Below, one piece after another: positions 1 to 61,870 of a stretch of 61,870 nt of DNA. Position numbers and translations under genes: made by a program. Numbering within the stretch: position 1 is the first letter of the stretch; each line of letters opens with the position of its first letter. Below the pieces are notes generated by a model that saw nothing but the letters and a program-made list of their open reading frames with translations, searched no databases and was not told where the DNA came from. The stretch comes from a virus (lineage: Duplodnaviria > Caudoviricetes), in the IMG/VR virus record IMGVR_UViG_3300018411_000001, positions 1 to 61,870 of that record; one strand, given 5' to 3'.

Positions 1-123
1 CCGAGCGTGAACGTGGTGAGGGTTGAATGCAAACCCTCACCTATCACAGCCACCAGCCACCAGCGCATTCCGATTAACCACATTGAAAAGGTTACAGAAA
101 TTTGAAGCAAAAAGGATGATCCA
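1..123. repeat. Terminal direct repeat, left copy (probably circular-assembly overlap)
   Basis: Bases 1-123 are identical to 61748-61870. Confidence 0.95.
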
Positions 124-357
124 TAATCACCCAACCGCCTGATTTGCGGTCATGCTGGTTCACGGTCAATACCGCTGATTACCAGTTAGATTTCAACAAC
201 ATAGCGACCTGGAAGCGAATTTACTTTCAAGTCAATTGGTTATGGGGTCTGGCGCAAAACCTGCACCAGCAACAGCACCGCTAACACCCCTAAACCGCCA
301 CCAACAATCGCCCCACTCCGAGCAGGATGCACAGAAAGGAGGGCGGAGGGAAACGAG

Positions 358-1587
358 ATGAAGACCCATAACGTCGTCAGCACATCTGGCGGTAAAGACT
401 CCACTGCCACCCTACTGCTGGCAATCGAGCGAGGCGCTGAGAATCTGCAGGCCGTGTTCGCGGACACCGGACATGAACACCCGGAGGTCTACAAATATTT
501 GGATTACCTGGAGCAAAAACTAGGGCTGTCGATCAGGAGAGTTAAACCAGATTTCTCCGCGCAAATTGAGGCAAAGCGAGCCGCCGTAAAATCAAAGTGG
601 GCGCTTGAACTGCCAAAGCGGTTCATGGCTGACAATCCAGGGCGGTGGATGCTGAAGAGCAACTACGCCAGACTCGAAGGCGCAGACGAGGATGGCATTA
701 TACTGAGCCTTCGCTGCCCTGACGGCAGTGTTAGCGAATGGCCTGGAGACCCTGCAGAGCCGGCAGACGTCTACTCACCTACTGAGAGCGGGCCATTCAG
801 ATGGGTTCCCGCTGTTCGAGGCGTGAGTCAGGATGCGGCTGAGCAGCGGGCTGGCGTTATCATAGAACGATCCCTGTCTGTGCTGGTGCCTACCGGCAAC
901 CCGTTCCTAGACCTTTGCCTGTGGAAAGGGCGGTTCCCAAGCACGCGGGCCCGCTTCTGCACCGAGGAGCTGAAACGCAATCCCATAATCGAGCAGGTAA
1001 TGATGCCGCTGCTTGATGACCCGGAGACCGACGAGGTTTGGAGTTGGCAGGGAGTGCGCGCCGATGAATCCGCCTCCCGGGCCAGGCTGCCAGAGATGGA
1101 CGAGGTTGGTGATGGCCTCATCAACTACCGACCAATTCTCACCTGGACAGCTCAGGATGTGTTCGACTTCCACCGCAAGCATGGGGTGAAGTGGAACCCA
1201 CTATATGAGATGGGAATGGGCAGGGTCGGCTGCATGCCGTGCATTAACACCAGGAAGGATGAACTTAGGGAGATTGCGCAGCGCTTCCCGGAGGAGATAA
1301 AGCGGGTTGCCGAGTGGGAGAGGCTGGTCAGCATGGCCAGCAAGGGAGATGGTGGAGCGAATCTCTTTCACATGGATATGGTTCCAGGTTCTGACAAGTA
1401 TAACCCAGTCGCTCAGTTCAATTTCGGCATCGAGGATGTGGTGCAATGGTCGATGACCGGGCGAGGCGGCCGCGTCTATGACATGCTTTTTGCTATGGGA
1501 CCAGATGTAGGCTGCTCCAGCGCCTACGGCCTCTGCGACTCGCCGGTGGTCGATAACGGCCAGGTAATCATCCAGACCAAGGTATGA
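358..1587 (+). CDS. Phosphoadenosine phosphosulfate (PAPS) reductase family protein
   Basis: PP-loop SGGKDS, FADTGHE, GVRADES, RVGCMPC motifs; GGAGG SD. Confidence 0.9.
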   Translation: MKTHNVVSTSGGKDSTATLLLAIERGAENLQAVFADTGHEHPEVYKYLDYLEQKLGLSIRRVKPDFSAQIEAKRAAVKSKWALELPKRFMADNPGRWMLKSNYARLEGADEDGIILSLRCPDGSVSEWPGDPAEPADVYSPTESGPFRWVPAVRGVSQDAAEQRAGVIIERSLSVLVPTGNPFLDLCLWKGRFPSTRARFCTEELKRNPIIEQVMMPLLDDPETDEVWSWQGVRADESASRARLPEMDEVGDGLINYRPILTWTAQDVFDFHRKHGVKWNPLYEMGMGRVGCMPCINTRKDELREIAQRFPEEIKRVAEWERLVSMASKGDGGANLFHMDMVPGSDKYNPVAQFNFGIEDVVQWSMTGRGGRVYDMLFAMGPDVGCSSAYGLCDSPVVDNGQVIIQTKV

Positions 1588-1790
1588 CAACCAAAGACAC
1601 TGGCAATAGGGAGGCTGTAGCGGCCTCCCGTTCAGACCCGGGCCGCGTGGTCACCGGCATGGCGAAGTGGGAGATCCACTTTACCGATGGCAACACATGC
1701 ACCATGCTTTCAGATCAGTGCAGCAACACTCAGGAAGCCATGCAGGCCGCCATTGAGAGGTTCGGACCAAGAGTCAAAGCGGTGAGGTAG
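1584..1790 (+). CDS. Hypothetical protein
   Basis: ATGA overlap with the upstream gene. Confidence 0.6.
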   Translation: MTTKDTGNREAVAASRSDPGRVVTGMAKWEIHFTDGNTCTMLSDQCSNTQEAMQAAIERFGPRVKAVR

Positions 1791-1923
1791 CCGCAGAATA
1801 ACCGATCTTAATCAGCCACTTGCCTGGGCGTCATCGCGCCTTGACTGGTGGCTGTATCCGATCAATAACCAAAAACGCAACAGGTGATCCAACCTGACAA
1901 CAGTAACCAGCGAGGAATGCTGA

Positions 1924-3177
1924 ATGCCTGCACTCACAGATGGCCAAATCAAACGCGCGATGAAGCGGGTGGCCGCCAGCAAAAAGCCCGAAACACTCAC
2001 AGACGGCGAAGGGCGCGGCACCGGCCGTTTGGTGCTGATCCTCAAGCCGCAGCCCACCCGGGTTACCAGCTCCTTCTTTGCCCAGCAGTGGAGCGATGGT
2101 AAGCGCAAGCTCAAGAAGATCGGCGACTACCCCCACATGACCCTGGCAGAAGCACGCGCCGTGTTCGAGCGCGACTTTGCCGCAGCCATCAACAAGGGAT
2201 CCTCCATCAAGGTGCAGGGCGACACCCGCCCCGGTACCGTGGGCGATCTGTTCGAGGCGTACTGCGATGCGCTGGAGGAGGCAGGCAAGAGCAGCCACAA
2301 GGAGGCGCGCAAGGGCTTGGCCAAGATCGCTGATGTGCTGGGGCGTAACCGGCTGGCCCGCGATATCACCCCGGAGGAGGTGCTGGGCGTCATCCGGCCG
2401 ATCTGGGACAGGGGCAAGAAGTCGATGGCGGATCACGTCCGGTCCTACATTCGCAGTGCCTACTCCTGGGGGCTCAAGTCAGAGCTTGATTACCGGTCCA
2501 CCAGCCCGCGTCGGTTCAAGCTGCACAGCAACCCGGCAGCGGACATCCCGACCGAGCCGAAGACCGTTGGCGAGCGCTGGCTGCGCGAGGAGGAGTGGGT
2601 GCAGATGTGGCGGTGGCTTCAAAACCCAGATGTACCGATCCATCCAGCATACCCACGAGCCATCATGCTGCTTATGCTCACAGGTCAAAGGGTTCAGGAG
2701 ATTTGCACTCTGCACAAGGACCAGTACCTGAAAGAGGAGGGAATGCTGGACTGGTCGAAGACGAAAAACGGCAAGCCGCACTCCATCCCCCTGCCCGCCA
2801 TGGCCATCGAACTGCTGGACAGCCTCACCCCCAACGAGCACGGCTGGTACTTCCCTGGTAGCAAGGACCCTTCGCAGTCGGTGCAGCACACCACCCTCTA
2901 TTCGTTCCTCTGGCGGCAGCGGGACCGGGGCGTGGTGCCAGCAGTATCGAACCGGGACATGCGCCGCACTTGGAAGACGCTCGCAGGCAAGGCGGGGCTG
3001 ACGAAGGAGATCCGCGACCGACTGCAGAACCATACCCTGCAGGATGTGTCGAGCAAGAGTTATGACCGCTACAGCTACATCAACGAGAAGCGGGAAGCGA
3101 TGGAGATCTGGGATCGGTTCGTGAGGGACATGATAAAGTTGAAGACACCACCGCGACTGACCGTCGTGGCCGCATAA
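1924..3177 (+). CDS. int: Tyrosine integrase with N-terminal arm-binding domain
   Basis: Arm domain (LTDGEG, KIGDYP..TLAEAR); catalytic TGQR, KTKNG, RDMRRT, LQNH, YDRY. Confidence 0.93.
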   Translation: MPALTDGQIKRAMKRVAASKKPETLTDGEGRGTGRLVLILKPQPTRVTSSFFAQQWSDGKRKLKKIGDYPHMTLAEARAVFERDFAAAINKGSSIKVQGDTRPGTVGDLFEAYCDALEEAGKSSHKEARKGLAKIADVLGRNRLARDITPEEVLGVIRPIWDRGKKSMADHVRSYIRSAYSWGLKSELDYRSTSPRRFKLHSNPAADIPTEPKTVGERWLREEEWVQMWRWLQNPDVPIHPAYPRAIMLLMLTGQRVQEICTLHKDQYLKEEGMLDWSKTKNGKPHSIPLPAMAIELLDSLTPNEHGWYFPGSKDPSQSVQHTTLYSFLWRQRDRGVVPAVSNRDMRRTWKTLAGKAGLTKEIRDRLQNHTLQDVSSKSYDRYSYINEKREAMEIWDRFVRDMIKLKTPPRLTVVAA

Positions 3178-3197
3178 ACCACCAAAATAAGGAACGT

Positions 3198-3476
3198 ATG
3201 AAAATCTACATTGCTGGGCCAATGACTGGGTTGGAAAACTTCAACCGCGATGAGTTCAATAAGATGGCTGAACATATTCGCGGGAACGGTGATGTTGCAC
3301 TAAACCCTGCAATACTGCCAGATGGGCTTTCACAGCACGAGTACATGGATATCTGCATGGCGATGATCAGGGCCGCTGATAGCATCATGCTGCTGAGAGG
3401 GTGGCAGCATTCGCCGGGGGCCAGGGCAGAACACGCCCTTGCTGAAAAGCTGGAGTTGGCGATCTTCACCCAATAA
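3198..3476 (+). CDS. DUF4406-family protein (nucleoside deoxyribosyltransferase-like fold)
   Basis: KIYIAGPMTG...LNPA...LRGWQHSPGARAEH signature. Confidence 0.85.
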   Translation: MKIYIAGPMTGLENFNRDEFNKMAEHIRGNGDVALNPAILPDGLSQHEYMDICMAMIRAADSIMLLRGWQHSPGARAEHALAEKLELAIFTQ

Positions 3477-3505
3477 AAAAAAGCCCCGGTACCGACACCG
3501 GGGCT
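3475..3505 (-). terminator. Intrinsic terminator for the lysis cassette
   Basis: AGCCCCGGT/ACCGGGGCT stem followed by a U-run on the minus strand. Confidence 0.85.
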
Positions 3506-3544
3506 CTCAACTACGGATATGCGAGATGAAGCAAAGTCACTATA

Positions 3545-4102
3545 TCAGCGCTTGCACTGCTTCACCACTTTTTCTACGTAGTCTTGCAGGGCTGATAGCT
3601 GCGCCTCCTTGCGGATTATTCCTGCCCTGAGATCGAAAACAGCGCGTCCAGCCTCTGGACTAAGCTCGGCGTCCGCTCCATCACCCATGCAGGCGGTGGC
3701 GCTATCTCCGCCTGTGGCGTTCCCACCACTATGGGCAAGCTTGGCGCCGAGGATGCGCAGCCGGCGATTGCCAGAGGCAACATCACGGCTGAGAGTTTCG
3801 TTTTCCATTTCTGCATCTGCAAGTTTCCTCTGGGTTTCGGCATCGAGGCGCGCCAGGTCTTCCTGAGCTGCCTTCATGCGGGCGATGGCTTGTTCGGTGT
3901 CCTGCTGGGCCTTGGTAGTGACGGCCAGCTTCTCCTTGAGCCACCCTTCACGCTCCCTGCCCTGCTCCTCTTTCAAGGTGGCAATGTCTGCCTCGTAGGC
4001 GGTCTTGGTTATCCACCAGGCAGCACCTGCTCCGGCACCGGCCACGAGGGCCACCAGCACCAGGGCGGCGATAGCTTTGAGCTTCCACGACAGCGCATTC
4101 AT
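3545..4102 (-). CDS. Inner-membrane spanin (Rz-like)
   Basis: N-terminal TM helix, coiled coil, C-terminal Cys; last gene of the lysis cassette. Confidence 0.88.
   Translation of the reverse strand: MNALSWKLKAIAALVLVALVAGAGAGAAWWITKTAYEADIATLKEEQGREREGWLKEKLAVTTKAQQDTEQAIARMKAAQEDLARLDAETQRKLADAEMENETLSRDVASGNRRLRILGAKLAHSGGNATGGDSATACMGDGADAELSPEAGRAVFDLRAGIIRKEAQLSALQDYVEKVVKQCKR
3616..3816 (-). CDS. Outer-membrane spanin lipoprotein (Rz1-like), embedded in the i-spanin gene
   Basis: Lipobox IAGC after a basic/hydrophobic leader; Pro-rich (APPPAW); alternative frame inside Rz. Confidence 0.85.
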   Translation of the reverse strand: MQKWKTKLSAVMLPLAIAGCASSAPSLPIVVGTPQAEIAPPPAWVMERTPSLVQRLDALFSISGQE

Positions 4103-4353
4103 GGTCGCGGCCCCCTGAAATGGTCGTTGTAAATCTTCATGATGAAATGCCGCAGCCCTATGAGGGCCACGGCGGTGATGATCATCTGATTTGCTGCAAG
4201 GTAGGTCTGCTGGTGTGCCGCAAAGAACGCCGCGAATGCGGCGATTGCGATTGCTGAATAGAGGGTGCGCCCGACCACGCCATCGTTAACCCGGTCACTC
4301 CAGATGCACCAGGCGGCCCAGCCGAACAACACGGCGTACACGACTGTGATCAT
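4099..4353 (-). CDS. Small 3-TM lysis protein (holin/antiholin)
   Basis: Three hydrophobic segments; overlaps both neighbours by 4 nt. Confidence 0.7.
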   Translation of the reverse strand: MITVVYAVLFGWAAWCIWSDRVNDGVVGRTLYSAIAIAAFAAFFAAHQQTYLAANQMIITAVALIGLRHFIMKIYNDHFRGPRP

Positions 4354-4670
4354 TCTGTACCTCCCCCGAACCGTGCGCGGATGAGCGCCCAGAGGTCGGC
4401 TGCTTCAATTGCCTTGAGGACTGCAGCGATGATAGCGCCGCCAAAGGCTCCGAGCAGGAAGCCAATCCCCCCAGATGACTCAGGATCGATGCTCAGGTAC
4501 ACGCACACCGGCTTTGCCAGGAACTGCGCAGTGATGACGCCAGACATGACAAAAGCCATGACCGAGCGTGCCCCCTTGAGATCCCGCTGAAAAGGCAGCG
4601 CCACCAGGGATCCGAAGAACCCGGCGATTGCCCATTGCAGACTGAAATAAAGCTTTTCAAGCCACTCCAT
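4350..4670 (-). CDS. Holin
   Basis: Three TM segments; directly after the endolysin. Confidence 0.75.
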   Translation of the reverse strand: MEWLEKLYFSLQWAIAGFFGSLVALPFQRDLKGARSVMAFVMSGVITAQFLAKPVCVYLSIDPESSGGIGFLLGAFGGAIIAAVLKAIEAADLWALIRARFGGGTE

Positions 4671-5260
4671 CAGGCACCCCCGAACTGTTTGTAAGCGGCG
4701 GCCAGCTTGGTGTCGTATCTGTTGGTAGCGTAGCCAGGCCCGTTGTAGATGCGGGCGAAGGTGGCCCAGTCACCAGCGCGCAGTGCCTTCACCAGTCGGG
4801 GATCCGCCAGGATGAACCGCACAAAGGTTTCGAGCTGTCCACCAGCCGTGTACTGGTCATTGATGAAGCCCTGCATGGTAGTGTACTGCAGCGTCTTCCA
4901 GTGGTAGCCCATGATCTGAAATGCACCCCAGCTCGCAGACTCCAGCGCGCTGGTGCGGTCGATGAGTTCGGCCGCCCGGTTCATGTCCTTGTCTTCTTTG
5001 TCGAGCGACTGGTAACTGCCTGCCTTCTTCGCCACCAGATCGGGATGAGCCACCAGCTCCTTGTCAGCGCGAGCGCGGTTGAAGTTGCTCGCCAGCTGGC
5101 GGTACATCACATGGGGCTCGTACTGGACCTTGACGCGACCATCAGGAAGGAAGCCACCGCCGTTGCTCTCGACGGTGGCCACCGCCTTGACAGCCGGCAC
5201 GCTCACCCCCAGCCGCTTGGCAGCATCCTGGAAGTCGGTTTCGAGTAACGCACTTTTCAT
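4670..5260 (-). CDS. Endolysin, N-acetylmuramidase (DUF3380 type)
   Basis: AVATVES..G, YEPH, SWGAFQIMG, FARIYNG motifs. Confidence 0.92.
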   Translation of the reverse strand: MKSALLETDFQDAAKRLGVSVPAVKAVATVESNGGGFLPDGRVKVQYEPHVMYRQLASNFNRARADKELVAHPDLVAKKAGSYQSLDKEDKDMNRAAELIDRTSALESASWGAFQIMGYHWKTLQYTTMQGFINDQYTAGGQLETFVRFILADPRLVKALRAGDWATFARIYNGPGYATNRYDTKLAAAYKQFGGA

Positions 5261-5300
5261 TGCATGCTCACCTTGTGGTTTGAGCACACGTCATGCGCGC
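5255..5300 (-). promoter_or_regulatory. Endolysin leader hairpin occluding the RBS, carrying GCGCATGACGTG
   Basis: GTGTGCTCA pairs with TGAGCATGC immediately before the ATG; 12-mer at 5287-5298. Confidence 0.65.
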
Positions 5301-5343
5301 TGATTTGAATGGGGTTCGGCTGGGCTGTGCCAGCAATGCGTTA

Positions 5344-5372
5344 ACGATATAGCTCCGGCGTTGTTGTTTCAA
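5344..5372 (-). promoter_or_regulatory. Sigma70-like promoter for the lysis cassette
   Basis: TTGAAA-17 nt-TATCGT just after a terminator. Confidence 0.6.
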
Positions 5373-5381
5373 CAACAGAGC

Positions 5382-5410
5382 AAAAAGAAACCCGGCACAG
5401 TGGCCGGGCT
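5382..5410 (-). terminator. Intrinsic terminator
   Basis: CCCGGC/GCCGGG stem followed by TTTCTTTTT on the minus strand. Confidence 0.8.
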
Positions 5411-5428
5411 CCATATTGCATCTTGACG

Positions 5429-5734
5429 CTAATCAAACCGGCTGGCGTGGTGCTCTTGGATATACCTGTTGGCCACATCCGCACGCCTTGCCTCGATTTC
5501 CTCAGTTGTCCACAACTCAAAGAACCGCCTGGCCCGCCGTAGCAATGACCTGTATTTCGCGTCCAGCTTAGAGTGCTCATCCTGCAGGTGCTTAATCGCC
5601 TGTACCGGGTCGGTCAGGTCATAGCCGGTGCCGTGGCACAGGTAGCACTCAAACTTCGCTCCATGCAGCAACCCAGGCACAGTGCCAATGCCATCGCAGT
5701 TCGCGCAGGCTGGAGGATTGGCACCGCTGCTCAC
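5429..5734 (-). CDS. Zinc-finger protein (DnaJ-like CxxCxGxG repeats)
   Basis: CANCDGIG and CYLCHGTG motifs. Confidence 0.75.
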   Translation of the reverse strand: MSSGANPPACANCDGIGTVPGLLHGAKFECYLCHGTGYDLTDPVQAIKHLQDEHSKLDAKYRSLLRRARRFFELWTTEEIEARRADVANRYIQEHHASRFD

Positions 5735-6171
5735 CGGCTGTGATTGTCCTGGCGCGGCTCGCCGTTCAGGTCAGCCAGCGCATCAGCATCGGTAAGCACC
5801 TTGACGGAAGGCTCTGCACCAAGGACATGCAGCAGCATGGCTTCGGCCTGCTCGTAATTCAGCAGATTGGTGCCAACAGGCCACAACATGTCCCTGCTCG
5901 GGCGGGTGAAGGAAATTCCGGCATCAGGCTGAAAGTCGCTCGGCAACTTCCACCCAAGGAAGCGGCACACCATTTCAGGAGTGACCAACACATCTTCCTT
6001 GGGCGGCGTGGGCTCTGCTGGCGGGCTCGCAATATCAAGCTGCTCACGAGCAACTGCGGCGAGTCGTTCGCCTAGATTGTGCATGAAGCTGCCGTGACCG
6101 GACATGGACATGACTTCTGCAGCAGCGTGGGACAGGGAGATTGCAGCGCCTATGCTATCTTGTTGGTTCAT
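5731..6171 (-). CDS. Hypothetical protein
   Basis: Strong SD GAGGAAAGG; overlaps the next gene. Confidence 0.75.
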   Translation of the reverse strand: MNQQDSIGAAISLSHAAAEVMSMSGHGSFMHNLGERLAAVAREQLDIASPPAEPTPPKEDVLVTPEMVCRFLGWKLPSDFQPDAGISFTRPSRDMLWPVGTNLLNYEQAEAMLLHVLGAEPSVKVLTDADALADLNGEPRQDNHSR

Positions 6172-6210
6172 ACCTTTCCTCGGTAGCCAGCAGGTGCTGG
6201 CAGTAGTTGA

Positions 6211-6513
6211 TTAAACGCCAGCTGGCTGCGCTACTGCGCGCACGAGGGCCATGATGCCGGTCTGAATGTCAGTCTTTCCGATGCTTGCCCAGCGCAGCGG
6301 TTCCGCACTCATGAAGCGATCAAACTCGGCGTAATCCAAGGTATTGGAAGCGGCATTGCTGCTCTTCTCGTCAGCCTGCCCGCGCAGCATGTTATCTAGC
6401 TCATGTTGCAACTCCAGCAGTTCAGCGCCCTTGGCCTTAATGCGATTCATCAGGTCAATCTCTTCCTGGCTCAGTTCACGATAGCCAGCAATCTTGCGAT
6501 GTTGATTCTCCAC
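6211..6513 (-). CDS. acb2: Anti-CBASS protein Acb2 (cyclic oligonucleotide sponge)
   Basis: NQHRKIAGYRELSQEEIDLMN and EPLRWASIGKTDIQTGIMALVRAVAQP match the Acb2/T4 Vs.4 signature. Confidence 0.9.
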   Translation of the reverse strand: MENQHRKIAGYRELSQEEIDLMNRIKAKGAELLELQHELDNMLRGQADEKSSNAASNTLDYAEFDRFMSAEPLRWASIGKTDIQTGIMALVRAVAQPAGV

Positions 6514-6584
6514 TCTTCCTTTCCTCGGTAGTTGATGGATGGGCGCGGGACCGTGCCCGCACCCATATTACGCTTGTGAGCCCA

Positions 6585-9500
6585 TTAACGGTAGATCGTG
6601 GGCGCCTGTTCTTCCAGTATCCGATCCCGGAGTTTGCGGTTGTAGCGCATGCCGCCCGTTGCGTTCTCTGCGTTGTCCTCTCGGGTCTTGGCAGAGCGGC
6701 GCAGGGTTTTCGGCGTGATTTCCTGCTCGGGGTACTTGTCGTTGTAGGCGTCGATATCAGCCTCCAGGCTGTCCAGCTTGGCCTCGTCTCCCGCTTCCTC
6801 TGCCTTCCACCAGGAGTCCATCAGCGCCTGACGCTTGCGAACGATGGTCTGTTGCAGGTTGTAGCCGGCGTTGTTGATGTCGTACTGCTCGGCGATCTTC
6901 GCAGGGACAAAACCCAAGGCCTGACGGATGATGTCGAGGGTATCGATATCCTCCACGATGACATCCCCGCGCTTGTTGGTGGCGCCCTCGGTGGAGTAGC
7001 GGAATGCCTTCATCGGGTCCTTGATGGCTTTCGGCATCATGGTTTCGATCCCGCGGTAGACCTGACCCTCTTTCAGCAGGCCATAGCCGCGCACGATGTT
7101 GTCAGCGATGGACGGCGCCGCACCCAACAGCTGGGCTTTCCAGTAGTCGGCCTCGTCCTTGCCTTCGAGCTGCGAGGACGGGGACCGGAACCACAGATCC
7201 CGCATGCCGATAGAGTCGGTCAGGGATGTGCCGGTGGCATAACCCGGCACGCCATCGAGGACGATCCCGGCCATCATCGGGCCAAGGGCCTCGACCATGT
7301 TCTTTTTCAGCTCCACTTCTGGATCCTTGTCGTCATCCATAAAGGCGCTGGCAATCATCAGCATGATGCCAAAGCCCCAGGTGCCGGTGATGCCGGCCGA
7401 CAGCATCATCATGCCGGTGATCCCCGCCAGCTGGATCTTGGCCTCCTTGCGCACCTCTGGCGTGTCGCCCTGGGTGGCCTGGTGGATGTCACGGAACAGG
7501 CGGTACAGCATGTTGATGGAGAAGTTACGGAACACCAGCAGTGCCTTCATGGTGTCGCTGTGCATGATGCGCGGGCGGGAGGTGTTCTGGTAATCGAAGT
7601 GGGTTTTCCACGTCAGATCCCCAGCCTTCTGCACGGCACCGACATGCGGCAAGCCCTTGGCCCTGGCCATGCGGTATGCAGCCAGGAAGGTTACCTCACG
7701 GTTCAGGCGCTCGGTGTGGTGGAAGCCCCACGCCAGCAGCGCCATTATCTTGGTGCGTGCCGGGCTGTACTCGACACCAGTCTCACCAATACCGGCCAAG
7801 TCGTGAGACTGGGTGCGGTCGATGATCCCTATGTCATAGGCCTCTGCCATCGCCTTGCGCTCGTCTGCAGTGAGGCGCTTGCTGTTCTCGGTCTTGCCCT
7901 TGCCCATGGTGAAGTCACCCAGGGCGCGGGTCAGCTGGTTTGCGGCACGGGTCACGCCATTGGCGCCGCCATCGTAGCCGGCCAGGATCGGGATCCCCAT
8001 GATGACGGTCTGCGTCAGGTTGACGATTGCCGCCTTGGGGGAGGCCGCCAGGGCGTAGATGAACGCTGCCTGGGTGATCTTCTGCACCAGTGGGCCACCG
8101 GTCGGGTTCATGATGAACTGGTGGCGTTTCTCCATCTCGTTCACTACCAGGCCGTCGCGCACGGAGTCCTTGCTGGTGTTCGCTTCTTCGCGGGTAGCGT
8201 CGAGCGCTTCCTCCATATCGAAGGAGTGAGCCAGGCGTGCCAGCTGGTGTGATCCGTGGAACATCTGGTTACCGAAGGCGCGCAGGGCGTCAGCGTTGAA
8301 GCCGGCGCGGCCGGTACGGTGGATGCGACCCTTACGGACGGAGAAATCAGGCAGGCTCTCAAGGTAGCGCTGCCACACCTCATCCTTGACGCTTTCAGCA
8401 TTCGGCAGGTCGGCCAGGATGTCCTCCACGTCAGCCACGAAGTTCGGATCCACTGCCTTACGCAGGGAGCCGGTATCGTCCAGGGTGCCCACCTGCACCT
8501 TGTAGTTCTTGTCCTTGCGCATCAGGTCGGCAAATTCTCGCTGTTCACTGGCCTTCTCGAACTTGCTGAACGATTCGACCTTGCCGGTCTGCGCATCACG
8601 CACAGTCACGAACAGGTTGCCGAAGCGCGCAAGCGGGAAGTAAGGCCCCTGCAGGCGGTTCAATTCGAACTGCTGGCGCAGCTGGGTCATGCGGGCCTTG
8701 CGGTTCCAGGCGGTCTTGGTCTTGGCCACACGCAGCTTGTGGTCTGCATCGTCCATCGCCTCGGTACGCTCTTCGCCGGTCAGGCCCTCGTCCTCGATGC
8801 GCTGCAGCTCGTAGCGGTGCTCACGCTCTGCCTTCTTGATACGGACGTTGATCGCCTTCTCCATGTTGGCGAGCAGAACCTTCTCGTAGCCATCGGCCAG
8901 TGAGGTGTATGCGTCACGCACCTCCTTGAAGATCTGGCGCGCTTGCGGGGACAGGCGCTCATATCGGGTGTTGAGGTTTTCCCATGCCTTCTGCTGTTGC
9001 TTGTCCTCGCTGATCTTCTTGAGCAGCTCCTTTTCCTTGTCACTACCCGGTGACGCAAAGCGCAGGGCCTCACGATCCCGGTTGGTGACGATGGATTCAT
9101 GATCCTCTGACGGGTCAACCTGCAAGAGCGTTGCCTCGTGCATGAGGTTCATCATCTCGACGTTCTCGTCCTTGTTGTCCTTGCGGTACTCCAGCCACTT
9201 CTGGGCCACCTCGTCAGTCTTTGCGTGCCAGCGGTTGCGCATGGCATCCATGGACTGCTTGAGGCGCAGGTACTCACTGGCGGCGGGCAGGTTGCGTGCC
9301 ATCTCCTGCACCAGTGGGCGGAACGGGATCAGGGCAAGGCCCTTCTGCATCGCGTCGGTGGTCAGGTCGGACGGGGCATTCTTGGCCTTGTCCCACCACT
9401 GGCGCAGGCGGCTTCTGTCCTGTTCATCGGTGGGGATCTCCGGTGCCGGGTCCATCCCGCTCGGGGAGGTCGGCATATCGGCATAATCGCCGCTCAGATC

Positions 9501-12500
9501 GCGCACTGGCGTATCCGCCAGCGGGTTGGTGGCAAGCATGCGGGTGCTCAGGAAAGAACCGTCGCCCTTGGTGACCGCATCCAGACCCTTGATCACGGCA
9601 GCGGTAGAGGGCAGGCCGAACACGGAGCGGGCTTTCTGGATGAAACCCCGGATCCATTCCTTGGCCCTGGCAGCCCATCCCTGCTGACCATGGCGAGCGG
9701 CCATGATGCTGGCAGCGTTCACAGCCCAGTATTCGCTGGCGTTGGTCAGCTGGTAGTGCTGGTCGTAATCCAGCAGGCCAGACTCGAATGCCTTCATCGT
9801 GGCGTCACGGGCAGCCTTATTGCCGAATGCAGACAGGCGCAGGGCATCGAGCGCTGCACGTTGCTCCGGGGTAGCCTTCTTGTAAGCGTTCGCCCATGCC
9901 TTGTTGTACTCGGCCGCGATCCCCTTCTGCACGCCTGGCGGCATCATGCGCTCAGTGTGGTGCAGGATCTCGTGGATAGGAGCTGTGTCACGCATCCCCT
10001 CGGTCATCAGCTTGGCGATGCGCTCGGCGCGGTCGTAGCTGGAGCCACCTTTGCTGGAGATGCTGAAACCCAGATCCTCGGCAAGCTGCGGGTTGCGGTT
10101 CAGCGCCCAGATGGCGATGTCTGCTGCCTGCTCGCTGATCTCCCCGCGGCGGCGTGCGCGGTGCAGGCGCTCCAGCACCATGTCAGCACCACGTTGGCGC
10201 TCGGCAGTGGCGCGCTGGAATGCGTTCTCGCGTGACCTCTCCTCCAGCCAGCTGGCAAGCTCGCCCAACTGGTCGGAATACTGCTCCGGTGTCAGCTGCT
10301 CTTTCTGCTGCTCAAGCTTGCGCAGGCGGGCCGCCAGCTGGATACGGTTACCCTCCGGCAGGCGGCTGTACTGGGTATCCATGGCTAGGTCGTTGAAGAT
10401 ATTTGGCTTGTAATGGTCAAATGAACCTGAATTTCCGGTTGCTGATTTTATATTGACAGCATCAAATACTACATATCCTGTCTGATCGCGCCACTCTTTA
10501 TCTCCATGCTGCTTGATGATCAAACCATCAATTCCGGCCATATTATCTAAGTAAGCACTAGAGTCCCCCCAGTGAGGGTTTGCTTTGTGCGCCTTTGCTG
10601 CCGCCCCCCGCGATGGCTGTGATTCTTTCCAATCTAGGCGCAGCTCGGTGAATGTTTCGTAAGGGTTCGGGGTAATCATCCTAACGTATGCAGGCATCAC
10701 CTTTTCACCATAGTCTGCCGCTCGCTCCTTGCTCGAAGTAAACCATGACCCAATAGAATCGAGACCATCCTGCCCCCTGTGAGCAGGTTTCCGATCAAAC
10801 GCATCAAACTCCTTATATGTGCCGTGATACACAACCAGCGGCCTACCGCGCTCATCTACCACCTTGCTGTCACCGAACCAGCGCCAGAAGTTGCGGATCC
10901 CTTCCTCTGTTGGATGAATAGGCTTGCCATTGCTGTTAGTAGTCGGTCGCGACTTGCCGTCCACCTCGATGGTACTGATGGTCAGGTCGTTGAGTTGCGG
11001 CTCTGCTTCATCCGTTGCCGGTTTGGCAACAGCCTGCTCATCAGTTTTCTTTTTCGGGCGCAGCTGCTCGATCACCTCGCCATGGCGGGCGGTTGCTTCT
11101 TTCAGCTGCTCCTCCTTCTGCCATGGCTTGACCTGGGCCTGCAGGGCCGGGATCGCCTCTTGCGCCTTGGTGAGGGCGTCTTCCATCTTCTCGATGGCTG
11201 CCGGCAGGTCGCGCACGGAGTTGGTCAGGCGTACTGACAGGCCGGCCGGGTCTGCACCCACCTCCACTTTGGTGGAATAGGTGCCGGTACCGGACACCTC
11301 CAGTGCGTAGGTCTCTGCGTACAGCTTCTCCAGGGTCAGCTTGAAGCCGCCATAGGTGCCGATCTGACGCATTTCCTCGCCGGTCTGCTCCATCTGCAGA
11401 GTCTGCTGCAGGATCGCCTCGCCAGCATCCTTGCGCTTGTCGAAGGTCTGCCCGTCAATGGTGACCTCAAACTTGGCAGGCTGGGCCAGCTTGTCGTCAG
11501 CGCGCAAGCTTACCAGCTGGCGGTTGATGATCTTGACGTTGCCCTGCTCCATGCCGATCCGGTCACGGATGCGGAACTGGTCGCGGTCATGTGCGGTGCG
11601 CTCGTTCTCTAGGGTGCGGATACGCTGGCGCAGGGACATCTCTTCCAGGATGAGCGGGTTGCCACTGGATGCCGCTTTCATTTCTGCAGCGTTGGCAGCC
11701 TCGCCGGCCACGTCCTCGATCTCCCGGGTGCTGGTATCGCCCTTGCGCACCTGCTCGATAAAGGTGGCCTTGCCCTCGATGGTCTGCCACATGCGGCTGT
11801 CCAGGGTCTGCTTGGTGGCGTAGCGGTAGATCCCTACCTCGAACCCTTCCGGGTCGCGGTCATAGAGCTTGTTACCCTGACGGATGATCCGCCCCTCGCG
11901 CTGCTCCAGGTCAGACGGGCGCCATGGGGCGTCCAGGTGATGCAGGGCCACCAGCCGCTCTTGCACGTTCATGCCGGCGCCCATCTTGGCGGTAGAGCCG
12001 AACAGCACACGCACACGGCCGGTACGGACTTTCGCAAACAGATCAGTCTTTTGAAGGTCTGTCTTCGCGTCGTGGATGAAGGCGATCTCTTCTGCGGGGA
12101 TCCCACGCTCCACCAGCTTCTGCTTGAGGTCGTCATAGACAGAGAAGGCCGATTTGAGCGCGTCAATATCGTCCGGGCTCATCTTGTCCAGCTCTGCCTG
12201 TGCGGGATCCGCAACGGCAGGGTCATTGCTCTCGGCTCTCTCTATCAGGTCGCGCAGGTGCGCAGCCTCATCAGCACGAGCGCCCTTCGGCGTGGACAGG
12301 TCGATAAATACCAGCTGTGCGCCCTTGTCGTCGTGCCAGCGGTCGTAATCCTCCTTGATGTTGTTGGCAGCGAAATTGACCTTGCTGTCAGGGTTGTCCG
12401 GGTAATCAGGGTCGATCAGGCGCATATCCAGCGCGGCCTTGCGGGCGTCGGACATGATCTTGAGCATGTTGTCACCGCCCTTCTCTGCTTTCTTGGGAAG

Positions 12501-15500
12501 GTTCTCGGCGCGGTGAACCAGCGATCCGGACGGGAACTCGTCGGTGTCGTTACCCTCGGCATCCTTGACCGGCTCACCGATATAGGAGGCTTGCCACTGG
12601 GAGCGCTCAACAACCACGTTCTGCGGCTTGCCGCCTTTCACCTTCGGCACCGGCAGGCGCTTGCCCTGTGATGCGAGCATGCGGTTTATGTCGTCGCGGT
12701 TGATGACGTCAGCGAAAGCAGTGTAGCGCTGCATCAGCTCAGGCATGTTCACGAACTTGGCGAACCGGCTATTGAGCTTGTACTGGCCAGACGGGGACAG
12801 CTCCCAGTCGGTGACGACTTCGCCAAACATGCGCGCCCAGGCGTCGAAGTGCGACAGCCCGGACTGCTTGAGGTTGTCGTAATCCAGATAGCGCTGCATG
12901 GTATACATCTCGGCCATGGTGTTGCTGATCGGCGTGCCGGTCGCGAACACCACATTACGGCCCCCGGTCGCTTTGCGCACGACGCGGGTTTTCATGTAGA
13001 GGTCCGTTGATTTCTGGCTGCCGCTGGAGCTGCCAAGGCCTGCGACGTTGCGCATGCCGGTGCTGTAGGCCAGGTTCTTGAACTCGTGTGCCTCATCGAG
13101 GAACAGCGCATCAATCCCCAGGTCATCCCAGTACAGACTGTCATCCTTGTTGCCGGTGTCGAGCAGGGCTTTCAGCTTCTCTTCCATCTTGGTGCGGCGC
13201 TCGGCTGCCTGCTTCACGTTGCGGGACTTCTTGCCCTCGGCGGCCTCAATGGCATCGATAGAGCTGGTCAGATCCGCGATCTCTTCCCGGATGAACTCGG
13301 CTTCTGTCTCCGGCTTCATGCCGACCTTGCCGAATGAGGAATGAGCCACGATCACCGCGTCCCAGTCACCAGTGGCAATGCGCGCAAAGAAGCGCTTGCG
13401 GTTGGCCTTCTCAAAGTCGCGTTTGGTCGCGGCCAGGACGTTGGCGCCCGGGTACAGCTTGATGAAGTCCTTGGACCACTCACCTACGAGGTGGTTGGGG
13501 ACAACGAACATCGGCTTACGGGACAGCCCCAGGCGGCGCAGTTCCATGGCTGCGGCCACCAGCGTGAAGGTCTTACCGGCACCGACTACGTGATCGGCCA
13601 GGGTGCTGCCACCCTGCACGATGCGCCACACCGCGTTGCCTTGGTGCGGACGCAGCCTGATGATGTCGTCGGATATCTTGCCCGGGAATGTCAGGTGTGA
13701 CCCGTCATACTCCCGGCGCACGTCGGTGTTGAACAGGTCGTTATAGAGTCGGCTCAGTGAGCTGCGGCGGGCGTCATCACTCCAGATCCAGCGATCCCAC
13801 TCTTCCTTGACGGCTTTCACCTTGTCATTGGCGAGCTGGGTTTCGGTTTCATTCAGGGTGCGCGTGCCGTCGCGGCTCTCATCATAGACCTGCACCGCCT
13901 TCTGGGCGGCAGCGGCCTCGATGATCTGGCCGACGCTCATGCGGCTGGTACCAAAGCGCGCAGTAGCAGAGCTGGTGGCCTCCAGTTTCGGGAATGACCA
14001 GTTGGCATTGAGCGGGTTATAGAAAGCCTTGTTGCCGGCCTTCTCGGTGAGGTGATCGGCAAAGGCGGACATGGTGTCGGCCGGGATCCAGGTCGCCCCC
14101 GGCTTGACGTTGATATCTACCGCCTCGATATCCTTTGGCTGAACGGCGCGCAGGGCTTCGACGTTGCGGCCATAGGCCTGGCTGGTCTTGGCAGCCTCCT
14201 CGGCTCGTGCCAGCTTGCGCTTGACGTTGCCGGAGAGGTAATGATCGCGGGTCTGCCAGCCGGCATCCGGATCGCTGAACAGCAGATCGCCAAGCTCCTC
14301 GGCAATCTGCTCCTCGGGTTTGCCGTATAGCTGCACCATCATGTCCATATCGACACGGCCACGCTCGGCCAGGGTTGCAACCAGTGCATCCTTGGCAGTG
14401 TTGGCGCTGGTGGGCGCAGAGTACGGTTGCTGGGTGCGCTTGGTGAAGATGGCAGCTTTCACAGCAGACTGCGGGCGGGCCTCTTCGCCGGTGGTCTTGG
14501 CCACGGCAGCGGATACGCCGCGATCATAGCTGTCTTCCAGTGCGGATATCTGCGGCCAGGTCGGGTCATCACGGAACAACAGCTTGTTGGCCTGGCTGTT
14601 GATGGGGCCGTTGCTCTTCACGAAACCGTCATAGGTCTTGTTCAGGCGTACACGGGCCTCCTCGAGGGCGGCCTCACTGGCGGTGTTGGACAGCTGCAGC
14701 TGGCGCAGGCGTGAGAGGTTGTCGCGCAAGCGCAGCATCCCCTTCACGCGCTCCTCGGCCTTGGCGGAACGGAACTCCACCGCCTCGCCGGTGCGCTCGC
14801 CCATCACGTCCTCACCCCTGACCATGACACGGCCATCGCCGCTGATGAACATGGCGCCCACACGGGTGTTTTCAGCCTGCACAGTCTCGCGGGTTTCAGG
14901 TTTGACGGTTACCGCGGCCTGCATGATGCCGGCCGGCAGACGGTTGATAGCAGCGTCCAGCAACTGCAGGGTGTTCTGACCCTCACGGGCCACCAGCGCA
15001 GAGTCACCGGCACGGTACATTGTGCCGAAGGCGCCGAACTCACCCAGCATGTTGTCCGGGTTGGCCATGAAGTATTCATTGAGCGGCACGGTTGCGCCGT
15101 TCTTGTCGGTGAAATCGACGCTGTTCATCCAGCTGGTACCGCTGGGCTTCTGACCCGGGGCGCGGCGCTGCAGGATGATGATGTCGGTCGTTACCTCAGT
15201 GCCGGCATTCTTCGCAAAGGCGCTGTTCGGCAGGCGGATAGCCGCCACCAGATCGGCGCGCTCGGCGATGTACTGGCGGGCCTTGTCGCTGTTGCCGTCG
15301 AGGAACCGGTTGGTTACCACCATGGCCAGCACGCCACCAGGGCGCAGGGCATCGACAGAGCGGGCAAAAAAGTAGTTGTGAATGCTGAATCCTGACAGGT
15401 CCTTGCGGTTGCCGTCGTACAGCTTCTCAGACCCAAAGGGCGGATTGCCCACGGCCACGTCAAAGTAACCGTCCGGGATTGCGTACTCCTGGTACCCCAT

Positions 15501-18500
15501 GCGGGCAATCTTGGCGTCAGGGTAGAGCGCAGTAGCAATGCCAGAGGTGATGCGGTCAAGCTCCACCCCATGCAGGGCAGACGATCCGCGGGCATCCTGC
15601 GGCATAAGGCCAAAGAAGTTACCCACGCCAACTGACGGCTCGATCACGCGGCCACCGGTGAAGCCAAGGCGACCCAGCGCCTTCCACATCCCGTTGACGA
15701 TCTCCGGGCTGGTGTAGTGCGCGTTGCGGGTTGAGGCGGCAGCGGCTGCATACTCCTCTGGGGTCAGCAGGGATTTCAGCTCTGCAACCTGCTTCTCCCA
15801 GCCCTTATTGGCAGTGCCATCAGTGCGCTCGAAAGCGGCCGGTATCCCACCCCACCCTACATACTTGGACAGTGCTGCCTGGTCTGCTGCGGTAACGGCC
15901 CGGCCAGTCTCCTCCAGATCCTTGAGAACACGGATGGCTGCCACGTTGTTGGCGTACTTGGTCTTGTCGCCACCCTGCCCGATCTCCTCGGCATTGATGG
16001 TGAACAGATCGGCCGGCCGGTCTTGAGAGATTACTCCGGCTGCGGGTAGTACGGATCTTCCAGCGGCATCCCCATCACGGCTTGCAGGGCGGCCCCGCTC
16101 TGCTCTGGCCCTTCCTGCTGACTCTGCTCCTCTGGCGGAAACAGGTAGCTCTCCCGTGTCATCTCCCAGGCTTCGTGCTCGGTCATTCCCTGCTGCTCCA
16201 GTTCGTCCATCTCCCTGGCCGTCTGCTGCGCTGCCTGCTGCAGGGCTGCGTCCAGCTTCCCGGACTTCTGCAGCTGCGCGTACAGGCTTGGCCGGTGCTC
16301 CTGCCAGTGCAGGCGAGCTTGACTCACCCAGTTCTGTAGCTGTGCCATTGCGTTCTACCTCTGCGTCAAATTCTGCGACCATCGCATCGAGGCCGCTGGT
16401 GGGTCGGGGTCCAAGTTCATCGGAGGGCCGCTCGGTAGTGGATACCATAGGGGTCGGCTGTTCAACAGGCTGCTTGTTCAGCTTGGCCAGCTCTGCGCGC
16501 ACTGCTTCCGGGCTATCCATGCCATCGATGCTGACATTGCTGTCTTCCATCATATCCCTGGCGCCGTTGTACCAGCTGCGCAGGTAAGGGCGCAGGCGGG
16601 CAAGCGGCATATCCAGATCGGCGGCCATAGCCTTGGCGAAGTCGGAGAACTTGCGGGCGCTGGCTTCAATGTGGAACACGGCAAGCTCGGTACCGATGGC
16701 CAGGATTTCCGGGTCGATACCGCTGTTTAGCTGGGCAAACTTCGCTTTAAGCTTCTGGCGCAGCTCTGCGGCTCGGTCCTGCGACACTAGCTTGTTGTTG
16801 GCGCCGTACTCTGCTTGCTGGCTGGCCTCGGCTTGGACCGGTGCCGTAACTGTTTCTCCGCTTACGCTTTGGGCTGGAAGAACAGATGTTTGGTTCAACT
16901 CTTCAGGGGTGCTTGCAGGTTCAGACTGGGCAGCCACAATCGCCTGCATCACGCCTGCGCGGTCGCTTTCGCTTTTCAGTCCGTTCTTGACGTTGGCGGT
17001 CCACTTCTTCTTCATCGGGTGATCGTCAGGTACCAGCTCAAGCGCGCCCGTGGCCTGCTCGCGCCAACCCCCCTGATTGGCTGGCTTGCCGGAAAGATCA
17101 ATCACCTTGGCTGGCGTGTTGCGCACGCTCTCGCCAGCACTGTTCGCCCAGTAGTCAGCAAGGGGGTCGTCGGTCTTAATTGGGGACTTTGACCCAGCCT
17201 TGTTTTCCCCTTGTTGCGCCGCATGCTCGGCTGTTGCCGTTTCAGCAACAGGCTGGGCACCAACTTTCGACCATTCGACACGACGGGACTTGCCCACCTC
17301 CAGATCCGGCATGCTGACGGTAGCAGTCTCGCCGGTTTCCTGGTTGGTGAGGTAGGTGGTGCCGTTCTTCTCGATCCGGTCTACGGTGTAACGCGCACCA
17401 GGCTGGAGCCCACCGACTTCACCAGACGGTGACACGGTTTGACCTACCTCGCCCACCAGCTTCTTGACCCGATTGACGCGGGGATTGCTCGCCGCCTTCT
17501 TGGGTGCTGCCGGCTTGGGCACCTCTGCAGTGGATGCGCGCAGCTCAAAGCGTCCTGGCTGTACCTCTTGCGGGGCGTAGCCGGTGAGGCCCTTCTTCTC
17601 GATGTGGGCTGCTGCCTTCTCTGCGGTGCTGAACCACTTCGGTTTGCCATCGGCACCGAGCACGGTGTCAGCCTGCTGGGCTGGCTGCTCTTCAACTACT
17701 GGCGCCTTGGCTGCCTGCACCTGGGCATCGAGCACGCGCTCAACCTTGCGGCGCTCATCAGAGAGGCGCTTATCCCAGCCGCCATTGGTCTTGGCCTGAC
17801 GAGCCAGATAGCGCATGCGGTCACGCAGCTCACCTTCATCCATCTGTTCCAGTGACTTCTGAGCGGGGGCTTCTTCCTTGACGGCCGGTTGCGCCGGTGA
17901 ACTGTCAAGGATTTCTCCAGTGTTCGGGTCTACACCCTGCTCTTGCAGGGCCTGCTCGATAGCGGACTGGCGCTCCTGGGTCTGCTGCTCCTCGACCTGG
18001 GCGCGTTCTGCCTTCACCTCTTCCGGGGTGCCTGCATCCTGCATCTGCTGATCGGTGGTGACCTGCGGGGCGGCAGCGGCTGTGATGTCCACTTCGTCAG
18101 GGCTGACAGTGTACGGGGTGCCATCTTCGCCACGAACGGTAACACCGCCGTCGCTTTCGTAGCGCTCAACAGTGGCCACCAGTGCAGACTGGGGATCGCC
18201 CTTGGCCTGCATCTGGATAGTGGCGCCAGGCTCACCGGCCCAGAAATTGCCATTGGCGGCATCAGGTTGCTGGGCAGTGCCGCGGGCAGCACGCTCAAGC
18301 GGGCCAGCATCGTCTGACAGCCCGGTATCATCCCGGCTCGGCGTGGGGGCGGCGGCAACCGCCTCCTCCATAGCAGCCTGTTGCGGGTCTACCTGTGCGG
18401 CTTCTTGTGCGGGAGGGATATCTGCTGCCGGGCCTTGGCCAGCTCGGGGGGCAGCTGCACCCATGCCGGCACCCATGATGCCGCCGACCGCAAGGCCACC

Positions 18501-20213
18501 AGCCGCCTGGTTTGCAACACCGCGCATCAATGGGGTGCTCGAATCTGCATCCTGCATGGCGTAGTTCTGGCTCATCTGCTGGGTGGCGCTCTGGGGCACC
18601 TCCTCAAACAGACCTTCACCCAGTGCGCCGGTCAGCGCAGATTTGAGGCGACCACTCTTGCCCAGGATGATCTTGGCCAGGGCACGGTCACCCATACCGC
18701 CGAACATGCCGGTAGTGACACCAGCAAGCACGAAGGCTTTGGAGGATGCGCTATCCGCAAGCTCTTTGCGGGCTTCGTCAAAGGATCGGCCGCTATCCAT
18801 GAGGGAAGCCAGAGCTTCACTGTCTTTCAGCTGCTCGGGGGACATCTTGAGGATCTGCTCGCGGGTTTCGCGGGATGCCTGGGCGCCGCCCAGACCACCC
18901 TCAAGGATGCCACCGGCAAACATGGCAGTGCGTGCAGCAGTCTTGGCGGCGGCTTCACGGGTTGCACCCTTGGCCAGTGCACGCTTGTAGCCCATAGAGG
19001 CAAGGCGACCAGATCCGCCCATGGTGATCGCCATCTCCGGCAGGGATTCAAGGATCCCTGATGCGTAAGCGCGGGGATCTGACCAGGCAGGGCCAAAGCT
19101 GTAGCTGGTGGCCTTGGTGCCGTCGCCCTGATCGTCACCCGGCTCGATAACCCATGCCTTCTTGCGGGCCTGCAGCATCTCAGGGGAGAGGGATTTCTCG
19201 GTGTCCTTGTCCCACTCCTTGAAAATCTCCTCGCTACCCTTGCCATTCGCCCAGCGGTCGAAGCGGTCAGCCGCCTTGACGATGGGCTGGCCGATGTACG
19301 GGATCTTGCCCACCAGCTCCTGCACGTCCTTGGCTGCGGTGTTCACGCCAGAGGTGAGCAGAGTGCCGGCGTCCTTCACCGCATCAAGCGCCTTGTCGGC
19401 GATCCCCTTGGCCTCGGCCTGCGTTGCATTCGCATCGCTGTAGTCGAGAGTTGGCATTTCCGGGGTGTCAGCTGTGAGCTGCTGTTGCTGCTGTTGTGCG
19501 GGCTGCTGGTTCGGCTGTTGCTGCTGGAGCTGGGCAACCTCCTCCTGGGTCAGGGCGCGATAGCGATCCGGCTCGTCCTGGTTCAGCTGGGCAAGCATGG
19601 TGTCAATCTGGGTGCCGCGTTCTTTGAGCGCGCTCAGGTCTGGGCTGGTGACAGCTTGGGAAGTGGGAAGGCCCTCGGTGATAGGCTGCTGGCCCTGCGG
19701 CTGGGCGATGTTGCCGCCAGTGCCATCAAAGAAACGCTGCGCCTTGCCAAGAACCTCGATGCCGTAGGCGCGGGTCTTGGGGCCCCACTGCTTCCGATCG
19801 TCCCCGCCGAAGTGCGCAGAGATCGCCTCCTGCATGGAGTAGCCCTTATCCAGGCGGGTTTTCAGCTGCTTGGCTGCTGCATCGATAGACTGCACGGGAT
19901 CGTAAGGGTTGATGCCCATGGCCTGAGCGGTCGATGGGATGTACTGCATCAGGCCCTTTGCGCGGCCGTACTTGGTGGGCTGACCCACGGCGGTTGGGTT
20001 GAAACTCGACTCCTGCTGCGCCAGTGCCATGAGCACGTTGACCGGCACACCGTACTTGGTGGATGCGGCGCTAAAGTAGGGTTGGAACGGGACATTGCCC
20101 GGCTCGAATGTCTGCTGCGGCTTGCTCTCCTGCTTGAATGATTCAGGCAGGCCAAAGGTCGGAGCGTTCGCGAGCGCAGACTCAAGGGGCGACGGGAGTG
20201 AGTTTCTTGCCAC
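6585..20213 (-). CDS. Giant DarB-like polyvalent virion protein: SLT transglycosylase, N6-adenine MTase, SNF2 helicase, ART-like domain, HExxH domain, PLxRFG domain
   Basis: QESSFNP/GLMQ (SLT); EPSVGVG and NPPF (MTase); VGAGKT, DEAH, QREGR (SF2); PLVVYHGT; HEILHH; YFPLARFG. Confidence 0.93.
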   Translation of the reverse strand: MARNSLPSPLESALANAPTFGLPESFKQESKPQQTFEPGNVPFQPYFSAASTKYGVPVNVLMALAQQESSFNPTAVGQPTKYGRAKGLMQYIPSTAQAMGINPYDPVQSIDAAAKQLKTRLDKGYSMQEAISAHFGGDDRKQWGPKTRAYGIEVLGKAQRFFDGTGGNIAQPQGQQPITEGLPTSQAVTSPDLSALKERGTQIDTMLAQLNQDEPDRYRALTQEEVAQLQQQQPNQQPAQQQQQQLTADTPEMPTLDYSDANATQAEAKGIADKALDAVKDAGTLLTSGVNTAAKDVQELVGKIPYIGQPIVKAADRFDRWANGKGSEEIFKEWDKDTEKSLSPEMLQARKKAWVIEPGDDQGDGTKATSYSFGPAWSDPRAYASGILESLPEMAITMGGSGRLASMGYKRALAKGATREAAAKTAARTAMFAGGILEGGLGGAQASRETREQILKMSPEQLKDSEALASLMDSGRSFDEARKELADSASSKAFVLAGVTTGMFGGMGDRALAKIILGKSGRLKSALTGALGEGLFEEVPQSATQQMSQNYAMQDADSSTPLMRGVANQAAGGLAVGGIMGAGMGAAAPRAGQGPAADIPPAQEAAQVDPQQAAMEEAVAAAPTPSRDDTGLSDDAGPLERAARGTAQQPDAANGNFWAGEPGATIQMQAKGDPQSALVATVERYESDGGVTVRGEDGTPYTVSPDEVDITAAAAPQVTTDQQMQDAGTPEEVKAERAQVEEQQTQERQSAIEQALQEQGVDPNTGEILDSSPAQPAVKEEAPAQKSLEQMDEGELRDRMRYLARQAKTNGGWDKRLSDERRKVERVLDAQVQAAKAPVVEEQPAQQADTVLGADGKPKWFSTAEKAAAHIEKKGLTGYAPQEVQPGRFELRASTAEVPKPAAPKKAASNPRVNRVKKLVGEVGQTVSPSGEVGGLQPGARYTVDRIEKNGTTYLTNQETGETATVSMPDLEVGKSRRVEWSKVGAQPVAETATAEHAAQQGENKAGSKSPIKTDDPLADYWANSAGESVRNTPAKVIDLSGKPANQGGWREQATGALELVPDDHPMKKKWTANVKNGLKSESDRAGVMQAIVAAQSEPASTPEELNQTSVLPAQSVSGETVTAPVQAEASQQAEYGANNKLVSQDRAAELRQKLKAKFAQLNSGIDPEILAIGTELAVFHIEASARKFSDFAKAMAADLDMPLARLRPYLRSWYNGARDMMEDSNVSIDGMDSPEAVRAELAKLNKQPVEQPTPMVSTTERPSDELGPRPTSGLDAMVAEFDAEVERNGTATELGESSSPALAGAPAKPVRAAAEVREAGRSPAAGSAADGQGDGRTGAAGNDRARSLGDDTGELPVSARGAESAGRARAERGRPASRDGDAAGRSVLPAAGVISQDRPADLFTINAEEIGQGGDKTKYANNVAAIRVLKDLEETGRAVTAADQAALSKYVGWGGIPAAFERTDGTANKGWEKQVAELKSLLTPEEYAAAAASTRNAHYTSPEIVNGMWKALGRLGFTGGRVIEPSVGVGNFFGLMPQDARGSSALHGVELDRITSGIATALYPDAKIARMGYQEYAIPDGYFDVAVGNPPFGSEKLYDGNRKDLSGFSIHNYFFARSVDALRPGGVLAMVVTNRFLDGNSDKARQYIAERADLVAAIRLPNSAFAKNAGTEVTTDIIILQRRAPGQKPSGTSWMNSVDFTDKNGATVPLNEYFMANPDNMLGEFGAFGTMYRAGDSALVAREGQNTLQLLDAAINRLPAGIMQAAVTVKPETRETVQAENTRVGAMFISGDGRVMVRGEDVMGERTGEAVEFRSAKAEERVKGMLRLRDNLSRLRQLQLSNTASEAALEEARVRLNKTYDGFVKSNGPINSQANKLLFRDDPTWPQISALEDSYDRGVSAAVAKTTGEEARPQSAVKAAIFTKRTQQPYSAPTSANTAKDALVATLAERGRVDMDMMVQLYGKPEEQIAEELGDLLFSDPDAGWQTRDHYLSGNVKRKLARAEEAAKTSQAYGRNVEALRAVQPKDIEAVDINVKPGATWIPADTMSAFADHLTEKAGNKAFYNPLNANWSFPKLEATSSATARFGTSRMSVGQIIEAAAAQKAVQVYDESRDGTRTLNETETQLANDKVKAVKEEWDRWIWSDDARRSSLSRLYNDLFNTDVRREYDGSHLTFPGKISDDIIRLRPHQGNAVWRIVQGGSTLADHVVGAGKTFTLVAAAMELRRLGLSRKPMFVVPNHLVGEWSKDFIKLYPGANVLAATKRDFEKANRKRFFARIATGDWDAVIVAHSSFGKVGMKPETEAEFIREEIADLTSSIDAIEAAEGKKSRNVKQAAERRTKMEEKLKALLDTGNKDDSLYWDDLGIDALFLDEAHEFKNLAYSTGMRNVAGLGSSSGSQKSTDLYMKTRVVRKATGGRNVVFATGTPISNTMAEMYTMQRYLDYDNLKQSGLSHFDAWARMFGEVVTDWELSPSGQYKLNSRFAKFVNMPELMQRYTAFADVINRDDINRMLASQGKRLPVPKVKGGKPQNVVVERSQWQASYIGEPVKDAEGNDTDEFPSGSLVHRAENLPKKAEKGGDNMLKIMSDARKAALDMRLIDPDYPDNPDSKVNFAANNIKEDYDRWHDDKGAQLVFIDLSTPKGARADEAAHLRDLIERAESNDPAVADPAQAELDKMSPDDIDALKSAFSVYDDLKQKLVERGIPAEEIAFIHDAKTDLQKTDLFAKVRTGRVRVLFGSTAKMGAGMNVQERLVALHHLDAPWRPSDLEQREGRIIRQGNKLYDRDPEGFEVGIYRYATKQTLDSRMWQTIEGKATFIEQVRKGDTSTREIEDVAGEAANAAEMKAASSGNPLILEEMSLRQRIRTLENERTAHDRDQFRIRDRIGMEQGNVKIINRQLVSLRADDKLAQPAKFEVTIDGQTFDKRKDAGEAILQQTLQMEQTGEEMRQIGTYGGFKLTLEKLYAETYALEVSGTGTYSTKVEVGADPAGLSVRLTNSVRDLPAAIEKMEDALTKAQEAIPALQAQVKPWQKEEQLKEATARHGEVIEQLRPKKKTDEQAVAKPATDEAEPQLNDLTISTIEVDGKSRPTTNSNGKPIHPTEEGIRNFWRWFGDSKVVDERGRPLVVYHGTYKEFDAFDRKPAHRGQDGLDSIGSWFTSSKERAADYGEKVMPAYVRMITPNPYETFTELRLDWKESQPSRGAAAKAHKANPHWGDSSAYLDNMAGIDGLIIKQHGDKEWRDQTGYVVFDAVNIKSATGNSGSFDHYKPNIFNDLAMDTQYSRLPEGNRIQLAARLRKLEQQKEQLTPEQYSDQLGELASWLEERSRENAFQRATAERQRGADMVLERLHRARRRGEISEQAADIAIWALNRNPQLAEDLGFSISSKGGSSYDRAERIAKLMTEGMRDTAPIHEILHHTERMMPPGVQKGIAAEYNKAWANAYKKATPEQRAALDALRLSAFGNKAARDATMKAFESGLLDYDQHYQLTNASEYWAVNAASIMAARHGQQGWAARAKEWIRGFIQKARSVFGLPSTAAVIKGLDAVTKGDGSFLSTRMLATNPLADTPVRDLSGDYADMPTSPSGMDPAPEIPTDEQDRSRLRQWWDKAKNAPSDLTTDAMQKGLALIPFRPLVQEMARNLPAASEYLRLKQSMDAMRNRWHAKTDEVAQKWLEYRKDNKDENVEMMNLMHEATLLQVDPSEDHESIVTNRDREALRFASPGSDKEKELLKKISEDKQQQKAWENLNTRYERLSPQARQIFKEVRDAYTSLADGYEKVLLANMEKAINVRIKKAEREHRYELQRIEDEGLTGEERTEAMDDADHKLRVAKTKTAWNRKARMTQLRQQFELNRLQGPYFPLARFGNLFVTVRDAQTGKVESFSKFEKASEQREFADLMRKDKNYKVQVGTLDDTGSLRKAVDPNFVADVEDILADLPNAESVKDEVWQRYLESLPDFSVRKGRIHRTGRAGFNADALRAFGNQMFHGSHQLARLAHSFDMEEALDATREEANTSKDSVRDGLVVNEMEKRHQFIMNPTGGPLVQKITQAAFIYALAASPKAAIVNLTQTVIMGIPILAGYDGGANGVTRAANQLTRALGDFTMGKGKTENSKRLTADERKAMAEAYDIGIIDRTQSHDLAGIGETGVEYSPARTKIMALLAWGFHHTERLNREVTFLAAYRMARAKGLPHVGAVQKAGDLTWKTHFDYQNTSRPRIMHSDTMKALLVFRNFSINMLYRLFRDIHQATQGDTPEVRKEAKIQLAGITGMMMLSAGITGTWGFGIMLMIASAFMDDDKDPEVELKKNMVEALGPMMAGIVLDGVPGYATGTSLTDSIGMRDLWFRSPSSQLEGKDEADYWKAQLLGAAPSIADNIVRGYGLLKEGQVYRGIETMMPKAIKDPMKAFRYSTEGATNKRGDVIVEDIDTLDIIRQALGFVPAKIAEQYDINNAGYNLQQTIVRKRQALMDSWWKAEEAGDEAKLDSLEADIDAYNDKYPEQEITPKTLRRSAKTREDNAENATGGMRYNRKLRDRILEEQAPTIYR
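16031..16348 (-). CDS. TnpV-like protein nested in an alternative frame of the giant gene
   Basis: SD GAGGT 8 nt before the ATG; WQEHRPSLYAQLQKSGKL resembles TnpV; the host frame is a low-complexity linker here. Confidence 0.75.
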   Translation of the reverse strand: MAQLQNWVSQARLHWQEHRPSLYAQLQKSGKLDAALQQAAQQTAREMDELEQQGMTEHEAWEMTRESYLFPPEEQSQQEGPEQSGAALQAVMGMPLEDPYYPQPE

Positions 20214-20222
20214 GTTATGTCC

Positions 20223-21374
20223 TTATCGGTAAATGATTTGACCGCTCTTGGTGTCCAGGAATGGCACCCCGCCTTGCTGTGGCTGGGTGTCGGCTTGGGG
20301 AATACCTACGCCCTGCTCGCCACTGGTCTGACGGTCTACTGCTGAAATGTAGCTCTGCGCTTCCTTGATCTGTTCATCCAGGGAGAGCTTGCCAAACTTG
20401 CGGTCGCTGTCTGTGCGCATCTTGATGTAGTCATCTATGCGGGAAGAGACCGGGCGACTACGGTTCTCGATGCCGAGTATACCCGCCATGTTCGATTTAA
20501 TGTACTCGTCGCTGGCGCCATTTTCTTTCAGGAACGAGATGGTTGCCTTGGCGTCGGTGATCTTCCGATTTCCGGTACCGGTGCGAGCCTTCTCCGCTTC
20601 CTCCGCCCTGCGCAGCTCGCTGGCGTTGGCCTGACCCTCCAGCTTGTAGCCTTGGTCAATCTCTTTGGTGGTCAGCGTGCGCTCCCAATCCCGCTTTTCC
20701 TTCGCGGCATCTGCTTGGGCCTTCTCTCCTGCCTGCAGCTGCTCCATGCCGAACTTGAACACCTGATCGGGTGAGGCGAACTGCTGGGCCAGCTTGTAGA
20801 CCTCATCCATGCTGTTGAAGGTGTGCGTGGTTTCCTTGCCGGTCTTGTCGTTGCGCAGAGTGATATCCATCCCGGCAGCGTTGCCCTTGTCGTCGCGGCG
20901 GATCTGCGCATTGACTGCGCTCTGGCCGTCCTCGAAGTACCCGGGCTGATTATAGAGCTTCACCATGTTGTTCATGACGCCATCAGCATCACCCAGTTGG
21001 GCAGAGCGCATCATGCCGGCGCCGTACTTCATGCCCTGCTGCACGTTGGTGTCCTGGATCCACTTGCCAAAGGCGTTGGCCTTGTCCACCTCGCCATTTG
21101 CCAGCCAGTGCTGTTGCAGCTTGGGGGCGGTGTTGGTCATGTAGTAGTTCATGACGCTCTCGGTCTGGCCGTCAGTGTTCGCGGTGGCATCCTTGACACC
21201 CTGCATGGACAAGTCTTTGGCACCCTGTGTTGCGGACTGCTGGTCCTCCAGGTTCTTGATCTGCATGTCGGTCAGCTTCTCTTGCTGCTGCCCGCGCTTG
21301 ATGCCCTGTGCGGCACCAGCGCCCTGCGTGAATCCTGACATGAACGAGCCGAGGCCAATGCCGAAGTTACTCAT
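20223..21374 (-). CDS. Internal virion/ejection protein
   Basis: Gly-rich amphipathic N-terminus, helical; directly precedes the giant gene. Confidence 0.7.
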   Translation of the reverse strand: MSNFGIGLGSFMSGFTQGAGAAQGIKRGQQQEKLTDMQIKNLEDQQSATQGAKDLSMQGVKDATANTDGQTESVMNYYMTNTAPKLQQHWLANGEVDKANAFGKWIQDTNVQQGMKYGAGMMRSAQLGDADGVMNNMVKLYNQPGYFEDGQSAVNAQIRRDDKGNAAGMDITLRNDKTGKETTHTFNSMDEVYKLAQQFASPDQVFKFGMEQLQAGEKAQADAAKEKRDWERTLTTKEIDQGYKLEGQANASELRRAEEAEKARTGTGNRKITDAKATISFLKENGASDEYIKSNMAGILGIENRSRPVSSRIDDYIKMRTDSDRKFGKLSLDEQIKEAQSYISAVDRQTSGEQGVGIPQADTQPQQGGVPFLDTKSGQIIYR

Positions 21375-21386
21375 GATGTGAACCCC

Positions 21387-22121
21387 TTAGAATATTTTCT
21401 TGATGCCGCTGAGGACCGTCTTTGCGGTGCCCCCATCGGCCAGTTTTTTGAACCCGTCTTTGAAGTCGAGGGACAGAAACTCAGCACCAGCCCCCGCATC
21501 ATGCAGCAGGCCGGTCTTGTCGTTCTCATAGCCACCAAGCTTTGGCACCCAGCGCTCATTTACGTCCTGTGATAGAACCTTGCCGCTGGCCAAGTCCTTG
21601 GCGTAGTCAGCCCCATCACGGCGGTGGCCACCATTGCGCGCCGACTTCTCGTTGACGGCAATGATCGCGGCCAGGGCAGCCCATGGCCCAGCAGCAGCGA
21701 CACCACTACCGGCAGCGCTACCGCCGCCAGATGTGCCCGCAGCGGCACCTCCACCAGCCGCCCCACCGGATCCACTGCCAAAAGCCTGCATGGCGCCCAT
21801 AGCCATAGAGGGGTCCATTCCGCCAGCGCCTTGTTGCGTTGGCTGCTGCTGCTCCAAGCTTGCCCGCATAGCCTCTGTCTGGCGCTGCCGTTCCTCCTCA
21901 TCCCGTAACCGCTGCTCCTGCTGGGCATCGGTTACCGCCTGGTCTGGCTGAAAACCAAGAACGTCATGGGTGTCCGCATAGTGCTGAACACCAGTGCCGA
22001 CGTTGCGATCCTCTTCTTTCTTGGGGGCTGGCATGTCCTTCTTGAGCTGCTTGCCCATCATGTAGCCCGCTGACATTCCATCAGCGAACGCTCCGAACCC
22101 TGCGCCGATTCCTGCCATCAT
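21387..22121 (-). CDS. Internal virion/ejection protein
   Basis: Gly/Ala-rich; N-terminus similar to the next gene (GxGFGAF.xG). Confidence 0.65.
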   Translation of the reverse strand: MMAGIGAGFGAFADGMSAGYMMGKQLKKDMPAPKKEEDRNVGTGVQHYADTHDVLGFQPDQAVTDAQQEQRLRDEEERQRQTEAMRASLEQQQPTQQGAGGMDPSMAMGAMQAFGSGSGGAAGGGAAAGTSGGGSAAGSGVAAAGPWAALAAIIAVNEKSARNGGHRRDGADYAKDLASGKVLSQDVNERWVPKLGGYENDKTGLLHDAGAGAEFLSLDFKDGFKKLADGGTAKTVLSGIKKIF

Positions 22122-22861
22122 TCACCCCCGCACTCGATGTTGAACTGGGCGATCAGCAGAGAGGTATTGTCACGGATGATGTCCAGGCGCCGCTGGTACT
22201 CGTCATGCGCCTCGGGATAGCAGGCCTTGAGGAACGGGGCACGGTTGTCGCTCCACCAGCCGGAGCAGGTCATGCAATCTGGCTGGCTCTTTACGTAGTC
22301 GTAGCAGCGGTTGCGAGGGGCGCCGACTTGCTCAAGCCAGCCGTTCACGTCCTCATCTGTCCAGCTCTCAATGGGGAACAGGTACTGAATACCAAGCTCC
22401 CAGCCCTCAGACTTGACCGGCGCCTTGTGGCTGTCGTCTTCACGCTGGCCACGGATAATTAGGGTGATGCCGTCAGCCAGCATGCGCTCGTGCATTGGCT
22501 GCATGATCACCCGCCCACAGCAGGAGTAGGAATCCTGCATGCGGATCTCAGCCTGACCACACATCAAGCCAATGGGGGTACAGCTGCGGGGGAGGATGTC
22601 CGTGGGGATCCCGAACTGGGCGATGACCTCCGGCTGGTTGCCGGCGATCTCGGTGAAGTAAGGCGACATCTCGCGCACCTGCTCCATGATGGCCCGCGTT
22701 TCGGGGAAAGCGGCACCGGTGTTGACCCAGTACACCATCACCTTGTCGAGCAGGCCCGCATCCTTGAGCAGGTACCAGCAAGCGAGCGAGTCACGCCCAC
22801 CAGACACCTGCAACCCAATGCGCTCGTGCGCACCCATGATCCTCATCAGTTGTTCTTTCAT
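22118..22861 (-). CDS. Second PAPS-reductase-like (PP-loop) protein
   Basis: SGGRDS, VNTG..FPET, SCC, IRGQR, PDCMTC; TGATG coupling to the upstream gene. Confidence 0.85.
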   Translation of the reverse strand: MKEQLMRIMGAHERIGLQVSGGRDSLACWYLLKDAGLLDKVMVYWVNTGAAFPETRAIMEQVREMSPYFTEIAGNQPEVIAQFGIPTDILPRSCTPIGLMCGQAEIRMQDSYSCCGRVIMQPMHERMLADGITLIIRGQREDDSHKAPVKSEGWELGIQYLFPIESWTDEDVNGWLEQVGAPRNRCYDYVKSQPDCMTCSGWWSDNRAPFLKACYPEAHDEYQRRLDIIRDNTSLLIAQFNIECGGE

Positions 22862-23844
22862 CAGAATGCCACCATCGCCATACCCGCCATTGAACCGATC
22901 CCCGACATCAAGCCGCCGGAGTTTGCTGCAGAGGCCTGCTGTTGCGATTGCCACGCACTCAGTTGCCCCTGGTACTGTTGATTGAGAATGCCGGCCTGGC
23001 TGTTGTAGCCATTCATTGCGCCCTGATAGCCCTGGCCCACGATGGCGGTATTGCCGGCCGACTGCTGGTTGTTCGCCGCAGTGGTGCCATAGGCTGCGCT
23101 ACCAGAGTTCACGCCAAGCCCGAGGCTGGTGGCCGGGTTAACAGCCATGCCCTTGCCCATGTTGATGGCGTTAGCCTTCATATCGACTGCCTGACCGCGC
23201 ACAGTGTTGCGGGCGGTGTTCTCTGCCCCTGCCGCTGACAGTGCGGTAGCCGTCTCCTGCGCCCGGTCTACGCCGGCATAGCGGCCACTGGTCGGTGACA
23301 CGCCCATACCTGCCATCTGGCGCTGGGTTGCCCCGCGCTGCTGGGCAGCATTGGTGAGGACGTCGGCCTTGGCTTCGCCAGCGACAGTTTTTTGACGCTC
23401 GACGCTATCCCAGTTGTTGGCCTTGTCGATGAAGTCGTTTTCGAGGGGGACATAGGTGTTTTGATACCGATCCCGGTCCTCAGTGGCCCAGCCCTGCGCT
23501 TGCTTGCTGGCGTCCAGCTGGTTCTTAGTGACTTCGGCAGCGAGCTTGTCCTGCTCCTTCTGGCGCTCGTTCGCGACCCCGAACTGCTCCTGGCTGAACT
23601 TCAACCATTCCTCGCCCAGCTGCGCCTCTTTCAGCGCGGCCTGACCAATAGCTGGATCTGGGCTTGGGGCACTGCCGCCCCCCTTCTTGAACATCAGCAG
23701 GCTTGCCCATGCTGGCTCTTCGTCACTCTTCTTTTGCTCGGGGGGATCGGTCACCCAGGCCAGCGCGTGCTCAAGCCAGTCATTGCGACCGAACATCGTG
23801 ATAAGGACGAGCATAGCGAGGATCAGCTCGAATTGAATTTGCAT
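22861..23844 (-). CDS. Virion ejection (pilot-like) protein
   Basis: KKGGGSAP motif, Gln/Ala-rich coils, Gly-rich hydrophobic C-terminus. Confidence 0.7.
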   Translation of the reverse strand: MQIQFELILAMLVLITMFGRNDWLEHALAWVTDPPEQKKSDEEPAWASLLMFKKGGGSAPSPDPAIGQAALKEAQLGEEWLKFSQEQFGVANERQKEQDKLAAEVTKNQLDASKQAQGWATEDRDRYQNTYVPLENDFIDKANNWDSVERQKTVAGEAKADVLTNAAQQRGATQRQMAGMGVSPTSGRYAGVDRAQETATALSAAGAENTARNTVRGQAVDMKANAINMGKGMAVNPATSLGLGVNSGSAAYGTTAANNQQSAGNTAIVGQGYQGAMNGYNSQAGILNQQYQGQLSAWQSQQQASAANSGGLMSGIGSMAGMAMVAF

Positions 23845-23848
23845 AGGT

Positions 23849-24274
23849 CTATCTCCGGTAGTGAGATTGGATCCACCGGCAGTCCTCGCGCAGCATACCC
23901 AGTACAATTATGTCGTCGTCAGGAAGGGCGTGACGGATCAGGCCTTCCCGCTTAAAGCCCAGGTGCAGGTCAAACCGCAGGGCAGCTTCATTCTTTGAGG
24001 GGACTAGGCCGGTTACCCGGCGCATGTTCCATTGCTCGAACGGATGACTGAAAGAGGCCTTCAAGAATGCGCGGCGCAGCCAGTTGCCGGTGCCGTCGCT
24101 GGCGATGTGCATGTTGCAGTCACACTCAGAGAAGCCATCATAGATGGTGACCGCCCTGAGAATGCCGTGCTCCTGCCAACCGATGGCTTTGGCATCCGGC
24201 CGGGGGTTGAAGTGGATCACCTGTGATGCCCACTCCAGCAGCCGCTCATCCTCGCCATAAATGAAACCGTTCAC
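23849..24274 (-). CDS. GNAT-family acyltransferase
   Basis: RRVTGLV..N..ALRF..HLGFKREG..R motif; the GTG start is inferred. Confidence 0.85.
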   Translation of the reverse strand: MNGFIYGEDERLLEWASQVIHFNPRPDAKAIGWQEHGILRAVTIYDGFSECDCNMHIASDGTGNWLRRAFLKASFSHPFEQWNMRRVTGLVPSKNEAALRFDLHLGFKREGLIRHALPDDDIIVLGMLREDCRWIQSHYRR

Positions 24275-24340
24275 ATTCCGCCCGCCGTGTTGTCGTTTCA
24301 GCATCATCATAGATAAAACGACAACGATTAAACAGGCGGC

Positions 24341-25537
24341 TTAGGCAGACAGCCGGGTTATTTTCAGTACGGCACTGGCGACCTGATAATCAGCAGCCCC
24401 CTGATTCAAGATGTATGGCACCCGCTGCGCCCCTGCCGCCAGCCTCTCTGTGCATTCAAGGCGAATGATTGTTGTGACCGCCACAACGCCGGCAGCACTG
24501 TAACCAGCCCGCAAAGATGTAGGTACAGTTGTTCCATCCACGCTGACTGCCAGCGGCGTGCCGACTACCGGTTGCCCAGCCACACCTCCGTCTGCCCTTA
24601 CCTCCAACTCAAACTGGTACAGGCCAGCTTGAGGCACGGTGAACGTCGAATCGCCAACCTTGGCCATGCCACCACTCAGCTCGGAGCTGGTGTAAAGCGG
24701 GATGGCCGTGTAAGCGGCAGCGGGGAAAGGGGTTGCGCCAGGGTTTGACTGCAAAGCGAATGGCTCTGCCCGCAAGGAAACGATATCTTGCCAGGCTCCC
24801 CACACTCCCCCGGTTCTGAACCTCACGAATACCTGGCTGCCGCTGTTGACGATCCCAACTTGCGTCAAGTCGTTCGAGCTGGAGGCTATGGTGAAGCCGC
24901 GGCCATAGCTACCAGTAACAGGAGTGTTGGTCGAGGTGCTAGACCACTGAAACTCTTTGTTCCTGACCGCAGTATTGAGGTCGGCCGTTACCGTGAGAGA
25001 TGGCAGCCCAATCTCCAGGTCGTTAACGTCCAGCTCCAGCTGTGTGATGTCAGACTCTGCAGCACCAACCCTGGAGGTGAGCGCGTCAAGGTCGGTCTGC
25101 AGGTGAGCAATATCAGCAGTAACGCTGGTTACATTGCCCTGCAGCGCCAGGACGTCAGCCTGCAGGTGGGACACGTTAACTTGCAGAGTTGATATGTCGC
25201 CATCAATCGACCCTAGACGACCCTCAATATCAGTGATCATGGACTCCAGCAGGGTCAGCGCATCCTCGGCGCCGTCAATGCGGTCCTCGATGCTTGCCAT
25301 CTGGCTTTCAAGCGCACCTACTGAGCTGTTCAGACTGTCGATATCAGCCTTGACTGTTGTCAGGGCCTTTCTCAGGTCCTCAAGCGATTTCTTGGTGTCG
25401 GTGATAACCTTCTGCACATCTGCCAGCTCACCCCGCCGCAAGGCGTGTTCGCGTGGATTGCCGCGAGATCCCCACAGGACCTCCAGCTTTTCGGTGGCCA
25501 GCACGCCACCAGCGCCACCTCTTCCGGCAAGCCCCAT
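24341..25537 (-). CDS. Coiled-coil tail needle/fibre with knob and C1q-like C-terminus
   Basis: Long heptad repeats; VFVRFRTGGVWGAWQ knob-like motif; FTVPQAGLYQF. Confidence 0.75.
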   Translation of the reverse strand: MGLAGRGGAGGVLATEKLEVLWGSRGNPREHALRRGELADVQKVITDTKKSLEDLRKALTTVKADIDSLNSSVGALESQMASIEDRIDGAEDALTLLESMITDIEGRLGSIDGDISTLQVNVSHLQADVLALQGNVTSVTADIAHLQTDLDALTSRVGAAESDITQLELDVNDLEIGLPSLTVTADLNTAVRNKEFQWSSTSTNTPVTGSYGRGFTIASSSNDLTQVGIVNSGSQVFVRFRTGGVWGAWQDIVSLRAEPFALQSNPGATPFPAAAYTAIPLYTSSELSGGMAKVGDSTFTVPQAGLYQFELEVRADGGVAGQPVVGTPLAVSVDGTTVPTSLRAGYSAAGVVAVTTIIRLECTERLAAGAQRVPYILNQGAADYQVASAVLKITRLSA

Positions 25538-27273
25538 TATTGCCCCTCCGCCATTTCAGATGCAGACGTTGCCATGGTGATCTGGGATACCTGGATATTA
25601 CCCCTCACCTCAATTTCCCAGGTGCGGGCCTGGAACCCCCCAGGCAAGCGAACCACCTGATTGAGCTTGGAGGTAGTGAACACCGGGCGCTCATCGGCAT
25701 AGACGGTCACCGCCAACGACGTTGGGTCATTGTTCACGGCATCAAGCAGGCTGCCGCCGAACGGCGTTACCCCGATGGCTGCACTGCCAACCGCACCACC
25801 AGCACGCTGACCGTTCATCATGGCCCGGTTCGCAGCCATCATCGCGGCCGCCTTTTCCTGCATGGTCTTTTTCTGGGCTGGCGTGGTGACATCATCGCCC
25901 TCCACCAGCAGTGCCCCGAAATTGATCTCGGTCTGGATGACGAACTTCTTGGAGCGCCACAGCTGCTCGCCATATGGCTGAGACAGCGCGTCCCACTCAT
26001 AGATGTCAGTGCCTGATTTCAGGATGTAGAGCGAGCCAGACGAAATGTCGTAGTGCATGGCATCGGCATAATCCGTATTGCGGATCAGGAATGCGTTCTC
26101 TCCGGTCAGGTCAATGATGATGATCCCGCGCTTTTCACTTCCTCCCTCGTCGGTGTAGGCATAGGAGGCCATCCACCGACCAGAGTATTGTCCCGCTGCG
26201 AATGAATACGGGTTCATCTGCAACCACTGATCGCGAGTCAGCATGCCGGCAGTCACTACGTTGGCGCCAGCGCTACTCACAGACACCAGCCCGCTGTGCG
26301 ACGGGTAGGCCACCGCGTAACCAAGATCGACCACGCCCCGCGCCGAAATGCAGGGGAGGTTAACCTCTATCTTCTCCATCACCATGTTCTCGGGGGCGGT
26401 ACCGGATGCGATATACGGCATGCCGTTGGTGAGGATGGCGATGGAGCTGCCGAACGAACCCAGTCCCACGATCTCGTAATCGCAGGTGAGGACGTACTTT
26501 TCTGGCCAGGCATGCGGGAAATATGGCTCGCAGAAGTACAGGCGCTTGCCATCAAACCCGGCAATCATGCCGTTGGCCAGGGCAGTAAGCCCCTGCAGAT
26601 TATCGGGCGGTGGGTTGAAGTCGGTAGATGGCAGCTCCTCAACGATAGGCAGCCCGGCATCAATGAAGTCACCCATGCCGGCAGGGCGTTCTGCGATGAA
26701 AAAGAACTGGGTGTTACCGGTTGCCGACGTCTGCGACCGGTAGATGCGCTGCAGGGTGATGCGCCGGCCGGATGGTGGCTGCTGAAAACCACGCACGGTA
26801 ACTGTATTACCTTCACTCCAAAGAAGCCCCGCGCCAGCTGGAGCCGGCTCTGACTCCTCCCCCAGGCTTGTCACGTTGGTGTAGGTGTAGAGGATGGTCA
26901 CAGCCAGGTCAGGATCAGGCGTGCCGCTCATTGTGGCCGTGAGCGCAACTGTAGGCCCTGGCACTGCGAGATCCATTGTCTGGCCATCAAACAGGATCTT
27001 TGGAGCCCCGTCGCCGGTGAAGTAGATGCGGTCGTCTGCCACTGGGCCCTGCACGACATCAACGGCAGCGTCCCAGCCTAGCCACACGTCCTTGTGCAGA
27101 AATATGGTCTGAGCCTTTTCTGCCAGTCTGGTATCAAGCCGCCCTTGGTGGATCGGCTTGAGTGCTCCATTTTCCAGTTTGGTGTTGTATGCCTCCTGCG
27201 CCATGGTGTCTGGCAGCAGGCGCGGGATCGTGCGGGGAGACTCCCCCATGAACCCGGTGAGTTTCAGGATCAT
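25537..27273 (-). CDS. Tail nozzle/stabilisation protein
   Basis: F.GESPR..PRLLP N-terminus, beta-propeller-like body, WRSKKF. Confidence 0.75.
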   Translation of the reverse strand: MILKLTGFMGESPRTIPRLLPDTMAQEAYNTKLENGALKPIHQGRLDTRLAEKAQTIFLHKDVWLGWDAAVDVVQGPVADDRIYFTGDGAPKILFDGQTMDLAVPGPTVALTATMSGTPDPDLAVTILYTYTNVTSLGEESEPAPAGAGLLWSEGNTVTVRGFQQPPSGRRITLQRIYRSQTSATGNTQFFFIAERPAGMGDFIDAGLPIVEELPSTDFNPPPDNLQGLTALANGMIAGFDGKRLYFCEPYFPHAWPEKYVLTCDYEIVGLGSFGSSIAILTNGMPYIASGTAPENMVMEKIEVNLPCISARGVVDLGYAVAYPSHSGLVSVSSAGANVVTAGMLTRDQWLQMNPYSFAAGQYSGRWMASYAYTDEGGSEKRGIIIIDLTGENAFLIRNTDYADAMHYDISSGSLYILKSGTDIYEWDALSQPYGEQLWRSKKFVIQTEINFGALLVEGDDVTTPAQKKTMQEKAAAMMAANRAMMNGQRAGGAVGSAAIGVTPFGGSLLDAVNNDPTSLAVTVYADERPVFTTSKLNQVVRLPGGFQARTWEIEVRGNIQVSQITMATSASEMAEGQ

Positions 27274-27626
27274 GCGGTCACCGTTGCATCATCGACAGAG
27301 ATAGCCACCTCGCCGCTGATCACGCCTAGGGCGTTGAGGGCGGCAACAGTCAGCGGCAGGAAAATGGTATCGCCAGCCTCGAAAGCGATGGCCTCGGTAT
27401 TCTCCCGGCCTCGAACAACAGTGATAACGTCGCCAGCCCTGCTGGTGGCCCGCATGTACTCGATGGTGCCAGCCGCGTTCTGTACCGCTACTGGGAACCA
27501 GTCACTGGTCCCGAGTGCTGGAAATCGCACGCCATGACCGGCAAGCACCCTGACCAGCGTCTCACCAGCAGCCAGCGAGGCGGCCAGGGTGCTGGCCGCA
27601 TTGTTCTTGAGTTTCAAACCCATCAT
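27270..27626 (-). CDS. Tail-associated structural protein
   Basis: NNAASTLA...EYMRATSR.GD.ITVVRG.ENT, a motif typical of tail N-terminal domains. Confidence 0.7.
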   Translation of the reverse strand: MMGLKLKNNAASTLAASLAAGETLVRVLAGHGVRFPALGTSDWFPVAVQNAAGTIEYMRATSRAGDVITVVRGRENTEAIAFEAGDTIFLPLTVAALNALGVISGEVAISVDDATVTA

Positions 27627-30589
27627 TCCACCCCTGTGTCTTGAAGCCATTGAGACGTGAGGCGCAGCCTCTCGCGCAGGATTGTCTCAGTGATTGCTGG
27701 TGGCCGCACGCTTGCGCCCTCCTCCAGCATAACGGAAATCGTTGTGACGATCTCGAAGTGCCAGAAGCCGAACCACTCGCCGGCGTCGGGATTGGTAGAC
27801 CAGGTGTAGCGCATCGGCCCCTGTGTTACCCACAGCGACTCGATGTAATCCCAGCATCGCTGAATGAGTTCATTGAGCATGGTGGTGCTGCCGTAGCCTG
27901 ATAGCTTCATCCACAGGCAAGCGCGCAACACAATGGCTGCTGCATGAGGCTCCTCATAGTTTGCGGTGGGCGAGGAGATGCGGGGATCGGGAAAGTCAGT
28001 TGGCATGCCGCGCACGGCACCGGAAAGGTTGGGCCAAGCAGCATTGAGCCAGTTCAACCAGGTCACAGCCATCTGACCGGCCATGTCGCGTGATGTCTTG
28101 TACCCTGCCCCGAAACGGGTAATCCACGTCAGACGGGCCAAGCTTTCCACGACCCGCGCCTGGTAGCCTGACCAGCGAGTATTCGGGTCGTCGTTGGTGT
28201 AGACCCAAGTATGAGGCGTCGGGTTGCCAAGCGACATCCTGGCTGGGGTGTTGAGCACGAAGGTATGCGCGAAAGGACCGAGCGCCCCGCCATCGAGTTG
28301 CCAGCGCTGCTGGGCATGCTTGAGGAAGTAAAGCTGCTGCTCCATCAGCATGGCCGCTTTCGGCTTGGGATAGCCATCAGAGGCGGTACCGGTAATGGGC
28401 GCATACAGTACACCCGTTGCTGGATCCGCAACGATGAGATCAGCAGGCTGCAAGCCAGGATGAACCGCCTCAGCCTCTGCGGCCAGCACGAACCAGTGAT
28501 CCGGCAGCTGGTACCCGTGGAAGGGTGAGCCATTCCACCCGACAAACTGCTGAGCCACAGTGTCGGCGTTGATGGCGAACGGCATGGCGCCCGGGAAATA
28601 TGGCATCTTCGATCCCTTCTTGGCCACCATTGTCGTGTCCTTCACCATGCGCATATTGCCGATCACGACAGAATAGCCGCCCGGGTGCTCGATGCTGATC
28701 CCGAAGTTCTCGAATAGGGTGCCTACCGGCAGCACCGCGTTGTCGCTGTCCTTGCGCTTGAAGGAGGTGCGCGGGATATAGAAGTCCACCAGCTGGCCAG
28801 CGTTATAGGCAGTCACCACCCCAGGCCAGCCGGCGATAGTTTTCAGGTCAGCGTACCAACGCTTGTTCGCGTCGTAGTTCTTGGTCCCAGAGACGAACAC
28901 GAAGATATTGCCGGTGTACTCAACCTTGTAAGCCAGCGTCTCGGTAAGGGATTGACCCGTGGTGAGCGCTGATACAGCAGGATTCGAGGTGTTGAGCGTG
29001 AACTGGCAGTAGCCAGCAGACTGGATGACGAAGTTACCATAGGTTCCATCCTTGTCTGCTGCACCCGATACGAACGGGGCGCCAGTACCGTACAATCCGG
29101 CCAGCAGATCGCCGTCTATCACGTTCGCACTCACGGTTTTGCCGAAAGCAGTCAGGTCAAATCCGCTTGCGGTCTTCTTGATAACCACCGTCTTGGTGTG
29201 GTCTGCCTTGTACCCGTTGCTGCCAAGCAGGGATGACAGGCTGAGTTGCAGCCATAGGTAACCGTCTGCATCCTGGTAGCTGGTGGCATCGCGCCACTGG
29301 TCATTGAAGCCCCTACCGATCTGCGTCTGCACAGGCAGAGTGCCAGCAGGGACCGCGCCCTTGATGTTCCCGGCGCTGTTGCGCGACCAGAAGTTTGAGC
29401 CGGCCCCGCCCTGCCCTGCCTGTGCGGCCGAGTGGTTCGAGTAGCAGAACATGCCATCAGGATCACCGCTCACCGGGAAGACAGGAAGCCCAGCAAGGGG
29501 TTTCAGTACCTCCCTCAGATCGGTGATAGCCTGCCCACGCACACCAGACTTGCGCAGGGCCGCTCGCAGGGTTTGCCACTTGCTATCGGCAATGAACTTC
29601 ATCGCCTCGGTGATGGCGATGTCGAACCACCGGAAGGTGTCGGGCGCACAGGCAGCATACCCATCGGCGATAGGCGTCCAGAAAGGATATGCCTCGAACC
29701 CAGCGCCCTGCTGGATCTTCCCTGTGTAGAAACCAAAGACCACTTTCCACTGCGATTTGACCGGCGCATCGGCCGGCACAGTGATGATGGTGGAGTTGCC
29801 TTCAATCACCCAGTCCTCGATGGCGACGGCGACAGAGTTACCGGCGCTGTCATAAGCGGGGCTGTACGGGCTCTCGTAGAGCAGATAGGCATCGGTGGGG
29901 TAGATCTGCCAGACGTTGTAAATGTCGTTGCGCGGGATCTTGATCTTGCCGTTGTCCACCACCCCCACGAAATCATAACTGGCAGCCTGGCCAGGGATGT
30001 CTCCCTTTGCGGCAAAAAGCCAGTGTAACAGCGTGATGGTGTCGGCGTTGATGGGGAACGGCTGGCGCAACATAGGGCCCTTCTTTGACCCGCTGCCGAT
30101 GGCGTTGAGCAATCCTATACCCAGTAGGCGGAACCACTCTGCTGCGGCCTTATCCGCGTCACTGCCGGCCAGTAATACCCTTGCGGCGCGTAGCGAGCCT
30201 TCGATTGCTACAGACTGCCCCTCCGATGTGCCCGAATTGAAGTGGAAGTAATCACCCCGGCCATTCTGCTGGTCGTAGGCGTTGGTTATCAGGCCAGACC
30301 GAACGAGCGGCCCATTCACCAACGTAGGGATGAGATTGCACTCCCCTTTACTGTCAGAGATAACGGCACCGACCGGCGTGTCCAGCAGCACGAAGAAGCG
30401 GCGCTTGTTGTGGGTGTTGCGAGCTATCACGGGGACGGTGATGGTTTTGCTGGTTTCACCAACAGCAAAATGCAGCGCACCGGAGGAGGCAGCATAGTCC
30501 ACTCCTGCGAGTGCGGTATCGTCCTGCGTCTCCCAGATAACCGACACCGGCTCGGTGCTTACCTTCGATAGAGAAATGAGTATGTCCAT
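27623..30589 (-). CDS. Tail spike/depolymerase: Calx-beta, GH8-like glycoside hydrolase and inserted VCBS-like domain
   Basis: TQDDTALAGVDY..SG.L.F..GET.KTI; TSEGQS; GTYGNF..TLNTSNPAV.AL..GQSLTET. Confidence 0.7.
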   Translation of the reverse strand: MDILISLSKVSTEPVSVIWETQDDTALAGVDYAASSGALHFAVGETSKTITVPVIARNTHNKRRFFVLLDTPVGAVISDSKGECNLIPTLVNGPLVRSGLITNAYDQQNGRGDYFHFNSGTSEGQSVAIEGSLRAARVLLAGSDADKAAAEWFRLLGIGLLNAIGSGSKKGPMLRQPFPINADTITLLHWLFAAKGDIPGQAASYDFVGVVDNGKIKIPRNDIYNVWQIYPTDAYLLYESPYSPAYDSAGNSVAVAIEDWVIEGNSTIITVPADAPVKSQWKVVFGFYTGKIQQGAGFEAYPFWTPIADGYAACAPDTFRWFDIAITEAMKFIADSKWQTLRAALRKSGVRGQAITDLREVLKPLAGLPVFPVSGDPDGMFCYSNHSAAQAGQGGAGSNFWSRNSAGNIKGAVPAGTLPVQTQIGRGFNDQWRDATSYQDADGYLWLQLSLSSLLGSNGYKADHTKTVVIKKTASGFDLTAFGKTVSANVIDGDLLAGLYGTGAPFVSGAADKDGTYGNFVIQSAGYCQFTLNTSNPAVSALTTGQSLTETLAYKVEYTGNIFVFVSGTKNYDANKRWYADLKTIAGWPGVVTAYNAGQLVDFYIPRTSFKRKDSDNAVLPVGTLFENFGISIEHPGGYSVVIGNMRMVKDTTMVAKKGSKMPYFPGAMPFAINADTVAQQFVGWNGSPFHGYQLPDHWFVLAAEAEAVHPGLQPADLIVADPATGVLYAPITGTASDGYPKPKAAMLMEQQLYFLKHAQQRWQLDGGALGPFAHTFVLNTPARMSLGNPTPHTWVYTNDDPNTRWSGYQARVVESLARLTWITRFGAGYKTSRDMAGQMAVTWLNWLNAAWPNLSGAVRGMPTDFPDPRISSPTANYEEPHAAAIVLRACLWMKLSGYGSTTMLNELIQRCWDYIESLWVTQGPMRYTWSTNPDAGEWFGFWHFEIVTTISVMLEEGASVRPPAITETILRERLRLTSQWLQDTGVE

Positions 30590-30612
30590 GGCCCACCACA
30601 TTGCAGGTGTAG

Positions 30613-30636
30613 AAAAAAGCCCGTCGAAACGGGCTT
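30613..30636 (-). terminator. Intrinsic terminator between the two tail-spike genes
   Basis: AAGCCCGT-TTCG-ACGGGCTT followed by a U-run. Confidence 0.85.
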
Positions 30637-30644
30637 CATATTGG

Positions 30645-33600
30645 TTATGACCCCTTGGTCAACTTCACGTTGTCCAGGCTTAGCGCCGTGGTGTCTACTG
30701 GAACGTTGTAGAAGGTGACCCCACCGGCTGGCGTGATAACCATCGTCGCCACTCCCACTGGCCCAGACACACCCAATGCCGGCACGGCGAGGTAACTCCA
30801 GGTGTTATTGCTCAGCTCTTTGGGGATGTTGATAACGGCGGTGCCTGCCGCATACCCAGACACGATAGCAACAGAGCCATTAAATTGCAGCTCGCCGTTA
30901 TCGATGGAGATCAGCGGGGCGCTGCCTGCGGGATCCCGAGCCGCGGTGTACCAGAACGAAGGAGTGGCTACATGTTGTTTTTTGCGGTACCCGACCGGGT
31001 TGATAGCACCCATGATCGCCATGGCATTGCCTAAGCCCATCATGGCTCTACCGTAGGCGGTGGGATGAATGCAGTCCATCAGCACCTGGTCGATGGCGGA
31101 TTTTCCGATGTAATCTGCTGTTATCTGCCCTTCGTGTCGGAGCGGCGCCATACTCACCAAGCCGCCATTTGCAGCGCAGGCGCGGATAGCAAGCGCCCGG
31201 TACTGCGCTCCATCAGCATTGTTCAGCGTGTTCTGGCCGCCCTGCCCCTGGGCGTTGGCTTCTGCCAGCGAATACCACAGCGTAGGAACACCAAGGATAA
31301 ACTTTACGCCTTCGGCTGCGCAGCGGGTGGCAATAGATGCGATGTTCGCAGCCAGATTGGAAGCACCCACCCCGCCTTGAATGTCGTTTATGCCGATATT
31401 GGCAATACAGAAGTCAAAGCCTGAGATCCCTATGACGTTGAATGCTGCCAGCTGAGCTGATGATGTGTCTCCCGAGTTGGCAATGTTCTGGAAGTCGTAG
31501 ATCTGCACGCCTGCCGCTGCCAGGAACTGGCGCATGTAGTCGTACTGACTGCACGGAATTGCGGGGTCAGATGTGGAATCACCAAGCATTAGCACGCGCA
31601 GGGCGCGAGCACCTGACACCATGCTGTTCTTGATGCGGTACATGCTGGCCCAGCCCATGTCGGTAGTACGGCCGAAGCCACCAAAAGCGATACCACTGAT
31701 CGGAGCGCCAGCATCAAATGTGCCGAGCGGGATCCCGTTCACACAAACTTGGAACAGCTGATCACTCACCATCTTGACGGACAACAGAGCAGAGTTGAAC
31801 TGATTGCGTGATACTACAGTGACCGGCTGACCTATTCCTGCCGGATCACCGTTTTTGTTAAATATGGTATCGCCGGTGTCCAGCACCTGCTCCACCAAGC
31901 AATATCCTGATGGCGTGATGACCCCAGCGCTCACAACTCCAACAACAGAGTCATTGATAGCGCCAACCTCGTCGCCTATTGAACACGGCACGACAGCGAC
32001 ATTGCGCTCTGTAGCAAGAGTGAACGGAATGGTAAAAGCGTCTGGGCTACCAGAGATAGCCAGCTCAGGTCTTGTGCCGGCTGTAGCTGCCAACATGTAT
32101 CCGGTAAAATCGGTGTACGCCAGAGCTTGAGGTACCTCATAGGTTCCACTCAGTTGAGTGAGTGCAGACGGAATTTCAGCAGGGCGGCGGTACTGTCTGG
32201 GGCCGTGATAGAACGGATAGTTGATAGGCTGCAACAGGATCTTGATTTCCCGGTTTGCCTTGATGTTCTTGGTGATCAGCGGCGTCCAGCTGCCATTGAC
32301 TACAAAGCTGACGCCCTGCTCTGCAATGATCTCGATGCCAGCCGCATCGGTGACAGAAGTGTCGCTGCCGTCGATGTAGTAAACACCGGTCGCGGTCTTC
32401 GGAAATAGGATTGCCCCACCGCCTTTCGCTGCCAGCTCGGCGAATGCCTGACTTACTGGGACCCGGTTGTTGGTGCCAGTGGTGCCGCTGTAGTCGTCCA
32501 CCCCTTCAAACTGGAGAATGGAGACAACCTCCTTGTCCACGCGGGCGAGGTCAGTGGCCTTTGCTGCGTTATGGACCATCTCCACACCCTTGCCAGCCTC
32601 GGACGATGCGAGGTCGGAGCGGGTGCTTGCGCTGCCCACACTCACCCATGCTCCGGCAGCGATGCCGCCAGTGGTCAATGGGGTTGAACCTTGCGGCACT
32701 GTCTTGGGATAAGTGCCGTCCCAACGGAAGTAAGGACCCTGGCCGCCTGTGGCGCCCTCCCACAGCACTGCATCAGCAGTGCTGGTAAGCTGGCGGTGAG
32801 TGCCCTTTTCAAACGACCTCATTTTGTTGTAGGTAGAGCGCTCGTAGTGCTCGAAGACGTCACCCTCACGAGCGAACGGCTGTGACTTGCTGACCACATC
32901 GTACTGGGTCGCGTATAGCACATCACCAGCGACTCCCGCTTTGATGACCAGTCTTCCTACGGTGTTTATGTACCAAGAAGGCTCGAACATTGCGCCAGCG
33001 CGCAGAATCCGCGGCACAAAACCATTCGCATTGAAGTCGATGGTGTCACCGGTCAGATCACCGACAGCCAGTGTGTTCTCACCATCGGCAAGGCCAACGG
33101 TCGCAATCTTGGCTGCACCGACGTATGCCACGCGGCGGGCAACAGCCTTCACATTGGTGGCGTCAGGGTGCCCGAGGGATTCGGTACCCAGCGCGGTGAG
33201 TGTGGTGTTGCCCACGTCGATGAGCGGGGCCACCTCTGCGGCGATCTCATTGATGGGCGGTCTCAGTGAGTCGATGAAATCCTGCTCGGTGCCGGTGTTC
33301 CCCAGGTCAAGCCACACCTGATAGGCGCTCTTGCCCTCCAAACCGCGAGGACCGGAAGGCACGACGATGACCGTTACCGGCGTGCTGCCGGTGGTATCGA
33401 CGTGAATGATGCACTCGCCAATGGAAGCACCCAGAATAGCGTTCACCGGAGGCAACATCTCAACAAAGAAGGAGCGGTCTTCACTACCAACAGCGCGGCC
33501 GTAAACGAGGATGGAGATGGCTTTGGCAGTTTCGCCTGGGGCGAAGGTGACAGTACCCTTGCCGGCCGCGAAATCGACACCCGCTTTCGCAGTGCCATCG

Positions 33601-33686
33601 GAGGTGTACCAGTCAACCAGCACCGGCTCGCTCACGGCCTGAGTGAGGGTGATCGTGAACTGCGCGAGTACAGAGCCCGTATTCAT
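30645..33686 (-). CDS. Tail spike: Calx-beta, tailspike N-terminal domain and SGNH esterase
   Basis: TSDGTAKAGVDF; YFRWDGTYPKTVP..STP.TTGGI..GAWVSVG; GDS, G.ND and DCIHP blocks. Confidence 0.85.
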   Translation of the reverse strand: MNTGSVLAQFTITLTQAVSEPVLVDWYTSDGTAKAGVDFAAGKGTVTFAPGETAKAISILVYGRAVGSEDRSFFVEMLPPVNAILGASIGECIIHVDTTGSTPVTVIVVPSGPRGLEGKSAYQVWLDLGNTGTEQDFIDSLRPPINEIAAEVAPLIDVGNTTLTALGTESLGHPDATNVKAVARRVAYVGAAKIATVGLADGENTLAVGDLTGDTIDFNANGFVPRILRAGAMFEPSWYINTVGRLVIKAGVAGDVLYATQYDVVSKSQPFAREGDVFEHYERSTYNKMRSFEKGTHRQLTSTADAVLWEGATGGQGPYFRWDGTYPKTVPQGSTPLTTGGIAAGAWVSVGSASTRSDLASSEAGKGVEMVHNAAKATDLARVDKEVVSILQFEGVDDYSGTTGTNNRVPVSQAFAELAAKGGGAILFPKTATGVYYIDGSDTSVTDAAGIEIIAEQGVSFVVNGSWTPLITKNIKANREIKILLQPINYPFYHGPRQYRRPAEIPSALTQLSGTYEVPQALAYTDFTGYMLAATAGTRPELAISGSPDAFTIPFTLATERNVAVVPCSIGDEVGAINDSVVGVVSAGVITPSGYCLVEQVLDTGDTIFNKNGDPAGIGQPVTVVSRNQFNSALLSVKMVSDQLFQVCVNGIPLGTFDAGAPISGIAFGGFGRTTDMGWASMYRIKNSMVSGARALRVLMLGDSTSDPAIPCSQYDYMRQFLAAAGVQIYDFQNIANSGDTSSAQLAAFNVIGISGFDFCIANIGINDIQGGVGASNLAANIASIATRCAAEGVKFILGVPTLWYSLAEANAQGQGGQNTLNNADGAQYRALAIRACAANGGLVSMAPLRHEGQITADYIGKSAIDQVLMDCIHPTAYGRAMMGLGNAMAIMGAINPVGYRKKQHVATPSFWYTAARDPAGSAPLISIDNGELQFNGSVAIVSGYAAGTAVINIPKELSNNTWSYLAVPALGVSGPVGVATMVITPAGGVTFYNVPVDTTALSLDNVKLTKGS

Positions 33687-33695
33687 AGATAGTCC

Positions 33696-34052
33696 TTATT
33701 GTTGAAAACCAATGGTCGCAGTCGCGTCGGAAATATCGACAATGGGCACGGCGGTGCCGGTTCCAGATGTCTGGATGAGAAACGACTGCTCTTTTTGGCG
33801 ACCTTGATCGGTGCCAATGCTGACGGTGACGGTGTACTGCACACCTTCCTCGCCCCCGGTGACCCAGACAGCCACCTGGTTCTTTGTGTATCCGACCCGA
33901 GTAATGATGAGCGTTGCGGCCGGAACGGTTATTGTTGGCGCGGTGATGATCGCGCTGGCCGAGTTGATAGATTCCCTGCCGACCAGGAACCTGTTGAAAT
34001 CCACCGTGTAATCTAATGATTCACGGCTCTGCTTGCAGAAGTATTCGAGCAT
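33696..34052 (-). CDS. Fibre-tail adaptor protein
   Basis: KQ.RE.LDY.VDF and VWVTGGEEG.QY.VTV motifs. Confidence 0.75.
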   Translation of the reverse strand: MLEYFCKQSRESLDYTVDFNRFLVGRESINSASAIITAPTITVPAATLIITRVGYTKNQVAVWVTGGEEGVQYTVTVSIGTDQGRQKEQSFLIQTSGTGTAVPIVDISDATATIGFQQ

Positions 34053-34174
34053 CAGCGGATGTCCCTGTTATCGGATGGCGCCACCATGCGGCGCTGTGGG
34101 TTCTGCGGTGCCGCCTCGATGGGGGCGCCCTGCACCCGTTCAGAGGAAACGGGGCTTTGTGCGGACTCTGGCAC
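34052..34174 (-). CDS. Small 40-aa ORF, not in the ORF track
   Basis: GAGG SD 8 nt before GTG; its stop overlaps the next ATG (TGATG). Confidence 0.5.
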   Translation of the reverse strand: MPESAQSPVSSERVQGAPIEAAPQNPQRRMVAPSDNRDIR

Positions 34175-34766
34175 GTTGCTGGCCTCTCAGGTTGTCACGA
34201 AAATGGCGGTCACAGGCCTCGTCAAACATGGCCCGGTACATCATCGCCTGGTTCGGTTCGGCAAAATCGTAGCCTGGCAGCATCAGGATCTTTGCCAGTG
34301 CCCCAGCGGCGATTACATCTGGGTACTGCTCGACTATGTAGTCAGGGAGGGTCTGGGCTTGCTGGTCAGGCTTGAGAAACAGCGTCACCTTGATCTCGCC
34401 CGTGGTGAATGGGCAGACCCGCAGCGTGTTGGGAATGCGCTGGGTGAAGTACACCGGTGTGGCCTCACCGCCTTGCCAGTCGTCCACCTCTTCAAAGGAC
34501 ATCGGCTGCATGGGCTGCTGCCAGATAGACTGACCGTCCTCGCGGTACCGGACGCGCTCTATCTCGTGGACGATGGAGTCGCAGCAGGTGATCAGGTTGA
34601 TGTCCTGCTCTGGGTCTGTGAGCTTGTAGATTTCCTCACTGCGCCAGCTGCGGGTACGGCGGCAAAACTCGATAGTAGCATCGCGCAGATACTGGATCAT
34701 CAGCGGCTCTGGGCAGGTCGGAGCCCATGGCATCACATGTGGCGCCAGCTCGTAGAAGTCTCTCAT
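34140..34766 (-). CDS. Head-tail adaptor-like protein
   Basis: P.CPEP....LR.A.IEFC.RT..W; position in the operon. Confidence 0.7.
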   Translation of the reverse strand: MRDFYELAPHVMPWAPTCPEPLMIQYLRDATIEFCRRTRSWRSEEIYKLTDPEQDINLITCCDSIVHEIERVRYREDGQSIWQQPMQPMSFEEVDDWQGGEATPVYFTQRIPNTLRVCPFTTGEIKVTLFLKPDQQAQTLPDYIVEQYPDVIAAGALAKILMLPGYDFAEPNQAMMYRAMFDEACDRHFRDNLRGQQRARVRTKPRFL

Positions 34767-35470
34767 TGGGCTATGTTCCCGGTCTGTTTATAGTTGGGGC
34801 TGTTCACCAGCTCAGCGTTGGCCCGGATCCCGAGCGACTGAGAGAACTGCTGATAAAAAAGCCCTGCCCGGTTGGCTGCCCCAGCGTTCTGCGCGTCCTT
34901 GCAGTATGCGCGGTATAGGGTGTAGTCGAGGATGGCGTTGGCGTAGACATCGATGACCCCTAGCGGGACGTCATACGACGCCAGCAATTCAGGATCCGCA
35001 CCAGCCACCGGCTTGACTGCATCAGGGATGACAGAAACCACAGCCTCGATGTTGCCGGTACCGTCATTGCCTGGCCACACGTAGAAGGTCAGCGGGTCAG
35101 TCTCATCAAATACAAAGTGGCGGGCGTAGGGACGAAAGCGCACATACTGCCCGTCGTGCCAGTTAGGGTTCTGGCTATCCAGGCCCTGCCGCTCAACTAT
35201 CGTGATGACACCCTTGCCGACCCTGTTATCGCCAACCACGTCTACGTTGCGAACGACGCGCAGCAGCTGCTGGCAGTTAGCCGGCAGCTGCTGGCGGGTC
35301 CCCTCTACCAAAGGCACGGTGATGTTCTTGCTGGTAGCCTTCGGCACTATGAGGGCGACTTCACGCAGCGCGTCAGTCAGCCATTCTGCCAGCTCGGTCA
35401 TTGTCCAGCGGGTGTAATCCTCATCGAGCAGGATACGGCTGGCCCTGTGCATAATCTCACTGGCTTTCAT
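34763..35470 (-). CDS. Head-tail adaptor (DUF6682-like)
   Basis: LLDE..TRWT..EL..WL; LV.GTRQ.LP; LYRAY.KD. Confidence 0.72.
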   Translation of the reverse strand: MKASEIMHRASRILLDEDYTRWTMTELAEWLTDALREVALIVPKATSKNITVPLVEGTRQQLPANCQQLLRVVRNVDVVGDNRVGKGVITIVERQGLDSQNPNWHDGQYVRFRPYARHFVFDETDPLTFYVWPGNDGTGNIEAVVSVIPDAVKPVAGADPELLASYDVPLGVIDVYANAILDYTLYRAYCKDAQNAGAANRAGLFYQQFSQSLGIRANAELVNSPNYKQTGNIAQ

Positions 35471-35478
35471 GGTGGCCC

Positions 35479-36135
35479 CTAGTCTTCTTCGCTCAGCGCA
35501 TTGGCGATGTCGTCAATGGTCATGCGGGTGGACGGTTGGCGGCCGAAACGCTTCTGGTACAGCACGGCCAGCTCTTTGCGCGGGAGGTCAGTCAGGTCTG
35601 TCGGCTCTGCCTTCTCTTCCGGCTTGGGCTGAACAACGGGATCCTGCTTCACAGTCTCCTGCTTTACCTGCTCGACAGGCTCTTGTTTGGCTGTCTCGAT
35701 GGGCTGCTCATCTTCCACACCGACTTGCAGCTCCAGCAGGGTTGCGTCGATGTAGGCATAGCGCTCTTCATCAGTGGCTTCGTTCCACTGGTCATAGTCC
35801 AGACCGGAGTCTTCAAATGCCATGGCAACCAGGTCAGCCAGGGCAATCGTCTCGCCACCCTTGATCGAGTAGCTGGCGGAATGGATGTTGGAGCCGACCA
35901 GCTCTTGCTCGTGCTTGATCTGCTGCTGCGCCTCTTCCGGCAGTTCTTCACCAGACAGGACGCGATAGGCTTCACGGATCCGCAGCAGGCAGCGAACGTG
36001 GCTCTGCTCCAGCACATCAGCAACGTGAGGGTCTTCGTGATTGCCGGTTTCAGGGGCAAAGTGGTAGGTGCGTGCCGGCGCGTCCATGTCGATCACGGAA
36101 CCGCCTTTGCGCTTGATGATGCATTCAATTTTCAT
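35479..36135 (-). CDS. Virion-associated hypothetical protein
   Basis: MKIECIIKRKGGS..YHF.P; follows the capsid genes. Confidence 0.7.
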   Translation of the reverse strand: MKIECIIKRKGGSVIDMDAPARTYHFAPETGNHEDPHVADVLEQSHVRCLLRIREAYRVLSGEELPEEAQQQIKHEQELVGSNIHSASYSIKGGETIALADLVAMAFEDSGLDYDQWNEATDEERYAYIDATLLELQVGVEDEQPIETAKQEPVEQVKQETVKQDPVVQPKPEEKAEPTDLTDLPRKELAVLYQKRFGRQPSTRMTIDDIANALSEED

Positions 36136-36163
36136 GAGGTTACCCTTTCATGGGTCAGACAGG

Positions 36164-36190
36164 AAAAAAGGGAGGGCTGAGCCTCCCTTT
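36164..36190 (-). terminator. Intrinsic terminator after the capsid genes
   Basis: AAAGGGAGG/CCTCCCTTT stem with a U-run. Confidence 0.85.
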
Positions 36191-36201
36191 CCGTTGTGCT
36201 G

Positions 36202-36660
36202 TTACTGGTGGTAGTACAGGAACAGATGCAGACGCTTGCCAGCGGCTGCCGCAACCGCACCGGATACCTTGACCCCGATAGAGCGCTCGTATTCCTGGGG
36301 AGCGAGCAGCAGAGGGTCAGCCTTGGACAGGGATGCCAGGCGCACGGTCAGATCGGCGTCGTCAAAGAACTCGGCGCCGCTGGTGCGGGCAGTACCATCC
36401 GGGTTCAAGTCAGCGCCCACTTCACCGGTCATCACGCCAACGTCGGCGGTAAGCCCGGTCAGGGTGCCTTCTGTCACCAGTTTGGCCTGGTCGATGCGAG
36501 CGTAAGGGGGGATGATCCCCAGCTCCAGGATGTCGCCAGCACCCAGCGCACCCTCTACACCCACATCGTAGGTGAAGTGGGTAACGTGGACTGCGCCAGC
36601 GGTTTGGGGGCGAATGGTCTGCTTGAGACCCTTCGCGTGTTGCGATTTCACGATAGCCAT
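36202..36660 (-). CDS. Capsid decoration/cement protein
   Basis: Small beta-rich protein between the major capsid gene and the terminator. Confidence 0.7.
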   Translation of the reverse strand: MAIVKSQHAKGLKQTIRPQTAGAVHVTHFTYDVGVEGALGAGDILELGIIPPYARIDQAKLVTEGTLTGLTADVGVMTGEVGADLNPDGTARTSGAEFFDDADLTVRLASLSKADPLLLAPQEYERSIGVKVSGAVAAAAGKRLHLFLYYHQ

Positions 36661-36672
36661 GTGCTCTTCCCC

Positions 36673-37776
36673 TTATGCGGCGTTCGGGTCTTTCGCTGCG
36701 GTATCGATAGACACCACACCGAAGTCACGCGAGTTGAACCGGGTCTTGGTGATCCCGATGATGGTGCCGGCTGCAACAGTCGGCTCGTTGCCGTAGTCGT
36801 CGGTTTCTTCTTTCCAGTTGAAACGCATGCCACCACCGCCGTTGCCATAGGCAATGACAGCAGCCTGACGACCCATGAACAGCGCACGGCCAGCGTGAAC
36901 GTTCGAGCCAGCGCCGTAATCCTTGAAACGGATCGCGCTTTCGTGGGAGTGCAGCACCACGTTGTTGATCATGCCCAGGCCACCACGGAAGATGGGGTTA
37001 GCCTTGCCCTCGGCACCGGCAGCCGCTTTCTGAACTTCGAGCCAGCCACGTTCGCCGGTTTCGTTGCGCAGGTCGGTTTCCTGGTCGGGGGACATCAGCA
37101 TCACGTAATGCTTCTCGGAACCCACGGTTACCGGCACGAGGCTGGTAGCTTTCGGATCGCGAGCCTGCATCATGCGGGCCTTGTTCACGGCACGCTCCAC
37201 CAGGGAGCGGGACATGGTGTCAGTGGCGGTCAGGGACGCCTTGCTGGTAGCTGCGCCACCAAACATCAGGTGACCACTGTCAGGGGCGCGCAGCGGGTTG
37301 TCAGCGTGACCGGTGTAGTCAACGTCTTCATAGAAGTCTTCGTTGATGCCACGGGCGCCAGACAGGTAGATGAATTTCAGCTCATCCATGTACTTGGCCC
37401 AGTATTCGGACAGACGGTCCTTGGCCACGGTACGCAGGTCGTGCTCGGTGCGCTTGCGGGTCATACGACCACCAGCGGACACGGCATGACGCAGCTGGTC
37501 GATGATCACTTCATCGGTAAAGAACTTGAGCTGTTCTTCCTTACCCTTGATGCGACCATCGCCAGAGGTGGGCTTGCCACGGAGCTTGACGGAAAGGTCG
37601 AAGGAGATCCGGTCGCCAGCAGCAGATTCAATGTCAGTCTTGCGTTGAATGATGCTGTTGTCGCCAGTCCCTTCGAACTTGGTGAAGTAGGCCTGCTTGT
37701 CCGTCTCATTAAAGAGTCGGCCAGACCAGACCTTGACGGCTTTGGGGTCACCAAAGCGGATTACGGTTTGACCCAT
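36673..37776 (-). CDS. Major capsid protein, N4-gp56 family
   Basis: GDRISFDL, G.EE.L.F..DEV.IDQLRH.V, DYGN, DFGV motifs. Confidence 0.93.
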   Translation of the reverse strand: MGQTVIRFGDPKAVKVWSGRLFNETDKQAYFTKFEGTGDNSIIQRKTDIESAAGDRISFDLSVKLRGKPTSGDGRIKGKEEQLKFFTDEVIIDQLRHAVSAGGRMTRKRTEHDLRTVAKDRLSEYWAKYMDELKFIYLSGARGINEDFYEDVDYTGHADNPLRAPDSGHLMFGGAATSKASLTATDTMSRSLVERAVNKARMMQARDPKATSLVPVTVGSEKHYVMLMSPDQETDLRNETGERGWLEVQKAAAGAEGKANPIFRGGLGMINNVVLHSHESAIRFKDYGAGSNVHAGRALFMGRQAAVIAYGNGGGGMRFNWKEETDDYGNEPTVAAGTIIGITKTRFNSRDFGVVSIDTAAKDPNAA

Positions 37777-37831
37777 AGTGCTTGTCCTCAAACGTGCGGG
37801 TTGTCATTGACCGCACGTCATGCGCAGCACT
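37777..37831 (-). promoter_or_regulatory. Capsid leader structure enclosing the RBS, carrying GCGCATGACGTG
   Basis: AGTGCT/AGCACT and ACGTGCGG/CCGCACGT stems flank SD GAGGA; 12-mer at 37814-37825. Confidence 0.65.
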
Positions 37832-37844
37832 TTCAAACGTTGTG

Positions 37845-37873
37845 ATTATCAATCCAGTGTTGTCGAATTGCAA
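37845..37873 (-). promoter_or_regulatory. Sigma70-like promoter for the capsid genes
   Basis: TTGCAA-17 nt-GATAAT. Confidence 0.65.
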
Positions 37874-37888
37874 ACACTGCATCCGTGA

Positions 37889-38071
37889 CTAAACAGCCTC
37901 TTGCGGGGCTTGCCCCTCCTTTTCCTTCCGTTGTGACTTGGGAGTCCTTACCACTACATCATCCGGCGCGTCGATGATCAGCGAGCAAACCTGCCCTGAT
38001 TTGTGCACCATCTTGATTTTTACACCGCCGATCCAGAGGTCTTCACCCAGCTTGAGGTCATGTTTAATCAC
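37889..38071 (-). CDS. Divergent CsrA/RsmA-like RNA-binding protein
   Basis: LKLGEDLWIGGVKIKMV.KSG.VCSLIIDAPDDVVV parallels CsrA R..GE.L.IGD.V.V.VL..G.QVRIG..AP..V.V; SD AGGAG. Confidence 0.75.
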   Translation of the reverse strand: MIKHDLKLGEDLWIGGVKIKMVHKSGQVCSLIIDAPDDVVVRTPKSQRKEKEGQAPQEAV

Positions 38072-38081
38072 GATATGTCTC

Positions 38082-38993
38082 CTATGCCCGCTGGGAGTAT
38101 GCGTCGAGTTCAGCGGCTGAGAGCTTGCCCAGCGCCTCCTCGTAGGCCACACCTTCCAACCGGTCGAGTGCAGCCCAGCGGCCATCCTCTACCGAGTTAC
38201 CGTTGGAGACAGGCAGCCCGCCCAGAGTAGGAGGCGCAGTGATCGACTTCTTGCCAGCTGGTGCTTGTTGCTGCTGCTCGCCGGCCGGGGTGAAGTTGAA
38301 GCGCTTGCACCACATACCATAGGCCTTGTCGATCTCGGCTTGGCCAGGAGTGCCGCCTGCTTCCATGACCGGGCCAGTGGTTGCCTTGAGGTAGCTGTCA
38401 AAGCCATCCATCGACACCTGGTCTTCTGCCAGCTCTGGGTGCTTACCCAGGAACGGCTGGATCAGGCCCTGCCAGTGGTTCATCAGCGCTTGCTGGCTGC
38501 TTTCCCGCGCCAGCTCGGCACGGTCCTTCATTTTCTCCAGGTCACGACTCTCGCGATCCAGCTTGCGCAGCTCTGCCCGCCATTCGGTATGGGAGATGTC
38601 ACCATCGTCATACTTCTTGTCCAGATCCAGCAAGGCCTGCTCGTTGGTCTTCACCCGCTCTTCGAAGTCTTCCGGCAGTGAAGCATCAATCACACCGCGG
38701 GGGCGTGGGATAGCTGGGGCTGGCTTCTCTTCCACTGCAGCAGCCTCAGCGGCCGGTTGCTCTGCTGCCTGTTCGGCGGCTTGCTCAGTAGGCTTGGTAG
38801 CAGCGGCAATGGCGTCGGCTTCACGCTTGGCGCCAGCCTCGTCCTGCAGGCGCTGCTCATCAGGTGTAGGGTCCGCATCACTGCCCTCGCCATCATCCAT
38901 CATCCCTTCGCGCTCGGCGTCGGTCAGGTCGTCCCATTGCTGTTGGGTAAATTCGTCCTGCAAAAAGTCCGGTACAGTGCCCGTCATGGTCAT
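38082..38993 (-). CDS. Scaffold protein
   Basis: Acidic and helical, PPTLGGLP near the C-terminus; lies between portal and capsid. Confidence 0.78.
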   Translation of the reverse strand: MTMTGTVPDFLQDEFTQQQWDDLTDAEREGMMDDGEGSDADPTPDEQRLQDEAGAKREADAIAAATKPTEQAAEQAAEQPAAEAAAVEEKPAPAIPRPRGVIDASLPEDFEERVKTNEQALLDLDKKYDDGDISHTEWRAELRKLDRESRDLEKMKDRAELARESSQQALMNHWQGLIQPFLGKHPELAEDQVSMDGFDSYLKATTGPVMEAGGTPGQAEIDKAYGMWCKRFNFTPAGEQQQQAPAGKKSITAPPTLGGLPVSNGNSVEDGRWAALDRLEGVAYEEALGKLSAAELDAYSQRA

Positions 38994-38999
38994 TCTCCG

Positions 39000-41297
39000 T
39001 TATTGCAGGCCTAACGCCTGCGGTTGTGGTTGGGATTCTTGGGGTGCAGCTTCTTGCTGCATGGCCTGTTGCTGCATCTGTTGTGCAGCCATGGCTTGTT
39101 CTGTCTGGGCGGCCACGTCCTCCTCTTCTGTGCGAGACACATAGCCAGCTTCGTGAAGCATACCATCTGCGACCCGTATTGCGCCTGGGGAACTTATCGC
39201 CATGAGTGCAGCCTCGATGGCCTTGGTCTGTGTGGCCACGTTCTCGCCGGCCAGGGTGCCCATGATCTGGCGTATGGTAGCCATCGTCTTCTGGATGTCT
39301 GCCTGGTCCTTGCCGGCCTTGGCCTCTTTGGCTGCAATGTCGGCCATGGCGGCGCGCATCTGCAGCTCTTGCTGCTGTGCTGCTGCCTGGTCCTTGGCGT
39401 CCTGCTCGGCCTGCTCTTCCGGTGTCAGCTCTTCCTGGTCCGGGTCTCTCATGCCGGTAACCTGGCGGATCCGCTTCACGATTTCATCACGGCTGGCGAT
39501 GTCCATGCCTTCAACAATGAGGTCGAGCATAACCATAGCAACCTGGGGAGCGACTGGTGCGAGCTGTTGCAGCAGGCCGAACAGCTCTTCTGTCTGTGCC
39601 TGGCGCACGCTTGCTCGCCAATCCTGGTCACTGATGATGAAATCAGCCTTGCTGCGGGTGATGTCGTTCTCGGGTAGGCCGTCATTCACCTCGATGTACT
39701 CAGGGGTGCCGCGCATGTTTGTGATGCGGAACTGCTTGCGCTCACTGAAATACTGCTCGATGAGGGACAGCTCCTTTTGACCATGCACCTGCACGGCAAA
39801 GCGCAGGTTATCGAAGATCCCCGCAGTGGCCATGGCGCCCTGCTCTTGTCTGCGACCGATAGCCAGACCGCTGGTGGCATTGGTCTGGCGGCCCATGTTC
39901 TCATCTGTCACACCGGACAGGCTCTGGATCATGGATATGGAACGGCTCATCAGGTCGAGATGTGCCGGCGCCAGCTCGCGCTCGGCGTTGATGGTCATCT
40001 CGTGACCCTTCTTCTTGATGAGGATAGCGTCAGGCCGGCCGACTTCCTCCCGGAACTCATCCAGGTCATCGACTGCGCCCTCGTCCATGATCACCTTGTT
40101 GGTGGACAGGATGTAGAGCGCCTTGGATGCCCGCTTGTTGATGTCCTCCTGGATATCGCGCATGCCACGGATCATGCCGTAGGGCAGGCCGTCACGGCTG
40201 CGGCGGTAACACCAGATCGGGGTAAAGGGGAAATCGTTGTGGCGGTAAGGGGATTCGTCGAGGTAGAGCATGCCCACATCGCACAGCAAGGCGACGTGCA
40301 TGCGCATCATGGTACGCAGTGCCGGTACACCCTCGCCCTTCTGAATGCTCTCCTGGTGGCCAGTGGCCGGGCTCTCTTCGTCATACACCTCGCCGGCAAA
40401 GTCGCCGCCGACCATCCGCATGACCTTCTTGGGCTTGCGGTACCAGATCTCCATCACCCGCACACGCAGGCGCTTTTGACCGTTGACGACTGCCATCTGC
40501 GAGGAATAGCCATTGAGGCTGTCCTCTTGGCTGTCCATGGCTTCATCACCCAGCTGGTCGAGGCCAGAGTAGTAGGCGCTGCCAGAGGCTGATGCCCGCA
40601 GTGTGCCGCAGCGGTCAGGGAAGATGGCCTCAGCGATATCGAGGTCAAGCCACTTGGAGCGAATGACATAGCGGCAGTCAGACAGGTCTTTTGCAGTGCA
40701 GGCGCTATCCCACAGCATATTGCGCCAGCTCTCGTAGCGCATGGTCACAGGCTCGCCGTCGTCCTCGTTCTGGACGCTGCTCTCCATCCAGCCCACGCCG
40801 ACCTTTACGCAATCCTCGAATGCGCTGGAGCGATGGAACGGGGACATGTTCACATCACTCAGGTACTTCATCAGTTGGGTCTTGCGCTCGGCAGGCTTGG
40901 CGGCATCCTTGCGGCGGGGGAGGATCCGGTAATCAGTGCGGCCGCGCTTCTCGGTACCCAGCACCCAGTTAACGGCACCGGCTATGACGTTGTAGACCAG
41001 AGGCATCTGGCCACGGTCCCGCAGCTCCTTGGCGTCATCCTCTCGCCACTGGATGTTGTCATAGAAGTCAGCATCAACCGCCATATCGACGCGGTTCTCT
41101 GACTGTCGGTCCAGCTCATCCTGATAGATACCCAGCAGCAGCCTGTGCTGCTCGACCATCGCAGGGCTATCCAGTGGGTTGCGCTGCTCCTGCTCCCGGT
41201 CATCGCTTGCCTTTTCAAGGCGGGAGTATGGGTCACGACTGTCAAGCCGCCCCTCGGCAAAGTCCATGCCGGTGTTCTTATGCTCTGCATCAAACAC
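39000..41297 (-). CDS. Portal protein (P22/N4-like)
   Basis: DFYDNIQW, RGQ.PLVYN, LPYGMIR..RD.Q..INKR, SG.AI..RQ.QG; Gln-rich barrel tail. Confidence 0.92.
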   Translation of the reverse strand: MFDAEHKNTGMDFAEGRLDSRDPYSRLEKASDDREQEQRNPLDSPAMVEQHRLLLGIYQDELDRQSENRVDMAVDADFYDNIQWREDDAKELRDRGQMPLVYNVIAGAVNWVLGTEKRGRTDYRILPRRKDAAKPAERKTQLMKYLSDVNMSPFHRSSAFEDCVKVGVGWMESSVQNEDDGEPVTMRYESWRNMLWDSACTAKDLSDCRYVIRSKWLDLDIAEAIFPDRCGTLRASASGSAYYSGLDQLGDEAMDSQEDSLNGYSSQMAVVNGQKRLRVRVMEIWYRKPKKVMRMVGGDFAGEVYDEESPATGHQESIQKGEGVPALRTMMRMHVALLCDVGMLYLDESPYRHNDFPFTPIWCYRRSRDGLPYGMIRGMRDIQEDINKRASKALYILSTNKVIMDEGAVDDLDEFREEVGRPDAILIKKKGHEMTINAERELAPAHLDLMSRSISMIQSLSGVTDENMGRQTNATSGLAIGRRQEQGAMATAGIFDNLRFAVQVHGQKELSLIEQYFSERKQFRITNMRGTPEYIEVNDGLPENDITRSKADFIISDQDWRASVRQAQTEELFGLLQQLAPVAPQVAMVMLDLIVEGMDIASRDEIVKRIRQVTGMRDPDQEELTPEEQAEQDAKDQAAAQQQELQMRAAMADIAAKEAKAGKDQADIQKTMATIRQIMGTLAGENVATQTKAIEAALMAISSPGAIRVADGMLHEAGYVSRTEEEDVAAQTEQAMAAQQMQQQAMQQEAAPQESQPQPQALGLQ

Positions 41298-41709
41298 GTT
41301 TGACAATCTCCTGGTGGGTGACCTTGCCAGTGTCTGTGTCAGTGCGGAACGCATCACCAACTACGACAGTCTTGAGGGGCTTGACCGGCATCTTCACCAG
41401 ATCGCCCAGGTGGTCATGAATGAGGGACAGCACGCGCATGTGGGTGATGCCATTCACGTAGTCCATGCCGTTTGCCTGCAGGAACTGCATAACCAGGGCA
41501 GCGGAAGCGCGGGGGCTGACTTCGGGATCGTCAGGGTTCCAGCGGAAAGCGGAATCCAGCTCGACAACCAGCGGGGTGCCAGGCTTGAAGGCGGGCATAA
41601 CGACAAGGCAGGGCCTGAGCCGTTCACCGTACCAGCTGCCGTACAGCGTAAGGTCGCCCCGCGTCTTCACGAAGTGCGATTGTGTCAGGTCCAAATCGAA
41701 GTGCGTCAT
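41290..41709 (-). CDS. Hypothetical protein between terL and portal
   Basis: Clean ORF overlapping the portal start. Confidence 0.75.
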   Translation of the reverse strand: MTHFDLDLTQSHFVKTRGDLTLYGSWYGERLRPCLVVMPAFKPGTPLVVELDSAFRWNPDDPEVSPRASAALVMQFLQANGMDYVNGITHMRVLSLIHDHLGDLVKMPVKPLKTVVVGDAFRTDTDTGKVTHQEIVKRV

Positions 41710-41775
41710 GTGGTATCACCGCCTGTTGTCGTTATGCGCTATATGTTGCCGTTTTAGCAACAGATTAGCCAATAT

Positions 41776-43476
41776 TTAAGCTGCCATGCCGGAGCGGTTG
41801 CGGCGCTTTGGCCTGCTGCCAGCCTTCGCGCCCGTCTGGTTGTTCACGAATGTCTGTGCTGCCTGTCGCAATGCGTCTGAGGCTTCTGAGTGGACATCGT
41901 GCTGCGGCTCATCCATCCAGCACTGGAGCACGGTATTCCATTTCTTCTTGTAGCTATCGAGGTGAACAATGCCCTCCTTGCAGCCTGTCTCGTCAATCCA
42001 GCACGAAGAGAGGAAGTCACGGGTAGCGGATATGCCGTGCTGTATCTCAGAGATCCGCGGGACTATCTCAATCTTGCGCAGGCCCAGGTTCTCCAGCATG
42101 ACCCGTGGGGAGTTGTTGTTGATCTCGCCCTGCTTCTCGTGCGCTCCGTCGTGCGGCAGGTAGTGGCGACCCCACACACAACCGGTCTTGCGCTGGAAGT
42201 CGTCCATCTTCCTGACGTAGTGGGCGTAGGGCTCTCCCCAACCCTCCTCGAAGTGGATGAAGCGGTGCTGGGTGCCCACCTGCTGGTGGAACCAGATGGC
42301 GGTACCATCGCTATTGCCGATATCCCAGAAGGTATTGACCGGCACGCCAGGCTCAAAGGATACGGCGCCGATGCGCTTCTGCTTCCTGGCCAGGGCCATC
42401 TGGACAGCATAGTAGCAACCCTTGTTCGATACCTGAAAGGCTTCCCCTGGTGTGGATGGGTATTCCTGCCACATCGACTCCTCTTCGCCCGAGAAGTCGT
42501 TATCCCGGGTCGATACCCACCAAGCACGCTGCTCGATGTCGATGCGGGTACCCATCTCACCCTCAATCTTGTCGAAATACTCATCGTCAGCCGCACTGAT
42601 GACCACATCGTCCGGGTCCATCCGGTAGTTCGGCTCCTGCCACCATGGGAAGAAGTGGAAGCGGTACTCCTTGGGTGTGAGCCTGCGCCCCAGGTCAGCA
42701 AGGCGCTGTGACTTCTCGGTCATGTTGTAGAAGTGCCCGCTGCGGCCCTCTGCGGTGGACTCTATGAACAGCATGCCGCCATGGGTAGGAACGGTAGGGA
42801 TAGACCCTCGCACCACTTCCTCTGCTCGGTCAGGGCGCTTGGCGCATATCTTCCCGAACTCGGAGATGTGCAGGTAGTGCATGGTACCGGAACGCATGGA
42901 CGTAGAAACACGGATAGAGCTGTTGTTGTGGGCAAACAGCAGCTCCTCTGCAGCGTCACGCTTGAGCGGCATCACTTCGCGCAGGGCTATGGGCAGTTGC
43001 TCATAAGCGAACTTCACCTTGTCTCGGAAGATTGCCCGGGCTGCGTCCTCTTCGTGGGCGATGATGCCTGCCCGGATGTTGTTGCGGAACAGGGCGCAGT
43101 CGAGGAAGAAGATGCAGATGAGCGTGGTAAAGCCGAGCTGTCGCGCCTTGAGGATGATATTGCGGCTGTGCATCTTCTTGAGCAGGCGCCGCTGTGCGCG
43201 GTTTGGCTTGAAGGGCACGACCAGGGCGTCATCACTGTCGTCGTTGTCGTCGCCCTTGACCATTATCTTGTAGAGCACCCCAGAGCAGATGCGCCACATG
43301 GGGTCAGATAGACACACAGCCAGGTCAGCAGCAGAGGTGGGCACAAAGTCGTGCGGAACCGGCACCGATACAGTGGCTGGTTCATCAGGGTCGAGGAATG
43401 AAGGCAGGCGGCCGGCAGTGGATGGCGCATTGAGCGCTTGCAGGTACGACGGGTTAGCAGCCAATCGCACCCCCAA
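41776..43476 (-). CDS. terL: Terminase large subunit
   Basis: LKARQLGFTT, LHISEFG, IESTAEG, WDIG.SD, SDA; the true start may be a few codons later. Confidence 0.95.
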   Translation of the reverse strand: MGVRLAANPSYLQALNAPSTAGRLPSFLDPDEPATVSVPVPHDFVPTSAADLAVCLSDPMWRICSGVLYKIMVKGDDNDDSDDALVVPFKPNRAQRRLLKKMHSRNIILKARQLGFTTLICIFFLDCALFRNNIRAGIIAHEEDAARAIFRDKVKFAYEQLPIALREVMPLKRDAAEELLFAHNNSSIRVSTSMRSGTMHYLHISEFGKICAKRPDRAEEVVRGSIPTVPTHGGMLFIESTAEGRSGHFYNMTEKSQRLADLGRRLTPKEYRFHFFPWWQEPNYRMDPDDVVISAADDEYFDKIEGEMGTRIDIEQRAWWVSTRDNDFSGEEESMWQEYPSTPGEAFQVSNKGCYYAVQMALARKQKRIGAVSFEPGVPVNTFWDIGNSDGTAIWFHQQVGTQHRFIHFEEGWGEPYAHYVRKMDDFQRKTGCVWGRHYLPHDGAHEKQGEINNNSPRVMLENLGLRKIEIVPRISEIQHGISATRDFLSSCWIDETGCKEGIVHLDSYKKKWNTVLQCWMDEPQHDVHSEASDALRQAAQTFVNNQTGAKAGSRPKRRNRSGMAA

Positions 43477-43561
43477 TCACCATGCAATGTGCAAATCTTG
43501 CGTAATGTGATAGGGTTTTACCGAGGTCATTACGAAAAATCTGCACAATGCGGGGTGATAT

Positions 43562-43786
43562 ATGAAAGGTTTTGAGCTGCGCCTTTGGCGTATCGGTATG
43601 GGGTGGACGCAAGAACAGGCGGCGGAAGAGCTGGGTGTAACCCTTCGCGGCTACCAGAACTGGGAGAAGCCGCGAAAGGATGTCAGCAGAACGGTAGAGC
43701 TGGCCGCAGGTATGCTGTCCATCCACAAGGTGTGGCCAGACATAACGCGCACCATCAACAATATCAGCCTGATTGCTGGGCATTAG
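43562..43786 (+). CDS. Small XRE-family HTH protein, opposite strand between terS and terL
   Basis: LR.WR..MGWTQEQAAEELGVT.R.Y.NWE. Confidence 0.88.
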   Translation: MKGFELRLWRIGMGWTQEQAAEELGVTLRGYQNWEKPRKDVSRTVELAAGMLSIHKVWPDITRTINNISLIAGH

Positions 43787-44586
43787 TCATCCTCAACGGG
43801 CCTGAGCGTACTGCCAGGCAGACTCTTCAACAGGGCGACCAGTGGATTCTCATTGTCGCCCTTGAGCGTGAGCTTCGGATCCAGCATGCCCATATGCTGC
43901 ATCATCAACCTGGCAACTGCGAGCTGATCGTTTACCTTCACCTCGATGCCGTTCTGAGTTTCCTTCACGCCAGCGTAGAGCATGCGAGCCCCAGGTGAGA
44001 GGAACCGGGTATCGTGGATGTGAGTGCGCCCATGGCCTTCACCGCCGCAGTTCGGGCAATCTGGGTGTGGTAGCGCGTGAGGGTCAAAACCAAAGCCGCC
44101 ATCGGTAGATGGATAGGAAGCCTTATCCCCGTCAGCAGCGTCGATATCTCGACAGGTACGCTCGAACTCAGCCTCATCCTTCCACTGATACTTGTGGTCA
44201 ATGCCATTGCACTGGCGGCAGTTCTCGCGCCTGTGCTCGACAATCTCACCCACATCAGCAGTCATCATCGAGAACAGCCGGTTGAACATCTGATCCTGGC
44301 TGTATTCCACGCGCCGCAAGCGGGCCTGCTCGCCCTCAGAGATGGCCTTTTGCACCTTAACGAGGCTTAACAGTCGGGAGGCTGCAGCTTCGCATGCCGC
44401 CTTGTTGGTTACGCGGTAGACGCGCTGGTAGGCCTTCCATGCGACACGACGCTCCATTGACAATAGTTCATCGACGAAAGCCTGCTGCTCAAAATTGAGG
44501 CCAGTGTCAGCCTTTGCACGGCTTGGGCTGCGTTTTGCTGCTGGTTTTGTGCGTGGTTTTTTGGCGTCTGCTGGTTTTTTTTGCAT
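43783..44586 (-). CDS. terS: Terminase small subunit with Zn-binding insert
   Basis: AFVDE..AY..VY..AASRLL..VKV; CRQC and CPNCGGEG. Confidence 0.88.
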   Translation of the reverse strand: MQKKPADAKKPRTKPAAKRSPSRAKADTGLNFEQQAFVDELLSMERRVAWKAYQRVYRVTNKAACEAAASRLLSLVKVQKAISEGEQARLRRVEYSQDQMFNRLFSMMTADVGEIVEHRRENCRQCNGIDHKYQWKDEAEFERTCRDIDAADGDKASYPSTDGGFGFDPHALPHPDCPNCGGEGHGRTHIHDTRFLSPGARMLYAGVKETQNGIEVKVNDQLAVARLMMQHMGMLDPKLTLKGDNENPLVALLKSLPGSTLRPVEDD

Positions 44587-44680
44587 AGCTGCTTCGCATT
44601 CAGTGGATTGACTCCGGGGATCGCGCCGTACACACAGTACGGATCGCAATTGGTGCGATTTTAGAAACGGGGGTTCCTAA

Positions 44681-44941
44681 TTGCAAACACTGACTGAGTT
44701 GGCGAAGGAAATCATCAGGTGGGAGAGAATAACCCTCTCCAGGGGCGCGCACCGGATAATAAACATGGTGGCGGTCGAGGCCGTGTCCATCGGCGGGTGC
44801 AAAGACTGCACTTACGATGAATTGTTCCTGGATGATTTGATTTCGGTCAAAGCCGCGCTCGGTTTAAGCGGTGGCGTGTGGTGCGGCCTGTCGTCTGGCA
44901 ATGAGCCGCTAGTGGTCGTTCTGGCGCTGCGCATGGAGTAA
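44681..44941 (+). CDS. Possible hypothetical protein
   Basis: TTG-start ORF filling a gap; weak support. Confidence 0.35.
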   Translation: MQTLTELAKEIIRWERITLSRGAHRIINMVAVEAVSIGGCKDCTYDELFLDDLISVKAALGLSGGVWCGLSSGNEPLVVVLALRME

Positions 44942-45039
44942 TTCAGGTATTCATTCAGCATTCCTTGCGGATATTGCATCTAAGCATTAATATCTAAGAG
45001 TAAATTTAATTTACTTTTACCAACGCAAGGATATACGAG

Positions 45040-45426
45040 ATGGATATTACAGATGAAGTCAAGGAAGTCGCAGACCGCGCCTTTGAATTACTTGAAATGA
45101 AGAGCCCTCACCAGGTGGCTGTCGAGCTGGTGGAGCTGCAGCGTAAGCACAACATCGCCCTGAGCGCACAGAACAAGATGCAGGACCAGCGGGATCAGTT
45201 GGTTGCCCAGCTCAATGATTACTCTCAGCGTGGCGCAGTGGCGCCGGATGGCTGGCAGATAGTTCCAAGACTGCCAACAAATGAAATGCTCGCAGCCTTC
45301 CGCAAGGCTGATAGCGACTGGGAGGACGGATATGCCTTTGATGACAATGGCAACCGCCACGAGTCACCTGTTTATCAGTGGGTGGCCATGCTCGATGCCG
45401 CACCAAAGCCGGAGGACGCGCAATAA
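45040..45426 (+). CDS. Hypothetical protein
   Basis: PDGWQIVP..PT.EML...AMLDAAP, a common phage motif; SD AAGGA. Confidence 0.8.
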   Translation: MDITDEVKEVADRAFELLEMKSPHQVAVELVELQRKHNIALSAQNKMQDQRDQLVAQLNDYSQRGAVAPDGWQIVPRLPTNEMLAAFRKADSDWEDGYAFDDNGNRHESPVYQWVAMLDAAPKPEDAQ

Positions 45427-45575
45427 TGACAGCCATACTCCTATTCTTGGTGTGCTGCCTGCTTAGCGATGAAAAGCCAGCGGCCTGATACGCAAACTTT
45501 GCGCTGCATTATCCAATTTTACCGGGGCGATAGCGAAAATATTGCATAGAGCCCCACAAAACTACCGGAGACTAT

Positions 45576-46292
45576 ATGGACAACAAAGAACTTGTGCAGA
45601 AGCTGCGCGAACATCTCGCAGACAAAGAAGGTATCGACGGAAAGGCAGCGCCTGCCCTGCACCTGATGCGCCACGCGCTGCTGGCACTTGAGCGCCCAGC
45701 TGTGACAGAGGTGCGCCAGGAGGTGCTGGAAGATACTGCGACTGCCGATCTGCTGGAAGAGCGCGAAGGTTTCATCTACGGCCTGCTTGGTGAGCTGCAG
45801 CTGATCCCCGAGGTGGATGGCGAGCCGGTAGAGACGCTGGCCGATGCCATTGCAGCTGACTACGAGATCCTGGAGTCGCTGCACAGCGAGGTGGTGAACC
45901 TGTTCACGCGCTGGAACGAGAGCCCAGATACGGCCAGGGACAGGGATGTTTTCATTGGCGCCGTCTGCAACCTGCTGCAGCTCAATGGTGGCACTCCGCT
46001 ACGGGATGTGTGGAGCGCACTGGAAGCCAAGGCAACGTACCTGAACAGCCTGGTGCGCGGGATAGCCGAGCGAGATGACACCATCGCAGCCTTGGAGCTT
46101 GGCAAAATGGTAGAAGGCACGGATGCCGACGATCTGATCGGCCCAGCGCCTGACGTCAGCGCAACCTGGGCTGATGAAGCGCTGGATCTGGCGCACGCCG
46201 TGGTAAAAGACAAGAGCCGCGGCAACAGGGTGATGGCCAAGGCAGCTGCCATGCTCATCAACGACGCAAAGGGGATCCCGCTCAATGGGTAA
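45576..46292 (+). CDS. Hypothetical acidic protein
   Basis: SD GGAG; typical codon usage. Confidence 0.8.
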   Translation: MDNKELVQKLREHLADKEGIDGKAAPALHLMRHALLALERPAVTEVRQEVLEDTATADLLEEREGFIYGLLGELQLIPEVDGEPVETLADAIAADYEILESLHSEVVNLFTRWNESPDTARDRDVFIGAVCNLLQLNGGTPLRDVWSALEAKATYLNSLVRGIAERDDTIAALELGKMVEGTDADDLIGPAPDVSATWADEALDLAHAVVKDKSRGNRVMAKAAAMLINDAKGIPLNG

Positions 46293-46428
46293 GAAATCAG
46301 CCCCAGCCGGTGGCAGCGCACACAAGAAGCACCCCAAGGACTTCACCCATATGGCGGTGGCCTTCCGTGACCCGACCGCCATCAAGCGCTGGGTTAGCAG
46401 CAACTTCCCTCCGAAGGAGAGTGCATGA
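46285..46428 (+). CDS. Small 47-aa hypothetical protein
   Basis: Overlaps the upstream stop; ATGA overlap with the next gene. Confidence 0.5.
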   Translation: MGKKSAPAGGSAHKKHPKDFTHMAVAFRDPTAIKRWVSSNFPPKESA

Positions 46429-46622
46429 ACGACGAAAAGAGAGAGCGCCAAGCCGGGTACGTGAAAACCTACTACGACAAGCGCAAGGCGAAAGGGGACG
46501 TGAAGACAAACGTCTGGCTGACCCCGGCAGCTGCCCAGGCCCTGGATGATGCGATGAAGAAAAACAAGAAGACCAAAGAGGAAACCATCAACCAAGCCCT
46601 GCTGGAGCTTACAAAGCAGTAA
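46425..46622 (+). CDS. Ribbon-helix-helix-like DNA-binding protein
   Basis: KTNVWLT..A..ALD......K.ETINQAL. Confidence 0.65.
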   Translation: MNDEKRERQAGYVKTYYDKRKAKGDVKTNVWLTPAAAQALDDAMKKNKKTKEETINQALLELTKQ

Positions 46623-46640
46623 GTCAAACCACTGAATGTC

Positions 46641-46678
46641 GCCGCTGACGGGTCCATTTCGACCGCAGCGGCTTTTTT
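46641..46678 (+). terminator. Intrinsic terminator
   Basis: GCCGCTG/CAGCGGC stem followed by T6. Confidence 0.75.
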
Positions 46679-46706
46679 GTGCCTGCACCAATACCAGCGG
46701 CAGGGC

Positions 46707-46736
46707 AAAAAGAAAGGAGCGCTCTAAAGCGCTCCT
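46707..46736 (-). terminator. Intrinsic terminator of the replication operon
   Basis: AGGAGCGCT/AGCGCTCCT stem followed by TTCTTTTT. Confidence 0.85.
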
Positions 46737-46762
46737 ATGTCATTTCACCTGAACCTCGTCAC

Positions 46763-47176
46763 TCATTGCCCCTTGATATCCTCCCTCCAGCGATAACCGC
46801 CGTGCTTCTCCTGGGTGCCGTTCAGGCAAAGCGTGATGCTGTGCCGGCAGAAGCCACCGATGCGCTCGGCATCTGTGACGCTGGCGAACCTGACAACCTG
46901 CTCCTCCTCTTCGTTCTCACCTACCACCGGTGTCTTGTGCCACTGCGGATCCTGCACCAGGTCAACGAAAAGGCGGCGGGTGTGCCGCCCCTTCCCGTTC
47001 TCATCGCGTAGGCAGAAGTGCTCAATCCGGGTTGTGAAGCGTTTCTCTCGGTGGATCTGACTCAGTAAGACGCTGGCCTCGCTGACTGTCATGGAGAACT
47101 GCGCCGCCACATCCGCACTGATTGCGCCGCCTGGCCGAGCGTTTATCCACTCGGCCACATCTTGCACGATACTCAA
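46763..47176 (-). CDS. DNA-binding protein (wHTH-like plus NUMOD1-like)
   Basis: F.SV.DA.R...I..CL.G....HGGYRW C-terminus. Confidence 0.65.
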   Translation of the reverse strand: MSIVQDVAEWINARPGGAISADVAAQFSMTVSEASVLLSQIHREKRFTTRIEHFCLRDENGKGRHTRRLFVDLVQDPQWHKTPVVGENEEEEQVVRFASVTDAERIGGFCRHSITLCLNGTQEKHGGYRWREDIKGQ

Positions 47177-47358
47177 GTTTCACCCCCAGCATCAGCATCC
47201 AATGCCATCTCTTCCAGCCTAGCCTGCGCTTCCTCAATTCTCTCTGCGGCCTCGGCCGCATTGGCAACCGGCATCGGGATGAATAGGATGCCGGCCTCCT
47301 GAAGCGCCTTGGCCATATCCAAAGACCTTCTCATGTCAACCGGACTGGCGCGATTCAT
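47173..47358 (-). CDS. DUF1382-like protein
   Basis: RASPVDMRRSL..A..L..AGI.FIPMPV. Confidence 0.75.
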   Translation of the reverse strand: MNRASPVDMRRSLDMAKALQEAGILFIPMPVANAAEAAERIEEAQARLEEMALDADAGGET

Positions 47359-48407
47359 GCCGTCCTCCCCTTGCCAAGCATCTTGCGGGCCTTGGTCTGT
47401 TTCAGGCTGTCTTTCACCTTGATCGGCGTCAGGCTGTGGTCGATGGCTTCAAGCTCTGCCAGCACAGTGGTGAGGCTGTCCATGCCTTCCGTCAGCTCCG
47501 GCCCCTTCAACACAGCCTGGCCCACATCAAACATGGCGCTCTCCCTGTACTGCTCGAACAGGTACTTCTTGACGTCCTTGGGGATGGCCTTGTGCTTGAC
47601 GGTACCGATGTCGCCGTTTTGCAGCGGCACAGCGTCCCAGTGGTACCCTGCTGACGTTTCGACCCGGTAGATATACATGTGGTCGCGGCTGACCACCTCA
47701 TCGCCTGTGGGCTTGAACGTTTGCGACACGACGCATGGGCGGCGGTACAAGTAGTAGTGAATCCCGGCTACCTCGATAATCTTCTCGGCCTGCAGCCCCT
47801 CCAGGATCATCTGGTGCTGGGTATGGGTGATTGCGTCCTTGGCCTGCACCACCCCACGAGCGGCGCGCATCAGCAGAGACTCGGTGCGCTGCAGCTTCAT
47901 TTTGTCTTCGTTGTGCTCAGCCTCACGCTTGATGGCAGCCTCTTCCATGCGCTTGATGCGGGCTTTGGCCTTGTCCAGCTCTGACTTGAAGCGGCGGCCT
48001 TCGTCTGCGTCCCTCTTGTGAGCATCGCGCTGATGCACCAGCTGGGCGCTGGCTGCCTCGATCTTGCGCACCTTGTCCTCGTCGGCGCGGCGACCCTCTA
48101 TCAGCCGCTCACTGACTTTCTTGAGGGATAGGTATTCTTTCTCAAGGAAAGCGTGACACCCCTTAGCGGCTTCAAGCTCCTCATCTCTGGCCTCCAGCAG
48201 GTCAATCAGCGCGTTCTGCTCATCAACCATGCCGTTGGATGCCTCGATGATCATGGTCATGTTAGCGGTAAGCAGGCTCTCAAAGCTGCCGATGGCGACC
48301 TTGGCCGGGCCGTCAGGCATCTGCAGGATGTGCCCGATCTGCGTGGACAGGGAGGTGTGAGCCAGGTTTGCCGCTTCGCCGGCTGTCAATTTGGTTTGTT
48401 CAGTCAT
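47355..48407 (-). CDS. Coiled-coil hypothetical protein
   Basis: 350-aa ORF coupled to its neighbours. Confidence 0.8.
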   Translation of the reverse strand: MTEQTKLTAGEAANLAHTSLSTQIGHILQMPDGPAKVAIGSFESLLTANMTMIIEASNGMVDEQNALIDLLEARDEELEAAKGCHAFLEKEYLSLKKVSERLIEGRRADEDKVRKIEAASAQLVHQRDAHKRDADEGRRFKSELDKAKARIKRMEEAAIKREAEHNEDKMKLQRTESLLMRAARGVVQAKDAITHTQHQMILEGLQAEKIIEVAGIHYYLYRRPCVVSQTFKPTGDEVVSRDHMYIYRVETSAGYHWDAVPLQNGDIGTVKHKAIPKDVKKYLFEQYRESAMFDVGQAVLKGPELTEGMDSLTTVLAELEAIDHSLTPIKVKDSLKQTKARKMLGKGRTA

Positions 48408-48558
48408 CTTGTTTAGTCCGTAGTGATGGATTTGCTACCTGCATCATTTCGCTGAAATGGCGCTCGCGCATGGTCTGCAGGCGTCTTGCGTGCTGTTCGG
48501 CCGCGATCCGCTCTTCGGTGCGGTGACGGGCCTTCATTTGGGCGTAGGTCTCTTTCAC
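48400..48558 (-). CDS. Small 52-aa hypothetical protein (MKETYAQMKARH...)
   Basis: GTGA overlap upstream; its stop overlaps the start of the next gene. Confidence 0.55.
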   Translation of the reverse strand: MKETYAQMKARHRTEERIAAEQHARRLQTMRERHFSEMMQVANPSLRTKQDD

Positions 48559-49274
48559 TGGCCGCCCCTTTCCAGGTTTTCGAAATACTCGTTGGCTCTC
48601 TGCATGCTCTCAGCCCTGCGGCGCTCGGCGGCCAGTCGATCAGGCTCATTGGCTCCGTGCATCTTGGCAGCAAGCTCCTGCAGGGCAGCAGCTATCTTGG
48701 CGCGGTTATCCTCCATCGCGGCCTGTTGCTGCTTGGTTGGTGGCGGCAGAGCCAGCACCGGCGCAGGTGGGGGGAGCAGGCCCTCTGTCTGCGCCTGCCT
48801 GATCGCGGCCTCGTGCATTATCTTGTCTTCACCCGGTGACACCTCGTACTGCGGCTTTGCCCCGCTGTTCTTGGCGTTGGCCACCTCTCGCTCGTATGCA
48901 GCGATGAAGGCCATGCGGGCCCCCACCTTGTCGCCCGCTTCAATCATCGGCAGCGCCACGAACCAGGCCTGGCGAGCCTCGCGGGACCAGACAACTGTCC
49001 TGCTCTCGTCGGCTGCCGGCAAGGCCCTCGACCACGCCTCATTTGCAGCAAGCCATCCACCAGCTGGCGCCAGTAGTTCAATGATGCCTTTCAGCGTCAG
49101 CCGGCCGGACAGCTCTTTGCGGCACCGGTTCAAGGTGTTGGCCACCGCAGAGAACTCATATTCAGCCAGGTCGGAAACCATCATCATCACGGCAGCGGGT
49201 TTCAGCTCGTGCCCCATCACCTCAGCCGTCACCATGATCATATCCACCATCTGCTCCTCTTGCTCATGGGTCAT
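48555..49274 (-). CDS. Replication accessory protein, putative helicase loader (lambda P position)
   Basis: Directly follows the initiator; NEAW..AL and ARMAF..AYER motifs. Confidence 0.6.
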   Translation of the reverse strand: MTHEQEEQMVDMIMVTAEVMGHELKPAAVMMMVSDLAEYEFSAVANTLNRCRKELSGRLTLKGIIELLAPAGGWLAANEAWSRALPAADESRTVVWSREARQAWFVALPMIEAGDKVGARMAFIAAYEREVANAKNSGAKPQYEVSPGEDKIMHEAAIRQAQTEGLLPPPAPVLALPPPTKQQQAAMEDNRAKIAAALQELAAKMHGANEPDRLAAERRRAESMQRANEYFENLERGGQ

Positions 49275-50156
49275 TTAGCTTCCCTCCCGGTCCCTGCGGG
49301 CACGCAGCATGGCCTTGGCCTGTTCCGCGGCGTTCACGTTGGTTTGAGTGCTGTCTATCTGTCGGGCCTGCCCTGCTGTCATGGCACGGCCAGTCGCCCA
49401 CTGGGTGCGGTAAGCCTCGGCCTTGGCCACCAGCACCCCCAGTTCGTGGCAATTGCGCACCACGTAGGTCTCGTTGATGTTGCGCACGAAGAAGTCAGCC
49501 ACCGGTGCGGCCTCCTCCCCCAGTCGCTGCACCAGCTGCTTAACCTGGGCGTTCACCTTGGCGTTGCGGATCGGGCCGGTCTGGTAGCGGTCGAAGTACG
49601 CAGCCTTGTAAGAGTCCCAGCAGGCACGGCATTTGGCCTGGAAGACGGTTTCTTCCTGATCCACCTGTTTCTCTTTTGGCAACACTACAGACACGCCAGT
49701 ACCTCTCGGGGCCGGTGCCGAATTTTCGGCAACGGATAAAGGTTTACTTCCTGGTTTATCTTCCTGGTTTAAATTACTGGTTTGTAGCTCACTGTGACCC
49801 CACCCCTCCCCCTCAGATTGAACCGACCCCTCAGCCTGCTGCGAACCCACCGTGCGTTTTTTACGGACTGGGTGGGGTCTCTGTGAACTCACCTCTAGGT
49901 GTAAGTGGTACTGGTTTGGTAGTGAGACGCCATCCTGTGATCTGCCCTCCACCGTCAGCAAGCCCAAACCCTCCAGTCGGTCGATGCTGCGCTTGAGCGT
50001 TGACTTGCTCATGCCGCAGTCCTTGGCCAGGTTCCGATGAGATGGGTCACACCGCCCAGTATCGTGGTTGCAGCGGTTGGCCAGCATAAGCAGGACCATC
50101 TTCTCTGCCGTTCTCAGGTCCTGATCGCAAGCCCATGTCATTGCCTGAAAGCTCAT
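49275..50156 (-). CDS. Replication initiator (O-like, N-terminal wHTH)
   Basis: MSFQAMTWA..EKMVLL.LA...CDPS...LA..CGMS.ST..R.I..LE..GL. Confidence 0.85.
   Translation of the reverse strand: MSFQAMTWACDQDLRTAEKMVLLMLANRCNHDTGRCDPSHRNLAKDCGMSKSTLKRSIDRLEGLGLLTVEGRSQDGVSLPNQYHLHLEVSSQRPHPVRKKRTVGSQQAEGSVQSEGEGWGHSELQTSNLNQEDKPGSKPLSVAENSAPAPRGTGVSVVLPKEKQVDQEETVFQAKCRACWDSYKAAYFDRYQTGPIRNAKVNAQVKQLVQRLGEEAAPVADFFVRNINETYVVRNCHELGVLVAKAEAYRTQWATGRAMTAGQARQIDSTQTNVNAAEQAKAMLRARRDREGS
49735..49855. other. Putative replication origin within the initiator gene
   Basis: Four GGTTT units at about 12-13 bp spacing in an AT-rich patch, beside three GA(A)CC.ACC iteron-like units. Confidence 0.55.
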
Positions 50157-50539
50157 GAAGCCCTCCCGTCGTCCAGGTGGAACGCGCCAGACGCATCCTG
50201 CCGGCGCCAGTTCATCCGCACCACGTAGCGATAGGCGTTCATGCGCTTGGCTGGGTCTCCATCCAGGCCATAATCCATCAGGTGCTCGCGCAGCTTCGTG
50301 AAATACCAGTCGATCCCGGGCGCGGTGAAGAAGTCCCGCTTCCACTCCGTCTCGTTGATCAGCCAGTCACGGGCCTCAATGCAGGGCACACAGACCTTGT
50401 AGACCGAAAACTCCCCATCCCATTGGCCCTTGGTGCGCTCGTAGACGTCCAGGGGCTCTATGATGCCGCCACACTCACAGCACTGGTGCTGCTTGCGGGC
50501 TACGTGGTGAGTTACCTCTGTGAATAAGGGTTTGCTCAT
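50153..50539 (-). CDS. Zinc-binding hypothetical protein
   Basis: ARKQHQCCECG and CVPC. Confidence 0.78.
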   Translation of the reverse strand: MSKPLFTEVTHHVARKQHQCCECGGIIEPLDVYERTKGQWDGEFSVYKVCVPCIEARDWLINETEWKRDFFTAPGIDWYFTKLREHLMDYGLDGDPAKRMNAYRYVVRMNWRRQDASGAFHLDDGRAS

Positions 50540-50793
50540 GCAGCACCACCTTGACGTGGGGCGAACACCAGTACCGCTTTCCACATGTCGGCGGGATCAG
50601 CGAAATAGCTGATGGATTCCACTTGGTAGCGGGTTTCGCCATTTCCATTCGACAGTAGGACAAAATTTCCAGCTTTAAGCCCGGCACCCCAGCCGGTGGC
50701 GCCAAGGCGGATTCCTTTTTCGTCCAGGGGGCGATAGGTGATGTCGTGACCAAAACCACGATGAGCGTTGGTGTAGTCGTGCGTATTGCTCAT
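50536..50793 (-). CDS. Hypothetical protein
   Basis: ATGA coupling downstream; part of a tightly packed operon. Confidence 0.75.
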   Translation of the reverse strand: MSNTHDYTNAHRGFGHDITYRPLDEKGIRLGATGWGAGLKAGNFVLLSNGNGETRYQVESISYFADPADMWKAVLVFAPRQGGAA

Positions 50794-51257
50794 CTGTGGA
50801 CCCCCAGTTTGTTCAGTTCATCAAGCACCAGGTGGGTGAGCTCATGGGCTATGCGGTGGGACAGCACCTCGCGTGGGTACCAGTGCAGGGCCTCCTCGGT
50901 GATTGCATAGCCCCAGCGGTGGTGCTTGTAGGTCAGGAATACGTGAGCCTCCTGGCGGTGGCTTAGCGGGCGCTCGTCCAGCTTCATGGTCATGGGGTGC
51001 GCATAGTTGCCGTTGCGCATGCGAACGGTGGCCATGGGGTCGTATTTGGTGGGCCCCAGTGCCTCCATGACGTTTGCACGGAAGGCGGGGTTATCCAGAC
51101 CAAGCACAGCCTCGGCATCGCGCAGAGCGGCACGCAGGCGGCTGTTTTCGGATATCTGAGTGCCAGCCACTTCGATATGGGTTTGGTTAACTGCCTGCAG
51201 CTGCGCCAGCTCTTGCACAAGGCGGCGCTTCTGGTTGCGGCCAAATCGCTTGCTCAT
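50790..51257 (-). CDS. Hypothetical protein
   Basis: MSKRFGRNQKRR start; coupled. Confidence 0.75.
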   Translation of the reverse strand: MSKRFGRNQKRRLVQELAQLQAVNQTHIEVAGTQISENSRLRAALRDAEAVLGLDNPAFRANVMEALGPTKYDPMATVRMRNGNYAHPMTMKLDERPLSHRQEAHVFLTYKHHRWGYAITEEALHWYPREVLSHRIAHELTHLVLDELNKLGVHR

Positions 51258-51616
51258 GATGCACCCCCTTCTGCGCTGGATATTGCCTTTCTGGCCTGGC
51301 GGTACGCCGCCGCGATTTCCTCGTCAGCAGAGGTGACCACTTCTATGTTGCTGGTGGTGGAGCCGTACTTGTTCAATACCTCCAGCAATACCTTGGTGGC
51401 TGCCAGCAACTCGTCGCGCTGCTGCTTGACAGTCTCCAGGGTTTCCTGCTGTGCCAGAAACTCGTCCAGCTGTTCCGGCTGGATGTAGGTCGTGCCGCCG
51501 TAAGCCAGCCTGCGGAACTTGTGTGTGGTTTCACCATGAAAGCGGTCTAGGCCAATGTACTCCACCATGCCGTTCCACCGGCTTTTGTACACGGCGCCTT
51601 TTTGAAGGGTGATCAT
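51254..51616 (-). CDS. Hypothetical protein
   Basis: Coupled; QQRDELLAA motif. Confidence 0.75.
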   Translation of the reverse strand: MITLQKGAVYKSRWNGMVEYIGLDRFHGETTHKFRRLAYGGTTYIQPEQLDEFLAQQETLETVKQQRDELLAATKVLLEVLNKYGSTTSNIEVVTSADEEIAAAYRQARKAISSAEGGAS

Positions 51617-52713
51617 GCTGCACCCCCTGCTTGGCTGGTGGCCTGCTGCGGGTCTGATTCAGGGCGCCGCTCAAGGGTTTCGCGCCAGTCTCCAATTACC
51701 TCGCCAACGCACCCCGTGCTTGAACTGGGGCCGGCAAACCGCTCAGTGGAGCCAAGCCAGAACCATTCTCCGCTGCGGCGCTGGGTAACTGATAGCGCCC
51801 AATCTGGGGCTTCATCCCAACCAGGCTTGTTCTGCAGCTCCGCCTTGCGCTCCAGGTACTCGGCCTTGGTGAACCAGTGATACTCGGCGTAGTTGGACAG
51901 GCTCGGCATCGAGGCGGGGCCTGTCCACACATAATCCTCAGCTCCATCCCTTGCGATATGGGTGCACTTCCCGAACCACTCTCCCTTCGTCTCGCGAACC
52001 AGCCAAGCGAGATGAGCGCGCAGTTGCGCCTCTGTCGGCGCGTGGTTGTCGTTCGCAGGGATGATAGCCACGCCGGGGCGCAGCTCGACTGAGTTTGTGG
52101 GGGCCTCGTTGCCCCAGTGGTCCCAGCCGGCCGCGTCACTGCGGCTGAACAGCTCGACGCGCTTCACGTCGCCGTACAGCTTTTCGATGGCTTCGCGGAT
52201 TTCTGTCGGCTTTGCGCTGTGCTTGCCAATGGGCGCCATGATCATCTGCTTGATGTTTGCCTGCAGACGGGGAAGACCCTTGCCCTTTACGGCCACCAGC
52301 ACGTTCTCGACGTTGCTGCGGGTGTAGTTGCCCAGGCCCATGCGGGTTTGCTCTGCGATGAGGGCGAGGATTTCGGCGCCGGTTATCGCGTAGCAGGCGG
52401 CGGCGTGGGCGGCCAGTTGGCTGTCGATGTGCTGCTCCGCCAGCTTGTTGAGCTTGTGCCAGGAGAACAGACACATGTTCTTGACCTTGAAGCCCCAGGC
52501 CTCCGCCAGCTGGATGGCCTCCAGCGGCATCGGGGGGACCCACCACATCGCGAGAACGGCATCATCAGCAGCCAGATCCCATACGGGCAGGCGCTTGAGT
52601 TCAGCCAGGGTCATTGTGGGGTAGTGGTTTTCGGCTTTCGCCCGGGATCCCTTGTTGTCGTATGACCAACTCGGGTCAGCGTAAATCAATGAATACTTTT
52701 CTGTCGGTTGCAT
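51613..52713 (-). CDS. MT-A70-family adenine methyltransferase with an extra C-terminal domain
   Basis: IYADPSW, HYPTM, AWGF, GLGNYTRSN.E, HSAKP, ELFSR, WGNE. Confidence 0.9.
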   Translation of the reverse strand: MQPTEKYSLIYADPSWSYDNKGSRAKAENHYPTMTLAELKRLPVWDLAADDAVLAMWWVPPMPLEAIQLAEAWGFKVKNMCLFSWHKLNKLAEQHIDSQLAAHAAACYAITGAEILALIAEQTRMGLGNYTRSNVENVLVAVKGKGLPRLQANIKQMIMAPIGKHSAKPTEIREAIEKLYGDVKRVELFSRSDAAGWDHWGNEAPTNSVELRPGVAIIPANDNHAPTEAQLRAHLAWLVRETKGEWFGKCTHIARDGAEDYVWTGPASMPSLSNYAEYHWFTKAEYLERKAELQNKPGWDEAPDWALSVTQRRSGEWFWLGSTERFAGPSSSTGCVGEVIGDWRETLERRPESDPQQATSQAGGAA

Positions 52714-52726
52714 AAAATGCTCGCAT

Positions 52727-52860
52727 AAAAAAACCGCTTGCTTGCAGTGGTGACTCTCCACCCAGACCAAAATGGACTGAGAAGACACTGCAAAACAAAG
52801 CGGTTCGGTCTTCATTGTAGCTGGATGGAGTCAGGGAGTCACTCCTGCTTTGCCCACCAG
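52727..52860 (-). promoter_or_regulatory. Attenuator-like structured leader with intrinsic terminator
   Basis: AACCGCTT/AAGCGGTT and TTGCAGTG/CACTGCAA stems plus a U-run; competing CTCCATCCAG/CTGGGTGGAG helix. Confidence 0.6.
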
Positions 52861-52910
52861 CCGAATCAATTGTTGCTATCTTGGGCCCTGCGTTGTCGTT
52901 TTGGCAACAG

Positions 52911-53336
52911 TCAGGGCACGATTTCCTCGATTACCCAGCCGCCACCCTCAGCCTTTGACTGCGGGTACGCGACCTTGAACACAAACGGGTAGGTGTCAGC
53001 GGCGATCTTCATTTTTGCCCTGGCATCATCCGTGAAAAGCGCCTTCGCCCCCTTGACGTCGATCATGGTCAGGATTCCGGTGTCAGGCAGCACAGCGAAA
53101 TCGACAGTCAGTGAGGTGTTCTTCGCCAGCATCAGCTTGACGCCCTCAAACTTCCACCACTGCACCCTAGCGGTGTGGCGCTCAAGCTCCAGATGCTGGG
53201 CAAAGCGCTCCTCTGTCTTGTTCATCTGGCCGGTTTTCAGTCTGCCCAGCGCCTGCATTCGCTGCGTGCTGGTGGGCTTGGGGGCCGTCTTGCGCTTTTG
53301 CAGGCGGGCGACATCCTCCTCCGTCCAGTTCGCCAT
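52911..53336 (-). CDS. PD-(D/E)xK nuclease (DUF1064-like)
   Basis: MNKTE..F..HLE, FEG.KL, DF.V, DVKG. Confidence 0.8.
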   Translation of the reverse strand: MANWTEEDVARLQKRKTAPKPTSTQRMQALGRLKTGQMNKTEERFAQHLELERHTARVQWWKFEGVKLMLAKNTSLTVDFAVLPDTGILTMIDVKGAKALFTDDARAKMKIAADTYPFVFKVAYPQSKAEGGGWVIEEIVP

Positions 53337-53695
53337 TACTCGCGCTCCTCGACAACTGCCTGATCTACCCGCACACCTGCAGCCCGAGAGAACGCCACGC
53401 ACTGCGCATAGGTCGGTTCGCGGGTGAAGTAGATCACGGCCTGGTTATCCACCATCGGCAGGGTCAGGCGCCAGGCTGCCCATCCCTCGTTGAGCCAGCC
53501 GTTTTCGTCAATTTCGCACTCGGTTTGCTCGGCACCTCGATTACTGCGCGCTTCGGCCTGCTGGCGCTCGTGGTGCATGTGCATGTGCATGGCCTCGACG
53601 CTCAGCTCCAGTATCTTCTGGGTGAGATCGTCAGGTACCCCGTCACCCATGAGGGCGTTGACCGCATCTATGGCCGGTGTGGTCAGGTCTTTCAT
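53336..53695 (-). CDS. Hypothetical protein
   Basis: TAATG coupling to the next gene. Confidence 0.7.
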   Translation of the reverse strand: MKDLTTPAIDAVNALMGDGVPDDLTQKILELSVEAMHMHMHHERQQAEARSNRGAEQTECEIDENGWLNEGWAAWRLTLPMVDNQAVIYFTREPTYAQCVAFSRAAGVRVDQAVVEERE

Positions 53696-53696
53696 A

Positions 53697-54428
53697 TCAG
53701 GCAACCTTGCTCTGCACGACGGCGAAGCCCTTGATGTGGTGATAGGTGGCAAGCTCGTTGCCGCTCGGCTTGCGCGGCACATATTTGAAGGTCAGCTGAC
53801 CGGTTTCGCGGTCGTAGTAGCGCACGCGATAGGCCATATCCGCTTGCTCCCAGCGCGGGTTATGCTCGGACCGGTCCTGGTAGGTGTTGGCGTAGTGGGA
53901 GGTGACGCCAACCCAATCATCGCGCAGTCTGTCCCACTCGTTCACATGCACATAGTGGGTGCGGTCGACGAACTTGGTGAAGTGCTCCTCGAACTGCTCC
54001 TGGGTGGGCTGGTAGGCGAAATGCACCACGTAGCTGTCACTGGGGTCCTTCTCGCGGGACAGGACGACTATCTGCCAGTCATAGCCCTGGATGTGATCGC
54101 GGCGACTGGTGGTGATGGGCTGGGCCACATAATCGTCAACCACTGCAGCTGCAGGGGCCTGGCTGAACTCTTCCGGCAAGCCCTTGAGAGGGGTCGCCTC
54201 AATTTGGTGGCGCATTGAAGCAATGGCTTCATCAAGGCTATGCCCTGAGCCAGATACGACGACAGCGCTATCTGGGCTGCTGGTCGTGGTGGACTGGTAA
54301 CCCTCGGTCATGTCCAGCAGGTTGATGAAGATAGACCCCTCTTCCTCGGTCAGATCCTTGCCGGTCATGGTGTTGAACATGATGACGGTCTTTTTCAATG
54401 CTGTCTTAAATTCGCTTATCGCTTCCAC
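53697..54428 (-). CDS. Hypothetical protein with DUF6378-like N-terminus
   Basis: FNTMTGKDLTEEEG..F..LL; SD GAGGAAAGGA before GTG. Confidence 0.7.
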   Translation of the reverse strand: MEAISEFKTALKKTVIMFNTMTGKDLTEEEGSIFINLLDMTEGYQSTTTSSPDSAVVVSGSGHSLDEAIASMRHQIEATPLKGLPEEFSQAPAAAVVDDYVAQPITTSRRDHIQGYDWQIVVLSREKDPSDSYVVHFAYQPTQEQFEEHFTKFVDRTHYVHVNEWDRLRDDWVGVTSHYANTYQDRSEHNPRWEQADMAYRVRYYDRETGQLTFKYVPRKPSGNELATYHHIKGFAVVQSKVA

Positions 54429-54438
54429 AGTCCTTTCC

Positions 54439-54747
54439 TCAATTGATTCCAAGCTCTTGCTTGGTCCTCTCCAACAGCTCCAGCTCGGTACCGAACTGCG
54501 CCACAAAATTCAGCTTATCCAGGTGAATGCTGGCTATCTGCGGGTGCTGCTGCCCGCGGTGATGTGCAGGACACAGCGCAATGCTCATTGCGTGGTCTGC
54601 ACGCTGCCCCCTGCCCTGGCCATCACGGATGTGGTGAACCTCCGCAGGTGTGCCCGGGGTGTCCTGCACCAGGCACGCTATGCAGCCGATGCCGGTGATT
54701 GCTTCAAACCATGCCTTGTCGGCCTTGGTTTTGTGTTTTGTGGCCAT
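54439..54747 (-). CDS. Ref-like (recombination enhancement) HNH nuclease
   Basis: GCIAC..PAEVHHIR.G.G.GQRA.H...ALCP.HHR. Confidence 0.8.
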   Translation of the reverse strand: MATKHKTKADKAWFEAITGIGCIACLVQDTPGTPAEVHHIRDGQGRGQRADHAMSIALCPAHHRGQQHPQIASIHLDKLNFVAQFGTELELLERTKQELGIN

Positions 54748-54755
54748 AGTTCCCC

Positions 54756-54935
54756 CTACCCGTGAATGGCCACAACAGGGCCATCATATCGCTCACTGAG
54801 TTTGGTGTGACTCACATCGCAAACATGGCAGACTGAACAGTTCATTTCGTCTTCTGCGTGGTCATGGTCTTGAAGCACCACCTCGGCGTTCTGCGGCATC
54901 TTTTTCAGCTCAGCTATCAGCTTTTTCACTTTCAT
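54756..54935 (-). CDS. Small 59-aa hypothetical protein (MKVKKLIAELKKMPQNAEV...)
   Basis: SD GAGG; common phage N-terminal motif. Confidence 0.7.
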   Translation of the reverse strand: MKVKKLIAELKKMPQNAEVVLQDHDHAEDEMNCSVCHVCDVSHTKLSERYDGPVVAIHG

Positions 54936-54948
54936 TTCGCGTTCCTCG

Positions 54949-55254
54949 TTACAGGCTAAACAGTCGGTAGAATCCCCAGCCGATCATCACGGCCGATGTG
55001 AGCAAGGCTATCGTTGCAGTGACACCAGCCATCAGCCTGACAACGGCACCGGGGATGTCCTCGTAACCCATCGCCACATCCCGAAGGACAATGACCGGGT
55101 TGATTGCCCACAGCGTGATGGCCGCCTCTTTGCACCAGCCGCGCCAGGTCAATGGCTCCTTGCGACCGTTGCCGCTCGTATCAGCCGCCAGCGGGCCAAT
55201 GATGAACAGCGCGAACACCGCACCGCCAATGATTGCTACCAGGGCGTCACTCAT
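54949..55254 (-). CDS. Small membrane protein
   Basis: Two or three hydrophobic segments; overlaps the upstream stop. Confidence 0.65.
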   Translation of the reverse strand: MSDALVAIIGGAVFALFIIGPLAADTSGNGRKEPLTWRGWCKEAAITLWAINPVIVLRDVAMGYEDIPGAVVRLMAGVTATIALLTSAVMIGWGFYRLFSL

Positions 55255-55588
55255 GGTCGATCCTCGCCAGGGCGTTCTGCATTGCACTGATGCTGCTCTC
55301 CAGGGCCTGGCGGGTATGCGTCAGGCTGGTAGGGTTGCTGGCTTTCAGTGCGGCTTCAAATTGCGCAAAGCGCTCACTGTCGATATCCGTTGGGATGCCT
55401 GCCACGTACTCAAGGTAGATGAGTCGGCGGGCTTGCTCTGGCAGATCGGTCCGGTCTGTCTCGTAAGCGCAGCCACGGGATGAGGTGTAACCCACCGCCC
55501 CCCAGAACTGTTTTAGAGACAGCTGTTTTTCCTTGCGCATCTGCCGCAGCGCCTGGGGGCTGAAATTCGCTCGTTTTTGCTGTTGCAT
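55247..55588 (-). CDS. Cro-like HTH regulator
   Basis: LRQMRKE.QLS..QFWGAVGYT.S.G..YE; divergent from the repressor. Confidence 0.8.
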   Translation of the reverse strand: MQQQKRANFSPQALRQMRKEKQLSLKQFWGAVGYTSSRGCAYETDRTDLPEQARRLIYLEYVAGIPTDIDSERFAQFEAALKASNPTSLTHTRQALESSISAMQNALARIDHE

Positions 55589-55699
55589 CACAATCACCAT
55601 GTTGTTATTTCAGAAACAATGTTTGCAAAAAAGGAATCATAAATCAACAACAGTCGTTGCCATTTCGCAAAATAAGCCATATCAAGCAGGCGGGGACAC

Positions 55700-56308
55700 A
55701 TGAGCAGGAGTTCAACCGTGCCGGTCAACAAGCGGTATTTCATAGATTTGATGAAGGATAGGAAGCTGTCACTTCGCGAGGTCGCACGCCGGATGGACGT
55801 GTGGCCAGCAGCCCTATCCCGATCCCTGGATGACAAGCGCAAGATGCAGATGCCCGAGGCGGTCGCCCTCGCCCGCATCCTCTCGGTACCCCTCACAGAA
55901 GTAATGGTGAACGCAGGGATTGAGCAGGCAGTTGTCACCAGCCGCCGCTGCTCCATCATCGGGCACATTCATGAAGATGGCCTCGTTGAGCCATTACCCT
56001 CTGGAGTGATTGAGCGGATCCCGATCCCTGACGGGCTGGATGACGACGTGGTTGCAGTTCAAATGCACACCGCAGGCACTGCGGCAGAGTTTACCGATGG
56101 CTGGGTGACATACCTGGGACAGCAGCGCGACCCGAGTGACTGCATGGGGTTCTACTCGCTGATGGCTATCGAAGAGGGTGAGTGGGTCATGGGGGTGCTC
56201 AGGCGTGGGTATTCGCAGGGAACGTATAACGTGACCTATCGCACAGGTGTTCATAGAAACAACGTCAGAGTGTCGTGGGCACGGCGCGCATATCTGACAA
56301 CTCACTAA
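55700..56308 (+). CDS. CI-like repressor (XRE HTH plus S24-like C-terminal domain)
   Basis: LSLREVARRMDV.PAALSRSL..KRKM...EA..LA.IL; divergent arrangement. Confidence 0.8.
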   Translation: MSRSSTVPVNKRYFIDLMKDRKLSLREVARRMDVWPAALSRSLDDKRKMQMPEAVALARILSVPLTEVMVNAGIEQAVVTSRRCSIIGHIHEDGLVEPLPSGVIERIPIPDGLDDDVVAVQMHTAGTAAEFTDGWVTYLGQQRDPSDCMGFYSLMAIEEGEWVMGVLRRGYSQGTYNVTYRTGVHRNNVRVSWARRAYLTTH

Positions 56309-56318
56309 GAAAAAAGAT

Positions 56319-56348
56319 TTGCATTTAAACAACTGTCGATTCTAAAAT
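56319..56348 (+). promoter_or_regulatory. Sigma70-like early rightward promoter
   Basis: TTGCAT-18 nt-TAAAAT. Confidence 0.65.
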
Positions 56349-56525
56349 ACAAATAAGCAGTGAGTTTTACTGCTGTGAGCGGTCACCATATTGCGGTGTC
56401 CGTGGAGCTGGCGACTTGTCAGCACATTCAGGCGCAAAGCGCCGCAAATCACTTTCATGGATGGTCTGGTGTGGTCGCCTCTCGGCGGCCAATAGCGAGC
56501 GCCAGCAGTCCATCAAGGAGAAAGG

Positions 56526-57062
56526 ATGAAGCAATTTATTTTTGAAACCTTCAATCAGCATCGACTGGCACGAGGCGCAGATGCAGCTCGCGTCCTGGTG
56601 ATTGATGAAGATGGTGACGAATGGTCACTCTGGATGAGTGAGGCAGACATTCGCGGCAATGTGCAAGAGTTTGGCCCGCATTACGGCCTGCTGGTGGCTG
56701 CACGCCACTACCACATGAAGGCTGAGCCGCTGGTGGCCCTGCACCTCTCAAAGGGGAAGAATAAGCACTTTCTTAAGCCTGTCACCCCGGCGCGAGACAG
56801 TGACGGTCTTTGGACCCACCCAGACTACCCTGCAGCCGAGGAGGGGCAGCTTACAGAAACCAATTTCAGCCAGTGGCTCCAACTTGTCGGCTTTGAGAGT
56901 CATGTCGAGGCGCCAGCATATTGCGCAAATTGCGAGAGTGATATTTCAGATTGGGAGCCAACGGCACCGGAAGGTGATGGGTGGTTTGTTGGCTCCATCC
57001 ACGAAACCGAAGACGAGCCTTATGCGGTCTGCGTCTGGCTGCGCAAGCTGGAGGCAGCATGA
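56526..57062 (+). CDS. Hypothetical protein
   Basis: RD.DG.WTHP and WEP..PEGDGWF..SIHETED motifs common in phages. Confidence 0.8.
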   Translation: MKQFIFETFNQHRLARGADAARVLVIDEDGDEWSLWMSEADIRGNVQEFGPHYGLLVAARHYHMKAEPLVALHLSKGKNKHFLKPVTPARDSDGLWTHPDYPAAEEGQLTETNFSQWLQLVGFESHVEAPAYCANCESDISDWEPTAPEGDGWFVGSIHETEDEPYAVCVWLRKLEAA

Positions 57063-57469
57063 TGGCAAAGCGCACCCTCTGGAATTGGTTGTTTGGCCTT
57101 ATGGCCAAACCCGAACCCCGCCAGCCTATGGCGGTACCGAACAGCCCAGCACGCGGCAAACCGATGGCTGGCGCAGTTTCGCTCTCTGCTGATGAGTGGA
57201 ATGAACTTTGCTCCCGCAGTCCCCGCCACTACGACGGCGCGAGAGCCATGACCGATGCTGAGTTGCGCGAGCGCAGCCATAGAATGGCAGCCGGCGTAGT
57301 GGCCGGCGAACCGCAGCGGGACGTCCCCCGCAAATGGGAGCCAGGCATCGAGCACAACCAGCCTCACCCAGTCAAAGAAAACCCGGATGGATCGCTCTAC
57401 TACAAGGGCAAGGTGTACCGGATGGTCGGCGAACGCCGCAACAACAAGAACAAGCGCCGTCAAGGCTAA
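57059..57469 (+). CDS. Hypothetical protein
   Basis: ATGA coupling; SD GGAGG. Confidence 0.7.
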   Translation: MMAKRTLWNWLFGLMAKPEPRQPMAVPNSPARGKPMAGAVSLSADEWNELCSRSPRHYDGARAMTDAELRERSHRMAAGVVAGEPQRDVPRKWEPGIEHNQPHPVKENPDGSLYYKGKVYRMVGERRNNKNKRRQG

Positions 57470-57477
57470 GGCAATTT

Positions 57478-58026
57478 ATGAACCTCCATGAAGCACAGGT
57501 GGCGCGTTACGCGGCCATCGCAAAGGCTGAGGAAGTGGTAGCGAGCAACTTTGAAACCGCCCTCATGCTGATGAAAGCCGGCAAGCGCGTCATGCGCCGC
57601 GGCTGGAACGGCAAGGGCCAGTTCGTTTGGCTGGCATCGGTCGGCACAATGCCGCAGGACTACGACACCAGCCCCTGCCGCGAGCTGGAGTGGTCAAGCA
57701 CCCTGATGCTGCGCAATGCACAGAACAAGCTGGCCACCTGGGGGCCATCTATTGGCGACATCCTGGCGGAAGACTGGGACTTGTACGAAGAGCGGCAGGA
57801 TCTGACTATCTCCGACCACCAGCACCAGGCACTTGAAGAGCTGGAGCAGATCACCGAGAAGCTGGCCAGCCTCACAGCCTTTATCAACGACCCTGGCTCT
57901 ACCTTCTCAATGCTCAGCACAGATGAGCAGCACCAGCTGCGCATGAAGGCATCCTACCAGGAAGACTATGCGCGGGCTCTCAAGCGCATTGCGGACGGCT
58001 TGGGCGGTGAAGGGGGTTCTGTATGA
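57478..58026 (+). CDS. Tad2/DUF2829-like sponge domain fused to a crAss001_48-like helical domain
   Basis: FETAL..MKAGKRV.RRGWNGKGQFV.L and W.PS..DILAEDW; C-terminal E..Q..EKL..L.AFI..F..L..EQ..L. Confidence 0.8.
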   Translation: MNLHEAQVARYAAIAKAEEVVASNFETALMLMKAGKRVMRRGWNGKGQFVWLASVGTMPQDYDTSPCRELEWSSTLMLRNAQNKLATWGPSIGDILAEDWDLYEERQDLTISDHQHQALEELEQITEKLASLTAFINDPGSTFSMLSTDEQHQLRMKASYQEDYARALKRIADGLGGEGGSV

Positions 58027-58298
58027 GCAATTCAACAGCACGCCTGCAGCTTGGTTTCTCTCCCTTGAGCAAGACCATTCAGCTGGCAAAGATGCGGGAC
58101 GTAGACGGCGGCAGGCTGCGCGTTGGTAACGAACCTGGCCGCAATGTCACCAATGAGGCAGCCCAGTTGGTATGGCAGCTGGTCATGGCCGAGGGCGGTG
58201 AAATAGCCTGGAACCTGGATGACGGCAGCCGGATGGTATTGAAGGCTGAAAAGGTGGAGCCAGCCGAAAATCAGACCAGCGAAGGGGGCTCGGTATGA
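58023..58298 (+). CDS. Hypothetical protein
   Basis: ATGA coupling. Confidence 0.75.
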   Translation: MSNSTARLQLGFSPLSKTIQLAKMRDVDGGRLRVGNEPGRNVTNEAAQLVWQLVMAEGGEIAWNLDDGSRMVLKAEKVEPAENQTSEGGSV

Positions 58299-58609
58299 AA
58301 CCAGAAAACCTGCTTTACCTGCTGGACACTCTCGACAGCACCACCGCTGATGACGTTGATGGTGATGGGTTCGATGTGGTTTGGGAAGATGAAAACGGCT
58401 TTGAATACTGGAGCGAAGAGTCCATCACCGCTGTTGCGGGTGAGGCTGCAGCACAACTCAGAAACATGGCAAGCGCCTATGAGTTCCTGGCCGCCGAATA
58501 CGGCAAGATCCTGCATCAAGCCGGGTTCAGTGAAAGCGCACTGGCTGGGCAGCAAGATGCCATGGGGTGGATAGCTAAGCGCCCCTCTGTTGATGAGGCC
58601 GCAGAATGA
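58295..58609 (+). CDS. Hypothetical acidic protein
   Basis: ATGA coupling. Confidence 0.75.
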   Translation: MKPENLLYLLDTLDSTTADDVDGDGFDVVWEDENGFEYWSEESITAVAGEAAAQLRNMASAYEFLAAEYGKILHQAGFSESALAGQQDAMGWIAKRPSVDEAAE

Positions 58610-58752
58610 CAGCCAAGCTCTATAACCACCGCGGCATGATGCAGGACCGCGTTGCCATCCTCAAACTCAAACTGCGCCAGCGTCGCCGCGATGAGATTGA
58701 ACGCCTGAACCTGGCAAAGCAGTTCGGGATCGAACCCAAAGACTTGCGCTAG
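58606..58752 (+). CDS. Small 48-aa basic protein
   Basis: ATGA overlap; SD GAGG. Confidence 0.6.
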   Translation: MTAKLYNHRGMMQDRVAILKLKLRQRRRDEIERLNLAKQFGIEPKDLR

Positions 58753-58802
58753 GCGCTATTACCAAAAAGGCGGGAATGCCCGCCTATTCCGAGGAAAGGA
58801 AA

Positions 58803-59285
58803 TTGGAACAACCCAAAGACAACCCCAAGCCCATGGCCGTCTACCACTACACCGCTCTGGTCAGTAAGCAGTTCCATGGCCCTGTCCATATGGATGGGGT
58901 TATCACAATACCGGTTATTGCCGGATCCAACGACTACAACGCAGTCAAAGAGCTGATCGCTATGGAGTGCGGTGTAGATGACTCATTCAGGGTGCAGGTG
59001 AAAAGCCTGTCGCTTGTCGGTGAGACTGTGCCATCCACCAGCATCCAGGATCACGACGCTGATTTTATCGGGCTGGCCGGCCAGACGGATGAGCTGATCG
59101 ACTGGCCGAAGCGCAAGGTGATCATCACCGCCACGCGAGAGACTGCTGGCGATGCCAGGTTCTGGCCGTTGATAGTAGATGCCATCAAGGAGTGTGGGGA
59201 GGCCGATCCCATGGGGTGCGAGGAGGACTTCACCTCTACGTATGGCGTGCGCCTGCGCTTCTCTTGGCCGAGGCGTGTTATATAA
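58803..59285 (+). CDS. Hypothetical protein
   Basis: SD GAGGAAAGGA before TTG. Confidence 0.7.
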   Translation: MEQPKDNPKPMAVYHYTALVSKQFHGPVHMDGVITIPVIAGSNDYNAVKELIAMECGVDDSFRVQVKSLSLVGETVPSTSIQDHDADFIGLAGQTDELIDWPKRKVIITATRETAGDARFWPLIVDAIKECGEADPMGCEEDFTSTYGVRLRFSWPRRVI

Positions 59286-59374
59286 GACTGATTGCAGACG
59301 GTCACGCCAAACCCCTTTTCAAACCGTTTCGCTCCTGCTACCGCTGTTTCGATTTCGACAACACGGAGCACACA

Positions 59375-59578
59375 GTGAGCAAGCAGTATCTAACACAGGA
59401 TGAAGTGGCCGAGCGGTACCGGGGCCTAATTTCAGTTCGCACTCTCGCCAACTGGAGAAGTCTAAGGATCGGCCCAAAGTACACAAAGGTAGGTAAGACC
59501 GTCCTCTACAGCGAGAACGAGCTGGATAAGTGGGACGAGCGGAACACCATCAACTGCGCCGTTACAGTGCGCGAATAG
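59375..59578 (+). CDS. Excisionase-like HTH protein
   Basis: YLT..EVAERY...ISVRTLANWR...GPKY.KVGK.VLY; SD GGAG. Confidence 0.85.
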   Translation: MSKQYLTQDEVAERYRGLISVRTLANWRSLRIGPKYTKVGKTVLYSENELDKWDERNTINCAVTVRE

Positions 59579-59585
59579 GAAAGGT

Positions 59586-60176
59586 ATGAGCAGACATAAT
59601 CTGGTAGCCGTGGCTGACCTGGAGACTCTGGGCAAGGGAGCTGGCGCGGTGATCGCCACCATCGGCGTGGTGGTCGTGGATGTGGCTCAGCTGCGGGTCG
59701 TGGATGAGTTCTACACCCGAGTTGACCGCTCTCAGGGGCGACTGGTTGACGACGGAACCCTGAAATGGTGGGAAGAGCAGAAGGCCAAAAACCCGGAAGC
59801 CTGGGTTGAGGTGTTCTCCAGTGGGGAACGGCCATCGCTGGCGACAGCGCTGGGGGAACTGAGAGACTTTCTGAGTCGCCACTTCGAACAGGTCGGCCCG
59901 GTGGAGCTGATGGGCAATGGCAGCGAGTTCGACAACGTGCTGCTGGCCGACGCCTATCAGCAGTGGGGCATTGAACAGCCTTGGCCCTACTACGGCAACC
60001 AGTCCCTGCGCACCGCCGTATGGATGGGGCGCAAGCTGCTGGGCATCGATCCTAAGTACGATCTTTCGTTCGAGGGTATCCAGCACCACGCACTACACGA
60101 TGCCCGCCATGAGGCGAAGTACCTGCTTCACATCATGGGCGCCTTCAAGAAGGCTATCGCTGGGGAGGTCGTATGA
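59586..60176 (+). CDS. DEDDh 3'-5' exonuclease (DUF5051-like)
   Basis: DLETLG, T.KWW, GNG..FD, H.ALHDA. Confidence 0.88.
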   Translation: MSRHNLVAVADLETLGKGAGAVIATIGVVVVDVAQLRVVDEFYTRVDRSQGRLVDDGTLKWWEEQKAKNPEAWVEVFSSGERPSLATALGELRDFLSRHFEQVGPVELMGNGSEFDNVLLADAYQQWGIEQPWPYYGNQSLRTAVWMGRKLLGIDPKYDLSFEGIQHHALHDARHEAKYLLHIMGAFKKAIAGEVV

Positions 60177-60586
60177 GCAAAACCGACATCGAAGAGCAGG
60201 CTTTCGACGCTGCCAACCGCATCAAGCGGATGATCCAGGAAACCGCACCCAAAGATGTGGTGCAGCTGAATGAGTTCATCCTCAGCGTTATCACCGAAGT
60301 GCTGGTGGATACCGTAACAGCAAGCTGTGAGCAGCTGGTGGACGAGAACACCCGCATGCGCACCGCCATCGACCAGACCATTGCCTGGCAGCAGTCGGTG
60401 GACATCGGCAATACCGAGAGCGTGCGGCCGCTGTACGAGGTGATCATCCAGACCGAGAGCACCTGCGCGGCCATCGATGACCTGCGAGCGAAGGGGGTGG
60501 AGCTGTTCCGTGACACCTATCTCAGTGGTGTGGCAAAAGACCTGGCCACCAGCTTTGCCGATCTGGTGCGGAGGGGTGGGGCATGA
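60173..60586 (+). CDS. Hypothetical protein
   Basis: Coupled; LRAKGVE.F motif. Confidence 0.75.
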   Translation: MSKTDIEEQAFDAANRIKRMIQETAPKDVVQLNEFILSVITEVLVDTVTASCEQLVDENTRMRTAIDQTIAWQQSVDIGNTESVRPLYEVIIQTESTCAAIDDLRAKGVELFRDTYLSGVAKDLATSFADLVRRGGA

Positions 60587-60798
60587 ACAAGCTCTTCACC
60601 ATGGCCCGCCAGACCGGCCGCAACATGATGGCTCGTATGGCCGCCATGCTGGCAATGGGACTGGATGCCTACCCACTGCATGCGCCAACTTCCGTGTCAG
60701 TGCAGCAGTGGCCGGCACCGGATCACCGCAACAGCACGGCAGCGGCTGATAAGCGCTGTGCGCGGCGGCGCCGCAACATCGCCAAGCGCAGGGGGTGA
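60583..60798 (+). CDS. Hypothetical basic protein
   Basis: Coupled; AA.KR.ARRRRN C-terminus. Confidence 0.7.
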   Translation: MNKLFTMARQTGRNMMARMAAMLAMGLDAYPLHAPTSVSVQQWPAPDHRNSTAAADKRCARRRRNIAKRRG

Positions 60799-61475
60799 GC
60801 GTGAAGCTGACCAAATCGTGGAGGGAAACCATTCTTGCCAAGTCTGGCGGCTGCTGCTGGTACTGCGGCACCAACCTTGCTGGTACGCGATGGCAGGCCG
60901 ACCACTTCCATCCGATAGTGCGTCTCGGTAAAGGCTGCATGTATCCGCTGCTCGATACCGTCGACAATCTGGTGCCAGCTTGCGGGCCATGCAACCACTA
61001 CAAGAGCGACATGTCGATTGAGAGGTTCCGCGACAACGTGATGCGCCAACGGGAGGCGACCTTGAAGGCCAGCACCGGACTTCGCCAACTCCACCGACTG
61101 GGGCGAGTTGAGTTCACTGATGATCCCGTTGTGTTCTGGTTTGAGCGGGATGGGCTGCAAGTTCCTGACATGATGGCTCTCATGGGGATAGGTGAAGCAG
61201 CCCAGTCGGTGGAATGGCGAGAGGAACGGTCAGAGCCAGGTTGTTTCTATGCCGATATCGGAGGGTTCGTTGTCACCGTCAGGAGACTGCGAGGCAGCCA
61301 GACCAACCTGTCAATCATGACCGGCGCCAACTGGCAGCAAATCAGATTCGAGTTTGATGGCGGGTGCATGACGCTGGTCGCTGCTCAGTGGGCGCTTGAC
61401 GCCATTGCTCGCGGATGGGACGAGGGGCACAGGCAGCCTGACGAAAGCGCAGGGGGTGAGCATGGCAGGGCATAA
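60795..61475 (+). CDS. HNH endonuclease with C-terminal extension
   Basis: CWYCG, ADHFHP, NLVPACGPCNHYK. Confidence 0.88.
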   Translation: MSVKLTKSWRETILAKSGGCCWYCGTNLAGTRWQADHFHPIVRLGKGCMYPLLDTVDNLVPACGPCNHYKSDMSIERFRDNVMRQREATLKASTGLRQLHRLGRVEFTDDPVVFWFERDGLQVPDMMALMGIGEAAQSVEWREERSEPGCFYADIGGFVVTVRRLRGSQTNLSIMTGANWQQIRFEFDGGCMTLVAAQWALDAIARGWDEGHRQPDESAGGEHGRA

Positions 61476-61737
61476 GCCACACATCGAGCTGGTTCAGCTG
61501 GTCCAACCACGGATGTGGCGGTGCGGGGTGCAAGGTAAGCCGCACGGGTATGCGGAATCACCCCAGGCGGCATACCTGGATTGGCTTAATGCGAACTCTA
61601 TGCGCTCGCTTGACCCTACCATGCACATCCTTGTGAGTGAGGTAGAGAGATCCCTGCGCATCGGATGGGCCGTCATAGCCTTAGCTGGTGGCGCCCTCAT
61701 TCTCTACAACATTGGGCTTAAGTGCGGATGGTGGTGA
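61462..61737 (+). CDS. Hypothetical protein with C-terminal TM segment
   Basis: KPHI..WRC..G...SP..AY..W motif; overlaps the upstream stop. Confidence 0.65.
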   Translation: MAGHKPHIELVQLVQPRMWRCGVQGKPHGYAESPQAAYLDWLNANSMRSLDPTMHILVSEVERSLRIGWAVIALAGGALILYNIGLKCGWW

Positions 61738-61747
61738 CGGTCTGTGA

Positions 61748-61870
61748 CCGAGCGTGAACGTGGTGAGGGTTGAATGCAAACCCTCACCTATCACAGCCAC
61801 CAGCCACCAGCGCATTCCGATTAACCACATTGAAAAGGTTACAGAAATTTGAAGCAAAAAGGATGATCCA
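61748..61870. repeat. Terminal direct repeat, right copy
   Basis: Identical to 1-123. Confidence 0.95.

Follow-up and report, generated by a model that had tools for sequence, protein, structure and literature searches.

A conserved hairpin over the ribosome-binding site in podophage late-gene leaders, a candidate target of phage CsrA-like proteins

The leader of the endolysin gene in the window (the whole 61,870-nucleotide stretch of phage DNA analysed here) carries a short sequence box whose 3′ half belongs to a hairpin closing the ribosome-binding site (RBS), and the same arrangement recurs, with covariation in the closing helix, before capsid and lysis genes of related phages, many of which also carry a gene of the CsrA family. 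The leader may thus be one copy of a conserved cis-regulatory RNA of podophages such as Bcep22, PEp14 and H66, with the phage CsrA-like protein working it as a switch of translation, a reading to which we give roughly even chances. An earlier note on this DNA had proposed that a hairpin locks endolysin translation and is a second target of a phage CsrA switch, an interpretation that is partly supported as a whole. Comparison with relatives, rather than the window sequence alone, indicates that the hairpin is real and, even without the link to the protein, the element has good support as a new cis-regulatory RNA motif in the leaders of phage late genes. The features of the lysis region are as follows.

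3545-4102: Rz (PF03245, E 2.7e-21)
3616-3843: Rz1-like open reading frame embedded in Rz
4350-4670 and 4099-4353: small membrane proteins after the endolysin
4670..5260, minus strand: endolysin (N-acetylmuramidase; PF11860, E 1.5e-52), first gene of the lysis cassette
5262..5272, minus strand: 3′ arm of helix P1, UGAGCAUGC (5270-5262), with GG 5272-5271 of the inner ACC/GGU helix
5267..5274, minus strand: Shine–Dalgarno (SD) sequence AAGGUGAG of the endolysin (minimum free energy (MFE) fold; mean P(unpaired) 0.27)
5281..5289, minus strand: 5′ arm of the RBS-closing helix P1, GUGUGCUCA, the same in all related contigs compared
5286..5298, minus strand: box GCGC-AUGAC-GUGU, which includes the 12-mer singled out by the earlier note
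5319..5334, minus strand: 5′-proximal leader hairpin GCUGG/CCAGC (MFE fold)
5344..5376, minus strand: sigma70-like promoter of the lysis cassette, TTGAAA-17-TATCGT (5372-5344), by sequence pattern
5387..5412, minus strand: intrinsic-terminator-like hairpin with U-run closing the upstream operon (10 pairs, 7 of them G-C, then TTTTTG)

The gene order of the cassette matches lys-hol-Rz/Rz1 of PEp14. As proposed earlier, the cassette has a promoter of its own; a terminator lies upstream. An inverted repeat (GTTGTTG/CAACAAC) spans the -35 element, and relatives show TTGTGG...TATAAT at the promoter position. The terminator at 5387..5412 is conserved in L003 and L004 and occupies the same place in L014, L023 and L025; a terminator scan of the endolysin leader region returned this hairpin (5412-5387) and 5535-5522 only. 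The RBS-closing hairpin itself has no U-run of an intrinsic terminator or attenuator, being followed by A-AUG-AAAAG. The 5′-proximal hairpin has a counterpart, GCUGGC/GCCAGC, in L003 and L004, and its region (5319..5334) is rich in indels among near relatives.

On the minus strand, the 5′ end of the endolysin mRNA reads GCGCAUGAC-GUGUGCUCA-AACCACAAGG-UGAGCAUGC-A-AUG, with the AUG at 5260-5258. The stem pairs 5289-5281 with 5270-5262 around a core of six Watson–Crick pairs (TGCTCA/TGAGCA, with 10 nt between them), to which the mRNA strand alone adds G-C, U.G and G.U. The ViennaRNA fold of the stem has 8 pairs and, beyond a 2-nt bulge, another 3 inner pairs (ACC/GGU), and it ends 1 nt short of the AUG; the first A of AAGGUGAG is unpaired and the rest of the SD is paired. 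Hairpin, SD, start codon and 12-mer all sit where the earlier note had placed them, and its claim that the hairpin closes the RBS agrees with a predicted opening cost of 10.3 kcal/mol in the full leader. The 3′ arm of P1 is unchanged in related contigs, and a C>A change at 5277 (mRNA sense) disrupts one inner pair in two contigs. Taken alone, the window hairpin is marginal (z -1.39; 17 of 200 shuffles equal or better), and with box and AUG held fixed in the shuffles z is -1.9 (4 of 100 equally good). No Rfam covariance model matched the window at its gathering score, with sub-threshold noise only around both leaders. When the lysis region was compared by blastn with 50,697 phage records, nothing matched over the endolysin leader at the DNA level; the best match, PEp14, begins inside the coding region.

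The 12-mer (5287-5298, minus strand) shares 3 nt with the 5′ arm of the stem. It has exactly two exact copies in the window and, as the earlier note had it, is common to the endolysin and capsid leaders, the second copy (37814-37825, minus strand) lying 37 nt upstream of the capsid AUG; the reversed 12-mer has no match in the window. Copies with one mismatch at 22199 and 57586 lie within or antisense to open reading frames and look like chance. The capsid region contributes three further features.

37777..37831, minus strand: capsid leader structure
37813..37825, minus strand: second box of the window, GCGC-AUGAC-GUGC, in the capsid leader
37889..38071, minus strand: 60-residue CsrA-family protein with a GTG start, the candidate trans-acting factor

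In the capsid leader, an outer helix AGUGCU/AGCACU (37831-37826 with 37782-37777), which stops at the AUG and has the counterpart AGCGCU/AGCGC in L086-L088, encloses a local hairpin ACGUGCGG/CCGCACGU (37818-37811 with 37799-37792); the SD, GAGGA, is at 37789-37785.

The evidence that carries the element comes from a set of 95 leaders, 81 of capsid and 14 of endolysin genes, window included. The box, GCGC-A-N-G-A-(N)-GUGC, is found in 93 of them, its 3′ half pairing with the bases immediately before the AUG or including it. The 12-mer of the earlier note is not conserved letter by letter, since two of its 12 bases are different in the nearest relatives, but the pattern GCGC-ANGA(N)-GUG(C/U) is. 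Across 35 whole records the box matches 74 times, with few exceptions on the coding strand, and the reversed control 4 times. The MFE structure joins at least five box-arm bases to the last 22 nt in 57 of 68 non-redundant leaders (84% showing P1-type pairing, compared with 22% of shuffles that keep box and AUG), and with the same constraint the mean z of these leaders is -3.4, 53 of them falling below -2. Two positions of the box vary, N and X, and both covary with their partners (N: U-A 17, G-C 21, G.U 5; X: C-G 23, U-A 6, G-C 4, A-U 3). The energy of pairing between arm and tail is -11.05 for cognate partners and -8.14 ± 0.28 for permuted ones, and none of 2,000 permutations was as low. The recurrence of box and P1 across relatives is therefore far beyond chance. 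The box lies 26 to 50 nt upstream of the AUG in the window and most relatives; its distance from the -10 element ranges from 14 to 47 nt.

RNAalifold yielded only 4 pairs on a raw MAFFT alignment of 24 leaders, a consequence of the 3′ arms being out of register there. A covariance model, R1, built from 11 distant leaders and too narrow, recovered leaders outside its seed among 100 loci of relatives (for example L166 at 2.4e-6 and L113 at 1.3e-4), together with palindromic reverse-strand matches, on account of which alignment A7 was set aside. Run on the window, it reached only 15.6 bits (E 0.028) at the capsid leader and missed the endolysin leader, which ranked 8 of 46 with 9.6 bits (E 1.2); R1 thus lends the window no support.

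The box precedes 12 homologous endolysins and, in other relatives, three non-homologous endolysins or amidases and two holins; the motif is thus present in lysis leaders of relatives, at 12 homologous and 5 non-homologous lysis genes, and its absence from them, which the earlier note had named as evidence against its reading, is not what was found. Elsewhere among the relatives, boxes stand before genes for internal and giant virion proteins, with up to five per genome, on one strand. PEp14 has its boxes exactly before the capsid and lys genes, DC1 has a box GCGC-AGGAG-GUGC after its CsrA-like gene and, in H66, the AGGAG of one box itself serves as the SD of gp51. Box matches inside open reading frames (L169-L172, L174, and DC1 46734 in a DarB-like gene) look like coding coincidence.

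The protein encoded at 37889..38071 belongs to the CsrA family, as the earlier note had supposed. On its own it matches Pfam CsrA (PF02599) with 22.5 bits (E 1.1e-4), under the curated cut-off of 27, while of 30 family members 26 reach E ≤ 0.01, the best of them 9.7e-13. The family profile A1 finds RsmE (2jpp, 7e-14) and CsrA (1y00, 2.8e-11) in the PDB over residues 1-48, a profile-level homology that covers the whole RNA-binding fold of the solved CsrA and RsmE structures. The RsmE–RNA entries 2jpp and 2mf0 are among the profile matches listed. A csrA homologue is present in the three genera checked by name, Lessievirus (DC1), Pavtokvirus (PEp14) and Hollowayvirus (H66), where RefSeq labels the gene 'CsrA-like regulator'. 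Of 81 capsid loci, 61 have a syntenic CsrA-like open reading frame upstream of the leader. Among the whole records, 31 of 35 contain the gene and the 4 without it also have no leader box, a co-occurrence confounded by shared ancestry. Capsid homology had guided the choice of the 31 gene-positive records, whereas the 4 negatives entered through endolysin homology alone.

CsrA proteins need GGA, displayed in the loop of a short hairpin with the consensus A(N)GGA(N), and R44 is a key RNA-contact residue of CsrA. The window protein has R43-T44 in place of R44, and its subclade likewise has no R or K there. R or K is found at this position in 28 of 46 family members, 26 of the 28 with GGA loops. 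Loop type and residue 44 are concordant in 43 of 46 cases, but these reduce to 4 and 2 changes on the capsid tree and only three independent pairs, which gives their co-evolution no statistical support.

Folded on itself, the box forms a mini-hairpin, P0, which shows AGGA, AUGAC or AUGGAA in its loop and resembles a CsrA/RsmE site. The GCGC/GUGC arms, the A after GCGC and the G and A of the loop stay constant where P1 by itself would tolerate any complementary pair, and the arm variants that do occur (GGGC/GUCC, GCGU/GUGC, GCAC/GUGC and GCGC/GUGU) all still pair. One clade has the exact hexaloop form GGGC-AUGGAA-GUCC, and a 6-bp hairpin with P0 only, GGGCGC-AAGA-GUGCCC, lies downstream of the csrA-like gene in G017 and G018. 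GGA loops occur in 40 of 82 boxes matched by scan, about half of the family; near relatives have AGGA, AGGAG or AGGAA in their endolysin boxes, and both window leaders, endolysin and capsid, have AUGAC, with no GGA in the loop. The P0 of the window endolysin leader consists of C-G, G.U, C-G and G.U pairs, extendable to 7 bp (AGCGCGC/GUGUGCU). The box lies 14 nt from the endolysin SD, which has GGU, not GGA.

Formation of P0 is predicted to ease access to the RBS across the family, where the median opening cost is 11.3 kcal/mol in the free leader and 4.6 kcal/mol with P0 formed; 44 of 66 leaders gain 5 kcal/mol or more. The earlier suggestion that the stem-loop GCGC-AUGAC-GUGU would free the RBS holds only in part for the window. 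In the full endolysin leader the predicted opening cost falls to 6.2 kcal/mol, but the SD remains unpaired with a probability of only about 0.3, since the 12-mer does not include the inner GCUC..ACC/GGU..GAGC pairs. In a truncated RNA context P0 brings this leader no gain (7.6 to 8.0 kcal/mol), and the two window leaders belong to a group of 11, out of 66, in which the cost in that context shifts by less than 1 kcal/mol.

The switch that we propose would rest on two mutually exclusive folds of the leader. In the closed fold, P1, the 3′ half of the box (GA-N-GUGC and the following bases) would pair with the region from SD to AUG and hinder ribosome entry; in the other, P0, GCGC would pair with GUGC within the box and show A-N-G-A-(N) in a loop of 4 to 6 nt. 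Binding of the phage CsrA-family protein (37889-38071) to the box would then couple capsid and lysis translation to the level of this protein. The likelier direction is activation, in which the protein would hold P0 and free the RBS, in the manner of CsrA at E. coli ymdA; repression, with the protein bridging box and SD, is less likely. The leader hairpin is the best candidate target yet for phage CsrA-like proteins. A wider claim, which we hold more tentatively and at somewhat under even chances, is that these proteins are dedicated regulators of a phage late regulon, acting through a box that competes with an RBS-closing helix, and that the loop variation (GGA, UGA, AGA) reflects co-evolved specificity. 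Translation of capsid, lysis, internal-virion and giant proteins would then be licensed only after the portal-scaffold-csrA operon has been expressed.

The most serious alternative, doubtful but deserving weight at perhaps one chance in four, is that the leader works with no protein at all, its hairpin tuning or delaying translation or stabilizing the 5′ end of the mRNA and the box being conserved for dual pairing or structure. P1 is strongly supported without invoking any protein, a self-contained hairpin fully accounts for what is seen in the single window, and there P0 changes RBS access little and the loop has no GGA. However, a helix alone would allow covariation at the G and A of the loop and at the unpaired A that follows GCGC, bases that do not vary, and hairpins with P0 only, as well as a box that is itself the SD, occur where no helix closes the RBS. 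Moreover, this explanation would place a lock of median 11 kcal/mol on the major capsid gene, and so strong a lock on a product made in bulk calls for a release mechanism.

Less probable, though still worth entertaining, is that another factor reads the box hairpin, which would then be either a nut/boxB-like site for a processive antiterminator that loads close behind late promoters or the site of a different phage RNA-binding protein such as the zinc-finger protein at 5429-5734. Boxes lie shortly downstream of sigma70-like promoters at the heads of long late operons, at most five per genome. The boxB of lambda and P22 is a short G+C stem with a purine-rich loop of 4 to 5 nt, which the box hairpin may be said to recall. 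Against such a site, the sequence pairing with the box on its 3′ side touches or takes in the start codon at every gene, which points to translation; alignments A2-A6 contain no boxA-like second conserved block beside the box, and the distance from the -10 element is variable. Action of host CsrA/RsmA on the leaders, with the phage protein perturbing host regulation, is improbable: the GGA loops of about half of the family are classical host CsrA sites, but UGA and AGA loops should be poor ligands of host CsrA, and the window's own loop would be among these expected poor binders. Box and phage gene are, in addition, adjacent and co-inherited. The phage gene is treated as a moron or host-manipulation gene in the available text of PMC9144972 and PMC11879866, yet the box is found in DC1, whose host Burkholderia cepacia is reported to have no chromosomal csrA (available text of PMC7366521). 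That an ordinary weak hairpin happens to adjoin a coincidental 12-mer repeat is very improbable. It would fit the single-sequence z of only -1.4, the two random-looking one-mismatch copies and a rough, uncomputed estimate that 12-mer repeats are common somewhere in 62 kb, but hardly the presence of box and architecture in 93 of 95 leaders with covariation and 74 matches against 4 in the control.

The proposed switch has parallels in several known systems. Canonical CsrA/RsmE repression works through GGA hairpins overlapping the SD (glgC, hcnA), and CsrA/RsmA targets have two or more sites, one of them overlapping the SD. The box resembles these in its short hairpin displaying A(N)GGA, in the GGGC-AUGGAA-GUCC clade and in the H66 box that is an SD, but it is mostly the partner of the RBS rather than the RBS, and many of its loops have a single G. 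Phage Mu Com, a zinc-finger protein, activates translation of mom, its one target, through a leader hairpin; the systems are alike in a small phage-encoded protein, a candidate one here, opening a late-gene leader structure that conceals the start signals, and differ in that the candidate has a CsrA fold and 2 to 5 targets per genome. In the FliW-CsrA-flagellin partner switch, CsrA controls translation of an abundant structural protein, and the candidate CsrA here would similarly be dedicated to one such protein whose gene is nearby. Closest in mechanism is the system described in 2020 (available text of PMC7492729), in which a CsrA-family protein binds upstream leader sites and destabilizes an SD-sequestering hairpin, after which the ribosome binds. 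Such a hairpin in the 5′ leader is common to both, as would be the favoured mechanism; in contrast, the candidate site here, a fixed box of 12 to 14 nt, doubles as the 5′ arm of the lock, its loop is ANGA(N), often without GGA, and a phage-encoded candidate regulator would act on phage late genes.

The literature searched, which left out Gill et al. 2011 (Bcep22), contained no description of the element, and in full-text articles five box strings matched nothing but unrelated primers. The csrA 'morons' annotated in Lessievirus, Pavtokvirus and Hollowayvirus belong to the same gene family and occupy the same place, between scaffold-side genes and the major capsid gene. In their available portions, PMC9144972, which uses the term moron, and PMC7366521 propose host manipulation or leave the role open and do not mention a cis element or phage targets; PMC7366521 calls for loss-of-function work, and PMC11879866 describes the role of phage csrA in the phage life cycle as untested. 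With a covarying leader beside the csrA-like gene and repeated at capsid and lysis genes, that role becomes directly testable. If the link to the protein is true, the leaders would constitute a new structured RNA family read by a CsrA variant of altered specificity, and together they would form a post-transcriptional timer of capsid synthesis and lysis. The only hint of contact between CsrA and a capsid in the available text of PMC9144972 is a single CsrA peptide in JC1 virions.

The endolysin gene of the complete, 61,870-bp window record, which has terminal repeats, lies on the minus strand, as do the majority of the window genes, and heads a lysis cassette in which it is followed by two small membrane proteins and then by Rz (PF03245) with an embedded Rz1-like ORF, a lysis gene order (lys-hol-Rz/Rz1) identical to that of PEp14. 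Its leader, ~77 nt long, lies downstream of a promoter-like sequence and contains the box, a conserved motif of the form GCGC-ANGA(N)-GUGC that includes a 12-mer common to the endolysin and capsid leaders.

Features of the endolysin leader region, with the candidate trans-acting factor
4670-5260, minus strand: endolysin (Pfam Muramidase PF11860, E 1.5e-52), first gene of the lysis cassette
5260-5258: endolysin AUG
5274-5267: endolysin SD, AAGGUGAG
5289-5281 with 5270-5262: leader stem, GUGUGCUCA with UGAGCAUGC
5298-5287: 12-mer GCGCAUGACGUG in the endolysin leader
5319-5334, minus strand: extra hairpin GCUGG/CCAGC, 5'-proximal in the predicted leader fold
5372-5344: promoter-like TTGAAA-17-TATCGT upstream of the endolysin, with a perfect inverted repeat GTTGTTG/CAACAAC over the -35
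5412-5387: terminator-like hairpin upstream of the endolysin promoter
37889-38071, minus strand: CsrA-like ORF, 60 aa, GTG start, flanked by the scaffold-side gene and the capsid promoter

The sequence agrees with the arrangement of 12-mer, stem, SD and AUG described in the earlier note. Just six pairs of the stem are complementary at the DNA level; a U.G and a G.U pair, possible on the mRNA strand only, extend it, and the predicted fold comprises eight pairs, an AA bulge and three inner pairs (ACC/GGU), leaves the SD unpaired at its first A only and stops 1 nt short of the AUG. The assertion that the capsid leader carries the same 12-mer also holds, the only other exact copy in the window being located there (37825-37814, minus strand); two copies with one mismatch were discounted, as they lie inside or antisense to ORFs. 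The 71-nt fold of the endolysin leader has a z-score of -1.39, with 17 of 200 shuffles folding equally well, and when box and AUG are held fixed the z-score is -1.9, with 4 of 100 shuffles equally stable. From the window sequence alone the hairpin is hardly beyond chance, and the case rests on relatives.

Relatives were sampled from IMG/VR at 80 loci with an endolysin homologue and 80 with a capsid homologue. The endolysin is a mosaic gene, and its upstream regions are unrelated in most of the 80 endolysin loci; the leader architecture is common to 13 of them (the box being degenerate in one, L006) and is present in nearly all capsid loci. A box of the form G[C/G][G/A][C/U]-loop containing GA-G[U/C][C/G]C occurs in 93 of 95 leaders, window included, the two leaders lacking it being L117 and L006. 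The commonest versions among 82 boxes, counted before dereplication, are GCGC-AGGA-GUGC (17), GCGC-AUGAC-GUGC (16) and GCGC-AAGAC-GUGC (14). Across 35 whole records the pattern GCGCANGAN{0,1}GTGC gives 74 matches, nearly all on the coding strand and at most 5 or 6 per genome, versus 4 for the reversed control. In near-relative contigs aligned to the window, the endolysin box loop reads AUGAC, AGGAG, AGGA or AGGAA; neither the arms of the box nor the two hairpin arms change, even though the flanks show as many as 35 differences in 301 letters. In two contigs one inner pair is lost, at 5277. The 5319-5334 hairpin has a counterpart, GCUGGC/GCCAGC, in the relatives L003 and L004, and this stretch is indel-rich among near relatives.

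The closing helix, named here P1, pairs the 3' half of the box with the region from SD to AUG. In 57 of 68 non-redundant leaders, the minimum free energy structure joins the final 22 nt, which include the start codon, to at least five bases of the box 3' half. When the middle of these leaders was dinucleotide-shuffled with box and AUG kept, arm-to-RBS pairing was found in 22% of shuffles versus 84% observed; z-scores against the shuffles have a mean of -3.4 and a median of -3.7, and 53 of 68 fall below -2. Box position N covaries with its partner (U-A 17, G-C 21, G.U 5), as does position X (C-G 23, U-A 6, G-C 4, A-U 3), and in AUGAC-class leaders the partner of the U is the start-codon A itself (CAUGACGU...ACGUCAUG). 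The arm-tail duplex energy is -11.05 kcal/mol for cognate partners versus -8.14 +/- 0.28 for permuted ones, and the cognate energy is attained in none of 2000 permutations. Taken together, the leader folds, shuffles, covariation and permutations identify P1 as a conserved, covarying RNA structure, of which the window endolysin hairpin is a local version in a slightly different register.

Every alignment keeps GCGC, GUGC, the A that follows GCGC, and G and A in the loop unchanged. P1 alone would permit paired positions to change in step. The box can itself form a mini-hairpin, P0, in which GCGC pairs with GUGC (G-C, C-G, G.U, C-G) around a loop A-N-G-A-(N) of 4 to 6 nt. Pairing is kept in all arm variants, namely GGGC/GUCC (5, both sides changed), GCAC/GUGC (2, G.U to A-U), GCGU/GUGC (4) and GCGC/GUGU (5), a result of little independent weight because the scan accepted only boxes able to form four P0 pairs. 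The GGGC clade has a loop AUGGAA or AUGGAU closed by C-G, which is the textbook hexaloop of a CsrA/RsmE site. Two whole records, G017 and G018, contain a P0-only hairpin extended to 6 bp, GGGCGC-AAGA-GUGCCC (L184 ~311-380 and L183 ~389-460, respectively). It is separated by ~45 nt from the csrA-like stop codon upstream and precedes a tRNA-like sequence recognised by eye; candidate roles are those of a decoy, of autoregulation or of a terminator-like element.

P0 and P1 are mutually exclusive because the GUGC strand is common to both. Across the family, opening a 16-nt RBS window is predicted to cost a median of 11.3 kcal/mol, and 4.6 kcal/mol once P0 is imposed; of 66 leaders, 44 show a drop of at least 5 kcal/mol and 11 a drop below 1. 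In the 107-nt endolysin leader of the window, P0 costs 4.1 kcal/mol to impose and lengthens spontaneously to 7 bp (AGCGCGC/GUGUGCU). The proposal in the earlier note that the box stem-loop frees the RBS stands in part: in the full leader the opening cost falls from 10.3 to 6.2 kcal/mol (9.5 when the 12-mer is merely kept single-stranded), but the SD keeps a mean unpaired probability of 0.27-0.30, remaining mostly paired through GCUC..ACC/GGU..GAGC outside the box, and truncating the context abolishes the gain (7.6 to 8.0 kcal/mol). The window capsid leader holds its box in a local hairpin, ACGUGCGG/CCGCACGU, nested within an outer AGUGCU/AGCACU helix ending at the AUG, and P0 reduces RBS opening from 10.0 to 8.0 kcal/mol. 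On these predicted energies the RBS lock is real yet moderate in the window phage. The full-length endolysin fold also pairs AGCGCGCA of the box region (5258-5300) with endolysin codons 3-5 (GUGCGUU, 5236-5250), and L003 and L004 show comparable pairing with different codons (AAUGCGCU).

Capsid and endolysin are the only window genes with a box leader, and PEp14 has it at the same two genes, capsid and lys. From other relatives 20 further box sites were taken, 14 of which lie 15 to 60 nt ahead of a gene start, mostly with a fold of the P1 type; capsid genes follow three of these 14. The remaining six are inside ORFs or unclear, and one DC1 box match is inside an ORF. PHROGs assignments for ten of the 14 box-led genes are holin (2), endolysin or amidase (3), internal virion protein (2), giant virion protein (2, of which one is DarB-like and one matches a 'virion RNA polymerase' family only weakly, at E 1.3e-10) and unknown (1). 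The box site of L181, also among the 14, precedes a giant-protein-like ORF recognised by eye. The earlier note named absence of the motif from the lysis leaders of relatives as a refuting outcome; the result is favourable, the motif being present at the first gene of five lysis cassettes. The PHROG families of these genes differ from each other, and we infer that these genes are non-homologous to the window endolysin. A 4542-aa window ORF (6585-20213, minus strand), the counterpart of the DarB-like giant virion protein of Lessieviruses, starts 9 nt after the upstream gene and has no leader; in some relatives (L166, L177, L181) this giant gene is preceded by a box leader of its own.

The candidate trans-acting factor is the CsrA-like ORF near the capsid leader. 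Alone, the window protein scores 22.5 bits versus a Pfam CsrA cut-off of 27; 26 of 30 relatives match CsrA, and the family profile matches RsmE (2jpp, 7e-14) and CsrA (1y00, 2.8e-11) over residues 1-48. RefSeq already labels homologues in PEp14, Pavtok, Itty13, LASTA, H66 and others 'CsrA-like regulator'. Of 81 capsid loci, 61 have a homologue no more than 2.5 kb upstream of the capsid gene, and flanks are short in several of the remaining 20; the gene is present in 31 of 35 whole records; the four records lacking it, chosen by endolysin similarity only, have no leader box apart from one stray match in one. This co-occurrence is confounded by common descent. In the Lessievirus DC1, CsrA-like gp46 is followed by a promoter, a box GCGC-AGGAG-GUGC and the major head gene, and a survey reports chromosomal csrA to be absent from its host, Burkholderia cepacia (PMC7366521). 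Of 46 cases, 43 are concordant for a GGA loop and R/K at the position of CsrA R44, an association without statistical support, with only 4 and 2 changes on the capsid tree and 3 independent pairs; the window protein has R43-T44 and the window loops are UGA, not GGA.

The window observation is confirmed, and it belongs to a well-supported, apparently undescribed leader RNA family. Neither the window nor the leaders gave an Rfam match for the element, and literature searches on phage-encoded CsrA, on CsrA-like proteins with phage and capsid, and on five box strings turned up no described cis target. The JC1 study regards the phage gene as a moron and detected a single CsrA peptide in virions (PMC9144972); the CRISPRi-ART work finds the csrA homologue of phage PTXU04 semi-essential, its authors stating that a phage life-cycle role of csrA had not been tested (PMC11879866); and the Pseudomonas survey counts 30 csrA-positive phages and calls for loss-of-function tests (PMC7366521).

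A putative link to the phage CsrA-like protein, which would bind the box, is the best available explanation of the leaders, and we give this link roughly even chances; it is directly testable. Activation is favoured, the protein acting as a would-be key to the RBS lock, since a major capsid gene locked by ~11 kcal/mol calls for a means of release and since CsrA is known to activate ymdA by melting a hairpin that sequesters its SD (PMC7492729). A CsrA-like dimer bridging box and SD would instead repress, and the gp51 site of the Hollowayvirus H66 resembles a repression site. H66 has three boxes, GCGCAGGAGUGC, on the coding strand: box 1 (1629-1640 of L192, the H66 locus), 38 nt upstream of gp50 and within the 3' end of the csrA-like gene; box 2 (2083-2094 of L192), whose AGGAG is the SD of gp51, 6 nt before the gp51 AUG; and box 3, 26 nt upstream of gp55. 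Those in the csrA-like gene and at the gp51 SD would act as classical repression sites.

Both box-leader promoters of the window have inverted repeats over the -35, GTTGTTG/CAACAAC (5360-5376) and ATCCAGTGTT/AACACTGCAT (37852-37882), and relatives have GTTTGC..GCAAAC or GGTTGC..CAACC at the same promoter position; a late transcription factor may bind at these repeats. The product of the final gene ahead of the terminator preceding the endolysin promoter (5429-5734, minus strand; 101 aa) carries two CxxCxGxG motifs of the DnaJ zinc-finger type and gives a weak, sub-cut-off Pfam match to Anti-TRAP (E 2.9e-4). A 417-aa integrase-like ORF, judged by eye, adjoins the lysis cassette (1924-3177, plus strand); given this ORF and the classification of several relatives as proviruses, a temperate lifestyle is probable. 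A 100-aa protein encoded between the lysis cassette and the gene for the giant virion protein (6211-6513, minus strand) has an Acb2/Tad1 hairpin domain (PF24729, E 1.1e-18) and resembles a cyclic-nucleotide sponge of the anti-CBASS/anti-Thoeris type.

Follow-up and report, generated by a model that had tools for sequence, protein, structure and literature searches.

The window analysed here, by which we mean the whole 61.9-kb stretch of DNA, is a complete phage genome. Its minus strand exhibits a giant ORF of 4542 aa, within which a short ORF stands open in another frame of the same strand. This locus raises the question of whether the short ORF is a gene in its own right and, if so, how a giant coding frame came to run across it. 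The giant ORF matches the Pfam models SLT, Eco57I-type methylase, ResIII, SNF2-rel, Helicase_C, ART-PolyVal and LPD39. An N6-adenine-type methylase, a superfamily-2 helicase and further effector domains are combined in one giant polypeptide, as in the DarB-like polyvalent proteins (Iyer et al. 2017, PMC5512222), and the GenBank phage relatives carry the label "DarB-like antirestriction" on the giant gene. In PMC6630229, the DarB protein of phage P1 is said to be packaged in the virion and to protect against restriction, and gp21 of phage Atu_ph08 is described as one product. The features that the argument needs are the following, in window coordinates.

6585..20213, minus strand: giant polyvalent (DarB-like) ORF, 4542 aa (ORF listing, translation, Pfam)
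16542..16727, minus strand: conserved helical domain of the giant protein, a short way upstream of the overlap, 'NSGIDPEIL...HIE..ARKF.DF...PYLRSWYNGARDMMED'
16357..16361, minus strand: Shine-Dalgarno-like GAGGT, 8 nt before the nested ATG (16346-16348)
16355..16357, minus strand: TAG in the nested frame, two codons before the nested ATG (three-frame translation)
16031..16348, minus strand: putative nested gene for a 105-aa TnpV-like protein (P0001), ATG start (ORF listing, translation)
16029..16349, minus strand: overlapped segment of the giant frame (residues ~1289-1395), a Gly/Ala/Arg/Pro/Asp-rich linker
15231..16010, minus strand: N-terminal part of the methylase module, beginning 'DLFTINAEEIGQGGDKTKY', ~7 codons past the nested stop
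15231..15476, minus strand: Pfam Eco57I match (giant residues 1580-1661)
11874..13661, minus strand: helicase part of the module (ResIII at residues 2185-2285, Helicase_C at 2704-2780)

Start signals of the nested frame

The short ORF lies wholly within the giant ORF and occupies its +1 frame, since (20213-16348) mod 3 = 1. A sequence-only reading of this DNA had described it as a 105-aa ORF in an alternative frame of the same strand, preceded by the Shine-Dalgarno (SD) sequence GAGGT, within a giant DarB-like gene whose own frame reads at this place as an Arg/Gly/Ala-rich linker. Coordinates, frame and SD were all verified, and the giant frame over the overlap proved to be rich in Gly, Ala, Arg and Asp. 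The SD-like GAGGT is encoded by giant-frame codons for Glu-Val, and the T of the nested ATG falls on a third codon position of the giant frame. With a TAG only two codons ahead of this ATG, the nested frame could hardly be entered by frameshifting from the giant frame. No sigma-70-like promoter was found within positions 15500-17500, so that the nested frame would be translated from the giant mRNA.

These signals recur far beyond the window. In a survey of the window and 73 other loci, all 74 of which match the family profile, 70 sequences have a start codon (68 ATG, 2 GTG) that coincides with profile position 1 or lies a few codons from it, and the SD, the ATG and the length of the nested gene likewise recur in 70 of the 74. 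Of 69 loci, 55 have an SD core (GGAG, GAGG or AGGA) between -17 and -5 of the start; among background windows the share is 11.3%. The spacing of two codons between the upstream nested-frame stop and the methionine is shared by the window and loci L001-L004, L008, L014 and L016, and in several other loci this stop lies 1-5 codons before the ATG. A motif 'LDxMVxxF / QLxLF' upstream of the nested start was also considered as a universal feature and was ruled out: it occurs in only 22 of 69 loci, confined to an enterobacterial-phage group and Verrucomicrobiota.

Selection on the two overlapping frames

Changes per site were estimated from 17 close pairs and classed by their effect in the nested frame (first letter) and in the giant frame (second letter), S denoting synonymous and N non-synonymous: SN 0.332, NS 0.089, NN 0.093 and SS 0.388. 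From these rates follows a dN/dS of 0.23-0.28 in the nested frame and of 0.86-1.05 in the giant frame. Nucleotide diversity at nested codon positions 1, 2 and 3 is 0.314, 0.265 and 0.428, respectively. Mean pairwise identity is 55.7% for the nested frame, 38.0% for the giant frame and 39.3% for the non-coding third frame, and the nested frame is more similar than the giant frame in 120 out of 120 pairs. The differences at giant codon positions 1/2/3 number 292/140/120 in the overlap, against 312/218/1176 in the 900 nt downstream (11 pairs); in each of these 11 pairs the wobble phase changes to that of the nested frame exactly over the overlap. The variants of wastewater relatives exhibit the same phase switch and contain no indels.

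The giant frame is open across the nested gene in 19 of 19 phage loci, and the third frame contains 3-9 stops; in this as in the other counts, the loci compared are mutually related and do not represent independent events. Under synonymous recoding of the nested protein, the chance of an open giant frame ranges from 0 to 0.171 with a median of 0.017 (19 loci). When giant residues were fixed and recoded synonymously, the nested frame was no more open than expected by chance (P 0.15-0.90; 18 loci). The pooled linker is composed of 19% G, 13.9% A, 11.1% R and 9.2% P, and none of W, M, Y and F exceeds 0.5%. The nested frame is under purifying selection, and the giant frame over the overlap is a neutral linker, unconstrained in sequence and kept free of stops by selection.

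Family, fold and recurrence of the nested protein

The sequence-only reading had also compared the nested protein to TnpV. A distant likeness is measurable: P0001 aligns with Pfam PF14198 (TnpV) over residues 3-63 and profile positions 22-82 of 111, with 24.1 bits and an E-value of 3.6e-5, and a six-frame search of the genome with the same model gave 24.5 bits. Both scores fall short of the gathering score of 27 bits, which is reached by none of 29 close homologues (best E-value 3.2e-5) and none of 55 members of the wider family (best 3.6e-5), so the likeness stands and membership in the Pfam family does not. Matches to TnpV at E<=0.01 were obtained for 18 of the 29 and 19 of the 55. The called homologues of P0001 number 28, with lengths of 104-117 aa. 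A profile built from the close homologues retrieved 972 clusters at E<=1e-3, mostly of 75-135 aa, and 269 at E<=1e-10; among the best 150 of the 972 nearly all are 58-185 aa long and none exceeds 480 aa. The family also occurs as free-standing genes, which begin at the same methionine, and represents a small stand-alone protein of ~110 aa found on mobile genetic elements, namely phage genomes and large methylase-helicase genes of mobile-element type. Its hosts are phages and elements of Pseudomonadota, Verrucomicrobiota, Acidobacteriota and other phyla, where it is mostly embedded in a larger gene.

The AlphaFold2 model of P0001 (mean pLDDT 82.9, pTM 0.64) places a four-helix core at residues 2-69, followed by an acidic, disordered tail; pLDDT is above 90 in the four helices and over the first 70 residues. 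The predicted pI is 4.49, close to the family median of 4.74, and 48 of 55 members have a pI below 5.5. Foldseek with this model against the PDB returned nothing at E<=1e-3, a sequence search of the PDB with the family profile returned nothing below an E-value of 0.4, and NCBIfam and PADLOC scans of P0001, P0024 and P0031 matched no family. In the ESM Atlas the matches are unnamed clusters of ~100 aa and one cluster from Verrucomicrobiota in which 11% of the members carry TnpV. PHROG 938, labelled "endolysin", was rejected as a functional lead, the match being confined to the final 100 of 2185 profile positions; it falls at profile positions 2085-2167 because orf33 of phage PBC5 (2185 aa) ends in a TnpV-like domain.

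The nested arrangement is by no means peculiar to the window. A tblastn search with the nested peptide hit 21 phage records, always beneath a giant CDS and in its +1 frame wherever this was checked. Agrobacterium phage Atu_ph08 and Erwinia phage Pavtok are among the cultivable phages that share the arrangement. The same-strand, out-of-frame nesting is observed at 19 phage loci and at 41 of 51 bacterial loci. Seen from the nested ORF, the frame that spans it in bacterial genomes is the -1 frame at 43 of 54 loci and the remaining one at 1 of 54. Of the 51 bacterial loci at which the nested start is defined, 33 lie inside ORFs of 300 to more than 2000 aa and in 10 the TnpV-like gene is free-standing. 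All five large enclosing bacterial ORFs that were tested have methylase and/or helicase domains downstream. Against plasmids, tblastn of P0001 found one record, a 59-kb Brucella replicon that matches the giant gene of the window. Bcep22 and plasmids of Burkholderia have the appearance of diverged examples of the arrangement. None of 11 distinct phage records examined annotates the nested gene separately, the main text of PMC5512222 contains no occurrence of "TnpV", "overlapping" or "frameshift", and a search of the accessible literature, main texts only, found no published description of it.

Its position is as regular as its frame. The placement just before the methylase domain, noted in the sequence-only reading for this one genome, turned out to be general: the motif 'DLFTINAEEIGQGGDKTKY' is found ~10-50 residues past the nested stop in 29 of 30 loci. 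In phages Parlo and ZX1 (ZX1 shares its genus with LASTA) the Eco57I-type module is replaced by a helicase and then an MTS-type methylase, and neither phage matches the nested family at E<=1. The nested gene adjoins the N-terminal boundary of the Eco57I-type methylase-then-helicase module and is lost upon exchange of that module. On the other side of the overlap, the helical domain at 16542..16727 is covered by neither Pfam nor NCBIfam models. In P0053, P0116, P0135, P0055 and PBC5 orf33 this domain and the TnpV-like one form an in-frame fusion.

Readings of the overlap and comparison with known systems

Homology, conserved start, fold and substitution pattern all exceed what chance would produce, and we therefore consider it highly probable that the nested ORF is a real gene, expressed separately from the giant frame. 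The sequence-only reading had likewise regarded it as a genuine gene across which the giant ORF is read, and the purifying selection on the nested frame, the openness of the giant frame beyond expectation and the conserved SD and ATG bear this out. An ORF left open by GC content and linker composition, with a spurious likeness to TnpV, would be compatible with the nested-frame openness expected given the giant residues and with a Pfam score under the cut-off; this explanation is contradicted by the frame-specific substitution patterns, as well as by the homology, fold and start-site results, and can practically be dismissed. It is also very improbable that a +1 shift near the nested start turns the TnpV-like domain into the C-terminus of a truncated product running from SLT to the helical domain, rather than a free protein. 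Such a product is suggested by PBC5 orf33, which continues in one frame from the upstream part into the TnpV-like domain and terminates at the stop of that domain, and by P0053, P0116 and P0135, in which the upstream helical domain is joined in frame to it. Against it stand the nested-frame stops within a few codons of the ATG, the conservation of this ATG and its SD, and the use of the same initial methionine by homologues that stand free. In Verrucomicrobiota the large ORF starts only 52-91 nt upstream of the nested gene, so that there is no N-terminal product to extend. As for PBC5, it differs from its close relative Atu_ph08 by a change of frame just upstream, for which a sequencing error or a lineage-specific indel is possible. 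A fusion or frameshift product is nevertheless conceivable in some lineages, given the in-frame fusions of these few proteins and of PBC5 orf33.

We regard as equally far-fetched the proposal that an upstream gene, a TnpV-like gene and a methylase-helicase gene are three separate genes which merely share an open frame. On a Burkholderia vietnamiensis plasmid, PGAP annotated a 101-aa hypothetical CDS and then a "helicase-related protein" starting after it, and the ten free-standing bacterial copies could be taken in the same sense. Yet the large frame at the B. vietnamiensis locus is already open ~150 nt ahead of the small CDS, no phage locus has an interrupted giant frame in spite of the low chance of this at each, one and the same large frame spans the nested ORF at most bacterial loci, and there is no stop to terminate an upstream product. 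Start codons for a downstream product are likewise lacking near the nested stop. A giant-frame ATG within 12 nt of that stop is present in 1 of 67 loci, which is a free-standing one, and in the window no giant-frame ATG, GTG or TTG occurs from 30 nt before to 45 nt after it; the idea of the sequence-only reading that the nested gene could couple re-initiation of a C-terminal product is abandoned accordingly.

We propose that ribosomes would start internally on the giant mRNA at the nested SD and ATG. The TnpV-like gene would be the older frame, and the linker may have been born when the methylase-helicase frame was extended, or fused to upstream modules, across it. What the small acidic protein does is a more tentative matter. 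It may possibly serve the methylase-helicase as an accessory subunit, produced in cis from the message that both share, for which the roles of chaperone, brake on DNA binding and packaging aid were considered, much as the sequence-only reading had thought of a chaperone, inhibitor or packaging partner; the suggestion derives from the linkage alone, the fold search yielding no function. A complex prediction for nested residues 1-80 with the first 500 residues of the methylase module, run without controls, returned a score of 0.02 against a mark of 0.32, which speaks neither for nor against binding. We find it somewhat unlikely that the nested protein, though real, is independent of the methylase-helicase, for instance a DNA-mimicking anti-restriction or regulatory hitch-hiker in the cassette. 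The strongly acidic character of the family, the free-standing copies without a surrounding large ORF and a Klebsiella chromosomal remnant, in which the nested copy is intact and the methylase gene broken, are in line with such independence. Its position directly before the methylase motif and its loss along with the module when this is swapped argue against it.

As a speculation, the DarB-type module could be an ancient two-protein cassette, whose second subunit, hidden in the +1 frame of the leader or linker, binds the enzyme or mimics DNA. If so, the small protein would hold the enzyme in an inactive or foldable state while still in the producing cell, or would direct it to the capsid or transfer channel, and the overlap would force joint inheritance and expression whenever the module is shuffled between polyvalent proteins. 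To our knowledge, few nested genes on the same strand have firm comparative backing in phages or bacteria; here one is conserved over several phyla and dozens of elements, yet lacks an annotation of its own in the phage records examined. It would suggest one route to large polyvalent proteins, their assembly by reading across a pre-existing small gene. DarB-like anti-restriction modules, whose practical relevance lies in phage host range and plasmid transfer, would gain an unrecognised component, and expressing only the annotated giant ORF, or recoding it, would silently change or remove a second protein. The locus also provides a test case for gene finders and family databases, as Pfam, NCBIfam and PADLOC hold no model capturing the nested family.

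Among proteins of known structure, the best match to the P0001 model is PDB 2apl (chain A), with Z 8.0 and an rmsd of 2.1 Å over 65 residues (model residues 1-72) at 15% identity; such Z values are common for helical bundles, the next match has Z 5.9, and the Foldseek E-value is 2.1. This entry is PG0816 of Porphyromonas gingivalis, an uncharacterised structural-genomics protein that may resemble the nested protein in fold, with no match at the sequence level. We take PG0816 to be a DUF1896 protein of Bacteroidota conjugative transposons; PF08989, tried for this fold, has no match in the window. TnpV itself comes from Tn4451 of Clostridium, and we know of no demonstrated role for it. Like the nested protein, it is small (~100-110 aa), helical and located on mobile elements, with the local match described above; unlike TnpV, every member of the nested family scanned scores below the gathering threshold, and the family is mostly embedded. 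The host gene shares with P1 DarB and the DarB-like proteins a methylase and helicase module flanked by SLT, ART-PolyVal and LPD39. P1 itself, the DarB prototype, differs in having no detectable copy of the nested gene (nothing in it matches the family at E<=1).

The nearest parallels to the arrangement as such are embedded out-of-frame genes, such as Rz1 inside Rz of phage lambda and comS inside the giant srfA synthetase gene of Bacillus subtilis. In both, a small gene likewise lies wholly inside a larger gene of the same strand, in another frame and with its own start signals, and the host of comS is likewise a giant multi-module gene. The nested TnpV-like arrangement, known here from sequence alone, differs from these two in being conserved across phyla. 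It differs further in the relation of its two frames, which turns classical overprinting around: here the nested frame is the conserved, folded and probably older one, and the host frame supplies a neutral linker without stops.

The nested ORF and its product

The window, 61,870 bp long, comprises an entire virus record and has direct terminal repeats. Its giant gene, encoding a polyvalent DarB-like protein, encloses a small ORF on the same strand. The features are as follows (domains from Pfam, giant ORF from the ORF listing and Pfam domains, nested ORF from the ORF listing and translation).

6585-20213, minus strand: giant ORF, 4542 aa
Giant residues 46-147, minus strand: SLT
16542-16727, minus strand: conserved helical domain upstream of the overlap
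16031-16348, minus strand: nested ORF, 105 aa, ATG start
Giant residues 1580-1661, minus strand: Eco57I-type methylase
Giant residues 2185-2780, minus strand: ResIII/SNF2/Helicase_C
Giant residues 3120-3265, minus strand: ART-PolyVal
Giant residues 3609-3816, minus strand: LPD39

The nested ORF occupies the +1 frame of the giant ORF and overlaps giant residues about 1289-1395. Its ATG is preceded by GAGGT 8 nt upstream and by a nested-frame TAG two codons upstream. Translated across the overlap, the giant frame is a Gly/Ala/Arg/Asp-rich stretch (pooled composition over the loci: G 19%, A 14%, R 11%, P 9%, with aromatic residues nearly absent), and it enters the methylase module about 7 codons past the nested stop, at 'DLFTINAEEIGQGGDKTKY'. 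The sequence-only reading had described this ORF correctly in every particular: coordinates, frame, GAGGT, linker and the methylase that follows.

The same reading had called the product TnpV-like. The nested protein (P0001) does match the Pfam TnpV model at E = 3.6e-5, but its 24.1 bits lie below the 27-bit cut-off, and the family is TnpV-like, not TnpV. Its called homologues number 28 (90% clusters, 104-117 aa). Among 1.84 billion representatives their profile matches 972 clusters at E≤1e-3, of which 269 reach E≤1e-10; the best 150 of the 972 are almost all of stand-alone size, the longest not exceeding 480 aa. AlphaFold2, with a 55-sequence alignment, gives a mean pLDDT of 82.9 and a pTM of 0.64, predicting helices at residues 2-18, 20-29, 32-52 and 57-69 with pLDDT above 90 and a disordered tail. 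With a median pI of 4.74 (4.49 for P0001), this is an acidic family.

Start signals are widely conserved. In a profile search of stop-to-stop frames all 74 sequences match, and 70 of them have a start codon (68 ATG, 2 GTG) no more than a few codons from profile position 1; the remainder comprise one cut locus, two weak hits and one sequence with a different N-terminus. A GGAG/GAGG/AGGA core lies 5-17 nt upstream of the start in 55/69 loci, against 11.3% of background windows from those same loci, P values being inflated by relatedness. No sigma-70-like promoter was found within 15500-17500 of the window. Internal initiation on the giant mRNA would be the simplest reading of nested expression.

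The helical domain at 16542-16727, for which Pfam and NCBIfam have no model, occurs joined in frame to the TnpV-like domain, in either order, in some metagenomic proteins (P0053, P0055, P0116, P0135). Such fusions may hint at interaction in the Rosetta-stone sense, or the proteins may be frame-shifted fragments.

Selection in the two frames

When giant-frame residues were fixed and codons redrawn at 18 loci, the nested frame was open with P of 0.15-0.90; its openness alone is no more than chance. The other evidence for the nested gene (homology, fold, charge, selection, starts) is more than chance. Conversely, when nested proteins were recoded synonymously with the codon usage of each locus itself, the giant frame stayed open with P of 0-0.171 (median 0.017). 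It is observed open in 19/19 loci, the third frame having 3-9 stops, and is kept open by selection.

The amino-acid sequence is selected in the nested frame only. Over 74 ungapped core columns of 16 phage sequences, nested codon positions 1/2/3 have a diversity of 0.314/0.265/0.428. Mean pairwise identity among these sequences is 55.7% for the nested frame, 38.0% for the giant frame and 39.3% for the non-coding third frame, the nested value exceeding the giant one in 120/120 pairs. Substitutions were classed by their nested (first letter) and giant (second letter) effect, synonymous (S) or non-synonymous (N), over 17 close pairs, not all independent. The counts per sites are SN 358/1077, NS 124/1396, NN 237/2543 and SS 15/39, giving dN/dS of 0.28 (NN/SN) or 0.23 (NS/SS) for the nested frame and 1.05 (NN/NS) or 0.86 (SN/SS) for the giant frame. 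Inside the overlap, giant codon positions 1/2/3 carry 292/140/120 differences; for the 900 nt that follow, the figures are 312/218/1176, a flip of the wobble phase along the giant gene that is seen in 11/11 pairs. Natural variants on the window, listed from contigs of two wastewater runs, exhibit the same phase pattern: among those listed, 9/15 within the nested ORF are at nested position 3 and 17/21 in the methylase flank at giant position 3, with no insertion or deletion. A further 28 variants lie beyond this list.

By these computations one stretch of DNA would yield two products, a folded acidic 12-kDa protein under purifying selection and the giant protein, whose overlap segment is a low-complexity tether, free to vary with stops barred.

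Distribution and linkage to the methylase-helicase module

By blastn and tblastn, the window groups with the podovirus-like phages LASTA/SJM3, SopranoGao, PEp14, Pavtok, Stean, Itty13, VvAW1, POI1126, Mwe-JY07, Atu_ph08 and PBC5. The nested peptide lies beneath the giant CDS in 21/21 phage records and is +1 to it wherever frames were worked out, as ORFs of 102-132 aa with Met at a common alignment position. Seven more IMG/VR loci have the identical arrangement.

Several records are of interest in themselves. In Pseudomonas phage Itty13 (MW460249.1, 3851-9456), the DarB-like giant frame is open over the entire 5.6-kb locus (67.6% GC), and the record places three long "hypothetical protein" CDSs on the other strand; the giant gene seems to have been annotated on the wrong strand. 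In Sinorhizobium phage PBC5 (AF448724.1), orf33 (2185 aa) runs from the upstream giant part into the TnpV-like frame, ending at its stop, and it is not until locus position 1230 that the linker frame becomes open. Compared with Atu_ph08, the PBC5 frame changes by one base shortly before the nested ATG; the split is either genuine or due to a mistake in this sequence from 2002. Because orf33 runs into the TnpV-like frame, phrog_938 ("endolysin") matches the nested protein. A 72-kb IMG/VR contig carries a Klebsiella pneumoniae chromosomal remnant with an intact 112-aa nested gene (protein P0024); the giant gene around it is interrupted by a stop just upstream and degenerates some 130 codons into the methylase. 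With P0024 on record for 385 contigs, this remnant is widespread.

Bacterial loci, retrieved with a 10-sequence alignment of profile hits, span Alpha-, Beta- and Gammaproteobacteria, Chlorobiota, Planctomycetota, Acidobacteriota and Verrucomicrobiota. Of the two alternative frames, the one shifted one base upstream spans the entire nested ORF in 43/54 loci and the other in 1/54. Where the nested start is defined (n = 51), 33 are enclosed by ORFs of 300 to over 2000 aa and 8 by shorter frames that cover them, leaving 10 free-standing. Among five large ORFs scanned from five lineages, four contain an Eco57I-type methylase, three of those with ResIII; the fifth (L059) has Methyltransf_11 and SNF2/ResIII domains. 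In most Verrucomicrobiota loci the large ORF's own ATG lies 52-91 nt upstream of the nested ATG, so that the overlap is the methylase-helicase gene's own leader, not a fusion junction. The methylase N-terminal motif follows the nested stop by about 10-50 residues in 29/30 loci.

Klebsiella phage ZX1, which shares its genus with LASTA, and Serratia phage Parlo retain SLT, the upstream helical domain and LPD39. Their central module differs: a helicase with a Sno-type C-domain precedes an MTS-type methylase (ZX1 also has a GNAT domain), whereas in the window the methylase precedes the helicase. The nested family profile has no match in ZX1 or Parlo at E≤1 (LASTA and Atu_ph08, positive controls, matched in a parallel search), nor in P1, the DarB prototype. 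This central exchange in otherwise collinear giant proteins is a clear case of module swapping in polyvalent proteins of one genus.

The large frame of the Verrucomicrobiota loci L055-L075 has a QL[DSEN][LF]F motif (e.g. QLSLFEF, QLDLFSF) in the short N-terminal leader of the methylase-helicase ORFs, 20-30 codons before the nested ATG. This motif resembles QL[SD]LF, the consensus for binding the beta sliding clamp. In the enterobacterial-phage group its place is taken by LDDMVxQF; other lineages have neither, and a loose pattern occurs in 22/69 loci. In two Acidobacteriota MAGs (L052, L053), the nested ORF extends to 137 aa and at its 3' end overlaps not just the linker but also the methylase's first conserved motif (NVAAIRLLKQLE); a constrained domain is thus partly dual-coding.

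Diverged positional counterparts occur in Burkholderia phage Bcep22 gp75 (NC_005262, about 52250-52560) and a B. vietnamiensis plasmid (NZ_CP020393; locus 1154-1459), each a +1-frame ORF of about 100 aa in a Gly/Ala/Arg-rich leader directly preceding the methylase motif. Against the family profile the Bcep22 genome gives a weak match (E = 0.004) and the plasmid ORF none (E = 0.55), though this ORF shares "QQGVTEHE". PGAP annotated the latter as a separate 101-aa hypothetical protein, starting the helicase-related gene after it. From these sequences, the arrangement may reach well past profile detection.

Origin, possible role and known systems

The small gene would be the older frame, because it has free-standing relatives and an ordinary composition, against the read-through-type composition of the host frame. 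The methylase-helicase frame would have extended across it, and would later have joined further N-terminal modules in phage polyvalent proteins. As to its role, we tentatively propose that the small protein may work together with the methylase-helicase module or act upon it: it could serve as a chaperone, help in packaging, or restrain DNA binding, as an acidic brake, until packaging. Such a partnership is possible rather than probable, and the alternative of an independent acidic anti-defence or regulatory protein is about as likely.

None of 11 distinct GenBank phage records lists the nested ORF in its feature table. The main text of the polyvalent-protein survey (PMC5512222) contains none of the terms TnpV, overlapping or frameshift, and passages of the Lastavirus and Atu_ph08 papers treat the giant gene as one product. 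No description of the nested gene was found in the literature searched. On comparative grounds it is very probably a real gene, conserved and unannotated. Three points make it fairly interesting: unusually clean comparative support, a wide distribution, and a predicted further component for a well-studied class of anti-restriction modules.

Embedded out-of-frame genes are known, such as lambda Rz1 in Rz and comS in srfA. The nested arrangement is of the same kind; what sets it apart from both is which of the two frames is constrained and how far it extends across phyla.

What the first reader, a model, noticed from the sequence alone, without database searches (positions are those of the whole stretch)
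37777..38071. Candidate phage-encoded orthogonal CsrA switch for capsid and lysis translation
Seen: a 60-aa CsrA-fold gene, diverged at the usual RNA-contacting strands (IKHD for LILTR, VRTP for HREE), lies directly upstream of the capsid promoter. The capsid leader folds AGUGCU-gcgcaug-ACGUGCGG-loop-CCGCACGU-uugaggaca-AGCACU-AUG, trapping the SD between two stems. Overlapping the 5' arm is GCGCAUGACGUGC, an alternative stem with an AUGAC loop; the identical 12-mer sits in the endolysin leader. Known: CsrA/RsmE binds A(N)GGA(N) loops such as CAGGACG. Inference: the phage paralogue recognises UGA in place of GGA, escapes host CsrA and Csr sRNAs, and activates both mRNAs by opening the hairpins. 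I know of no description of this system.
Basis: partly seen in the sequence, partly recalled or inferred. Interest (0 to 1): 0.88.

Follow-up and report, generated by a model that had tools for sequence, protein, structure and literature searches.

The report
Phage CsrA-like regulator with operator hairpins
A small phage protein related to the bacterial RNA-binding regulator CsrA travels with its own conserved RNA hairpin placed in front of the capsid and lysis genes, and probably switches on translation of these late genes.

Summary
Window 37889-38071 (-) encodes a 60-aa CsrA-family protein (phrog_8397 'CsrA-like regulator', E 2e-17). It sits between the scaffold gene and a promoter-like site plus leader of the major capsid gene. 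The 13-mer GCGCAUGACGUGC in that leader recurs, 12 of 13 bases, in the leader of the endolysin-holin cassette.

Comparison gives it meaning. 83 of 90 related capsid loci carry a 4-bp hairpin, GCGC-A-N-GA-(N)-GUGC, 24-48 nt before the capsid ATG. 9 of 12 phages checked also carry it before their lysis gene, which belongs to several unrelated annotated types. Every related phage tested encodes the CsrA-like protein. Two outgroup phages have neither gene nor hairpin. F116-like phages, with another capsid, carry the same hairpin before other late genes.

The hairpin's 3' half can instead pair with the ribosome-binding region. Forcing the hairpin lowers the computed cost of opening that region by about 7 kcal/mol, against 0.5 in shuffles. 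Best reading: a phage-private translational activator of capsid and lysis. Binding and direction are inferred.

The gene is already annotated. My searches found no description of the operator or its target genes.

The parts
37889..38071 (-). 60-aa CsrA-family gene (GTG start, TAG stop), directly after the scaffold-like gene
38082..38993 (-). scaffold-like gene (phrog_8246). The CsrA-like gene follows its homologue in the 9 named relatives first fetched (one extra ORF lies between in BcepIL02, DC1 and GP4), and also in PBC5, Atu_ph08 and the L065 record, where the capsid gene lies about 30 kb away
37845..37874 (-). sigma-70-like promoter of the capsid gene (TTGCAA-17-GATAAT), inside a conserved inverted repeat
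37813..37825 (-). operator hairpin GCGC-AUGAC-GUGC in the capsid leader. It extends to 7 pairs over 37810-37828 (GCUGCGC/GUGCGGU)
37777..37831 (-). alternative RBS-burying fold: outer stem 37831-37826 with 37782-37777, inner stem 37818-37811 with 37799-37792, SD GAGGA at 37789-37785
36673..37776 (-). major capsid gene (PF13252, E 1.2e-74), first target
5286..5298 (-). second operator copy GCGC-AUGAC-GUGU in the leader of the lysis cassette. Its 3' half pairs with the segment just before the ATG
5344..5372 (-). promoter-like site of the lysis cassette (TTGAAA-17-TATCGT), preceded by a terminator-like hairpin at 5387-5412
4350..5260 (-). lysis cassette: N-acetylmuramidase endolysin 4670-5260 and holin 4350-4670, second target

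Best explanation
The ORF encodes a phage-lineage member of the CsrA family of small RNA-binding proteins, probably made together with portal and scaffold. Its cognate site is a short hairpin near the 5' end of two late mRNAs, capsid and endolysin-holin: stem GCGC/GUGC with a conserved G-U pair, loop A-N-G-A-(N). In each leader the 3' half of this hairpin can instead pair with the Shine-Dalgarno-to-start segment, which shuts the ribosome-binding site. I infer that the protein binds and locks the small hairpin, probably as the RNA is made, since the hairpin is transcribed first. The downstream segment then stays free and translation starts. On this reading capsid and lysis proteins are made only once the portal-scaffold operon has produced enough regulator. 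Shown by computation: family membership, the fold of residues 1-44, conservation and pairing of the hairpin, its position before capsid and lysis genes, co-occurrence with the gene, and mutual exclusion of the two RNA folds. Inferred: that this protein binds this hairpin, and that binding activates.
For: Protein. A profile of 39 phage homologues hits RsmE 2jpp at E 5e-13 and CsrA 1y00 at E 1e-10. 35 of 39 members match Pfam CsrA at E <= 0.01. The AF2 model has pLDDT 83.5. Foldseek ranks 1-11 are all CsrA/RsmA/RsmE chains, rmsd 0.8 A over 44 columns.

Operator. 83 of 90 capsid loci have the hairpin 24-48 nt before the ATG. The four core pairs are standard pairs in 42 of 42 distinct rows. Changes keep pairing: CG to GC in 4 rows, GC to AU in 1, GU to AU in 1, CG to UG in 2. 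The covariation score is 0.216 against 0.103 in shuffles, reached by 0 of 500. RNAalifold on 14 leaders of the window's clade returns exactly this hairpin, 7 pairs.

Two targets. A copy lies before the lysis gene in 9 of 12 phages examined: window, Pavtok, Itty13, LASTA, Parlo, Skulduggery, the L065 record, PBC5 and Atu_ph08. Their lysis genes are annotated differently: PF11860 muramidase, lysozyme, DUF847, and an endolysin of the L065 record that looks chitinase-like to me by eye only. In three of them capsid and lysis genes are divergent neighbours and both leaders carry the hairpin.

Co-occurrence. A CsrA-like ORF lies within 1.5 kb upstream of the capsid gene in 67 of 90 loci. 5 of 5 whole records among the other 23 have it elsewhere, and so do PBC5 and Atu_ph08. 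Two outgroup phages with a 30-34% identical capsid (Paracoccus KLEP18-1, VT2-Sakai) have neither the gene (E <= 0.1) nor the hairpin. F116, 8P and Dartukuta have a different capsid and a CsrA-like gene in the structural module. They carry 3-4 copies of GCGC-A-N-GA-GUGC, all on the sense strand, and most lie just before late-gene starts.

Switch. In 63 distinct capsid leaders, forcing the small hairpin lowers the computed cost of opening -14..+6 by 6.96 kcal/mol on average. 59 of 63 exceed 1 kcal/mol. Shuffled flanks give 0.50, and in 55 of 63 leaders at most 1 of 20 shuffles reaches the native value. Eight lysis leaders give 3.0-11.8 kcal/mol (the start of one, L065, was misplaced by a few bases). 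Each leader's own RBS segment pairs with its operator region better than other leaders' segments do: -13.95 against -10.25 kcal/mol, Wilcoxon p 2e-8.
Against: No binding or expression data exist. The window protein alone is a weak CsrA match (22.5 bits against a cut-off of 27; RsmE E 0.43). It has T where RsmE has R44, and H and L at positions 4 and 6. The model shows no C-terminal helix. According to Duss et al. [quoted passage not shown] A CsrA fold binding AUGAC is therefore not expected from known structures.

The window's leader fold is not better than shuffles (z -1.05). The motif count per genome is not significant in 4 of 8 genomes tested. The operator is mostly invariant, so covariation in its stem rests on few events.

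One F116-type site places the AGGA loop 3-6 nt before the ATG, where it would serve as the SD. Binding there should repress, so the direction may differ from site to site. No lysis-leader copy was found in BcepIL02, DC1 or GP4 with the patterns used.
Confidence: 0.55

Rival explanations
1. Same protein and same operator, but the protein represses translation (the classical CsrA mode, or like the coat protein-operator pairs of RNA phages), or mainly protects the mRNA 5' end from decay, rather than opening the ribosome-binding site.
For: The hairpin begins about 13 nt after the predicted transcript start, a position where 5' hairpins can stabilise mRNAs (general knowledge). In F116-like phages one site has the AGGA loop 3-6 nt before the ATG, so a bound protein would block the ribosome. 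Many capsid leaders have GGA in the SD, which could be a second site for a dimer.
Against: In 59 of 63 capsid leaders the unbound RNA is already predicted to bury the RBS through pairing with the operator. A repressor acting on a site that is already closed gains little. No conserved second site was seen in the lysis leaders.
Confidence: 0.2
2. One reading: the window's clade evolved a protein that reads UGA in place of GGA, which makes it orthogonal to host CsrA and its sponge RNAs.
For: The six distinct proteins with His at position 4 (window, L013, L014, L017, Pavtok, PEp14) all have AUGAC capsid loops, and the sister clade with Ile or Tyr has AAGAC. Loops with GGA go with Arg or Lys at the R44 position in 29 of 31 distinct proteins, against 6 of 29 for loops without GGA. 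A host CsrA is not expected to bind a loop without GGA (PMC4005645, passages).
Against: His4 with U is a single evolutionary event. Itty13 (Ile4) has AUGAC at its endolysin site. Six phages mix G, A or U at this position among their own sites. The R44 association is not significant on independent contrasts: 7 pairs, median p 0.25. Loops without GGA also occur in PBC5, whose host is said to lack csrA (PMC7366521, passages).
Confidence: 0.12
3. The leader structures are protein-independent cis elements that set translation level or mRNA stability. The CsrA-like gene is a 'moron' aimed at host mRNAs or at host defences, as the literature suggests.
For: The JC1 paper calls the gene a moron (PMC9144972, passages). 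Campa et al. propose that phage RsmA homologues suppress CRISPR-Cas (PMC8450108, passages). No direct link between protein and hairpin has been shown.
Against: The gene has a fixed place in the virion-assembly operon across hosts from five or more genera. The hairpin is of the CsrA-site type. The same hairpin appears with the gene family in F116-like phages with other target genes. Burkholderia and Sinorhizobium hosts are said to lack a Csr system to interfere with (PMC7366521, passages).
Confidence: 0.1
4. The 13-mer is a DNA operator for a transcription factor just downstream of two late promoters.
For: It lies 19 nt after the -10 hexamer in the capsid leader, and most of its sequence is invariant.
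Against: It always has the orientation of the gene. Its distance to the start codon is kept (24-48 nt) while its distance to the -10 is not (19 against about 45 nt in the window). The stem contains a conserved G-U pair, and changes keep RNA pairing. It is complementary to the RBS segment.
Confidence: 0.03

Closest known systems
CsrA/RsmA/RsmE binding to A(N)GGAX hairpin loops (structures 2jpp and 2mf0-2mfh; Duss et al. 2014, PMC4005645, passages read)
   Same: Homologous protein. The site is a 4-6 nt loop beginning with A on a short stem closed by a C-G pair. About half of the related phages have true AGGA(N) or AUGGAA loops.
   Different: In the window's clade, and in 41 of 83 loci with the hairpin, the loop has no GGA (AUGAC, AAGAC, AUGA and similar). 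The stem sequence GCGC/GUGC is nearly invariant, whereas stems of canonical sites vary. The protein lacks R44 and the C-terminal helix in the model. The known targets are two phage genes rather than a global host regulon.
Translation activation by CsrA through opening of an SD-sequestering hairpin (E. coli ymdA; recalled, no paper read here)
   Same: A CsrA-family protein binding upstream is proposed to prevent a structure that hides the Shine-Dalgarno region.
   Different: That is a host protein acting on a host gene through GGA sites. Here the regulator and its sites are phage-borne and conserved as a unit.
Phage Mu Com protein activating mom translation (recalled, no paper read here)
   Same: A small phage-encoded RNA-binding protein binds a hairpin in a late mRNA leader and frees a buried ribosome-binding site.
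   Different: Com is a zinc-finger protein unrelated to CsrA, with one target. This is a resemblance in mode of action only, not membership.
CsrA paralogues on mobile elements (Legionella ICE CsrT, plasmid-borne Rsm proteins, phage CsrA lists; Sobrero and Valverde 2020, PMC7366521, passages read; Campa et al. 2021, PMC8450108, passages read)
   Same: CsrA-family genes carried by mobile elements. DC1, GP4 and F116 proteins of this family appear in those lists.
   Different: Those papers treat them as modulators of host physiology or defence. In the passages I read, no cis target in the element's own late genes is described.

Membership tests
CsrA family (Pfam PF02599) | Sequence match to the family profile | tested here: inconclusive
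   The window protein alone scores 22.5 bits, E 1.1e-4, below the cut-off of 27, and gives RsmE E 0.43. The family profile of 39 homologues hits RsmE at E 5e-13 and CsrA at E 1e-10. 35 of 39 members match PF02599 at E <= 0.01. phrog_8397 'CsrA-like regulator' matches at E 2.2e-17. Homology is established through the family, not through this sequence alone.
CsrA family (Pfam PF02599) | Beta-strand core fold of the monomer | tested here: met
   AF2 model pLDDT 83.5, above 90 over residues 1-40. Foldseek ranks 1-11 are CsrA/RsmA/RsmE chains, TM 0.57-0.69, rmsd 0.8 A over 44 columns for 5 of the top 10, best E 0.017. The E-values are weak because the protein is tiny.
CsrA family (Pfam PF02599) | C-terminal alpha-helix after strand 5 | tested here: not met
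   DSSP on the model shows no helix. Residues 41-60 have pLDDT 52-70, and Pro occupies the position of RsmE E45. This is a model only.
CsrA family (Pfam PF02599) | Interlocked homodimer | not testable with these tools
   No usable result was obtained; see Tried and rejected.
CsrA family (Pfam PF02599) | RNA-contact residues of strands 1 and 5 (L2, L4, R6, R7, V40, V42, R44, I47; the list is recalled from mutagenesis literature, not read here) | tested here: not met
   The window has I2, H4, L6, K7, V, V, then R opposite H43 and T opposite R44. The GGA-loop relatives keep L2, L/I4, K/R7, V40, I42 and R/K44, the last in 29 of 31.
CsrA family (Pfam PF02599) | Binds GGA in A(N)GGAX loops | not testable with these tools
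   The candidate sites in the window have AUGAC loops without GGA. Binding must be measured.
Phage 'CsrA-like regulator' group (phrog_8397; gene after the scaffold gene in Bcep22-like podophages) | Profile match and position portal-scaffold-CsrA-like | tested here: met
   The synteny is the same as in Pavtok, PEp14, Itty13, LASTA, Parlo, BcepIL02, Skulduggery, GP4 and DC1.

The most novel reading that the evidence does not exclude
Phage CsrA-like proteins form a family with a private recognition code: an A-N-G-A loop on a fixed GCGC/GUGC stem with a G-U pair, and no need for GGA. With it they run a self-contained post-transcriptional late regulon, and this is found in at least two unrelated phage lineages and in hosts with or without a Csr system. 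The targets are capsid and lysis in Bcep22-like phages, and tail or virion genes in F116-like phages. The regulon is insulated from the host's CsrA and its sponge RNAs by the stem requirement rather than by a UGA-for-GGA swap. It activates or represses depending on where the operator sits relative to the SD.
Probability: 0.35. Interest if true: 0.85.

Novelty: new variant of a known kind. Interest (0 to 1): 0.72.

Why it matters
CsrA is one of the best-studied bacterial translational regulators, yet the many CsrA-like genes in phages have been treated as accessory 'morons' or as tools against the host. A conserved operator before the phage's own capsid and lysis genes would give these proteins a concrete function that can be tested. 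That function would be a translational checkpoint tying head production and lysis timing to the assembly operon. It would also provide a natural CsrA-fold protein that accepts loops without GGA. This bears on how the fold reads RNA, and it could serve as an orthogonal protein-RNA switch for synthetic biology and phage engineering.

Tried and rejected
1. Homodimer prediction (complex prediction, two copies with alignment A2): no verdict, score 0.28 against a mark of 0.42. It counts neither for nor against.

2. Public RNA data. The window matches freshwater metagenome runs, which may be its source. Four RNA or possibly RNA runs exist only as contigs. Contigs of X16, X17 and X20 cover the capsid 5' end and leader, one reaching 37901, but contigs cannot show a transcript start or prove transcription. 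This is not used as evidence.

3. Host-CsrA idea: that loops without GGA occur only in phages of hosts that have CsrA. Rejected. PBC5 has AUGA/AUGAC loops, and its host S. meliloti is said to lack csrA (PMC7366521, passages). Skulduggery and the endolysin site of Parlo have GGA.

4. Protein-loop covariation. The raw association of R/K44 with GGA loops is 29 of 31 against 6 of 29. It fades on 7 independent contrasts, median p 0.25.

5. Motif counts per genome against shuffles. The observed total was reached by 3 or fewer of 100 shuffles for Itty13 (0), PBC5 (0), F116 (3) and LASTA (3), but by 11 for the window, 30 for Pavtok, 11 for Parlo and 67 for BcepIL02.

6. A second binding site at the SD ((GC)AUGAGG). 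It is seen in several capsid leaders but not in the lysis leaders. Dropped.

7. Rfam: no family in the window at gathering score, and none at E <= 1 in 37700-37950.

8. Literature. Seven searches found annotations and surveys only. 'phage-encoded CsrA' gave 0 papers. The Bcep22/BcepIL02 genome paper (PMC3187461) is not held, and supplements are closed, so an earlier remark on the leader motif could have escaped me.

10. Second pattern hits in DC1 (46734) and 8P (46903) have no start codon nearby and are taken as chance.

Full report
WHAT IS THERE. All genes in this part of the window lie on the minus strand, in this order: large terminase, P22-type portal (39000-41360, PF16510), a 303-aa scaffold-like gene (38082-38993, phrog_8246), the 60-aa ORF (37889-38071), 112 nt of non-coding DNA, then the major capsid gene (36673-37776, PF13252, E 1.2e-74). 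A 4542-aa ORF (6585-20213) and the nearest relatives place the window among the Bcep22-like podophages. Those relatives are Erwinia phages Pavtok and PEp14, Pseudomonas Itty13, Klebsiella LASTA, Serratia Parlo and Burkholderia BcepIL02/Bcep22/DC1. The window is a virus record that matches freshwater metagenome runs.

THE PROTEIN. On its own it is a weak CsrA match: Pfam 22.5 bits against a cut-off of 27, and RsmE E 0.43. It does match phrog_8397 'CsrA-like regulator' at E 2.2e-17. A profile built from 39 homologues of the window and of IMG/VR relatives hits RsmE at E 5e-13, E. coli CsrA at E 1e-10 and seven further CsrA-family chains. 35 of the 39 match PF02599 at E <= 0.01. The AlphaFold model has pLDDT 83.5 and superposes on CsrA/RsmA/RsmE chains at 0.8 A over 44 residues, which fill the first 11 Foldseek ranks.

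The window has I2, K3, H4, D5, L6, K7 where RsmE has L, I, L, T, R, K. It has R, T, P opposite RsmE H43, R44, E45. No C-terminal helix is modelled.

The gene is not new as an annotation. 'CsrA-like regulator' is annotated at this position in Pavtok, PEp14, Itty13, LASTA, Parlo, BcepIL02, Skulduggery, GP4 and DC1. DC1, GP4 and F116 proteins appear in published lists of phage CsrA homologues (PMC7366521 and PMC8450108, passages read). The JC1 paper calls it a moron and found one peptide of it in virions (PMC9144972, passages read).

THE RNA ELEMENT IN THE WINDOW. The leader contains a promoter-like site, TTGCAA-17-GATAAT (37873-37845). It is followed by AGUGCU, the 13-mer GCGCAUGACGUGC (37825-37813), GG, an 11-nt loop, CCGCACGU, the SD GAGGA, AGCACU and the ATG. 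The first 12 bases of the 13-mer recur at 5298-5287. The 13-mer position ends 25 nt before the ATG of an N-acetylmuramidase (PF11860, E 1.5e-52), which is followed by a holin.

COMPARATIVE EVIDENCE FOR THE HAIRPIN. I fetched 80 IMG/VR loci with a related capsid gene (58-97% identity). Adding the window and nine named phages gave 90 loci.

- 83 of 90 have, 24-48 nt before the capsid ATG, a hairpin with the stem GCGC/GUGC (at least 6 of 8 stem bases identical) and a loop of 4-6 nt containing GA.
- Six of the remaining seven have the variant GCGCAGGAGCUGC. One (L047) has nothing obvious.
- Loop counts over the 83 loci, redundant loci included: AUGAC 21, AGGA 20, AAGAC 13, AGGAU 6, AGGAG 6, AGGAC 5, AUGGAA 4, and six rarer forms.
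- In 42 distinct versions the four core pairs are always standard pairs. The few changes keep pairing: C-G to G-C in four rows, G-C to A-U in one, G-U to A-U in one, C-G to U-G in two. The covariation score is 0.216 against 0.103, reached by 0 of 500 shuffles.
- RNAalifold on 14 leaders of the window's wider clade returns just this hairpin, extended to seven pairs.

In about half of the loci this is a textbook CsrA site, an A(N)GGA(X) loop on a stem closed by C-G (compare PMC4005645, passages). In the window's clade one G of the GGA is missing.

TWO TARGETS, CONSERVED. I looked for further copies in whole genomes or intergenic regions of 12 phages. Nine have a copy before the first lysis gene:
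- the window, Pavtok, Itty13, LASTA and Parlo (muramidase homologues);
- Skulduggery, 25 nt before a lysozyme;
- the L065 provirus, PBC5 and Atu_ph08.

In the last three, the lysis gene and the capsid gene are transcribed divergently from one short spacer, and both leaders carry the hairpin. No lysis-leader copy was seen in BcepIL02, DC1 or GP4 with my patterns.

The lysis enzymes carry different annotations (muramidase, lysozyme, DUF847, and an endolysin I only judged by eye to be chitinase-like). What is conserved is therefore the regulatory element, not the gene next to it.

CO-OCCURRENCE WITH THE GENE. A CsrA-like ORF lies within 1.5 kb upstream of the capsid gene in 67 of 90 loci. Seven of the other 23 had less than 600 nt of flank. 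Five whole records among the 23 were searched, and all five have the gene elsewhere. So do PBC5 and Atu_ph08. In PBC5, Atu_ph08 and the L065 record the gene still follows the scaffold-like gene directly, about 30 kb from the capsid and lysis leaders. It would therefore have to act in trans.

Two outgroups with a distantly related capsid (Paracoccus phage KLEP18-1, 34% identity; VT2-Sakai, 31%) have no CsrA-like gene at E <= 0.1 and no such leader.

The most telling control was not planned. F116, 8P and Dartukuta have a different capsid and carry a CsrA-like gene inside the structural module. They carry 3, 4 and 3 copies of GCGC-A-N-GA-GUG(C/U), all on the sense strand. The sites are orthologous between the three phages and most lie just before late-gene starts: p48, p49 and p53 in F116. 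PBC5 has further copies before its giant DarB-like gene and before a virion protein gene.

HOW IT PROBABLY WORKS. In every clade the 3' half of the hairpin, often with the GA of the loop, is complementary to the segment between the SD and the start codon, or to the start codon itself. Examples: GGAUGUGC with GCACAUCC in BcepIL02, GACGUG with CACGUC in L045 and in the Itty13 endolysin leader, CAUGAGUGC with GCACUCAUG in PBC5. In the window's clade the flank AGUGCU pairs with AGCACU, and ACGUGCGG pairs with CCGCACGU.

- For 63 distinct capsid leaders the computed cost of opening -14..+6 is 13.7 kcal/mol, against 6.9 for shuffled flanks.
- Forcing the small hairpin lowers that cost by 6.96 kcal/mol on average. 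59 of 63 exceed 1 kcal/mol, shuffles give 0.50, and Mann-Whitney p is 1e-35.
- Eight lysis leaders behave alike, at 3.0-11.8 kcal/mol (one start was misplaced).
- A leader's own RBS segment pairs with its operator region better than foreign segments do: -13.95 against -10.25 kcal/mol, p 2e-8.

The two folds therefore exclude each other, and the default fold is 'closed'. A protein that holds the small hairpin would keep the RBS open. The small hairpin is transcribed first and lies about 13 nt from the predicted 5' end. That makes the protein a translational activator of capsid and lysis, produced from the portal-scaffold operon. This is inference; nothing here shows binding. The F116-type site whose AGGA loop would itself serve as the SD would be repressed instead, so the direction may depend on position.

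WHAT OF 'UGA FOR GGA'? The variable loop base is not a clade-specific code. It differs between the sites of one phage in Itty13, Parlo, the L065 record, PBC5, 8P and Dartukuta, and in Skulduggery (UGGAU/AUGAU). At one orthologous F116-type site it is G, U and A in three phages with otherwise identical flanks. C was not seen among the 83 capsid-leader loops.

His4 is confined to the AUGAC subclade, but that is one evolutionary event. Arg or Lys at the R44 position goes with GGA loops in 29 of 31 proteins against 6 of 29, yet independent contrasts give median p 0.25. The distribution does not follow whether the host has CsrA (PMC7366521, passages).

What remains unusual is family-wide. The sites share an almost invariant stem and need only A-N-G-A. 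For RsmE, by contrast, the GGA bases are read by the backbone and are said not to be replaceable (PMC4005645, passages).

NOVELTY AND LIMITS. The gene family is known and annotated. Seven full-text searches and the passages I read in five relevant papers turned up no description of the operator, the capsid-plus-lysis target set or the RBS switch. Rfam has no matching family. The Bcep22 genome paper was not available and supplements are closed. I file the finding as a new variant of a known kind.

Noticed in passing
L139-L142 (F116): 33512, 33966, 39450 on the + strand; L150/L155/L159 (8P); L151/L156/L160 (Dartukuta): F116-like phages, with another capsid family and a CsrA-like gene inside the structural module, carry the same operator GCGC-A-N-GA-GUGC before three orthologous late genes. 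At one site the AGGA loop lies 3-6 nt before the ATG and would itself serve as the SD. At another, the three phages differ only in N (G, U, A).
   Followed up: partly
L143-L145 (PBC5): 961 (+), 14018 (+), 32733 (-): PBC5 has extra operator copies 24 nt before the giant DarB-like gene gp22 and 23 nt before virion protein gp19. One further copy has the annotated integrase start codon as the AUG in its loop.
   Followed up: partly
window 37851-37879 (-), and the same place in L001-L006, L016, L035, L051, L057: The -35 region of the capsid promoter lies in an inverted repeat whose arms change together between phages (GTGTTTGC..CAACAC, CGTTTGC..GCAAACG, GGTTGC..AACC). It could be an operator for a DNA-binding regulator, or an RNA hairpin at the end of the upstream transcript.
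   Followed up: no
window 57585-57597 (-): A third motif-like 13-mer, GCGCAUGACGCGC, lies antisense to a + strand ORF with no start codon downstream. It is probably chance.
   Followed up: partly
window 6585-20213 (-): A giant 4542-aa ORF. Its counterparts are annotated as DarB-like antirestriction proteins (methylase, helicase, transglycosylase) in Pavtok, Itty13 and Skulduggery.
   Followed up: no
L138 (F116 16466-16600, - strand): F116 carries a second CsrA-family gene whose N-terminus is close to canonical CsrA, 123 aa with a long C-terminal extension, outside the structural module.
   Followed up: no
window 5387-5412 (-): A strong terminator-like hairpin (10 pairs plus a T-run) separates the upstream gene from the promoter-like site of the lysis cassette, so the cassette appears to be its own transcription unit.
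   Followed up: no
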